A DNA stretch of 37,304 nt from positions 1 to 37,304 of the forward strand of contig JALAGF010001744.1 in the NCBI GenBank assembly GCA_030167865.1. The letters are read 5' to 3'. The stretch comes from Craspedostauros australis (taxonomy: Eukaryota). The first letter of the stretch is position 1; every line of letters starts with the position of its first letter. Made by a program: the position numbers and the translations under genes. The notes beneath the pieces were generated by a model. The model worked only from the letters and a program-made list of their open reading frames with translations. It searched no databases and was not told where the DNA came from. This document shows positions 1 through 37,304 of the stretch, one piece after another.

Positions 1-111
1 TTCGGTCACCGGTCAATGGGGGCATGAAGGGAAAATACCAATTTTCAGCAATTTTTCAGTGACATCATGGTATATTGCAACTGTACGAGTGGATTATTGA
101 AATATGACTCT

Positions 112-954
112 CTAGCTTTTGTCGGCGCTCACATTATCATCATCCGGGTCGCTGGTATCAGTGGGAACCACGATCGGAAGTGCAGGGAATACAACGACAT
201 CCTGGTGCTGCCGATGATGATTGGCAGGCCGTCGCTGCAGATTATGGCGTTGATGAATGTTCATAGCAAGGGCGTGTGGATGCTCGACTCTTCTACCGTT
301 GTTCGGCTGTGGTGATGGAAGTTCCGATTCTTGAATATCCATCCCTTCCGAACCATTGCTTTGAGATAATGACGCTGACGCTCGCATCTCTGCCGGATAC
401 TCATCTTCGTCGTGATGCAGGCTGGTGCTGTTTACACTGTCGCTGCTGCTGCTGTTGCTACTCTGACTGGCTTCATCCAACATGGCCTCCAATTCGGCAA
501 TGCCATTACGCAGTCGATGCACCTCGTCATGAATGGCAATAGCAATATCTGTCGCCTTCTCTTTCCTCCGACTGGCGGCATGCTCTTCGTCATCCATCTG
601 GTTGGACTCTCGTGCCGATTGTCGCAGCATGGCTTTCATCGCTTCAAAGTCCTCTCGCAGCGATGGCGGTAACACTCCATTGTTGCTGCTGCTGCTGCCA
701 TTGTCGGTTGCGTCGGCAGCATCATGGAGTATGATTGGAACAATCTGCGCTTGATTTCTTACTCCCCCTTCCAAGCCAGGTTGCTGTTGCTGCTGTTGTT
801 GCGGTTGTCGTGGTGATGGCGGACGATGGTTGGGTCTATCCGTCGCGTGGTGACCAGCGCTTACACGGCCATCTCCCCTACTTCCTTGCCGAAGGCCATG
901 CTCGTCGCTGTCATTCTCATCATCGTCGAATATTGGTGGGACAAGCAGTTGCAT
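112..954 (-). CDS. Hypothetical low-complexity protein with a short coiled coil
   Basis: Open frame 112..1092; first ATG at 954 (MQLLVPP). Poly-Q/poly-S tracts and a heptad segment DIAIAIHDEVHRLRNGIAELEAMLDEAS. No recognisable domain; start uncertain. Confidence 0.5.
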   Translation of the reverse strand: MQLLVPPIFDDDENDSDEHGLRQGSRGDGRVSAGHHATDRPNHRPPSPRQPQQQQQQQPGLEGGVRNQAQIVPIILHDAADATDNGSSSSNNGVLPPSLREDFEAMKAMLRQSARESNQMDDEEHAASRRKEKATDIAIAIHDEVHRLRNGIAELEAMLDEASQSSNSSSSDSVNSTSLHHDEDEYPAEMRASASLSQSNGSEGMDIQESELPSPQPNNGRRVEHPHALAMNIHQRHNLQRRPANHHRQHQDVVVFPALPIVVPTDTSDPDDDNVSADKS

Positions 955-2745
955 ATCGCCCTTTAACAACAAGTGTTGTTGTATGTGTGTGGGTTGGATG
1001 GTATGTGCAGATAAAGCTGTGGATTGTTCTCCTTCTTTGCGTTCATGCGATGAATGTGTATGGTATGGTTTGGTGTGAGTGTGATGATGCAAAGATCAGT
1101 GTGGAGTATCTATGTGTCTGTGCGTGTCCGCATTGACGGATCGAAGAATACGCGAGGTTGAAGTACGTCGCGAACCGATTCAATTGATGATGGATGTGTG
1201 CGAATGCGGAGTATGGGAGTTTAATTGTCGAGTGCTCTGCTCTATTCTCCTTCTGATGTGAGAGAACCTGCGTACGGATATTGAATTGGATGGCATTGAA
1301 TTGAGAAAGGTGAGTTGAGCAAGATGGGAGAGAGGTGAGGAGAAAGATGGGACCGCATTGGATCGGGGCGGTATCAGATCGTGAAACGCGCAGACGAGAC
1401 AGTTTCTGCGAGAGATCGTGTGACCATGTCCGAGCCGCTCTCCATGCACATGAGACGCACAGAAAGAGAGCGACGGCAACCAACCGGCCACGCCTCTCCA
1501 TCCATTCGTCAACAATAACCGCACCGACTATCATCGTCACCATCGCCATGGTCAACAAGCATCCACAGCATCCATCCTTTCTCAACACTCACCAATGATT
1601 TTGTGAATCTTCCGATGAACTGAACCACGTTGGAAAAAAGCCGAAAAACGTGAATCCCTCGTTGAAGTGTCCGATCTGTCTCCGGGTCTGAATTGATTCA
1701 CACGACTCACGTAGGAAAGAAGGAAACCTCGATTGCAACGCAATCACTTGTGACCGCAACAGAAAATGCTCCTCGACTTGTTTGTTTGTTGCCTGTTTGC
1801 GTGACAATGCAACAAGAGCGCAACAAGGAAGAAGGAACGAACGAAGGAAGACGACGGCCGTGTGTGTGGTAGACAAGTCGTGTTGCTCAACTCGCACCGA
1901 CAAGAGAAAGAGGAGGGGTGGATGAAAGCCTTCTTCTTTTGGAAGGTTTGGATTTGTTCCTTTCGGCGGTTGGCTCTTGTGGCGTTGTGGATGAGGACGA
2001 TGGGCGTGATGATGTTGGAGCCGTTTTCTTGTTGATGTTTGTGGTGGAACAATCTGTGTCGTTGTCGTTGTTGGTATCGTTGACGCAGCTGTTTTCACGT
2101 TTTGAGGCACGTTGCGCGTAATTTTTGTGCGTGTGTGCGCCTTGTGGTGTTGAGCATTGTGTTCGCCACGATCTTGTGTCTGCCCACGCACGATCTCGTA
2201 TGTTTTCTACGGGGAGCCGATGACGTCGAGCACGTTTTCGAAGATACTTCCAGGTGGCGATTTCGAATACTGTTTTAGTCATGGATATGTAGTCACATGA
2301 ATCGGTTCGGTCATCGGCATGATCTTTGTTGTTCATCGTCAATAGTATATTTCAATGACAATTCTACCGTATATCCCACACTTCTTGTTTTCTGTCGTTC
2401 ACATCCAAACACCACATGACCAATGAGCACCCAGGTCATCCAGCCGGATCACACTAACACGTGCACAGAGTGCACAATGGATCGCCATCGACATTGAGGA
2501 TCTGCCTGTTGAGACCTATAATATCGTAATCATACTTGCATGTATCGTATTGCGTTGTGCGGTGCTATGCTGTGTTCCTTATGCTGATTGATAGTAATGC
2601 ATGGGTAGTACTGGTGTAATAGCTACTATTAGAAGGTGGCGCGGTTCTTCGCTCCGAAGCCTCGATTGCGTCACGTGGATGATGTTGTCACCGGATGGCG
2701 TCCTTGCCTGCATCCTGACATGTATCTGTTCTGTTCCAATTTGTT

Positions 2746-3654
2746 CTATATCAGCCTGTGTTCCACATCATCTGGATCCTGCACGAACCGGGATGTGAGC
2801 GTGCCATCAAAGTCGATGCGGCAACTGTCGTACTCCCCGAATTGGTAACGATTCTGAGAAATGACCTGATAGACGGCTTCACGGATGAACGACGGCGTGA
2901 TCTGCCCCAGCTTGCCCAGGACCTGCAGAGGCACGGCGTCCAGCTCGGCGCAGATGCGCGCGACGGCGTCGGAGCTGAAGTAGGCATCGGTGGAGGATTC
3001 CATGAGGATGATGGTGGAGATATCGTACTGCGACTTGCCGATGCGAAGCAGCAGGGCCTGTCCGACCTTGGATTGCAGCGAGGCGAAGCGGAATTTGCCC
3101 GATTCGTCCTGATCCATGGCGAAGTTGATGCCGCCGTTGCACAGGTTGCAGACTCCGTCGAAGAGTATGATGGGACGCGTGTCGCCTTCGGCAAAGACCT
3201 TCGTGGACAGGGCCTGCCAATCGAAGTCGATCTCGTCTTCGTTGGGCATGATGGTGGCGCCGTTGGCATCGGTGGCGGCCGTCGCTTCATTCATCAGGTT
3301 GCTGCTGCTGCTGGCGGCCGTGGCAGGTGGTGACTCGTTCGACTCGTCGCCGCTGGACGATGTGACCGACGCTGCCACTTGCAGATAGGTGGCTCTGGAG
3401 AGCGGGGTCATGGATGTTGACGTGGACGGAGCAGCAGTTGAAGAGGAGGAGCTTCCAAACCCGCAACGCGAGAAGGGAGCAGCGGCATCCGCTGTCGTGG
3501 CTGTTGGTGGGGTGGTCGTCACGAAGGGTCTGGGTGCAACCGCGAAGGCGGCCACACCTTGGGATCCAGCTGCTGCTGCTGCTGCATTGGCGACGGATGG
3601 AGAAGCCGATGCCAGCAGAGCGGCGATGAGAAGTGTGCGCTGTGTGTCGTTCAT
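2746..3654 (-). CDS. DCC1-like thiol-disulfide oxidoreductase (DUF393 family), probably plastid-targeted
   Basis: PIILFDGVCNLCNGG (DxxCxxC), followed by the family motifs FRFASLQSKVGQ, SDAVARI and YQVISQNRYQFG. N-terminal hydrophobic signal then VAA|FAVAP and a Ser/Thr-rich transit-like region. Confidence 0.9.
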   Translation of the reverse strand: MNDTQRTLLIAALLASASPSVANAAAAAAGSQGVAAFAVAPRPFVTTTPPTATTADAAAPFSRCGFGSSSSSTAAPSTSTSMTPLSRATYLQVAASVTSSSGDESNESPPATAASSSSNLMNEATAATDANGATIMPNEDEIDFDWQALSTKVFAEGDTRPIILFDGVCNLCNGGINFAMDQDESGKFRFASLQSKVGQALLLRIGKSQYDISTIILMESSTDAYFSSDAVARICAELDAVPLQVLGKLGQITPSFIREAVYQVISQNRYQFGEYDSCRIDFDGTLTSRFVQDPDDVEHRLI

Positions 3655-4840
3655 TGTTCAAGAGTGTCTGTTGTTGCTATTGCTATTTCTATTGCTATTA
3701 ATACTGTCGCTATTGGTGCAGAGTAGTGTTGTGGCTGTCGCTAAAGTGTTCGTTCGATTGAGAACTATGGGATGGCGCGGAAAGGGGAAACGGAGAAGTT
3801 GCTGATGGCGATGGCGATGTTACTTTGTGGAACACACAAGGAGGAACTTCACTGCTCACCTTTGGTGCGGTGCGACGCAATGCGATTCTGCGCAAGACGA
3901 AGGAATGTGATGTCTGTTGCGCGTTTGGACGCGTGGGTGAGTGGGTGAGTGAGTGAGCGACGGAGAACAAAAGGGTGCTCCACAATTCCAGAAGCGCAAC
4001 ACACACAAACACGCACAAACCATGCGATCGATCAGTGTTCTCGTGGTCGGTGGTTCGGTTGCGGCTACTCTCTGTGCTCTCTTTGGTACCAAAACTGCCA
4101 ACACCCTTCGTACTTCTGCTGGAAGCATTGGCTTCGTGTCTTTCTCGTACTCGTCTTCTTTCTTGTTCGGCCAGATGCTACTCAAAAAGCATTGCCGTTT
4201 GGCGCGGTTTGCTCACCGCACTTCGGGAAGTCTCGGCGCTTGTGACGCGCTACGCCAATCATTTGCGCGATGTCACCAATCGTACACGACATGGATGCGT
4301 CTGATTGGAGAAAGAGAGTTCGCATTTTTGCATCTCGTGACGATCGGTGTCGTCTCGCAGCCAATCAGAGTTCAACGATGTCATAGAAACCCGGACGCGC
4401 GGATATTTGTCCGCCAATCGGCATGTGGTATTCACGCGAGGTTGACACCCGATCCATGGTATCGTGATGTCGTGGCTCGGTTCCAAAATGCTGGAGGGAA
4501 GTCGGCGAACCTCACATCGCTTCGACGAACTTCCGTTCCCTTTCTGCACGAGAAACGGAAAGAGATGGGAAGCCATAGTAGAGTATCGACGGAGAGTAGA
4601 CCTAATAACACTTGACCAGATGTATGGTAGCATCACCAATCACGCCTATTGTATGTCTGCATCCTAACATCTTACCGTTGCTGTCACCATACATGAAGGC
4701 GTTTCTAACCTCGTCGCTCTGTTGTCATCGCTGTCATCACCCATCATCATCATCATCACTTCTATTAAAACACAGCTGTCAACAACACGATCCAAGCAAA
4801 TACCACCACGCACGTCGCACTCCACACTCTCTGTCTGTCT

Positions 4841-6694
4841 CTATACGGCGCCGGCTGGCATCTCGTTGGAAAGGAAACAGAGGGCATCATTCTGGATCTG
4901 ATATCCGACACCTCCGGCCCCATCGCTGGCTCGAGGAATAAGCGTCAGCGTATGACAAAAGGACAAGCCGGCCTGCTGCGGCGACAAGCAGACGCCCGTC
5001 GTGATGACGAGGATACTGCCCGCCACGCTGGTCTGCTGCAGGACGCCCTTGAGCTGCACCACCATGGCTTTGAGGGATTCGAGCTGCCGGATGATGTCGA
5101 GGGGACCGGCGCAGAAGGCATGGGCCCCGCCGACCGTGATGGACTTTTGGCAGGCCAGCGGCACGAAATGGGCGGCCAGCTCCTGGATGAGGCCGCGGTT
5201 GAGGCAGGTGAAGTAGGTTTCGGAGACGACCTGCGCCAGCGTGGCGTTGGTGTTGCGCGGCAGGACGAATTGGCGCGTGCCGTTGACCCACATGAGGCCG
5301 GGTGGCGGGGATGCGGGTGTTGTCACGCCTGGTGGCGGCGGTGGCATGGATGGCAGTTGTTGTTGTTGCTGTCGTTGTGACTGTTGTGAGAGATGATGAA
5401 GGTTCCGATGAGCTTGATGCGGGTGTTGTGGTGGTGAATGATAGGCGTGTACGGGTGCAGTCGGAGGCGCATTGATGTTGCTATTGTTGGCAGTTGGTCC
5501 AGGATTGTTGTTGATGTTGACATTGGCGTTGATGTCGTTGTCAATGGACTGCCGCGAGGAGACAGATCTTTGATGTTGACTGTCAGTGAGCGACGATGCC
5601 CCGCTCTGCGATTTGTTCCAATCGGATGCAGGTGACTCCAGATGCTGCGGCGTTGGCATTTTCATCGCATCCTTGTCAATTTGTTGTTGTTGTTGCTGTT
5701 GCTGACTGCTGTCAATGGGACTCGCAGCAGCAGGAGTAGCAGTAGCAGGAGTCGCAGCAACAGCAGATTGCTCTGTGACGGATACGCGCTTTTTCTTTTT
5801 CTTCTTCTTGCCAGTTTTGGGCGATGTTATCTTGGCGACAAGATCCTTCGTCCCGTTGATGGTTGCATCGTTCGCGCTGCCAAGCGAGACTGCGAGCTTG
5901 TTGGCACCATCGTGCGTGCCAAGTGCGGTTGCAGGAGCTCCAAAGCCTGGCGGCGGCACATCCGCAGCAGGCGGCTTTTGCTGGACAAGAGATGGTCGCT
6001 TGTCGCCGCTGGCCATCTTGTGCTTGTGCTTGCCCTTCGTCTTTGGCTTCTCTTTGTCCTTGTCTCTCCCCTTGATGAGCTCCACGCCGATGCCAACGTC
6101 GTCATTGTCGCCGTCAATGGCGGGGTTGACCGTTTCGGCGGTGTCGGCCGTCATGACGGTGCTCGTGGTGCTGCTCACGGAGCTGTCGTTGCGGTTGCTC
6201 TCATGGCGATTGCCGCGATTGGTGCTGCCCCCGGTGCCTCCGCTGTCCGAAACGGGGGCCGGATGGACAGTGCCGTTGGCATCACGGCTGTTGGTGATAT
6301 CAGTGTTGATGATATCAGTGTTGACACCACTGCTGTTGGCGATATCACTGTCGATGATATCACCGCCGCCATGCCGACTGCCAGAGCCCAAGCTCGCCTG
6401 CCGATGCAGCACGAGCGACTTGCGCTGCTTCTTGAGCTCCTTCTTGCGCTCCTTGAAGAGCTCGAGGATGCGCTTCTGATCCTCCTTGCCGAATTTGGGC
6501 GTGTGCTCCAGCGTGTCGGGCAGCTTCCACACCACGCGCTTCTTGCGGCGGCGCGGAGGCAGATTGGCGTTGCTGATCTGCAGCGTGAGGATGGGCAGAT
6601 CCACGCCTTCGCGCAGGACGTCGACCTCCCACGTGGGGGCGTCCTTCAGCTGCGGCAGTGGTCGGGGATCGGAGAGGTAGTGGCGGTCTTCCAT
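4841..6694 (-). CDS. 617-aa protein with a C-terminal NTF2-like domain and a basic N-terminal domain
   Basis: The last ~130 aa match the NTF2 pattern (VVSETYFTCLN...GPLDIIRQL...QQTSVAGSILVITTG...FCHTLTLIP...YQIQNDALCFL). Long disordered linker. NLS-like RRRKKR and KKKKKKKR. Confidence 0.75.
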   Translation of the reverse strand: MEDRHYLSDPRPLPQLKDAPTWEVDVLREGVDLPILTLQISNANLPPRRRKKRVVWKLPDTLEHTPKFGKEDQKRILELFKERKKELKKQRKSLVLHRQASLGSGSRHGGGDIIDSDIANSSGVNTDIINTDITNSRDANGTVHPAPVSDSGGTGGSTNRGNRHESNRNDSSVSSTTSTVMTADTAETVNPAIDGDNDDVGIGVELIKGRDKDKEKPKTKGKHKHKMASGDKRPSLVQQKPPAADVPPPGFGAPATALGTHDGANKLAVSLGSANDATINGTKDLVAKITSPKTGKKKKKKKRVSVTEQSAVAATPATATPAAASPIDSSQQQQQQQQIDKDAMKMPTPQHLESPASDWNKSQSGASSLTDSQHQRSVSSRQSIDNDINANVNINNNPGPTANNSNINAPPTAPVHAYHSPPQHPHQAHRNLHHLSQQSQRQQQQQLPSMPPPPPGVTTPASPPPGLMWVNGTRQFVLPRNTNATLAQVVSETYFTCLNRGLIQELAAHFVPLACQKSITVGGAHAFCAGPLDIIRQLESLKAMVVQLKGVLQQTSVAGSILVITTGVCLSPQQAGLSFCHTLTLIPRASDGAGGVGYQIQNDALCFLSNEMPAGAV

Positions 6695-7471
6695 TGTAGA
6701 ATAGAGAGTAGGATATTATATAATAGAATATACTTGATTTCGGTGTAGACTTGGATCTTTGTGGTGGCTCGGTGCTTGTGTCGCTGATGGATTGCTGACT
6801 CTTGCTGACTCTTGCTGGTGGATGTGGATCTGATGTCAAGGTGAGGGGGAACGAATGAACAAGAAAATTACCCGTACATGCGCGGTGCACCACGGCAATG
6901 CGTATCGTAGCTCGCACACATACTGTTCTGGCGCGTTGTGACTGATCTGTCCCTGTTTGTTGGTTTGTCTGGGTGGACGGTCTGTCGGTCTGCTGTTTGG
7001 CTCTGGGTTTTGGTGGGCAGTTTCCTGCACGCAACTCGATACAACACGACACGACGCCACGCAAGCAAGCAAGACACAACAACAGAGTTTTTTGGGTCCG
7101 ATCTGATTTGGTGAAGGACGCGAAAAACAATGCAACAAGAACAGTTCTCACAAATCAAACAGCGCAACCGAAAAGGGCACTTCCCGAATTCGGTCTGAAA
7201 TCGCGCATCTCATAACCCAATCAAACGGCGTCATTCGGGCGATCCCAAATTCTTTCCGCACAGCTGCGCACAAACAGAATCCTGCCGTGTGCACCACAAA
7301 CAACTCTCTGCGCAAACAACCACGAAACCGCCCCTCTGTTTGGTGGTGATAGTGCCGAAATCGATGGTGTGACGAACACATCTCAAACCACCACCAGAAT
7401 TCATTCATTCCTCTTGCGCAACCAGGGCGGTGTCCAACTTGGAACGAGATCAGGTGCAAGCATCATTCACC

Positions 7472-8653
7472 ATGACTCCACAAGAAATCATCCCGGTGCC
7501 CGCGGTGGGCAATGGAAACGCCGCGGCATCCAAACACCCAAGCGAGGTGGCAGATGTCGATGCCGATGACGATGTGGCTGATCCCAAACAGCAGCAGGAG
7601 TTGCAACAGCCGGCGCAGCAGCAGACGAAGAGGGCCTTCAGCGAAGCGGGCGGCGATGAAGGGGAGTTCATCAACGGCGACACGGAACCGACGCCGTCGG
7701 GAAAGAAGCGCGGCAAGTACGTCACGTACAAGAAGTACTACAACGAGCGCCAGCAGATATACCCGTGGTTGGAGGAACCCGATCCGCGCGACATCATTCT
7801 GGCGCGTCAGCTGCTGTCCAGCGACCGCATGCCATGGGAGGGGAACATCCGCAAGAGCTGGGAGGTGCTCGTGGCCACCATGAAGCTGTACCATCCCATG
7901 CTCTTCGGGGACAACTACAGCGGCCGCAAGGCGCAGGCACGATGCATGGAGCTCATCCAGTACGCCAACCGATTCAACAAGGAGGCGTCGCTAAGGGGAG
8001 ACACCATGGATTACGGTGAGACCCTGCGCCTTTGGACCAAGGTCAGCGATCGCCATCAGCGCTTCCAGGATCAGAAGCAGGTGGGACCGTATCCGAGTTC
8101 CCAGCACGCGACGCCGACGCAGATCAAACCAGCGGCGACAACGCCGGCATCCGCCATGAGAACCACCGCGATCAACTACGCAGACGTGCCGCAGCGACAA
8201 CCCCATGCGACAGCCATCCTGCCGGCGGCACCACGACCCGCGACGAAGATGCCTGCACCCAAGATGTCCCGGACGCGCCACGCGAGTCCCAACTATGCTG
8301 CCGCGAAACCATCCTCCGACGCGACGTCGCCCTACGCAATCAAGGACGACGACGCGGAGTTCGACAGGGATCGGCCACGCACGAGTTCCATCGACGCCAA
8401 CACCGTCTCGGCTTTGACAGACGCGCTGGACGACATGAAGAAGGCATTCCAGAATCACAAGGAAGAGACGGATCGTCGGTGGGAAGAGCGCAAGGAATCG
8501 GAGGACCGGCGCTTCCAGATCCAGGAGAAGCAGATCGAGATCACGTCCAACATGGCCAAGTCCATGACCAAGACGATCGAGCAACAGCAGCACCTGCTCA
8601 ATTTGCTCATCGAGCAGCAGCAGGAACAGAAACAGAAGTCATTGAGTATATAG
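7472..8653 (+). CDS. Myb/SANT-like (Harbinger-associated/trihelix-type) DNA-binding protein with a C-terminal coiled coil
   Basis: Long ORF with coding-like codon use; ATG at 7472. Helical domain DIILARQLL..MPW..SWEVLV..SGRKAQARCMELI; C-terminal EETDRRWEERKESEDRRFQIQEKQ..QQQHLLNLL. The CDS is well supported; the family call is inference. Confidence 0.6.
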   Translation: MTPQEIIPVPAVGNGNAAASKHPSEVADVDADDDVADPKQQQELQQPAQQQTKRAFSEAGGDEGEFINGDTEPTPSGKKRGKYVTYKKYYNERQQIYPWLEEPDPRDIILARQLLSSDRMPWEGNIRKSWEVLVATMKLYHPMLFGDNYSGRKAQARCMELIQYANRFNKEASLRGDTMDYGETLRLWTKVSDRHQRFQDQKQVGPYPSSQHATPTQIKPAATTPASAMRTTAINYADVPQRQPHATAILPAAPRPATKMPAPKMSRTRHASPNYAAAKPSSDATSPYAIKDDDAEFDRDRPRTSSIDANTVSALTDALDDMKKAFQNHKEETDRRWEERKESEDRRFQIQEKQIEITSNMAKSMTKTIEQQQHLLNLLIEQQQEQKQKSLSI

Positions 8654-9133
8654 GATGGACAGCAACAATTCATTCCATAATATTGTATTGTATTATCTGA
8701 TGCATCATGAATCAACCGGGACCCAGACACACTGCAGAGTGGAGACAGCTTCTGCAATGCTTCTCTACTCTTGCTCTGCGCATTGGGTCAACGAGGTGAA
8801 TCATGAAGTGGGGTGCCCATTCTTGGTCGCCGAAGATTCGCAATTGTTGTGGCACAATTCCGAGTCGTGCGAATGACTGGAAACCATGCTGCTGACGCCG
8901 GACAGACAGTGTGAAATTCATGACAGAACGCAAACAAGAACGAAAAACGGACAAGATCTCTCCCGAAGCGCACAGAGAAACGCAACAAGAGGTCTCCCCC
9001 CACGTCTCTCGCAGTTCGCCCAGGATCCCGACATTGCCATTGCAGAGACGATTGAACGCGGTGCGGAGAGAAGATCATTGATTGATCGAAGTGCAATAAG
9101 AGACTATACTACAATACCACGAAAGACTTGACA

Positions 9134-10035
9134 ATGGCAGGAGTTCCCCAACCGACGCTTCGGACGCATCTTTCGCGTCCACCGTACGTGGATCCCACCA
9201 CGAACATCATGTACGACACGGACAACTCGGAGTACGAAGGGTGGCTGACGAAGCAATCCGTGTGGCTCAAGGTGAGTTGCAATGGATGAGATCACATGGA
9301 TAGCATTGGATGGACTTGGATGGAGTTGCATTGCATTGGTTTGGTTTGAAGTCAAGCCATGCGATGGAAACAGTGCCTGCATCCACGGAGTCATGAACAC
9401 AAACAGATCCTCAAACCTCTCGGGTTCGCCTCTTGTTTCCTTTCTCGCGCCATTCTTCGTACCCTCACACACACACACACAAACTCACACGCATGTGTGT
9501 ACCATATGTATTGCACTATCTCAAAACTGAACACACCCATGATATTGTACCACACCACCAGGACTGGCGCCGCCGCTACTTCGTCCTCAAAGGATCCAAG
9601 CTCTTCTTCTGCAAGCACGAGTACGGCACACCGCACGGCATGATCGATCTGGCGCAGTGCACGACCGTCAAAAGCGCCGACCTCAAGTCGAAGAAGCGAC
9701 ATTCCTTCGAGATTTCGACGCCCGAATTCACCTTCCTCCTCTACGCCGACACGGAACAGGAGAAGGATGATTGGATCGGCCGCGTCGGCAAGGCCATCGT
9801 GCGGTGTTCGTCGACGTACTACAGCAAGAAGTCGCCAGCCGCCGATGCGCAACCCGCGGGAATTACGCCCATGCCACCAGGTCTGACGCCGCAGCAGCAA
9901 CAGCAATTCTTCCAGCAGCAGCAGCTCATGATGATGCAGCAACAACAGCAGCAGCAGGCGGTCGACGAAGATGATGATGACGATTTCCTGTATTACAACG
10001 ATCCCAACAATCCGAATCCGTATTTCAATGATTGA
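9134..10035 (+). CDS. Small PH-domain protein, 2 exons (9134-9271, 9562-10035)
   Basis: Exon 1 ends EYEGWLTKQSVWLK at AAG|GTGAGT. Intron 9272-9561 ends CAG. Exon 2 starts DWRRRYFVLKG and contains EKDDWIGRVGKAI. The splice restores a canonical PH domain in frame. Poly-Q and acidic tail. Confidence 0.92.
9272..9561 (+). other. GT-AG spliceosomal intron (290 bp)
   Basis: GTGAGT donor and CAG acceptor; phase 0 join gives WLK|DWRRRYF. Confidence 0.9.
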
Positions 10036-11117
10036 GGTGATTTGCGGAAAGTGCGGAGGGGGACGGAAGGCAACAACGGTGCCGGTGGCCGATTGAGGAG
10101 CGATGGGCACACGAACATCTCGGGCCCACCAGCCAATGCGAAAACATGAAAGGGGAGGAGGAGGAGGATTGAATGGGAGACACGTGCAACAAGAGTATTA
10201 CACCATATAGAGTGGGAGGATGTGAATCGGCTTGAACAGGAAAGAGAACGAGATTACGCAACAGCACCATGAGGCAACGAATACATGTGAAAGTATGTTC
10301 TAGTTATTGAGCTGCAATCAAGTTGTTCGTCATCGACCCATTCAGTGGGGCTTGTACTTGTTCTTGATCCAATGATGCGCTTGCTCGCTGTTGGTCCGCG
10401 TGCGGTACGTACACGTTACCGAAGAGAATGAAGAAAGGTTGGGTTTGATCCTCACTTTGGTGTGAAACGATGTGAATAGTCGCAAGGAGGCGCTGGGACA
10501 ATCTACTCGTGCTCTCCATGGATCTCGTCCATAATGGACTTGGACGAATGGATGGTCTTGCTAAGACTGGAACAAGCTGGAGTGCGTCAATTTCTCTCTT
10601 GGCGCCAACGGTCCAATAACTTCTATGGTCGCATGACACCGCGGTATAATAATAACGCAAGACCAGCGGTTGGTCGTCAAGACCATGTCATTCACGCATG
10701 CTATACACACATGATGGTGCCTGATATCCTGCTCGAGATCCATATCCACACCTGGTTGTATTCCCTCCGATTCTGCAAGCGTTGATTTGCTTCTTTCACT
10801 AGACGCCGACTCGTCGCAGCACTTCTGCGTTGTGTTTGGGTAGGCTTGCACTTGCCCATGCACATTTAGGTCTAGAGTACGGATGCACATGTGGTCTCTT
10901 TGAAGAGTGGCAGAGAATTGCTGAGATGTAGTCCGGTAACATTGCGCAAGGAAGGCAAAGAGTGTAGTAATGGGGTCGAGAATTGAACTTTGATGTCTAC
11001 AGTATGTACGAGTATCGTGCTCGGAATGCATTACAACTACGGACACGGACGGATGCAGATCCAGAGATGGGATACCAAGAATGCATGGTACCCGATGACA
11101 GAGCGCGCCATGGCATG

Positions 11118-11750
11118 CTACGCCGCATCCTTCTTGAGCCGCTTCAAGTAGGTTTGGGCGTGACTTCGAATCTGCGCCGATGATCGTGTCGTGATGCGTC
11201 GTGTCATGCGATTCCAAAGAGGGCCAAACTCGATGTAGCATTCGAGGAACAGCATGTGTTCTTCATCCGACCATTTCCCTTTGTTGTATTTTCGTGGCGG
11301 CATTGGTGTTGGTCGATATGTTGGTGGCGGCAGATGTGCTGGTCCGATGGGTTCTTGCTGGATGCTTTGGTCTTGCTCATGGCCTTGCAGCGGCGGTGGT
11401 CGATCATTGTTAGGATCGACGGCGGCGACTGCCAAGGTTGCCGGCTGTGGTGGGAGCGGCAGATCATGGCGAAGACCAGCGACGGCGGCATTGGCAATGG
11501 GCTTCGCAGGGACCTTTCGGGATGGCTTGCCGTCATCGTCGTTGGCGCCATCGTCGTTGCCGTCATCGTCAATGTTGCGATCCACGGCGACGGACGGCAT
11601 GGCGGCAACCGCTGACGTCCCTGGTTGCGATGGTGGTGGCTGCGTTCGCTGCCGTTTCGTTGCGCGGTCCAGTCGAGCCTGGAGGATCTCGATCGCTTCT
11701 TCGACCGTCTCGTTGCGAAAACGGGGCACGCCTGGTGGCGAGTCTTCCAT
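11118..11750 (-). CDS. 1R-Myb transcription factor, SHAQKYF class (variant SHAQTYL)
   Basis: C-terminal GKWSDEEHMLFLECYIEFGPLWNRMTRRITTRSSAQIRSHAQTYLKRL. ATG at 11750, with an in-frame stop upstream. Confidence 0.85.
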   Translation of the reverse strand: MEDSPPGVPRFRNETVEEAIEILQARLDRATKRQRTQPPPSQPGTSAVAAMPSVAVDRNIDDDGNDDGANDDDGKPSRKVPAKPIANAAVAGLRHDLPLPPQPATLAVAAVDPNNDRPPPLQGHEQDQSIQQEPIGPAHLPPPTYRPTPMPPRKYNKGKWSDEEHMLFLECYIEFGPLWNRMTRRITTRSSAQIRSHAQTYLKRLKKDAA

Positions 11751-12723
11751 CTTCACAAATGCGCGCGCAACAATGATCGCGGCATTGACTTTCGTGGTGG
11801 CTCACGCAATGCTTGCGCAGCGTCGATGTTGGCGTGGCCTTTCGTTGCTCGCTCGCTCATTTTATGGAAGAGAATGATGCCACGAGGATCATCGTCTCGC
11901 AAGCATCGCTCACCGCATCATTGTGTATCTGCGTCAGATCATGATCGTTGTCGCCATCACAGTATCTCGTAACGCAGAACATGGTGGATCCCGCATGGGC
12001 CCGCACGCGCAGATGCGATACTCCACGGTTCGACTTCATGCGGTATCGCGGTTGTGTTCTTGGTCCTCCCATGCGTCGCACATCATGGTGTTGCTCCCAT
12101 CATGTGCTCTTGCGTCCGCTTGTGGAGCGACTTGTTGTGGCATCGATTTGTTGCATCCTCTAATTGTCGTGAACGATTTGTGAAGTACTCTTGCGTCAAC
12201 AGAAGGAACGTTGGGGTGTTGGACGTTCTGCCGCGATACTTCCGCGATGATCCTGGGATTTATTTTTCGTGTCACAGTGACGTCTCTATTCACTCCTCAA
12301 TAGCCTGTCGCTGACCATTGTGAACAAAACGAGGCGAATCGCCGCATGTCTGGTCTGTGTGGTGGTGGTGGTTGAGAGACGTCACCATCGTGGTGGTACG
12401 AGGGAGGGAGCAAGCAAGAACAATCCAACACAGCGGCAACATCGACATCACCAACAGCGCGGGGACAGGATGAATGGCGATACCGTGTCACACCTCGCCA
12501 CACGAACCACCCTTCACGCAAGAGCATCACACACAAAGAATCCAAGACCACGATCTTTGCGACTGTTTTTATTGGCGGATGATACCGATACCCCACGCAA
12601 ACCAGGCAGCACGACTCAATCAATGAGCAGCTGCTGTCAACGTGATGCGAAAGATAGACAATAAAAGAGAGCAGAGGCTCCATAGATCGGACACGACGCT
12701 CGCTCAGTGATCGCCGCGTGACG

Positions 12724-14124
12724 ATGAAAGGGAGGAAGAGCGGTGATGGCAGGACCGTTCCATTTGCCGGCGCTCATGGTCGCAACCGCACCAATGACAG
12801 CGGCACTCATCGCAGCTGTCACGTGCTGCGCTACCGATGCCTGCAGGCGGCATTCTTCGTCTTCCTTGCCTTCGTGTGGACCATCAACCTCACGCTGTCG
12901 GACCAACCCATTCATCAATCCACCATCACCACCGATTCCAAGCTCCTTTCGCCGAATCAGCCGTCCAACGAATGTTATCCGAGAGTGCGGGAGGATGATA
13001 TGCCCATCATGGTCCGTGATGCCAACGCTGGCATCAGCATCGGAAGCAGCAATGGCAGCAGCAATGCCAATGACAAATTCCAGCTGAAGGTCCCGTTCTA
13101 CGTCTACACCAACGAACTCAACTGGTCCAACATGACCAGCTGCGGCGTGCCCATCGGACAGACGGATTACCCAATGACGAAGCATGCCGATGACTATTGG
13201 ATGTATCAGAGTGCGATGCAACATCCCATGAGGACGGACGATCCAGAGCAGGCCAAGCTCTTCTTCGTACCCTTGTATATGAATGCAATTGGTCGTTCGA
13301 TATCCAAAACGGATTACCATCTGTGCATCCCATCGTCGGACGGCAAGCACACCAGATGCTTCGATCGCGAACATCCGGGATCGTTGTATAGATGGGTCGA
13401 TACTGTCCTCGCAGAATCTCCATATTTTCAACGCAACCGAGGCAAGGATCACGTGCTTGTCGCGTCCCACTACGTCCTCAAGCGACGTTCGCTGCAATTC
13501 ATTGCCTACAACAATCTCCTGCGTTGCAATCGGGTCATTTTTGAGAACTTCCCGCAGCAGCCCTTTTGGGTACCCGGCCGCGTCGAGATACCCAGCCTTT
13601 ACAATGCCAATCACATGGGATGCACTCCTGTTGAAACCAAGACGTCGGACTTCGCCATGATCGCATCCATGCTCGATCGGCCCACCTTCAAATCGCGTCA
13701 CAACATCTGCAGGTGGCTGCGGGAGGATGCTGATCAGTACTCCGTCGGTCATTGTGGAGAGGGAGACATGTGTCCTGTCCTGGCCACTTCCAAATTTGGT
13801 TTCCATCCCCGTGGCGACACCTTGGGATCGAACCGTATCATGGACACCATCCTGAGCGAGACTATCCCGTTGTTTACGGAGCAAGAGCAGTATGATATCC
13901 TCCCCGATTTCATTCCTTTCCGTGAGATGAGCTACTACATCGATTCATATTCGTATGAATCGTTCACCAAGACGATGCACGAGCTGTCTGCTGTATCGCA
14001 ACAGGAATACGATGAGAAGATGGCGGTGTTACGGAAGTACAAGGACAGATGCAACTTCATGACGGGTGAACCTTTCGATGCGTACATGACGAGCTTTGCT
14101 CGCAAGTTGGGGCTGCAACCGTAG
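12724..14124 (+). CDS. Exostosin-like glycosyltransferase (GT47), copy 1, type II membrane protein
   Basis: TM anchor AAFFVFLAFVWTI. GT47 motifs HPMRTDDPEQAKLFFVP, SPYFQRNRGKDHVLVASH and SKFGFHPRGDTLGSNRIMDTILSETIPLF. Confidence 0.9.
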   Translation: MKGRKSGDGRTVPFAGAHGRNRTNDSGTHRSCHVLRYRCLQAAFFVFLAFVWTINLTLSDQPIHQSTITTDSKLLSPNQPSNECYPRVREDDMPIMVRDANAGISIGSSNGSSNANDKFQLKVPFYVYTNELNWSNMTSCGVPIGQTDYPMTKHADDYWMYQSAMQHPMRTDDPEQAKLFFVPLYMNAIGRSISKTDYHLCIPSSDGKHTRCFDREHPGSLYRWVDTVLAESPYFQRNRGKDHVLVASHYVLKRRSLQFIAYNNLLRCNRVIFENFPQQPFWVPGRVEIPSLYNANHMGCTPVETKTSDFAMIASMLDRPTFKSRHNICRWLREDADQYSVGHCGEGDMCPVLATSKFGFHPRGDTLGSNRIMDTILSETIPLFTEQEQYDILPDFIPFREMSYYIDSYSYESFTKTMHELSAVSQQEYDEKMAVLRKYKDRCNFMTGEPFDAYMTSFARKLGLQP

Positions 14125-14705
14125 GCGTTGGCAGAAGTGGCGAGAGTGGCGCAGGTGGATGCGTTCCTATTGGCACCACTCATGATGCTCGCAGAGTGTT
14201 CTTGGGAGATGTGGAGCATTCTCCGAGATGTTGACCCATCCTGTTTGAAGCTAGAGATGTAGACTACTTGTGCTCAATATATGTCTGTAAATGCACACTT
14301 ACCGTAACTTTCAATACGTGAGTCGTTGGCTTGAATCTCATTGGAAACGTGCATAAAACGATACCATTTCAGCTTGGTACCGAAGTACCATCCAGTGCAA
14401 GAACGCAAAATGGGCCCAAAGGCTTCGCTGGGTGTCGAATTCACGAACAACCACGCGTGCGACACACGTAAACGTGTATCGAATCAGTCATGGGATCAAG
14501 ACACCACAAATTTTGTTTCCCCTCATGTTTCCGCGGTTGTCGTCTTGAACTGTGGGACAATGACATCGCGGGGTAGCTCACAAGGTGGAGGCGCCCAACA
14601 ACATCCACACGGTTCGTTCTGAGCCGGATGCTCTCCGTGCCATCAGTGTTGCCATCGGTGTACCATTCTCACATACTGATACTCGTGCCTCGCATCCCAC
14701 ACAAA

Positions 14706-14771
14706 CAAGGCAAGGCAAGGCAAGGCAGAGCATAGTTACCATACATCCTCGTACTCGTACTCGTACTCGTA
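14706..14771. repeat. Microsatellites (CAAGG)4 and (CTCGTA)4 upstream of GT47 copy 2
   Basis: Read directly: 14706-14725 and 14748-14771. Confidence 0.9.
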
Positions 14772-14804
14772 ATCCACATACACCACACATTCCCCATCGT
14801 GGCA

Positions 14805-16397
14805 ATGCGGCAGGTCGAGAGCGCCGGAAGGAAGAGGACCGACAGGCCAACAGGAGCACCCAGCTCGCCCAGCGATCGCTCCAACACGATGAGAGGGAGA
14901 ATCGGGAGCACTAGCAGCAGCAACACCAGTAGCAGTACCAGCAGCAGCAGCAGGACTCTTCCCTTTGCTGGTGCCCATACGCTCTTGCACAGCCGCAATC
15001 ACAGCAATGACACTTCCAATGGCGACGGCGGTGACGATGATGGCAACGGCAATAGCAATACCAGCGACATCGACAGCCAACGACATCATGGACACAGCCA
15101 TCGCAGCTGCCATTCACTTCTGCAGCAGTGCCATCCACCGCAAAATCGATGTCTCAAGGCGACATGCTTTCTATTCATTGCCTTCATCTGGACCGTCAAT
15201 TTCATGTTGTCCGGGCAATCCATCCATCAATCCACCATCACCACCGATTCCAAGCTTCTTTCGCCGAATCAGCCGTCCAGCGAGTGCTATCCCAAAGTGA
15301 GAGACGACGACATGCCCATCATGACGACGGATAGAAGCGCGGAAGATAAATTCCAGCTGAAGGTCCCGTTCTACGTCTACGCCAACGAACTCAACTGGTC
15401 CAACATGACCAGCTGCGGCGTGCCCATCGGACAGACGGATTACCCAATGACGAAGCATGCCGATGACTATTGGATGTATCAGAGTGCGATGCAACATCCC
15501 ATGAGGACGGACGATCCAGAGCAGGCCAAGCTCTTCTTCGTACCCTTGTATATGAATGCAATTGGTCGTTCGATATCCAAAACGGATTACCATCTGTGCA
15601 TCCCATCGTCGGACGGCAAGCACACCAGATGCTTCGATCGCGAACATCCGGGATCGTTGTATAGATGGGTCGATACTGTCCTCGCAGAGTCTCCATATTT
15701 CCAACGCAGCAAAGGCAAGGATCACGTGCTGGTAACATCCCACTACGTCCTCAAGCGACGTTCACGGCAGTTCATTTCCTATGGCAACCTCCTGCGTTGC
15801 AATCGGGTCATTTTTGAAAATTTTCCACAGCAGCCCTTTTGGGTGCCTGATCGCTTCGAAATACCGAGTCTCAGAAACGCCAATCACATGGGATGCACTC
15901 CTGTTGAAACCAAGACGTCTGACTTCGCCATGGTCGCATCCATGCTCGATAGGCCCACCTTCAAATCGCGCCATAATATCTGCAGGTGGCTGCGGGAGGA
16001 TGCCGATCAGTATTCTGTTGGCCATTGTGGAGAGGGAGACATGTGTCCGGTCCTGGCCACTTCCAAATTCGGTTTCCATCCCCGTGGCGACACCTTGGGA
16101 TCGAACCGTATCATGGACACCATCCTGAGCGAGACTATTCCTTTGTTTACGGAGCAGGAGCAGTATGATATCCTCCCCGATTTCATTCCTTTCCGTGAGA
16201 TGAGCTACTACATCGATTCATACTCGTATGAATCTTTCACGAAGACGATGCAAAAGTTGTCAGCTGTATCACAACAGGAATACGATGAAAAGATGGCGGT
16301 GTTACGGAAGTACAAGGACAGATGCAACTTCATGACGGGTGAACCTTTCGATGCGTACATGACGAGCTTTGCTTGCAAGTTGGGGCTGCAGCCGTAG
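14805..16397 (+). CDS. Exostosin-like glycosyltransferase (GT47), copy 2, tandem paralog
   Basis: Same GT47 motifs and TM anchor. Catalytic region nearly identical to copy 1 at an offset of 2273 bp. ATG at 14805 (alternative 14889). Confidence 0.9.
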   Translation: MRQVESAGRKRTDRPTGAPSSPSDRSNTMRGRIGSTSSSNTSSSTSSSSRTLPFAGAHTLLHSRNHSNDTSNGDGGDDDGNGNSNTSDIDSQRHHGHSHRSCHSLLQQCHPPQNRCLKATCFLFIAFIWTVNFMLSGQSIHQSTITTDSKLLSPNQPSSECYPKVRDDDMPIMTTDRSAEDKFQLKVPFYVYANELNWSNMTSCGVPIGQTDYPMTKHADDYWMYQSAMQHPMRTDDPEQAKLFFVPLYMNAIGRSISKTDYHLCIPSSDGKHTRCFDREHPGSLYRWVDTVLAESPYFQRSKGKDHVLVTSHYVLKRRSRQFISYGNLLRCNRVIFENFPQQPFWVPDRFEIPSLRNANHMGCTPVETKTSDFAMVASMLDRPTFKSRHNICRWLREDADQYSVGHCGEGDMCPVLATSKFGFHPRGDTLGSNRIMDTILSETIPLFTEQEQYDILPDFIPFREMSYYIDSYSYESFTKTMQKLSAVSQQEYDEKMAVLRKYKDRCNFMTGEPFDAYMTSFACKLGLQP

Positions 16398-16617
16398 GAG
16401 TTGATGAGAACGATGGAACTGATGGAGGTGGAGGAAGGTTGGTGCATCGTACAAGTTTCACAGTGTAGAGCATGTCGCACAATAGAGCATTGTAAAATAC
16501 AACATATTTGTATTACTCTTGGAATAGAGTACTGTCATCTGCTGTGTTTCTGCCGAGATGCATAATGAAAATACTAAAATCACACGCTAACGTACGGTAC
16601 TCTGGAGTACTACTAAT

Positions 16618-18423
16618 CTAAGTCAAGATCGCTGGATTGTCGGCGTCTGCTTGCGACTGTGCTTCTGCAGCCTTTGTTTCCTCGCACTCTTCGCGAAGTT
16701 CCTCCAAGATCTCATCGCGCGCCAGCTGTTCGATGGAGGTCACCAAGCAGTACTTGAGGAAGGTTTGCGGCGCCAACACCAACTGCCCGGCCGAGACCAG
16801 AACGTAGAATCCAAACACCATCAGCTCCGGCACGAGCAAATCCGGGTTGCCCACATTGTCGGCATGCTGCGTCAGCGCGCTGATGTCGCGCGCCACGATC
16901 TGCGTCCCCCACAGCACGATCTGCGAGATGACCAGCCAGATCTGGAACTTGATGGATTTGATGTACAGCTCCGGCCCCGCCGCCCCGGCCTTGCCGAACA
17001 GCCGCTCCTGATCGTTCGTGGCCGGTTCACCGAACTGCGATTCGATCCACCCGAAGATGCCGGGCGAGGAATCGAAATTGCGCAGCAGGTCGTCGTCCTC
17101 GTACTTGGGGGGCAGCAACTGGACCTCGCACGAACTCTGCGAATCCTTGACGAGGATCGGGGTCAGCATCTGCATGATGGAGTTCAGCTTCCAAAAATTC
17201 CACCACCCCCAGGTCCAACCCACGAAGGCGGCGAACGTGCACACCGCGAAGTTCTCGGGCGTTCCTAGAAAGTATCCGCTCGACGCGAATGCGTTGTGGG
17301 ATGCCGCCGACACGACGTCGCGTGAGACGTCAATGGAATTGGCCACGGCCAGAGCCGGGATGAGCGGCAGCCACGTGAGCGGCGACAGCTCGACGATCTC
17401 GGCCAACTTCTCACCGAAGATCTTGGAAAAGTAGAGATCGATGCGAAAGTCGGCGGGGACCTTGGCGGAACGGATCAACCGCTCGCGCACGACGAGCGCC
17501 TCGGCCTTGATCTGCGTGTCGGTCATGCGCAGTTCGTCCCACAGCGACGGTGGCGGCACCGTGCGGACGGCCTGTCGGATCTCATCCTCCGTCAAGACGC
17601 CGTCGCCATCGAGATCGACGGGGACGCTGGGTACGTTGAGAAAGGCGGCCAGCTCGGCCAATTCGACAACGCCGTCCTGGTTCTTATCAAGGACGGCCTT
17701 GCGGAATTCAAGCAACGACGCGAGCTTCTTAAGGACGAGAAAGACGGTCAACCCGGCGACGCAGAAGAAGGCGACTCCGACCTCAAAGAAGGTGTCGTGC
17801 AGAAACTCGAACGTTTCCAGCAAGATCTCGCCGTTGCCGAGGAATTCCTCGCTGATTTGTTCGACGATCATGCCGAAGGGCCCGTTGACGACGAGGGTGC
17901 CCAGCAACAGACCGATGAAACCGAGTCCGCCGATCTCTCCCAAGATGGAATCCAGTACGGGCATGAGGGTGGTGGGCAAGGTTTTGCGCAAATTCTGGAT
18001 GGTCATCTCCCACGAATAGAGGAGGGCCACGATGGAGACCATTATGAGGGATGACCAGACGGTTGGACTCTGCAGGATGGTTTCAAAGACCCCGATGGAT
18101 TCATGCGCGGAACGCAGGGTGGTGGGAGTTGACTGGAAATGACTCGTTCGGTGTTTGGATTGGGTATCATGGAAGATGGTGGCAGCGGCGGTCGATGGAG
18201 AAGATGGATGGTGTTCCATGCGGCCTCTGTGGTTGATGACGTTGGTGCCAACGCCGGTGCTTGTGGTGACCTGGGTCATGGGAGCAAACGCATGCACCAT
18301 GACTGGGGATGGAAAGGAAGGACCCATGGTCGTCATCAGCAGAGACATCAGCAGGGCCATCCAGGCATACTCGTACGCTGATATTCTGCCATAGCGGGGA
18401 ACTGAGAAGCGGGAGGACTTCAT
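16618..18423 (-). CDS. MLO-like multi-pass membrane protein with two EF-hands and a bipartite plastid-type leader
   Basis: LDSILGEIGGLGFIGLLL resembles MLO LEKIKxELMLLGFISLLL. FEFLHDTFFEVGVAFF resembles LHQLHIFIFVLAV. RERLI..FRIDLYFSKIFGEKLAEIVELSPLTW resembles RxGFI..FDFHKY..RSLEDDFKxVVGISxxLW. EF loops DKNQDGVVELAE and DLDGDGVLTEDE. Leader motif VMVHA|FAP. Start at ATG 18423 or 18360. Confidence 0.75.
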   Translation of the reverse strand: MKSSRFSVPRYGRISAYEYAWMALLMSLLMTTMGPSFPSPVMVHAFAPMTQVTTSTGVGTNVINHRGRMEHHPSSPSTAAATIFHDTQSKHRTSHFQSTPTTLRSAHESIGVFETILQSPTVWSSLIMVSIVALLYSWEMTIQNLRKTLPTTLMPVLDSILGEIGGLGFIGLLLGTLVVNGPFGMIVEQISEEFLGNGEILLETFEFLHDTFFEVGVAFFCVAGLTVFLVLKKLASLLEFRKAVLDKNQDGVVELAELAAFLNVPSVPVDLDGDGVLTEDEIRQAVRTVPPPSLWDELRMTDTQIKAEALVVRERLIRSAKVPADFRIDLYFSKIFGEKLAEIVELSPLTWLPLIPALAVANSIDVSRDVVSAASHNAFASSGYFLGTPENFAVCTFAAFVGWTWGWWNFWKLNSIMQMLTPILVKDSQSSCEVQLLPPKYEDDDLLRNFDSSPGIFGWIESQFGEPATNDQERLFGKAGAAGPELYIKSIKFQIWLVISQIVLWGTQIVARDISALTQHADNVGNPDLLVPELMVFGFYVLVSAGQLVLAPQTFLKYCLVTSIEQLARDEILEELREECEETKAAEAQSQADADNPAILT

Positions 18424-18993
18424 TCTGCCAGTTCCATCAATTCTGCTGTTGCTTGAGAGTCTGCAACGTATAGTAGACACTCTGCGAGTTTGTAGAATAT
18501 TTCACTCCACTTGATGGCTACAACCGACAACAAATGAACAATTGTCGGCGATGTTGATGTTGATGGCGATGTGAATGCTGATGGTGCAGAGTATGTACGA
18601 CCTCTGCACTAAGAGTGTATGGTATGCAGTCTGGAGTGTTGATCTTTGTGACAGTGCCGTCTTTCTCTGTCACACCCCTGCAATGCCAACGAACTGATGT
18701 CACCATCGCACCTTCAGTCGCAACTGAGCAGCACACCCAAACACCACAACATGATGGTATGTGATGTCACATGATGCGCATTTGTTCGCGACGGGGAGTT
18801 CCTGGAGTTTGTGCCGAAGTTGAACTTTGCCGTTGTTTTGGAGACACGACGTCACACATTGATGGATCGTTGATTCATTCGACTACAAAAAGTGAGAAAC
18901 GAATCTTTCCAGATCTTTCTGCGATGGAGCGGGAAGAGAGAGCAGAGAGTGGTCATAATCTGGCAGCGCTCTCACTCTGGACATACCACAACT

Positions 18994-19025
18994 GCAACAA
19001 AGGCAACAAAGGCAACAAAGGCAAC
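18994..19025 (+). repeat. 9-bp tandem repeat (GCAACAAAG)x3.5 immediately before the dioxygenase ATG
   Basis: Read directly. Confidence 0.9.
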
Positions 19026-19026
19026 C

Positions 19027-20187
19027 ATGGATCCATCGCACCAACCCAACAGCAACGTCGAGGAGCAAGATGGCCACCAGAAGCAGACGCTGTCTGTTCC
19101 CATCATCGATCTCTCCCAATCCGACAGCGATCACCAACTGGCGCGGTCCATCGCGCATGCCTGTTCCACCATCGGATTCTTTCAGGTCCTTCACCACGGC
19201 ATCCCGCCCGCGTTGATCCAACGCTTCCGTCAACAATGCAAGCTCTTTTTCGCCTTGCCGCGCGACGTCAAGCTGCAGCTCAAACGCAACGCGTCCAACG
19301 CGCGCGGGTACTTTGACGACGAGCTGACGAAGCAACGGCGCGATTGGAAGGAGGCCTTTGATTTTGGAGTGCAAGGCGAACACTGTCTGGATGGATCGAA
19401 CCAGTTTCCTAGCGAGCAGATCTTGCCACAATTCCGTGACGTCATGATGCAGTACTTTGATGCGTGCGCCGAACTATCGCATCGTTTGGCCGTGCTCATG
19501 GTGCGCGGGTTGCGGCAGGGCAATACCGCTGCTGCTGTGGATGAAGACGACATACTGGACGACCTGAAACACCATCATTCCAGTTACATGCGCATGAATT
19601 ACTATCCGCCGTGTACCGAAACGCAGGCCACCGAGCATGAATCTCCGTTGGGCATCTCGCCGCATTACGATGCCGGATTCCTCACGGTCCTGCTTCAGGA
19701 TGACGACTGTCATTCCCTGCAAGTGCAGCCACCGTCCACCAATGGCGAAGCGATGCCATGGATCACGGTGCATCCGGAGCCTGGCGCACTGACGATCAAC
19801 ACGGGCGACATGGCGCAGATCTGGTCCAACGGGCGGTACAAGGCGCCGTTGCATCGCGTCTTGACCAACAACGCCCGCGTGCGGTATTCGACGCCGTTCT
19901 TCTACAATCCCAGCTACCGCTGCATGGTGCAGCCTGTCATCGTAGCTGACGGCAATCATCAAGAGACCAACTACCATCTTGTGTCGTGGGGGTACTTTCG
20001 TGCGTTGCGCTTTGCCGGCGATCTGACGGATCTGGGGGTGGAAATTCAGATCTCGCACTTTGAGCGGGATGACGAGAACGGCAAGGAGCACAGCCATCTT
20101 CGCAAACAGCAGCTCTTTCTCGAACAAGTCGATTTGGACGAGCCATTTTCTGTGGAGAAGCACAGGCAACTACTCACGATGGCTTGA
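19027..20187 (+). CDS. 2-oxoglutarate/Fe(II)-dependent dioxygenase (IPNS-like, DIOX_N + 2OG-FeII_Oxy)
   Basis: VPIIDLS..ACSTIGFFQVLHHGI; RMNYYPPC; facial triad HYD...H (SPHYDAGFLTVLLQD, LHRV); RxS in RYS; INTGDMAQIWSNGRY. Confidence 0.93.
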   Translation: MDPSHQPNSNVEEQDGHQKQTLSVPIIDLSQSDSDHQLARSIAHACSTIGFFQVLHHGIPPALIQRFRQQCKLFFALPRDVKLQLKRNASNARGYFDDELTKQRRDWKEAFDFGVQGEHCLDGSNQFPSEQILPQFRDVMMQYFDACAELSHRLAVLMVRGLRQGNTAAAVDEDDILDDLKHHHSSYMRMNYYPPCTETQATEHESPLGISPHYDAGFLTVLLQDDDCHSLQVQPPSTNGEAMPWITVHPEPGALTINTGDMAQIWSNGRYKAPLHRVLTNNARVRYSTPFFYNPSYRCMVQPVIVADGNHQETNYHLVSWGYFRALRFAGDLTDLGVEIQISHFERDDENGKEHSHLRKQQLFLEQVDLDEPFSVEKHRQLLTMA

Positions 20188-20202
20188 TGAACAGCGGAGG
20201 TC

Positions 20203-20257
20203 AGAGTAGAGTAGAGTAGAGTAGAGCAGAGCAGAGCAGAGCGGAGTAGAGTAGAGT
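20203..20257. repeat. Pentanucleotide microsatellite (AGAGT/AGAGC)n in the dioxygenase 3' region
   Basis: Read directly. Confidence 0.9.
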
Positions 20258-21248
20258 CGCACATTACGTTTTTGATAGGTACAGCTCGCCTTCACGTGCA
20301 CTCACGTGCAAGAGAAAGAGGGACGGAGACAGAGAGTAGATGGGGATCTCGGTGCTTGTTGCAACCACGAGTAGAACTATCGGCAGTGCGATGTAGACTT
20401 CACAGTAAGGCCGCCACCACCAACCCGCCAGTCGAGGCTTTTTTCTCCAGTCCTCTTTTTGTCGTTCCAGGTGATTGGCATCTGTCAAACAACACGTTCG
20501 GCTTGTGACGTGACGAGTTCGGGTTTCTCACGAGATTCGTCTTTTTTCCGATTTGACGTGGGGTTTTTGCAGCTGTTCGGAATTGTTGGCACAGGTCGAT
20601 AAGTGGAGAATCTGTTCTTCTTGGCACTCTGGTGCACTTCATCTATGTTCGCAAACCGTCATCTTTGACGTCATCGTTCTGTTTTAGAACACACCATCCA
20701 TTCTTGTTCCGAAACACACACAAACTTCACTTTCGCGATCTTCCTTGACATCATGTGGTGCTGTCATTGTTGATGTCGTGTCGTGTCGTGTCGCGTCGTG
20801 CGATGGCATCATCGTGTCTTGTGGGGGCGTGTCGAGTTTGGCAGAATGTTGCCTTGCTTCTCCTGCACGATGTGTGTGTGGCCTCTTCTCTTGTTGTTTG
20901 TTCTGTTCTGTTTCGGTTTGGTTTCGGCTGCAATCGTGTGCCGTGTTGTTCCTCGCAACAAAAAAGGAGAACAGCCGAAGGAACGATTGCTCTACTCCAC
21001 GCTACTCGTGCAGCATCAACAGGAACGGCAACAAACAACGCACACAACCAATCATTCAACTGCTCTTGGGCATCGACTCAACTCCATTGATTGCTACGCT
21101 ATAATTATTGAACGCGCTGCTTCGATTACCAGTCACTCAACCGTCCATCCATTCAATCACCAAGAGAGACAGACTCTTGCGCAGGACACCAGGCGAGACC
21201 CGTGGGATGTTGACGTGCTGGACGCACGTTGGGAGATTGCACGAATAG

Positions 21249-24200
21249 ATGACCACCTTCATCGCAGCAGCAGGCCGAGACAGACTCATTTCACCACCAC
21301 CAATGTCTCACCATCCCATCCAGAACACCGCAAACAGCGGCGGCAGGGAATCCGAACCGCCACAACATCAACATCAACTTCGGGATCATCGCCACCAACC
21401 ACAGCAACAGCAATTGGAACAGCATGCAAGGAAGAAGCCGCGAGAAGACCATCCGCAACCTCCTCATTCATCCACAACAAGCATTCCGCAGCAAGGCGAA
21501 GCATCCAACATTGAAGCCAACATTGAAGCCAACAGCACCGATGCCATTACGGCACTGACACCAAACCAACATCATCAAACAAAAACACCACAACCACCAC
21601 AAGTATTGCGAGAAGCATCGCCATCCATTCAACTCGAGCATCAAACACGGTTTGGGTCATCCTCTTCAGTGCACGTGACACCAAGACAAACATCAAGAAT
21701 ACCAAGCACGACCACGACGTCAACAGCAATCGCAACAGCAACAGCAATACATGTCACAGCATCTACCACAGCTATTTCCAACAGAAGCTCTCTTTGCTCA
21801 AACCTCACACCACAGAAAGAACAAGAACAAGTACCCCCGCAAGCAACGACACAAGTACCAATACAAACACCGACATCAACACCAACACAAGCCGATGACA
21901 CCATGATGATCACACAACGATCACGACCAACGACAACCGCGATGATGGCGAAGTCTGGTGCGACAGGGAAAGGCACGACACCAGAAACAGTACTGGCACA
22001 CCATGTCAACGCGATGATGGCAACCGGGACACGACTGAAGGCATCGTTTCTGACGGACGATAACAGACGATCCATCAGCTCCCACCAACAACAAAACGGG
22101 ACTTGCCGTGTTGCCGCCACGTCTGAAGAAGTTGGCAACGCCACCACGCCGACGCGCCACGATAGAACGAGTTCGAAGCAAATCGAGGACCACGTCGCCG
22201 TGGACACGTCTCGTGAACCAGACGAACAAAACATCAATGCAAGTGCGCAACATCAGAACATGCCAGCGCACAGGATGATGGATTCGGAGATTCAGGAACG
22301 ATGCACGCCAACATCTGCCAACGCAGCCAATCGTGTTGTTGTTGTTGGTGGTGGTGCTGCCGACAATCATGGACAACAGACACTCATGGGTGCTGAGTCA
22401 AGCGATGCCAACGCACTCAGCGTCGTCAACACGAGTGATGGGCGTCAACATCGGCAACAGCAGGAGCTCCAGCAGCAGGTACAGCAGAGTCAGAACATGC
22501 CAATACAACAACAACCTCTCCTGTCAAGCGCAATAACTGTGGTTGTAGCACCAGCGACGCTGCAGGTTGCTCGCACTCCAGAGACAAACTCTCATCCATC
22601 AACTGCCACTCGGCATTCTGCCAACACCGTCACGAATGGCAACAGAACAACAACGACAACGCAGAGCGCAGGTTTCAATCATTGTGAAGGATCAGAACTT
22701 TCACGTGGAGCTTCGCAAAGCATTTCAGGTGGAACCCAGCCTTCACTTCCACCTTGCACACAATCAACAGTCCAAGGTCCAGCTCCCATTGCTGCCAAAC
22801 GTGTCCAAGTGCCGAATGGACAACGCACAAGTGCAAACCAACAAGCCGCACTTCCTTCGTCTCATTCTTTGTCATCAGCAAGTCCAGGACAGAACTCATT
22901 GAAGACTCCTGTTGCTGAAGTACGCCCAAGTGCATCGCTCATGCCGCAACCGTCCCCTTCGGACGCAAACCCACCGAATCAGCAGGCAGCCAGTACCAGC
23001 AGTACAAGCACCACCAGCACAAGCACAAGCACAAGTACAAGCACTTCCAGTCCAACCGCGCAGATTGCAGCTGCATCGCCATCAGAATCGAACAAGCGCA
23101 CGCACGCTGCAGCATTCGCGTTGGAAACTTCATCGGCCAGCGCCACATCTTCAAGCAGTCCCAGAACGCCGACCGATTCTACGTCTCCCGATCGCAACTG
23201 CAAGACTGCCAGAATCGTGCCTTTCAACGGTGCATCTCAGACAACCCCGGAATCTGTCACGTCCTTCACACCAACGCAGAACACTCCCAGCATGTCCATT
23301 CTGTCCACCGTCACGGCGACAGCGACACCGTCGTCGGCATCGCCATCGCAAACGAAGAGTCCCCAAAAGCGCGGCAGGAAGAGGAAACAGCAACAAGGCA
23401 CGAACACGGGACGCTGGACTCCGCAAGAACACAGGGCGTTCCTCGAAGGCCTCCGCATTTGCGGTCGAGAATGGAAGCGCGTCGCAAGCCGCATCCCCAC
23501 GCGAACGTCCGCCCAAATTCGCTCGCATGCGCAAAAGTACTTTGCCAAGCTGCAGCGCGAGCATGAAGAATCAGCGTCGGCCGGTATGTTCCTCACTGCG
23601 TCGCATCTGGCCGATCCGCGGTTGATCGCTGTGCAGCCGAATGCAAACAACGCACCGTCCAACAGTCAAGCCGCATCCATTCCAAACGCACAACTGCCAG
23701 TCTCCGTGCAGCGCAACGTGCAGCGAATACTCGAGAATCCATCGGCGGTGCAGCAGGAAGTCGAGACAACGCTTCAGGCTCTGCGACGACGGTACCAGAA
23801 GCTGCAGCGGCGTCTCGAACGACAGCAACGCAAGCAACAAGCGCCGCGGCCGTCCACCAATTTTGACCGACAGAAACAGTTGCTGGAGACCCGCTCGTCC
23901 ACCAGTCCTCGTAGTCTTCCGCCCACGCCGACCGAAGCACAGGGCGAACTTCAGATCGTTGTGGAGGTCGAGACGTCCACCAATCCACCCGCAAGCAGCA
24001 ACGTGGCAGCCGCGCAACGCGCCGATACCGACGTCCGATCCATCCAATCCTCCGCGTCCTCGCGCGAGCTCGACAAGGAAGAACTGATTGCGCTGCACGT
24101 GCTGGGTGGCAATCTGCGCCGCGATCCCAACTTCCAGAGCACGGCCTCGCACACGTCCCACCTCTCGTCGCTTGCTTCTGTGCACGAGCCAGCGGCGGCA

Positions 24201-24302
24201 CCGCAACATCAACGCGACGCTGCGAGCGGCAGCAGCAGCAGCACCGGAAGTAGTCAAGAACATACAACGACCACCACAACCAACAGCCATGAACAAGAAT
24301 GA
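21249..24302 (+). CDS. Large 1R-Myb transcription factor, SHAQKYF class (1017 aa)
   Basis: NTGRWTPQEHRAFLEGLRICGREWKRVASRIPTRTSAQIRSHAQKYFAKL, preceded by NLS-like KRGRKRK and followed by a coiled coil. About 700 aa of S/T/Q-rich N-terminus; true start uncertain. Confidence 0.9.
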   Translation: MTTFIAAAGRDRLISPPPMSHHPIQNTANSGGRESEPPQHQHQLRDHRHQPQQQQLEQHARKKPREDHPQPPHSSTTSIPQQGEASNIEANIEANSTDAITALTPNQHHQTKTPQPPQVLREASPSIQLEHQTRFGSSSSVHVTPRQTSRIPSTTTTSTAIATATAIHVTASTTAISNRSSLCSNLTPQKEQEQVPPQATTQVPIQTPTSTPTQADDTMMITQRSRPTTTAMMAKSGATGKGTTPETVLAHHVNAMMATGTRLKASFLTDDNRRSISSHQQQNGTCRVAATSEEVGNATTPTRHDRTSSKQIEDHVAVDTSREPDEQNINASAQHQNMPAHRMMDSEIQERCTPTSANAANRVVVVGGGAADNHGQQTLMGAESSDANALSVVNTSDGRQHRQQQELQQQVQQSQNMPIQQQPLLSSAITVVVAPATLQVARTPETNSHPSTATRHSANTVTNGNRTTTTTQSAGFNHCEGSELSRGASQSISGGTQPSLPPCTQSTVQGPAPIAAKRVQVPNGQRTSANQQAALPSSHSLSSASPGQNSLKTPVAEVRPSASLMPQPSPSDANPPNQQAASTSSTSTTSTSTSTSTSTSSPTAQIAAASPSESNKRTHAAAFALETSSASATSSSSPRTPTDSTSPDRNCKTARIVPFNGASQTTPESVTSFTPTQNTPSMSILSTVTATATPSSASPSQTKSPQKRGRKRKQQQGTNTGRWTPQEHRAFLEGLRICGREWKRVASRIPTRTSAQIRSHAQKYFAKLQREHEESASAGMFLTASHLADPRLIAVQPNANNAPSNSQAASIPNAQLPVSVQRNVQRILENPSAVQQEVETTLQALRRRYQKLQRRLERQQRKQQAPRPSTNFDRQKQLLETRSSTSPRSLPPTPTEAQGELQIVVEVETSTNPPASSNVAAAQRADTDVRSIQSSASSRELDKEELIALHVLGGNLRRDPNFQSTASHTSHLSSLASVHEPAAAPQHQRDAASGSSSSTGSSQEHTTTTTTNSHEQE

Positions 24303-24842
24303 TCGAACGTCCACGACATGAACAAGGAAGCAAGCAAACAACGTCCACAACTCCATCAAGAGAGAATAGAGATACACACATACGGGAGATGCAAGCGCGC
24401 ACGCGCGCGAAGCACCATAGAGTCCCATGGTTGTGGATGTATGCAATGAAATGAATCAATGAATGAGCAAAATATGAACAGCTCTGTACGAACAGAGAGT
24501 ACTGCGAGTACTCTACTATACCGAATGCCGAACAATACTATGCAATAAGTAAGATAAGATGATACTACTAGTGTAGCTGTAAATCAGATCACACCATCGA
24601 CGTGATACCGTCGAGAGGAGGGAAAGGAAGGCATGCAATGGCAAGCGTCGGCGAGCGAAAATAGGCATGGTGTTGCTGCACGTAATGCTCATAGCTTGTA
24701 GAGTATGTACTGCTTAGCATGACGCATCGACATCGCCTCGTTGCCGAAGGGTGTTTGAGAATATCACTCTCTCTGTCTCTAGCTTCAATTTGTACCATGC
24801 TCCTCAGAGTGTTCTCAACAGAAGCATTCGGACGAATCGATA

Positions 24843-24890
24843 GCTTCATGCAAGGTTTCATGCATGGCTTCATGCATGATTTCATGCATT
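24843..24890. repeat. 12-bp tandem repeat x4 (core TTCATGCA)
   Basis: gcttcatgcaag gtttcatgcatg gcttcatgcatg atttcatgcatt. Confidence 0.85.
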
Positions 24891-25442
24891 GTTCGAATGA
24901 TGCATAGACTCGTTCGACTCAAGAGCAATCGGGGTCAGAAATGTTGATCAGAAACAAAACAGCGAGTTGGTTTGCCCACAAAATCAACACGGACCAAAAA
25001 GCGATTCAGTTCGAACGACGAGGATGCTGGTTCCATCAATGCACTTCATCACCAACACAAAGGGTCTTGCAGTGCCTTGATGGATCCAGCAGTGGCGACG
25101 GCGACGATAGCGGCAACGACAGCGGCAGCAACGACGACGACCGACATTGGAACCGAGGCGTGTGTGCTTGGTTGCTTGCGGCGTTGTGCGATTTGAAGCA
25201 ACCGCAAAGAGATCGAAGCGAGGCTCCTTTTTTGGAACAAATTCTGCGGAGCATCGACACAACGCGAAACTACGCGATACAACGCGATACAACGACAACT
25301 ACGAGGAATTACGCGAAGCAAAGTCACACAACTACCACAACCACGATACACTGGTCCACGAGCATCGGTGACAACTACCACAACTACCACATCCACCAGC
25401 AGCAACAACGACAACTACGAGCAACAGTATTACCATACAACC

Positions 25443-26933
25443 ATGGCGCCACAACGCGAACAACCACACGGCGACAAAGACGCTTCAAATGACAACGACG
25501 ACTACGACAACAACGATGGCGAAAATCATCGCCGCCACCACGAGAACACTGTGCGAGAAATTCTGCATGATCCACTACTACTAACAACCAGGGATCTGAG
25601 TGGAGAAAGCAACGGAGTAGCCAACGTCGATGTCAACGCCAACACCACCAACGAAGCGTTTCGCACTCACGCCGCAACGACCACGAGCACTACCAATGGC
25701 GATGGTGACAGCGATGCTACCAGCACCGACCAATTGCCCACATATATCCACATGTCGCTGATTGTGTTTCTGATAGGCGGAATCATTTACTTGGTGTTGG
25801 CTGTTTGGGACTTGGCGTCGCCGCTGGATGAGGATGACGCTGCGGCGACCAATGCGACAATCAGCGGCAGCCACCGCGCCATCCCGCCCATTGACGATTG
25901 GGATTGGTACACCATCCTCACCGTGGTGGCGCCGCTCATGTATGTTCTCAACTTCGTTCTGGATATCTACGAGATTCAGACGAATCCGGACGGCACCGTC
26001 AACACGCCCTACCCAACAGGCCAGAACATAATGATTCCAATCGGCCTGTTCGGCGTCGCCTCCGCTACGGATTTGCTCGGTTCCATTCTGTATTTGTGTT
26101 ACGGTACGGACGAGGACAAGGACGGCGACGGGGGCAGTGGCGGCCTTGACGCGGCCATCGCAAATGCAACGGCGGGCCTTGATGCGGCCATCGCAAATGC
26201 AACGGCGGCTTCGGAGTGGATGCAGAATCACACGCTCCTGGAGGCCGACGGCGTCACAGAAGACGCATCGTCGACATCGGGCTTCATTGCTTTCGCCAAA
26301 TACCTCGTCGACCATGATATACTGTCAACCGTGGCGGTGCACTTTTACCTGATCCAGGCGATAGCCGCGCTGTGGCCCGGCGACGGCAAGGAACGAGACG
26401 CAGGGTACTCACCCGCCAACAATTCCGAACCGGACGAGCATTCCGGGACAGCAGCAGCAGTAGCGGCGTCGCCTGAATCCTTCGTGGATGAACCGCAGAA
26501 TGACGACAACGACGACGCAACGAGCGCAGCGTCCTCCGGAGGTGATCGGGACAATTCGCTGTATAGGGCAGGCGACGCGTTGTTCTTCATCGGGTGCATC
26601 ATCGATGTCATCATCAGTTACCTTGACGTGGACGGTATGGAGACGAAGCACCAGCGCATGATGCAGGTGTGGGCGTTGGTGTCGGCCGTGCTGTGGTTCC
26701 TGGACGCCGTCTGTTACATCCTGGCGGGCATCATGGAGTATGACAAGGCGGTAGCTGAACTGCTGCTTGATGACTTCGTGAGCAACGATGATGCTGAGGC
26801 GGCAGACGAGAAGCATGTGGCGGCTTCAGCAACCACGAGTACAGCAACTGCAACGGCATTGGAAGGACGGGATCCGCTGGTAGCGTATGGGCAAGAGGAG
26901 CACGAAGAAGAGGAGACCCGCATCGTTGTGTAG
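25443..26933 (+). CDS. Uncharacterised 6-TM membrane protein built from three helical hairpins
   Basis: ATG at 25443. Six hydrophobic segments separated by acidic loops with several N-x-S/T sequons. Confidence 0.8.
   Translation: MAPQREQPHGDKDASNDNDDYDNNDGENHRRHHENTVREILHDPLLLTTRDLSGESNGVANVDVNANTTNEAFRTHAATTTSTTNGDGDSDATSTDQLPTYIHMSLIVFLIGGIIYLVLAVWDLASPLDEDDAAATNATISGSHRAIPPIDDWDWYTILTVVAPLMYVLNFVLDIYEIQTNPDGTVNTPYPTGQNIMIPIGLFGVASATDLLGSILYLCYGTDEDKDGDGGSGGLDAAIANATAGLDAAIANATAASEWMQNHTLLEADGVTEDASSTSGFIAFAKYLVDHDILSTVAVHFYLIQAIAALWPGDGKERDAGYSPANNSEPDEHSGTAAAVAASPESFVDEPQNDDNDDATSAASSGGDRDNSLYRAGDALFFIGCIIDVIISYLDVDGMETKHQRMMQVWALVSAVLWFLDAVCYILAGIMEYDKAVAELLLDDFVSNDDAEAADEKHVAASATTSTATATALEGRDPLVAYGQEEHEEEETRIVV
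26142..26207 (+). repeat. In-frame 33-bp tandem duplication (GLDAAIANATA x2)
   Basis: Two copies differing only at GAC/GAT. Confidence 0.95.
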
Positions 26934-28623
26934 AGGGGACGGGTTGCTCTCCTCCTTCCATGCATCTCATTACCACTGCTCTGGTGGCGCTGGGATCTGG
27001 CGGGAACGAGATGGTGCTGGGGAGTGCCGTGTTCCCTGGGACCAAACGCGGTTGCAGACCCACACGGATCGATCGATGGATTGATGAGCTGGACCGACAT
27101 TTTACTCTGGTTGCGATGCAACTGGCGGCTGCGATGGCGGTAACATTTCCAACGAGTAGAGCAACAGGAACACCAGGATATCGCTCCTGATGCGCTGGCA
27201 ATGGAGGAACATGCGTTGCCCTGGGGCAATCACGCGGCTTCAGGGTGCAAGAGACGGTTCTGCGAAATGACCCGTCATTGTTCTGCGCATGAGCATCATT
27301 CTCTTCTTCCATCATGCACGCGTTAAGAACACAGCGTTGAACTGTGCCAATCCATGTCCCCCCGTTCTTTCGGCCAATACCGAAATGACCACACTCACGC
27401 TGCATGGTCTCGTTTTCACAAGTTCTCACAGAGACATAACCTGTGCGTGCATCAAACACCCAAGCCACCCACACGACCCCTTCACAAAAGAAGGTGATCA
27501 CTGTTCTCAATTGCCCAAATCGTGTGGACATTGGTCAATTGGGACCTCGGAAATTCCGTGATACGCCGGGATTGTCTTGTTGCGCTTTGGCTCACGCGTC
27601 TTACGACACGGCGTGGTTGTGCCGTGACCTCCACAAACCGCCTTAGGATGTCGGAGGCTGGTTGTCCTTGTACTCGGACTGTTGAAGGCGTTTTTGTCAT
27701 CGTTGTCTTCAATAACACTGTTGTATCAGGAACGTGTTGTGCGAAACGTGCGTGTCTCAATTCGGTTTCGGGCAGCGGCCCTTCTCACAACGGGTCATCA
27801 GTATTCTTCGGTATGCGCTGGAGGGGATAATTCGAAAAGTGTCGCATAGCCTGTGCTGGTGTTCGCTGCGGTTTGGCGAAACCAATTCGTGGCGAATAGC
27901 GTCGGTGGAAGGTTTGGCTCTCATATTCTCTTGTGGAGACCATAAGCATGTGCCAGGCATGAGTGTTGGTCCTTCGTTAAGCAAAAGGTAGGCTTTGGGT
28001 TCCACCGTTTGTCATCCTATCAATTCCACCTTGGCGTGTTAAGTCAAGCCTTCGCCCGGATAAATGGGGTGGTGGGTTCGGCCAAACGGATACTGAACCA
28101 AACGCGGATCACGAACCCGTTTCTGTACCGTTGTGCCACAGGCGTGAACCTCGCAAGAGAACAGCCGCAAATAGCGAGGCGGGGTTGGGGGCTCTTTCTC
28201 TTTGTGGACGACTGACTGGTTTGATTTTGTGTGTTTGTGTCCCCTGCTCTCCTGTGGATCCAGAGATTCGTGTCCCTCAGTCTCTCTCTTGCTCCGCTTC
28301 TTCTCACAAAACTCACAAACATCAACTCCAGAGACTCTCATCACACAATCACCAACCACCAACCACCACCATCAACAACAGCAGTAGCAGTAGCAGTAGC
28401 AGCAGCAGTAGTAGCAGCAGCACCATCGGCATCATCATTGGCAACAGCAAGCAGCGATCATCGGGAAACACTTACCATCGTTATCACAATCGAAAACAGC
28501 CATCACAACGACAGCATCATCATCACCATCATCACAGGAATAACATCCGTGAAGACCCATCACATCACAAGGCAACGCAACACAAATACAAACGAGTGCA
28601 ACAACCAACGCACCAACGAAAAC

Positions 28624-30201
28624 ATGATGCAGTCAACCACACCAAGGATGCTGTCGCAGAACTTCACGCCCACCAGAGCGGATGTGTTGTGCGGCCGCGA
28701 TCAGGAGAGCTACATGCACGGTGAGTTTGAGACTTGAGCAACGCTCGCTTGCAAACATCGCAAAATACGGCACCGTAATCGCACCCCATGTCAGCGTTTG
28801 CGCGTGTTGGGAAACTGCGCGTCGTCATCACCAATGCCATCATCACGATCTCTCTTGTGCTCACATTTTCATCTGCTTCCTTTCTCATCACGAAAAAACC
28901 GCGTCCTCGTTACCATTGTCACCGTTGCCACCACAACAACAAACAATAACGAAAACAACGCCATCAACATTATCGACAACCGCAATGATAACAAACAAAT
29001 AACAGAGGGAAACAGGATCCTCCGCAAGATCATCAAGGAGAGCATCCCAAGTTACGTCGCCGCCAAGAGCAAGGTGTCTAAGAGCCACATCGTCGCTTCC
29101 ATCGTCCGACAGATCCGCAACGTCAACCCCAACGGCGGCTTCGTTCGCAAGGATTTGGAGAGCCGACGGTGGATCGAGATCGGCGAGACGAAAGCCAAGG
29201 AGAAGGTCGGACAAGCCATCCGCATTGAGATTCGCAGATCGAAGACCAACTCTAAAAAAGCATTCATGAAGAGCTCCAAAACAACGACGGCGACTACAAC
29301 ACCACCAACAACGGCCAGCATCACATCAAAGAACAGCAGCACAATGAGCCAAACATCCAGCCCCTCTGTCTCGTCGGCAAACAGCATCGTCAAGCCGACC
29401 GACTTCGAATCGCAAACACCCATCCAGTCTGCCATGGCTTCTCTCCCCATCGACCCCGGTTTTGCCATGCCGACCAGGCATCAATCCACGAGGAGCATGT
29501 CAGCGCCTACGATCACATCTCTGTCCCAATTCCTCGGAGACGACAGCCTCCTCCTCCAGCCGGACCCAATCGATGGTCCTCTCACCAGAGTCGGAAGCAT
29601 GTACATGCCCCAGCAGGCCAAGAGGAACAGCGCGCCGGACCTGAGCATGAGCATGAGCATGAACGCCGTCAGCGGCAGTCGCAGCAACAGCACCACCACA
29701 CCGGCCCCGCTCTTCGATCAGGACTGCCAAACCTTCGCCAACGACATCTTCACGGACACGACAGCACCCATGAAGACACCGTCGTTCCATCCCATCGATT
29801 CGATCTTCCAGTCGCTGGAATCGTTCAACAACGGCTCCTCCGTGGAAGCATCGCGATCATTCGAGATGTTCGAAGCAGGAGCAGTTGGATCGTCCATGGA
29901 CGATGCGCTGGGAAACAGCAACATCAGCAACAACAACGGCGCCGCCAGCACCCCGCACCGCATCGCTCCCATCGACACAATGGCGTGCATGAACACCAGC
30001 GTGCGCGCCCAGTGCCAGAACCAGCGGCAGACAATGCAGGCAGCCTCGTCGCAGCAGCCACGATCGCAGCAGCGACAATCGCAGAACCAACCGATGAATG
30101 CCGCCGAAAGGTTGGCGGACAACTGCAACGTCCTGTCCTGGCAGATGAACTTCACGCCTATGCCGCTCATCGGAGACATTGGCGACTTCGACGATCTCTA
30201 G
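28624..30201 (+). CDS. DUF6824-domain protein, 2 exons (28624-28720, 29006-30201)
   Basis: Exon 1 DVLCGRDQESYMH, G|GTGAGT donor, CAG acceptor at 29005. The join gives HEGNRILRKII..Y..A..K..KS.IV..IVRQIR..GGFVRKD..WIEIG..AKEKVGQAIR, the motif set of this diatom-expanded family. Confidence 0.88.
28721..29005 (+). other. GT-AG spliceosomal intron (285 bp, phase 1)
   Basis: GTGAGT...AACAG; the splice restores the HxGN motif in frame. Confidence 0.85.
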
Positions 30202-32161
30202 AGAGTAACGGAGAGCATCGTGCCAGCATCCACCACCACAGGAGGAAGCAGCGAGGCCCAAACTCAACAGTGCACAGGACCGTCGGCACTGACACGCAGA
30301 AGAACGACGAACACACAATTTTTGAACAAACCCAACAGCAACACGCAAAGGTCAGTTGCATTTAAGCAACGACGACGACGATGGCGGCGACGGTGCGCGC
30401 TGGAAGGAGAGGAGACAAACGGACACGGCTCCGCTCATGGTCTCCTCGCCACTCAGGCAAGCAATCGACGAATCGGCCAGTCGATCACCAAGCAATGACA
30501 CGGCCAGCAACAGTTACTTTCCAATACATTTTACAATTAAACAAAAGAAAACAACAATTGAACGAAGCAAGATGCCACTGGCGATTAGGACGGAAGGTCC
30601 CCAAGTTGAGCCCAGGTATATTCGAGAAGTCGTAGAGATGCAGTGCTCATATCCAACTGATGATGCCAAGATGCGTCTCTCTCTCTAGAGAGAGAAAGTC
30701 CTACTATCGCATCATAGCCATGCAATACCGTAATACCAGTTCACCCAACTCAACCTCAGCTGGTACTGGAGTACCAAAGAGCCACCAGCTTCCGTGCTGT
30801 CGCGTAGGTCGTAGCTCGTACGATCTTTGCGTACGCATCGCCATACCAGCGTCAAGGCTGCTGGTCACTTCGAATCGGCGCATCGAGGTTCAGATACGCA
30901 TCATGGTAAACACCAGTAAACACCACGAAACACCGGTGGAGAGTACAGCCCGAGCAGCTCTGCTCACACCGTCCACGATCACACCACCCAATGCATCATT
31001 CTTGCGGCGTTAGGCCAAACTCCAACAGCAGAGACGGCGTTTCGCCCACCTGGCTCCGCGAAATCGAAAAACGGGACTTGGTTTGGCCTTCCAGGATTGG
31101 GATCGGAGGAACCTAACAAGTCGCTTCTTTTTGTCCGGTGGTTTGGTTTGTGGATCGTTTGCGTCCGTCATTCGTTCCATCGGTCGTGCGAAATTCGGCG
31201 CTCTTCTCGACATCGTCGATTGACCCATTCGATTGCATTGTCTGATCTCGATTTGCTCACGACTTCGCCATCAAGCGGCCACGAAGATCGTGAGCAAATC
31301 GAAACAACCACTCGAAAATGGCGGGGGCGCATGTGTGTCGTAGTATCAGTAGCAATTCGGTTCGGCTGTCGCATTCCTGCTCTCTCGTACTATTACGACC
31401 AATGAATGGTACCATACTCTCACATTCCCACCGACACCATCGTCCCAGGCAATCGCATACGACTACCACACATACGTCTCATACACGTGCATACATTTGT
31501 TGGTTGATTTGATTGAATGGAATGGAGATGGCAGAGATGCCTTGTTAGTTTTCCAGCGATAGCTTCTCTTAGAATGTAGGTATGGATCCCACCGACACTG
31601 ACAATGGCCAAAGATGCGTTGACGATACGTTGGCAATGTGATGAAGCAGGTCCCCCTCCTAGCTCATGATGAGCATCTCCATTGCTGCAGCACAGTTTCA
31701 AATACTTGGCAATATCGCCATTATTATAATACGATTGTGTTGTTATTAACTTGTTGATTACAGAGGACGGTTATTCATCATTCCAATTGCGTGTGCTCCG
31801 CGGCGGTTCATCTATTAGCACAACAGAGAAGAAAGTGCACGATCACTCATCTACGCTGTGTCCTTGTCGACGAGATCACGTCTTCAACACACGCGCATGC
31901 ACGCACGCATGTATGCATCCATCTCTACGTCCTTTCACGTCCACTCTCGTGCTCACGTTCGCAAGGACATGATGGTGCAGACCAGCAGCGCCAGCAACAG
32001 TGGCAGCAACGTTCACCGACATCTTCACATTCACATAGTATTATCGTACAATCACACTGTCGGTCGACCCGCTGATTGGTCTGCTCCACGAATCCAAATC
32101 GGTCATTTGTTGGGACAGCAACCTCTCTCTCTCTCTCGCTCTTTCTCTGCTCGCAGAGAGT

Positions 32162-32974
32162 CTATCGCTTTCTGAGCAACGGAAGACCTTGGATCTTGGC
32201 CATAATATCCTGCGTGTCGGGATGGTCGCTTCCCAAGGTGACTGCGTATATCGCCAAGGCGTTTCCGTACTCCACGGAGGCCTTCTTGCGATCACCCTGA
32301 CGGGCCAAGCAGGCTCCGATCTTGGCGTAGATATCTCCGGTGTCGGGATGATGCTTGGCGTCCGGTATTTCCTCCACCACCAAGGCGCTTCGGTACCCCG
32401 CGATGGCCTTGTCAAAGTCCCCTTCCTCGGCCAGGGTGTCGGCCTTGCGCTTGTGCTCCATGCTGTTGAGCAGCGCCGACTTGTACTGCGCCGTCTCCGT
32501 GTCGCTCATCCCTTGCGATTTGAGGACGTCCTCGATGCAGCTGATGACGTCCTTCGTGTGATTGTGATCCCTGCCCAGCAGTGTGACGAGGATGCGCAAC
32601 GCGCTGCGGTACTGCCCGGCGGCCTCATCGAACTCCTTCTGCGCTCTGAGCGCGTGTCCCACGAAGCAGTACGTCTTTCCCGTGTCGCGATGGTCCTTGC
32701 CCAGGATGTGCTCGCGGATCTTGAGGCACTTGCGGAACTCCGTGAGGGCGGCCTCGTCGTCGTTGACCTTGTAGAGGAGGTCGAAACCGCGCGAGAATTG
32801 CACCTCCGCGACGAGCAGCTCGACCTGATCGACGGCGACCTCCTTGCCGCAGCGTGCCCAGAGCTCCTTGAAGAGACCTTCGGCGATGAAGCCGATCTGT
32901 TCCTTCGTCACCTCCTTCAGCACGTTCTTCGTCCAGTGCTCTTCCGGGCCGCCGGGTTCTGCTTTCTTCGACAT
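32162..32974 (-). CDS. Tetratricopeptide-repeat protein (kinesin-light-chain-type TPRs)
   Basis: ATG at 32974 (MSKKAEPGG). Repeats CLKIREHILGKDHRDTGKTY, ALRILVTLLGRDHNHT, KHHPDTGDIYAKIG and ALAIYAVTLGSDHPDT. Confidence 0.9.
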   Translation of the reverse strand: MSKKAEPGGPEEHWTKNVLKEVTKEQIGFIAEGLFKELWARCGKEVAVDQVELLVAEVQFSRGFDLLYKVNDDEAALTEFRKCLKIREHILGKDHRDTGKTYCFVGHALRAQKEFDEAAGQYRSALRILVTLLGRDHNHTKDVISCIEDVLKSQGMSDTETAQYKSALLNSMEHKRKADTLAEEGDFDKAIAGYRSALVVEEIPDAKHHPDTGDIYAKIGACLARQGDRKKASVEYGNALAIYAVTLGSDHPDTQDIMAKIQGLPLLRKR

Positions 32975-32984
32975 GTTGATTGGT

Positions 32985-33043
32985 ATGTTTGGTTTGTTTG
33001 TTTGGTTGTTTGGTTGGTTTGTTTGGTTTGTTTGGTTTGTTGT
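32985..33043. repeat. Degenerate (TTTG/TTGG) simple repeat in the TPR gene 5' region
   Basis: Read directly; encodes the TNQ/PN repeats of the ORF-track extension. Confidence 0.8.
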
Positions 33044-33709
33044 TGCTACTGGTGCTGCTGTTGCTGTGTCTGCGGGTGCGACTCTCTCTGTCTGTCTTTG
33101 TCTCTCCAATTCTCAAACAATGATGCAGGCTTCTGGTTTTGATGCCAAACAAGGTGTCGTCAAAGAGATGTGGATGGTGTTGGTATCGATGCTTCTTTTG
33201 ATGTTGTTGCTGTTGTCGCTTTTGTCGCTGCGGTCGTGATGAGTTGCTTGTTGCACAAAGTGTACGATATAGTACCATACGATGTGATGCTCAATCTGTT
33301 CTGATGCTCAACTCATCTCAACCCAACTTGATTTGCTCTGTGCTTTGCCAACGCAAGGGTCATGCAATTCTGATGTCAACACCGATGTCCTCGTGCGGAT
33401 GCCGTTCGCCATGGTGTTGCGATTTGGTCGGCGTGGGACAGTGTTCTGTGTCATGTCTTGATTCTTGTCGGGATTCGCGAAAAACTCCATCAGCCCAATT
33501 TTTCGACTTGACAAATTTGTTCTTTGTGGCTGATTTGTGGCGGCGCCTGCTCTGTCACATACAGGTCCGTTGAAACGGCTGGTTGTTATGTAGGAAACAT
33601 CCTCTTGTCCTATGGAATGAGCGCCCGCCGAGTCATAGTTGGCGCACTGATCCACGAACAACTCCAAAGATCCGAGGTGATTCTTGGAACTTCGTCGACG
33701 CTGTCCTTG

Positions 33710-34213
33710 TCACCAATTGCGTTGATTTGCTTTGGTTGTTATGGTTGGTTGGCCATTGTTCGTTGTGTGTTGTTTCCGTGTCTCACTCGTTTCCTTTGTG
33801 TCTCTTTTCGTGAGTGTCTGGGAGTGTGATCCCAATTGTGATTGTTTTGCACGTGCAGCGTTGAGTATCGCATCTGCGTCGTTTCTGTCAGTGATGTGAT
33901 GAAGGGATGGTGCGTTGCAGCGGTATGACAGGTTGCACTTCAATGCAAGAGAAGAGATGTTGTCCGTGAGTACGTCTCCGACGAAGTCTCCCTTGTCGCC
34001 AACTTCCCACGGATACTCCTCCATCTCCTCATCGGTTTCGCTTTTCCACAAACCATCTCCGACAGTTCCCACCCAAACACATGACGTGAGAGATTTGGGT
34101 GGTTGGAGGCGGCAACGCTGATTCATGGTTCGATGTGCTTCCGACAGGTGGAAGCCGTAAGAGTTGCATGCAGCCAACAACAACAACGACAATCGCAACG
34201 ATACCAACGGCAA
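33710..34213 (-). pseudogene. Possible gene remnant with a signal-peptide-like N-terminus but no in-frame ATG before it
   Basis: LVSLRLSLLLLAACNSYG|F followed by a transit-like segment and an acidic segment; in-frame TGA just upstream. Confidence 0.25.
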
Positions 34214-34498
34214 AGATTCACATCACATCAAATCACTTGACACACAACATCAAACGAATGCACACAAAAACCAAACCAAACCAAACACTCTGATTGTCAA
34301 CATCGAACAATACTTAATCAGCCACATAAAAAAGACAAACTGCGATCCACAACTGTTGTTCCACCATACGCACATTTAGTTGAACCCATCATTGGTACCT
34401 ACCACTGTACTAACAGGTCGTACAGTACATAACAGATCATCCCCAACCCCATCCACATCCAACACAAGCACAAACACAAACACAAACACGAATCCACC

Positions 34499-35122
34499 AT
34501 GGGATGCAACGCAAGCAAGCAACTCGGCGCCGAAGTCGCACCAGACATCTCCAATGACCAGGGCATCACGAAACAGCCCATGGCACCCGTGTCGTCGCCC
34601 ACCGTCCCGCCACCAGGTTGGACCGCGTCGCGAACGGGACCCTCATCACCGACCGAGACGACGGTGGGCACGGTCGCATCGCCGTACTCTGCCGCATCGT
34701 CGCCGCAGATGAACGCTGACACTCAGCATGACTTTGCCAAGGTCGTGGACCGATACGTCTTCGAGCAGCCGGGCAAGGAGAGCAGCAGCAAGAAGAACAA
34801 GAAGTTCGGGCGCAGCAAGAAGCAACAGCAGCAAACGACGACACCGCACGAGGCCAGCGTCGAGTTCTCGATGCCTGAGATCGCCATCATCCACAATCCG
34901 TACAACATTCCGCAGAACGAAGCACCTGCCCAAGACACTCCGCCATCATCGACGCAGTACCACAGCAGTGCATCGCCAGGTCACGTCAACATGTACGCAG
35001 CTCCACAACAACAACAGCAGCAGCAGATGTACAACAACTACAATCAGCACAACGGCATGCAGAACACTGCGTATCCAGCCGCAGCAGGTGGCCACCTCCA
35101 ACCACAGCAGCTCCAGTACTGA
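34499..35122 (+). CDS. Hypothetical 207-aa protein with an N-terminal myristoylation/palmitoylation motif
   Basis: Starts MGCNASK; has a polybasic SKKNKKFGRSKK patch and a Q/Y/P-rich tail; coding-like codon use. Confidence 0.75.
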   Translation: MGCNASKQLGAEVAPDISNDQGITKQPMAPVSSPTVPPPGWTASRTGPSSPTETTVGTVASPYSAASSPQMNADTQHDFAKVVDRYVFEQPGKESSSKKNKKFGRSKKQQQQTTTPHEASVEFSMPEIAIIHNPYNIPQNEAPAQDTPPSSTQYHSSASPGHVNMYAAPQQQQQQQMYNNYNQHNGMQNTAYPAAAGGHLQPQQLQY

Positions 35123-35749
35123 TTGCAATAGTGCGTGCAACACGGGGAAGATGACGCCACCATGTCCAGTGATGAACATTTACAAACACGAAGAGAGAGA
35201 GAGGAAGTGAACCAGTCTTATCGTATCGTATCATACCACATCCTTGTACAAAGATAGAACTGTGGATCCGCAAAGCGAACACAAAACACAACATCCCATG
35301 ACACACAACGTACATAACAACATTCATGTCAGATTACTGTATTTCATAATATTACAGTACAAAGAACACCACCCGGGGGGCAGTTCAAAATGCAATAATT
35401 GGCTCTATTCCATAGCGTTTAATTCATAAATCGCTTGTTTCCGCCTAGTTCTTATCCTCGACGGAATAATATGGAATTTTTGTTATTTTTTGGATAATTG
35501 GTGCTTTCCCCCCAAAATTCGCCCGAGTTGCTTTCGCTCTTCGTCATTGCTCCATTTCCCCACTTTACACTGTGTCGGTGTTTGCTGCGCGTGTTTTCGT
35601 CTCCGGTCGGCGCAAAACAAGGCTGCTGTCTTGGGCCAGCACAGAGCACACAAAACTCACAACCCCAAACTCTCCACAGAGATCGTTGCTCCACAGAGCA
35701 CTTCGTTCCTGTTACAATCACAACCACAACCACAACAACAACAGGTACA

Positions 35750-36650
35750 CCAACATCACCACTGCAACAGTGTTTCGTCCATGGGTGGCTCCTGTATGCG
35801 ATGCAACTGGAATTCGTCCGTTCCAACAGTTCTTCCTGCACCAGCAATGATGTCCGGTGAATTAGTTGCTTGGTTGCCACTGTGCCACATCAACAATGGA
35901 ATGCTTGGCTGTAGTTCGTTGTATGCCTCAATTTGTGTTCGATACACATTGTGTTCGCCCATCATGCAGATCGGACATGTGGGCTTCCTGTGGGTGACTG
36001 CATTCCCTCCATGCACATGACTGTCCATTTGCTTGCACTCCTTGTCCTGGTTTCCAGATAACGAGGACCGCCATGGTAGGATCACAACCGAGGTGATTCT
36101 GTCCGCACCGTCTCTCTGGATTTTGGTGTCCTTCTTTTGTTGTTGTCAGGTGTGTTGGTACAGCCATTCGTTCCTTTGTTGACATGTCCATGACTATCCT
36201 TTGTTGTTGGGAATGAGGTTCATGTGCATGCTCGTATTGTCGGTTCTGTTGACATCATCAACATACAGTGGGGCATTCTAGTGTCGACCTTCTAGGCAAC
36301 GCAAAACACCCCCAGGCTGGTGGGGATGCCATGCTCCTTTTCGTACATCCGCATTATCTACATGCCACCCTCAAGCAAGGTGCATTGCAGTGAACAGCTA
36401 AACATGCATTGTGTTGTGGAACCATGACAGTGTTGTGTTGGCCATTCGTGCTACATGCTTGTTGTAGTCTTTTCTTTGGAGGTGCCTGTGTTGTTTTCCG
36501 TTTTCCTTCTCACAGCATGGGTGCTCGCACATGCATGCACGCTCTTCCGCAATTCACTGACAGCCACAACAAACTCCATTGCGGGTAGCACCAACGCAAA
36601 TGACAAACAACGACGCAGCTACTTGTGCAACACCAGATGAACGATACGAG
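35750..36650 (-). mobile_element. Possible degraded transposon (MULE-like) remnant
   Basis: Broken frames with a zinc-knuckle-like RKPTCPICMMGEHN and a frameshifted SWIM-like CR*CG/YEKEHGIP. CG looks sparse and CA/TG abundant compared with the genes. Confidence 0.3.
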
Positions 36651-36695
36651 ATTGAGGTAGGGACTATGTGAAAATTCTATTATGCACCAGACGGC

Positions 36696-37304
36696 TTACT
36701 CCCGTCCAGAGCTGCTGTCATCACTGCTTGCACTGCCACTCGTTCTGCTGTCACTCGTCGGGCTGCTGCTGATGCTCCCACTTGTTGTGCTGCCACTCAT
36801 GCCCTCGCTTGTTGTGCTGTCGTTCATACCCTCGCTCGTTGTGCTTTTGCTCTTGTCACTTCTGGCTTCTTCCTCCACCATTTCCTCCATATCCACCTCC
36901 CGTGAGGTGTCTGCTCCTGAGGGGGGCACCAGTGATGCCACCCAATTCTCCATTTCCCTGATATCCGCCATGGTCTCCTGCAGGTCAAACAAAGGATTTT
37001 CATGCTGCAGTTCGAATTGTGTGATAGCTGCGATGGCATACATTGCCAGTTGGTGTTTGCAAAGTTGGTGCCGCCACTCCACCCGCAAGCACTTCCAGTT
37101 TTTGAAGCGTTTGTGAACTGTTTCGTGCCTTGCACGTATCACTCCATTGTATCTGGTCCTCTCAATGCAACACGAAGGCTCACCCCTGTAGCCTTGATCC
37201 GCAATCACCTGCTCCCCTTTGTCCAGTTCCTGCCTCAGCTTGCGTCGAAAAATGGTTACATCATTCCACTCCCCACATGGAAATGGACCCTCAACCCAAA
37301 CAAG
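36696..37304 (-). mobile_element. PIF/Harbinger-superfamily (ISL2EU-like) DDE_Tnp_4 transposase, 3' part, running off the window edge
   Basis: Frame open from 37304: LVWVEGPFPCGEWNDVTIFRRKL...VIADQGYRGE...RARHETVHKRFKNWKCLRVEWRH...AIAAITQ. Includes the second D (ADxGY) and the E of the triad. Confidence 0.88.
36754..36846 (-). repeat. Degenerate 27-bp (9-aa) tandem repeat in the transposase C-terminal tail
   Basis: STTSEGMND / STTSEGMSG / STTSGSISS. Confidence 0.8.

What the first reader, a model, noticed from the sequence alone, without database searches (positions are those of the whole stretch)
16618..18423. MLO-like channel with built-in EF-hand pair and a plastid-type leader: candidate Ca2+-sensing plastid channel
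Seen: about 7 hydrophobic segments; three motif blocks in MLO order (GEIGGLGFIGLLL; FLHDTFF; F-x-I-x-x-Y...IVELSPLTW); two canonical 12-residue EF loops (17653-17688 and 17581-17616) between TM3 and TM4; and a hydrophobic leader ending HA|FAP (18280-18294) followed by a Ser/Thr/His-rich stretch. Known: plant MLOs are plasma-membrane/secretory 7-TM proteins, some shown to be Ca2+ channels, regulated by calmodulin through the C-terminal tail. MLO-like proteins, some with EF-hands, occur in unicellular eukaryotes. ASAFAP-type motifs direct diatom proteins into the complex plastid. Inference: a self-regulating, calmodulin-independent MLO-like channel in a plastid membrane, a localisation I do not know to be described for this family.
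Basis: partly seen in the sequence, partly recalled or inferred. Interest (0 to 1): 0.78.

Follow-up and report, generated by a model that had tools for sequence, protein, structure and literature searches.

The report
Plastid-targeted MLO-like EF-hand membrane protein
This diatom gene encodes a seven-helix membrane protein, distantly similar to plant MLO calcium channels, that has its own calcium-binding loops and a conserved plastid import signal, making it a candidate for the unknown calcium route in diatom chloroplasts.

Summary
Window 16618-18423 (-) is an intact 601-aa ORF. It has 7 predicted TM helices, two canonical 12-residue EF loops at the stated coordinates in the TM3-TM4 loop, and a leader ending VHA|FAP.

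It belongs to a large family (286 representatives at E<=0.001). All source-named members are diatoms, plus one haptophyte record.

**Plastid targeting: well supported in silico.**
- The published ASAFind matrix scores A45|F46 at 7.96 for the cleavage site and 5.26 for the transit peptide (cut-off 2).
- An [AGSC]|F site is the best-scoring site in 62 of 88 family leaders.
- The model shows the leader as disordered.

**MLO kinship: plausible but remote.**
- P0001 has no PF03094 hit. 14 of 71 relatives give sub-threshold Mlo hits (best 17.7 bits, cut-off 24).
- These hits fall in two collinear blocks, and the extra spacing lies where the EF loops sit.
- Language-model neighbours are oomycete clusters that partly carry Mlo.
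- Topology is N-out/C-in, as in MLO.
- The land-plant hallmarks (four loop cysteines, CaMBD tryptophan) are absent.
- No solved structure resembles it.

Channel activity and Ca2+ gating are inference. I found no report of MLO-like proteins in diatoms or in plastids. Verdict: a new variant of a known kind, moderately to highly interesting.

The parts
16618..18423 (-). Complete single-exon CDS, 601 aa + stop (P0001)
   Evidence: Homologs align from about res 108 to 580 without gaps that would need introns. Upstream in-frame stop.
18289..18423 (-). Signal-peptide-like leader, res 1-45 (basic n-region, h-region about 17-33, c-region ending VHA)
   Evidence: Best 9-residue Kyte-Doolittle window scores 2.43, starting at res 22. 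Model helix 16-32. ASAFind-matrix cleavage-site score 7.96 at A45|F46; alternative S36|F37 scores 4.85. SignalP could not be run.
18103..18288 (-). Transit-peptide-like stretch, res 46-107, starting with F46
   Evidence: ASAFind transit score 5.26 against a cut-off of 2. 32% S+T, 5 K+R, 7 H, 2 D+E. pLDDT <50 over 37-103. Not conserved in sequence among orthologs.
17884..18069 (-). TM1-short loop-TM2 (res 119-180), including SPTVW and GEIGGLGFIGLLL; block A, equivalent to Mlo profile 7-71
   Evidence: Sub-threshold PF03094 stretches of P0194, P0218 and P0145 map here. Helices 120-148 and 151-179.
17725..17808 (-). TM3 (res 206-233) with FLHDTFF at its outer end; the helix extends to res 245 into the EF region
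   Evidence: H200-245; conserved E203, E206, F207, H209, F213
17653..17688 (-). EF loop 1, DKNQDGVVELAE (res 246-257)
   Evidence: canonical in 33 of 71 family members
17581..17616 (-). EF loop 2, DLDGDGVLTEDE (res 270-281)
   Evidence: canonical in 30 of 71, both loops in 28 of 71
17344..17505 (-). Conserved helices before TM4 plus TM4 (res 307-360: RER, DFRIDLYF, VELSPLTWLPLIP); block B, equivalent to Mlo profile about 237-291
   Evidence: PF03094 stretches of P0007, P0016, P0018, P0067, P0072, P0074, P0082 and P0096 map here with start offset 70, and P0078 with offset 69; P0182, P0206 and P0225 give longer stretches over the same region.
17191..17259 (-). TM5 (res 389-411), ending in the conserved W405/N409/K412 motif
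16966..17190 (-). Large K/R-rich loop 5 (res 412-486) with a beta-hairpin and the conserved LLPP, LFG.AG..GP motifs
16765..16965 (-). TM6 (487-511), short outer loop, TM7 (531-553)
16621..16764 (-). C-terminal tail (res 554-601): conserved TFL.YCLVTSIE, then an acidic helix; no Trp and no EF loop

Best explanation
This is a nuclear diatom gene for a precursor with three parts.

(1) A bipartite plastid-import presequence: an ER signal peptide cut at VHA|F46, then a Ser/Thr-rich, weakly basic transit peptide.

(2) A mature core of about 490 aa with seven helices. It is a remote relative of the MLO family and has the same topology: N-terminus on the trans side; loops 1, 3 and 5 and the C-tail on the K/R-rich cis side.

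(3) Two Ca2+-binding EF loops grafted onto the cytoplasmic-type extension of TM3, inside the loop that leads to TM4.

Most likely mechanism. The precursor enters the ER and crosses the periplastidial and outer envelope membranes; the +1 Phe licenses the latter step. It then integrates into the inner envelope (or thylakoid) membrane, with the EF loops, loop 5 and the tail facing the stroma. Ca2+ binding to the loops moves the TM3 extension and the conserved pre-TM4 helices. This gates a cation (probably Ca2+) conductance and replaces the calmodulin-to-C-tail regulation of plant MLOs.

Shown here: gene integrity, family conservation, EF-loop sequence, 7-TM model, charge asymmetry, and leader scores with their conservation.

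Inferred: the cleavage site, which plastid membrane it occupies and its orientation there, MLO homology (remote and sub-threshold), Ca2+ binding, any conductance and its gating.
For: **Gene and family**
- Intact ORF.
- 85 word-indexed hits and 286 representatives at E<=0.001 (169 at <=1e-10, 77 at <=1e-30).
- All source-named members are diatoms, plus a haptophyte record near the distant group.

**Targeting**
- ASAFind matrix (read): A45|F46 scores 7.96 (cleavage) and 5.26 (transit), against a published cut-off of 2 with F/W/Y/L at +1.
- 94 of 225 held proteins start with M and have at least 35 residues before TM1. After 6 near-identical leaders were dropped, 88 were analysed.
- 62 of these 88 have a hydrophobic h-region. 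43 of those 62 have an [AGSC]|F site just after it. In 500 shuffles the mean was 8.2 and the maximum 16.
- The best matrix site is [AGSC]|F in 62 of 88. Scores >=7 occur in 35 of 88 leaders, against a shuffle mean of 12.5 (max 20 of 88; 100 shuffles) and 37 of 423 internal windows.
- The leader region 37-103 is modelled as disordered.
- Precedent (passages of PMC5635587): the multi-pass transporters TPT4a/4b carry an ASA-FAP signal and sit in the inner envelope with a stromal C-terminus. TPT2 lacks the motif and stays at the periplastidial membrane.
- Plastid proteins have the +1 Phe and PPC proteins lack it (PMC4329603, PMC12136025).

**MLO likeness**
- PF03094 is the most recurrent non-EF family: 14 of 71 members at E<=1, best 0.0013 (17.7 bits). 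The next unrelated family hits 4 of 71.
- The stretches fall in two collinear blocks: P0001 119-180 to Mlo 7-71, and P0001 about 307-360 to Mlo 237-291. The offsets are about 112 and 70, and the 42 extra residues lie where the EF loops sit.
- With EF-hand clusters excluded, the three nearest named Atlas clusters carry PF03094 in 14%, 29% and 21% of members, with scores 0.87, 0.78 and 0.76 (lead only).
- Seven helices.
- 26 K+R in 244 residues on the cis side against 2 in 81 on the trans side; the same asymmetry holds family-wide. This matches the N-out/C-in topology quoted for MLO.
- A sister group of 8 rows has EF loops after TM7 in 7 rows. That is the C-terminal calmodulin-like fusion described for MLO-like proteins by Kusch et al.. 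Both EF positions are on the same membrane side.

**Ca2+ channel analogy**
- Passages of PMC13360292 report Ca2+ channel activity of several Arabidopsis MLOs in animal cells and calmodulin binding to the C-tail.
Against: **Against MLO membership**
- P0001 has no PF03094 hit even at E<=10. No family member reaches the 24-bit cut-off.
- None of the 85 hits has a precomputed Mlo domain.
- The sub-threshold hits come from homologous sequences, so they are not independent trials.
- Land-plant MLO hallmarks listed by Kusch et al. are absent. There is no Cys in any trans-side loop and no Trp in the C-tail. WxxWE after TM3 and FWFxxP before TM6 are not recognisable.
- My two attempts to bridge to Pfam-annotated MLOs found none.

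**Against the targeting reading**
- SignalP, ASAFind and HECTAR were not run. My matrix scan has a high background: 206 of 423 internal windows score >=5.
- The n-region of P0001 is unusually long (21 residues), and the c-region before A45 is long.
- 20 of 71 aligned members have N-terminal extensions with no detectable SP+xF. These may be gene-model errors or real differences.

**Against the Ca2+ sensor and channel reading**
- The EF pair is atypically compact.
- A nested clade of 23 rows lacks the loops, so Ca2+ sensing is not essential to the family.
- No evidence of conductance exists for any member.
Confidence: 0.55

Rival explanations
1. The family is plastid-targeted and binds Ca2+, but it is not related to MLO. 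On this view it is a lineage-specific 7-TM family of algae with red-derived complex plastids. Its weak Mlo hits reflect shared hydrophobic and compositional features of polytopic proteins, and its activity (transporter, receptor, scaffold) cannot be read from MLO.
For: - No member passes the PF03094 cut-off, and P0001 has no hit at E<=10.
- The land-plant hallmarks are absent.
- Atlas scores of 0.76-0.87 are leads only; shuffled proteins reach 0.8 a third of the time.
- No fold-level test was possible.
Against: - Mlo is by far the most recurrent non-EF family: 14 of 71, against 4 of 71 for the next.
- Two separate blocks, hit by different subfamilies, are collinear with the Mlo profile and correspond topologically: TM1-TM2 to the profile start, pre-TM4/TM4 to profile 237-291.
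- All three top named Atlas clusters carry Mlo.
- The helix count and orientation are the same.
- Sister-group members have the C-terminal EF fusion already described for MLO-like proteins.
Confidence: 0.25
2. The leader is only a secretory signal peptide or signal anchor. On this view the protein lives in the ER/chloroplast-ER, the periplastidial membrane, the plasma membrane or the vacuole, as plant MLOs do, and the Phe after the cleavage site is incidental.
For: - Plant MLOs are plasma-membrane or endomembrane proteins.
- SignalP and ASAFind were not run.
- The cleavage position in P0001 is ambiguous: S36|F37 or A45|F46.
- 20 of 71 aligned members have extensions with no SP+xF by my heuristic.
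- The family is absent from a 70-member Phaeodactylum plastid-transporter list, by motif search.
Against: - Both candidate sites in P0001 have Phe at +1.
- [AGSC]|F is the best-scoring site in 62 of 88 leaders and is far enriched over shuffles.
- The region after it is S/T-rich, low in acidic residues and disordered, as transit peptides are.
- PPC and ER proteins lack the +1 aromatic.
- The T. pseudonana catalogue model of this family is N-terminally truncated, which would explain its absence from genome-wide plastid lists.
Confidence: 0.12
3. The family is a plastid-targeted MLO relative but not an ion channel. On this view it is a Ca2+-regulated adaptor or regulator, for example of membrane contact, vesicle or lipid traffic, or protein complexes in the plastid. 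Many plant MLO phenotypes have been explained through trafficking rather than conductance.
For: - Channel activity of plant MLOs is so far 'proposed' from expression in animal cells.
- Kusch et al. note that the biochemical function was unexplored.
- No pore or selectivity motif can be named in this family.
- A 23-row clade lacks EF loops.
Against: - Charged and polar residues within or at the ends of helices are conserved: E163, E203/E206/H209, N377, N409, D513, E533. These are typical of transport proteins, but this is only weakly discriminating.
- In diatoms, EF-hands fused to plastid ion-transport proteins recur: KEA3, and the J43171 channel-type protein.
Confidence: 0.3

Closest known systems
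Land-plant MLO proteins (Pfam PF03094)
   Same: Seven TM helices, with the N-terminus on the trans side, the C-terminus on the cis side, and large cis loops 2 and 3. Weak collinear profile similarity over TM1-TM2 and pre-TM4/TM4. An SPTVW string at the start of TM1, where Kusch et al. list TPTW. Regulation by Ca2+ on the cis side: through calmodulin in plants, through intrinsic EF loops here.
   Different: Below Pfam's cut-off. No conserved trans-loop cysteines and no CaMBD tryptophan. EF loops are inserted in the TM3-TM4 loop. A bipartite plastid presequence replaces plasma-membrane/endomembrane residence.
MLO-like proteins with C-terminal calmodulin-like (EF-hand) fusions in green algae, oomycetes and Apusozoa (Kusch et al. 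2016, PMC4824068; passages read)
   Same: An MLO-like core with a covalently attached Ca2+ sensor. A sister group in my tree (8 rows, 7 with EF loops after TM7; one relative named as a haptophyte record) has this architecture. The nearest named Atlas clusters are oomycete clusters, the closest named EF-hand domain-containing protein, with Mlo on 14-29% of members.
   Different: Here the sensor sits inside the TM3-TM4 loop, not at the C-terminus. The paper does not mention diatoms (0 occurrences) or any plastid localisation.
Diatom KEA3 K+/H+ antiporter with C-terminal EF-hands (as described in PMC11663583; passages read)
   Same: A diatom plastid ion-transport protein that acquired EF-hands absent from its plant counterpart. 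The EF-hands are presumed to face the stroma and read stromal Ca2+.
   Different: An unrelated fold and family. KEA3 has experimental support (mutants), whereas this protein has none.
[quoted passage not shown] 2022, PMC9546453)
   Same: A predicted plastid-targeted channel-type protein with an EF-hand, sporadic in photosynthetic stramenopiles and haptophytes, with no Arabidopsis homologue.
   Different: A different protein. Its sequence in the paper's Table 2 shows two GYGD/GFGD-type pore loops (tandem-pore K+ channel type), and none of this family's core motifs occur in those tables.
Phaeodactylum TPT4a/TPT4b inner-envelope translocators (Moog et al. 2015, PMC5635587; passages read)
   Same: Polytopic membrane proteins carrying an ASA-FAP-type bipartite signal. 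Shown to sit in the inner envelope with a stromal C-terminus. This is the targeting precedent.
   Different: An unrelated transporter family. Localisation is experimental there and predicted here.

Membership tests
MLO (Pfam PF03094) | Match to the Mlo profile at or above the gathering score (24 bits) | tested here: not met
   P0001 has no Mlo row at E<=10. The best of 71 relatives scores 17.7 bits, E 0.0013. None of the 85 close hits has a precomputed Mlo domain.
MLO (Pfam PF03094) | Collinear similarity to the Mlo profile along the core (remote homology) | tested here: inconclusive
   14 of 71 members give sub-threshold hits in two collinear blocks (Mlo 7-71 and about 237-291). Atlas leads agree. 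A profile-profile test (HHpred) was not possible, because no MLO sequence could be obtained.
MLO (Pfam PF03094) | Seven TM helices, N-terminus extracellular/luminal, C-terminus cytoplasmic (Devoto 1999, as quoted in PMC4824068) | tested here: met
   Seven long helices in a model with pLDDT 84.5. K+R count is 26 in 244 residues on the cis side against 2 in 81 on the trans side; the same holds family-wide. The orientation is predicted, not measured.
MLO (Pfam PF03094) | [quoted passage not shown] | tested here: not met
   The trans-side loops 180-205, 368-388 and 512-530 of P0001 contain no Cys. Kusch et al. report that distant MLO-like proteins also largely lack them.
MLO (Pfam PF03094) | C-terminal calmodulin-binding domain with a quasi-invariant Trp | tested here: not met
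   The C-tail 554-601 has no Trp. The CaMBD is stated to be absent or diversified in algal MLO-like proteins.
MLO (Pfam PF03094) | Fold similarity to MLO structures or models | not testable with these tools
EF-hand (PF00036 and clan) | Profile match above the cut-off | tested here: met
   EF-hand_1 scores 27.6 bits against 25.4, with two stretches.
EF-hand (PF00036 and clan) | Canonical 12-residue loop with ligands at positions 1, 3, 5 and 12 and Gly at 6 | tested here: met
   DKNQDGVVELAE and DLDGDGVLTEDE. Both loops are canonical in 28 of 71 relatives.
EF-hand (PF00036 and clan) | Classical paired helix-loop-helix domain | tested here: inconclusive
   EF-hand_7 (pair) scores 17.8 bits, below 30. 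The loops start 24 residues apart, and the model shows no entering helix for loop 2.
EF-hand (PF00036 and clan) | Ca2+ binding | not testable with these tools
   Needs ITC, a 45Ca overlay or a mobility shift on recombinant loop 234-300.
Diatom bipartite plastid presequence (ASAFAP type) | N-terminal ER signal peptide | tested here: inconclusive
   Basic n-region, h-region with KD 2.43, model helix 16-32. SignalP is not available.
Diatom bipartite plastid presequence (ASAFAP type) | F/W/Y/L at +1 of the cleavage site, and ASAFind transit score >2 | tested here: met
   A45|F46 has cleavage score 7.96 and transit score 5.26. The alternative S36|F37 scores 4.85 and 4.32 (using the matrix). The sites were found by scanning, not by SignalP.
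Diatom bipartite plastid presequence (ASAFAP type) | [quoted passage not shown] | tested here: met
   Res 46-107: 20 S+T of 62, 5 K+R, 7 H, 2 D+E.
Diatom bipartite plastid presequence (ASAFAP type) | Conservation of the signal in orthologs | tested here: met
   43 of 62 h-region-bearing leaders have [AGSC]|F (shuffle mean 8.2, max 16). The best matrix site is [AGSC]|F in 62 of 88.
Diatom bipartite plastid presequence (ASAFAP type) | Experimental plastid localisation | not testable with these tools
   No localisation or proteomic detection was found.

The most novel reading that the evidence does not exclude
This family is the missing Ca2+ conduit of diatom (and other red-lineage complex) plastids. 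On this reading it is an MLO-type channel in the inner envelope or thylakoid membrane whose stroma-facing EF loops give Ca2+-dependent feedback. It would generate or shape the autonomous stromal Ca2+ elevations seen under high light and H2O2 in organisms that lack MCU and plastid GLRs. It would also be the first organellar MLO, and the first with a sensor built into the TM3-TM4 loop.
Probability: 0.18. Interest if true: 0.85.

Novelty: new variant of a known kind. Interest (0 to 1): 0.64.

Why it matters
Flori et al. 2024 (PMC11663583; passages read) showed that the chloroplast stroma of Phaeodactylum has its own Ca2+ signals under high light and oxidative stress. [quoted passage not shown] A conserved, plastid-targeted polytopic protein with intrinsic EF loops and remote MLO similarity is a concrete, testable candidate for that role. 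Several plant MLOs are reported to conduct Ca2+.

The family is missing from three sources:
- the 2016 MLO survey, which does not mention diatoms;
- a 2024 survey of diatom Ca2+ channels, where 'MLO' occurs 0 times;
- the 70-member Phaeodactylum plastid-transporter atlas, by motif search.

One likely reason is that reference gene models can lack the leader. The T. pseudonana catalogue model starts inside TM1.

The family also shows the EF sensor in two different places, the TM3-TM4 loop and the C-tail, both on the same membrane face. That is a natural experiment on how MLO-type proteins are regulated.

Tried and rejected
2. **PDB sequence-profile search with A1.** Only 4 EF-hand proteins, at E 0.9-1.9.
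3. **Bridging to Pfam-annotated MLOs.** The A2 profile search returned 2 proteins. P0160 (1-520) returned 5, all EF-hand-only, one named as a Coccolithus record.
4. **Own genome.** None is held, so paralogs in the same genome could not be counted.
6. **Expression.** No RNA holder is listed; the one run, X1, is 'RNA?' by guess. Its contigs cover 16568-17230 (100% identical, ending 50 nt past the stop) and 16300-16495. The rest of the gene has no cover. This is not used as evidence.
7. **Phatr3_J43171 as this gene or its ortholog.** Rejected: it is a different, K+-channel-type sequence.
8. **T. pseudonana organelle proteome (PMC6683858).** The only occurrence of ID 11041 is in a FASTA listing, the file was cut when stored, and no detection row was seen. 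'THAPSDRAFT_11041' occurs in 0 papers.
9. **ASAFind supplementary tables.** They may bear on whether any model of this family was ever predicted as plastid.
10. **SignalP, ASAFind, HECTAR, TMHMM and HHpred proper.** Not available. I substituted a scan with the published matrix, hydropathy, and the AlphaFold model.
11. **Complex prediction** (oligomer test) and the second structure job were not used. No claim here rests on binding.
12. **Tree.** The careful tree search did not finish, so the tree quoted is the quick one, with midpoint rooting for drawing only.
Full report
**What is there**

Window 16618-18423 on the minus strand is one uninterrupted ORF of 601 aa. An in-frame TGA lies 27 codons upstream with no in-frame ATG between, so M1 (18423) is the earliest start. 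Homologs align continuously from about residue 108 to 580, so no intron is needed.

- EF loop 1, DKNQDGVVELAE, is residues 246-257 (17653-17688).
- EF loop 2, DLDGDGVLTEDE, is residues 270-281 (17581-17616).
- H44-A-F-A-P48 is 18280-18294.

Pfam on the single sequence finds only EF-hand models. EF-hand_1 scores 27.6 bits (cut-off 25.4) with two stretches; the pair model EF-hand_7 scores 17.8, below its cut-off of 30. There is no Mlo row even at E<=10.

**The family**

The word-indexed search gave 85 proteins at E<=0.001. The best is 59% identical, and every source-given organism name is a diatom: Bacillariaceae, Stephanocyclus, Skeletonema, Thalassiosira, Epithemia, Cyclotella, Dactyliosolen. 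None has a precomputed Mlo domain.

The exhaustive phmmer search found 286 representatives at E<=0.001, 169 at <=1e-10 and 77 at <=1e-30. Full-length members go down to 27-33% identity.

A quick IQ-TREE of 71 members was built; the careful search did not finish, and the midpoint root is for drawing only. It separates two groups with 100% SH-aLRT support:
- A small group of 8 rows. Seven of them carry canonical EF loops after TM7. One close relative is named as a Coccolithus (haptophyte) record and has no leader.
- A main group of 63 rows.

Inside the main group, both loop EF motifs are canonical in 28 of 71 members (loop 1 in 33, loop 2 in 30). A nested clade of 23 rows has lost them.

**Structure and topology**

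AlphaFold2 on the 71-sequence alignment gave mean pLDDT 84.5 and pTM 0.79. It shows seven long helices: 120-148, 151-179, 200-245, 348-367, 389-420, 483-518 and 527-561. It also shows a short leader helix at 16-32 and disorder (pLDDT <50) over 1-14 and 37-103.

Charge asymmetry is strong. Loops 146-152, 234-347 and 412-486 and the tail hold 26 K+R in 244 residues. The pre-TM1 segment and loops 180-205, 368-388 and 512-530 hold 2 in 81. The same pattern holds across the family.

This gives an N-out/C-in topology, with the EF loops, the large loop 5 and the tail all on the K/R-rich (cis) side. The C-terminal EF-hands of the sister group are on that same side.

EF loop 1 sits directly on the extension of TM3. 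Loop 2 follows 24 residues later, without a modelled entering helix. The pair is therefore unusually compact.

**Plastid leader**

The rule is taken from passages of Gruber et al. 2015 and 2025. It requires an ER signal peptide, then F/W/Y/L at +1 of the cleavage site, then a hydroxylated, low-acidic, net-positive transit peptide. Phe is crucial, and periplastidic-compartment proteins lack it. The ASAFind transit score cut-off is 2.

I read the published scoring matrix and scanned P0001 with it:
- VMVHA|FAPMTQ (A45|F46) scores 7.96 for the cleavage site and 5.26 for the transit peptide.
- The alternative GPS|F37 scores 4.85 and 4.32.
- Both candidate sites have Phe at +1.

Residues 46-107 are 32% S+T (12% in the mature part), with 5 K+R, 7 His and 2 D+E.

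Family-wide analysis started from the 225 proteins held at that point. Of these, 94 begin with M and have at least 35 residues before TM1. Six were dropped as near-identical leaders, leaving 88.
- 62 of the 88 have a signal-peptide-like hydrophobic window. 43 of those 62 have an [AGSC]|F site just after it. In 500 shuffles the mean was 8.2 and the maximum 16.
- With the matrix, the best site is [AGSC]|F in 62 of 88.
- Scores >=7 occur in 35 of 88 leaders. Shuffled leaders average 12.5 (max 20; 100 shuffles), and internal windows reach this in 37 of 423.
- The scan has a high background at lower scores: 206 of 423 internal windows score >=5. Only the high-score excess and the combination with an h-region are meaningful.

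SignalP, ASAFind and HECTAR themselves could not be run.

Moog et al. 2015 supply the precedent that this signal works on polytopic proteins (passages). TPT4a/4b carry ASA-FAP and sit in the inner envelope with a stromal C-terminus. TPT2 lacks the motif and stays at the periplastidial membrane. TPT1 has a signal peptide only and stays in the cER.

**MLO relationship**

No member passes Pfam's Mlo cut-off, but the signal recurs.
- PF03094 is hit at E<=1 by 14 of 71 members (best 0.0013, 17.7 bits). It is the top non-EF family; the next unrelated family hits 4 of 71. A fifteenth protein outside that alignment, P0206, also hits it.
- Mapped to P0001, the stretches form two blocks.
- Residues 119-180 (TM1-TM2) correspond to Mlo profile 7-71. 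This block comes from three distant members.
- Residues about 307-360 (pre-TM4 helices plus TM4) correspond to Mlo 237-291. Eight main-group members share a start offset of 70 and one has 69. Three distant proteins give longer stretches over the same region.
- The blocks are collinear. The 42-residue difference in offset lies where the EF loops are inserted.

The protein Atlas gives independent leads. With EF-hand clusters excluded, the three nearest named clusters are oomycete clusters carrying PF03094 on 14%, 29% and 21% of members, with scores 0.87, 0.78 and 0.76. The tool warns that scores under 0.9 are leads only.

Topology matches the N-out/C-in 7-TM description of MLO. P0001 has SPTVW at the start of TM1, where Kusch et al. 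list TPTW.

Against membership:
- The four conserved luminal cysteines and the CaMBD tryptophan listed by Kusch et al. are absent. That paper says distant MLO-like proteins also largely lack them.
- A profile-profile test was also impossible, because no bona fide MLO sequence could be obtained.

I rate remote homology at about 0.7.

**Literature position**

Kusch et al. 2016 (passages) report MLO-like proteins in oomycetes, Ectocarpus, alveolates and others, and C-terminal calmodulin-like fusions in green algae, oomycetes and Apusozoa. The word 'diatom' occurs 0 times in that paper, and no plastid localisation is described.

Other searches found the following:
- 'MLO' with 'Phaeodactylum' returned only unrelated uses (listing).
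- 'MLO', 'EF-hand' and 'diatom' returned 3 unrelated papers (listing).
- 'MLO', 'calcium channel', 'chloroplast' and 'calmodulin' returned no organellar MLO by the listed titles and abstract openings (listing; one paper read in passages).
- 'MLO-like', 'algae', 'EF-hand' and 'calcium' returned only Kusch et al..
- A 2024 survey of diatom Ca2+ channels has 0 occurrences of 'MLO'.

Liu et al. 2022 list an EF-hand 'ion channel' (J43171) among 70 predicted Phaeodactylum plastid transporters. Its sequence in their Table 2 is a different, K+-channel-type protein, and this family's motifs are absent from those tables, whose cells are cut at 400 characters.

The T. pseudonana catalogue model of this family (Thaps3a_11041) begins inside TM1, so it has no leader. 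That would hide the family from genome-wide plastid predictions. Supplements that I could not read in full may bear on this: the ASAFind result tables, the Phaeodactylum catalogue and the T. pseudonana proteome tables.

**Mechanism proposed**

Shown: an intact, conserved gene; canonical EF loops; a 7-TM model; cis/trans charge asymmetry; a high-scoring and conserved ASAFAP-type leader.

Inferred:
- The precursor enters the ER and crosses to the plastid because of F46.
- It integrates into the inner envelope or thylakoid membrane, with the K/R-rich face towards the stroma.
- The EF loops, mounted on the TM3 extension and linked to TM4 by the most conserved cis-side helices (RER, DFRIDLYF), read stromal Ca2+ and gate a cation, possibly Ca2+, conductance.
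- This does in cis what calmodulin does on the C-tail of plant MLOs.

Diatom plastids repeatedly show EF-hands fused to ion-transport proteins, such as KEA3 and J43171, which makes stromal Ca2+ control of ion flux a plausible theme.

**Why it matters**

Flori et al. 2024 (passages) found autonomous stromal Ca2+ signals in Phaeodactylum. They note that MCU is missing from diatoms and GLRs are absent from P. tricornutum, so the route of Ca2+ is unknown.

**Surroundings**

The neighbours are unrelated eukaryotic genes. There are two tandem GT47 exostosin-domain genes (12724-14124 and 14805-16397, +) and a 2OG-Fe(II) oxygenase (19027-20187, +). There are also a DCC1-like protein, a Myb protein, a DUF6824 protein and a TPR protein. 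No functional linkage is expected or seen.

**Verdict**

This is a new variant of a known kind: an MLO-like family with an in-loop Ca2+ sensor and a plastid address.

Confidence by element:
| Element | Confidence |
|---|---|
| Plastid targeting | about 0.8 |
| Remote MLO homology | about 0.7 |
| Ca2+-regulated channel | about 0.35-0.4 |
| Composite explanation | 0.55 |

Noticed in passing
window 18420-18437 (-): An out-of-frame ATG at 18437 opens a 5-codon mini-ORF (M-E-L-A-E). Its TGA stop (18422-18420) overlaps the main ATG (18423-18421). This may be a uORF affecting start-site use.
   Followed up: no
window 12724-14124 (+) and 14805-16397 (+): Two tandem ORFs both carry an Exostosin GT47 domain (76.2 and 78.6 bits). 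This looks like a local duplication of a glycosyltransferase gene just downstream of the finding's 3' end.
   Followed up: partly
window 16300-17230: In run X1 (kind guessed as RNA) one contig ends at 16495, 98 nt past the stop of the GT47 gene. Another spans 16568-17230 and ends 50 nt past the stop of the MLO-like gene. The two genes converge.
   Followed up: partly
family alignment A3 / tree: The Ca2+ sensor sits in different places in different clades: in the TM3-TM4 loop (28 of 71 with both loops), after TM7 (7 of 71, all in the 8-row sister group), or nowhere (a nested 23-row clade that still has SP+xF leaders).
   Followed up: partly
PMC4329603 supplementary gene catalogue (Thaps3a_11041): The reference T. 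pseudonana model of this family starts inside TM1 and so lacks any presequence. N-terminal mis-annotation may hide plastid membrane proteins from genome-wide predictions.
   Followed up: partly
window 28834-30201 (+), 21249-24302 (+), 2746-3654 (-), 32162-32974 (-): Other ORFs carry DUF6824 (63.9 bits), a Myb DNA-binding domain within a 1017-aa ORF, a DCC1-like thiol-disulfide oxidoreductase domain, and TPR repeats. Several long ORFs (4841-6694 -, 7472-8653 +, 25443-26933 +) have no Pfam match at E<=1e-5.
   Followed up: no
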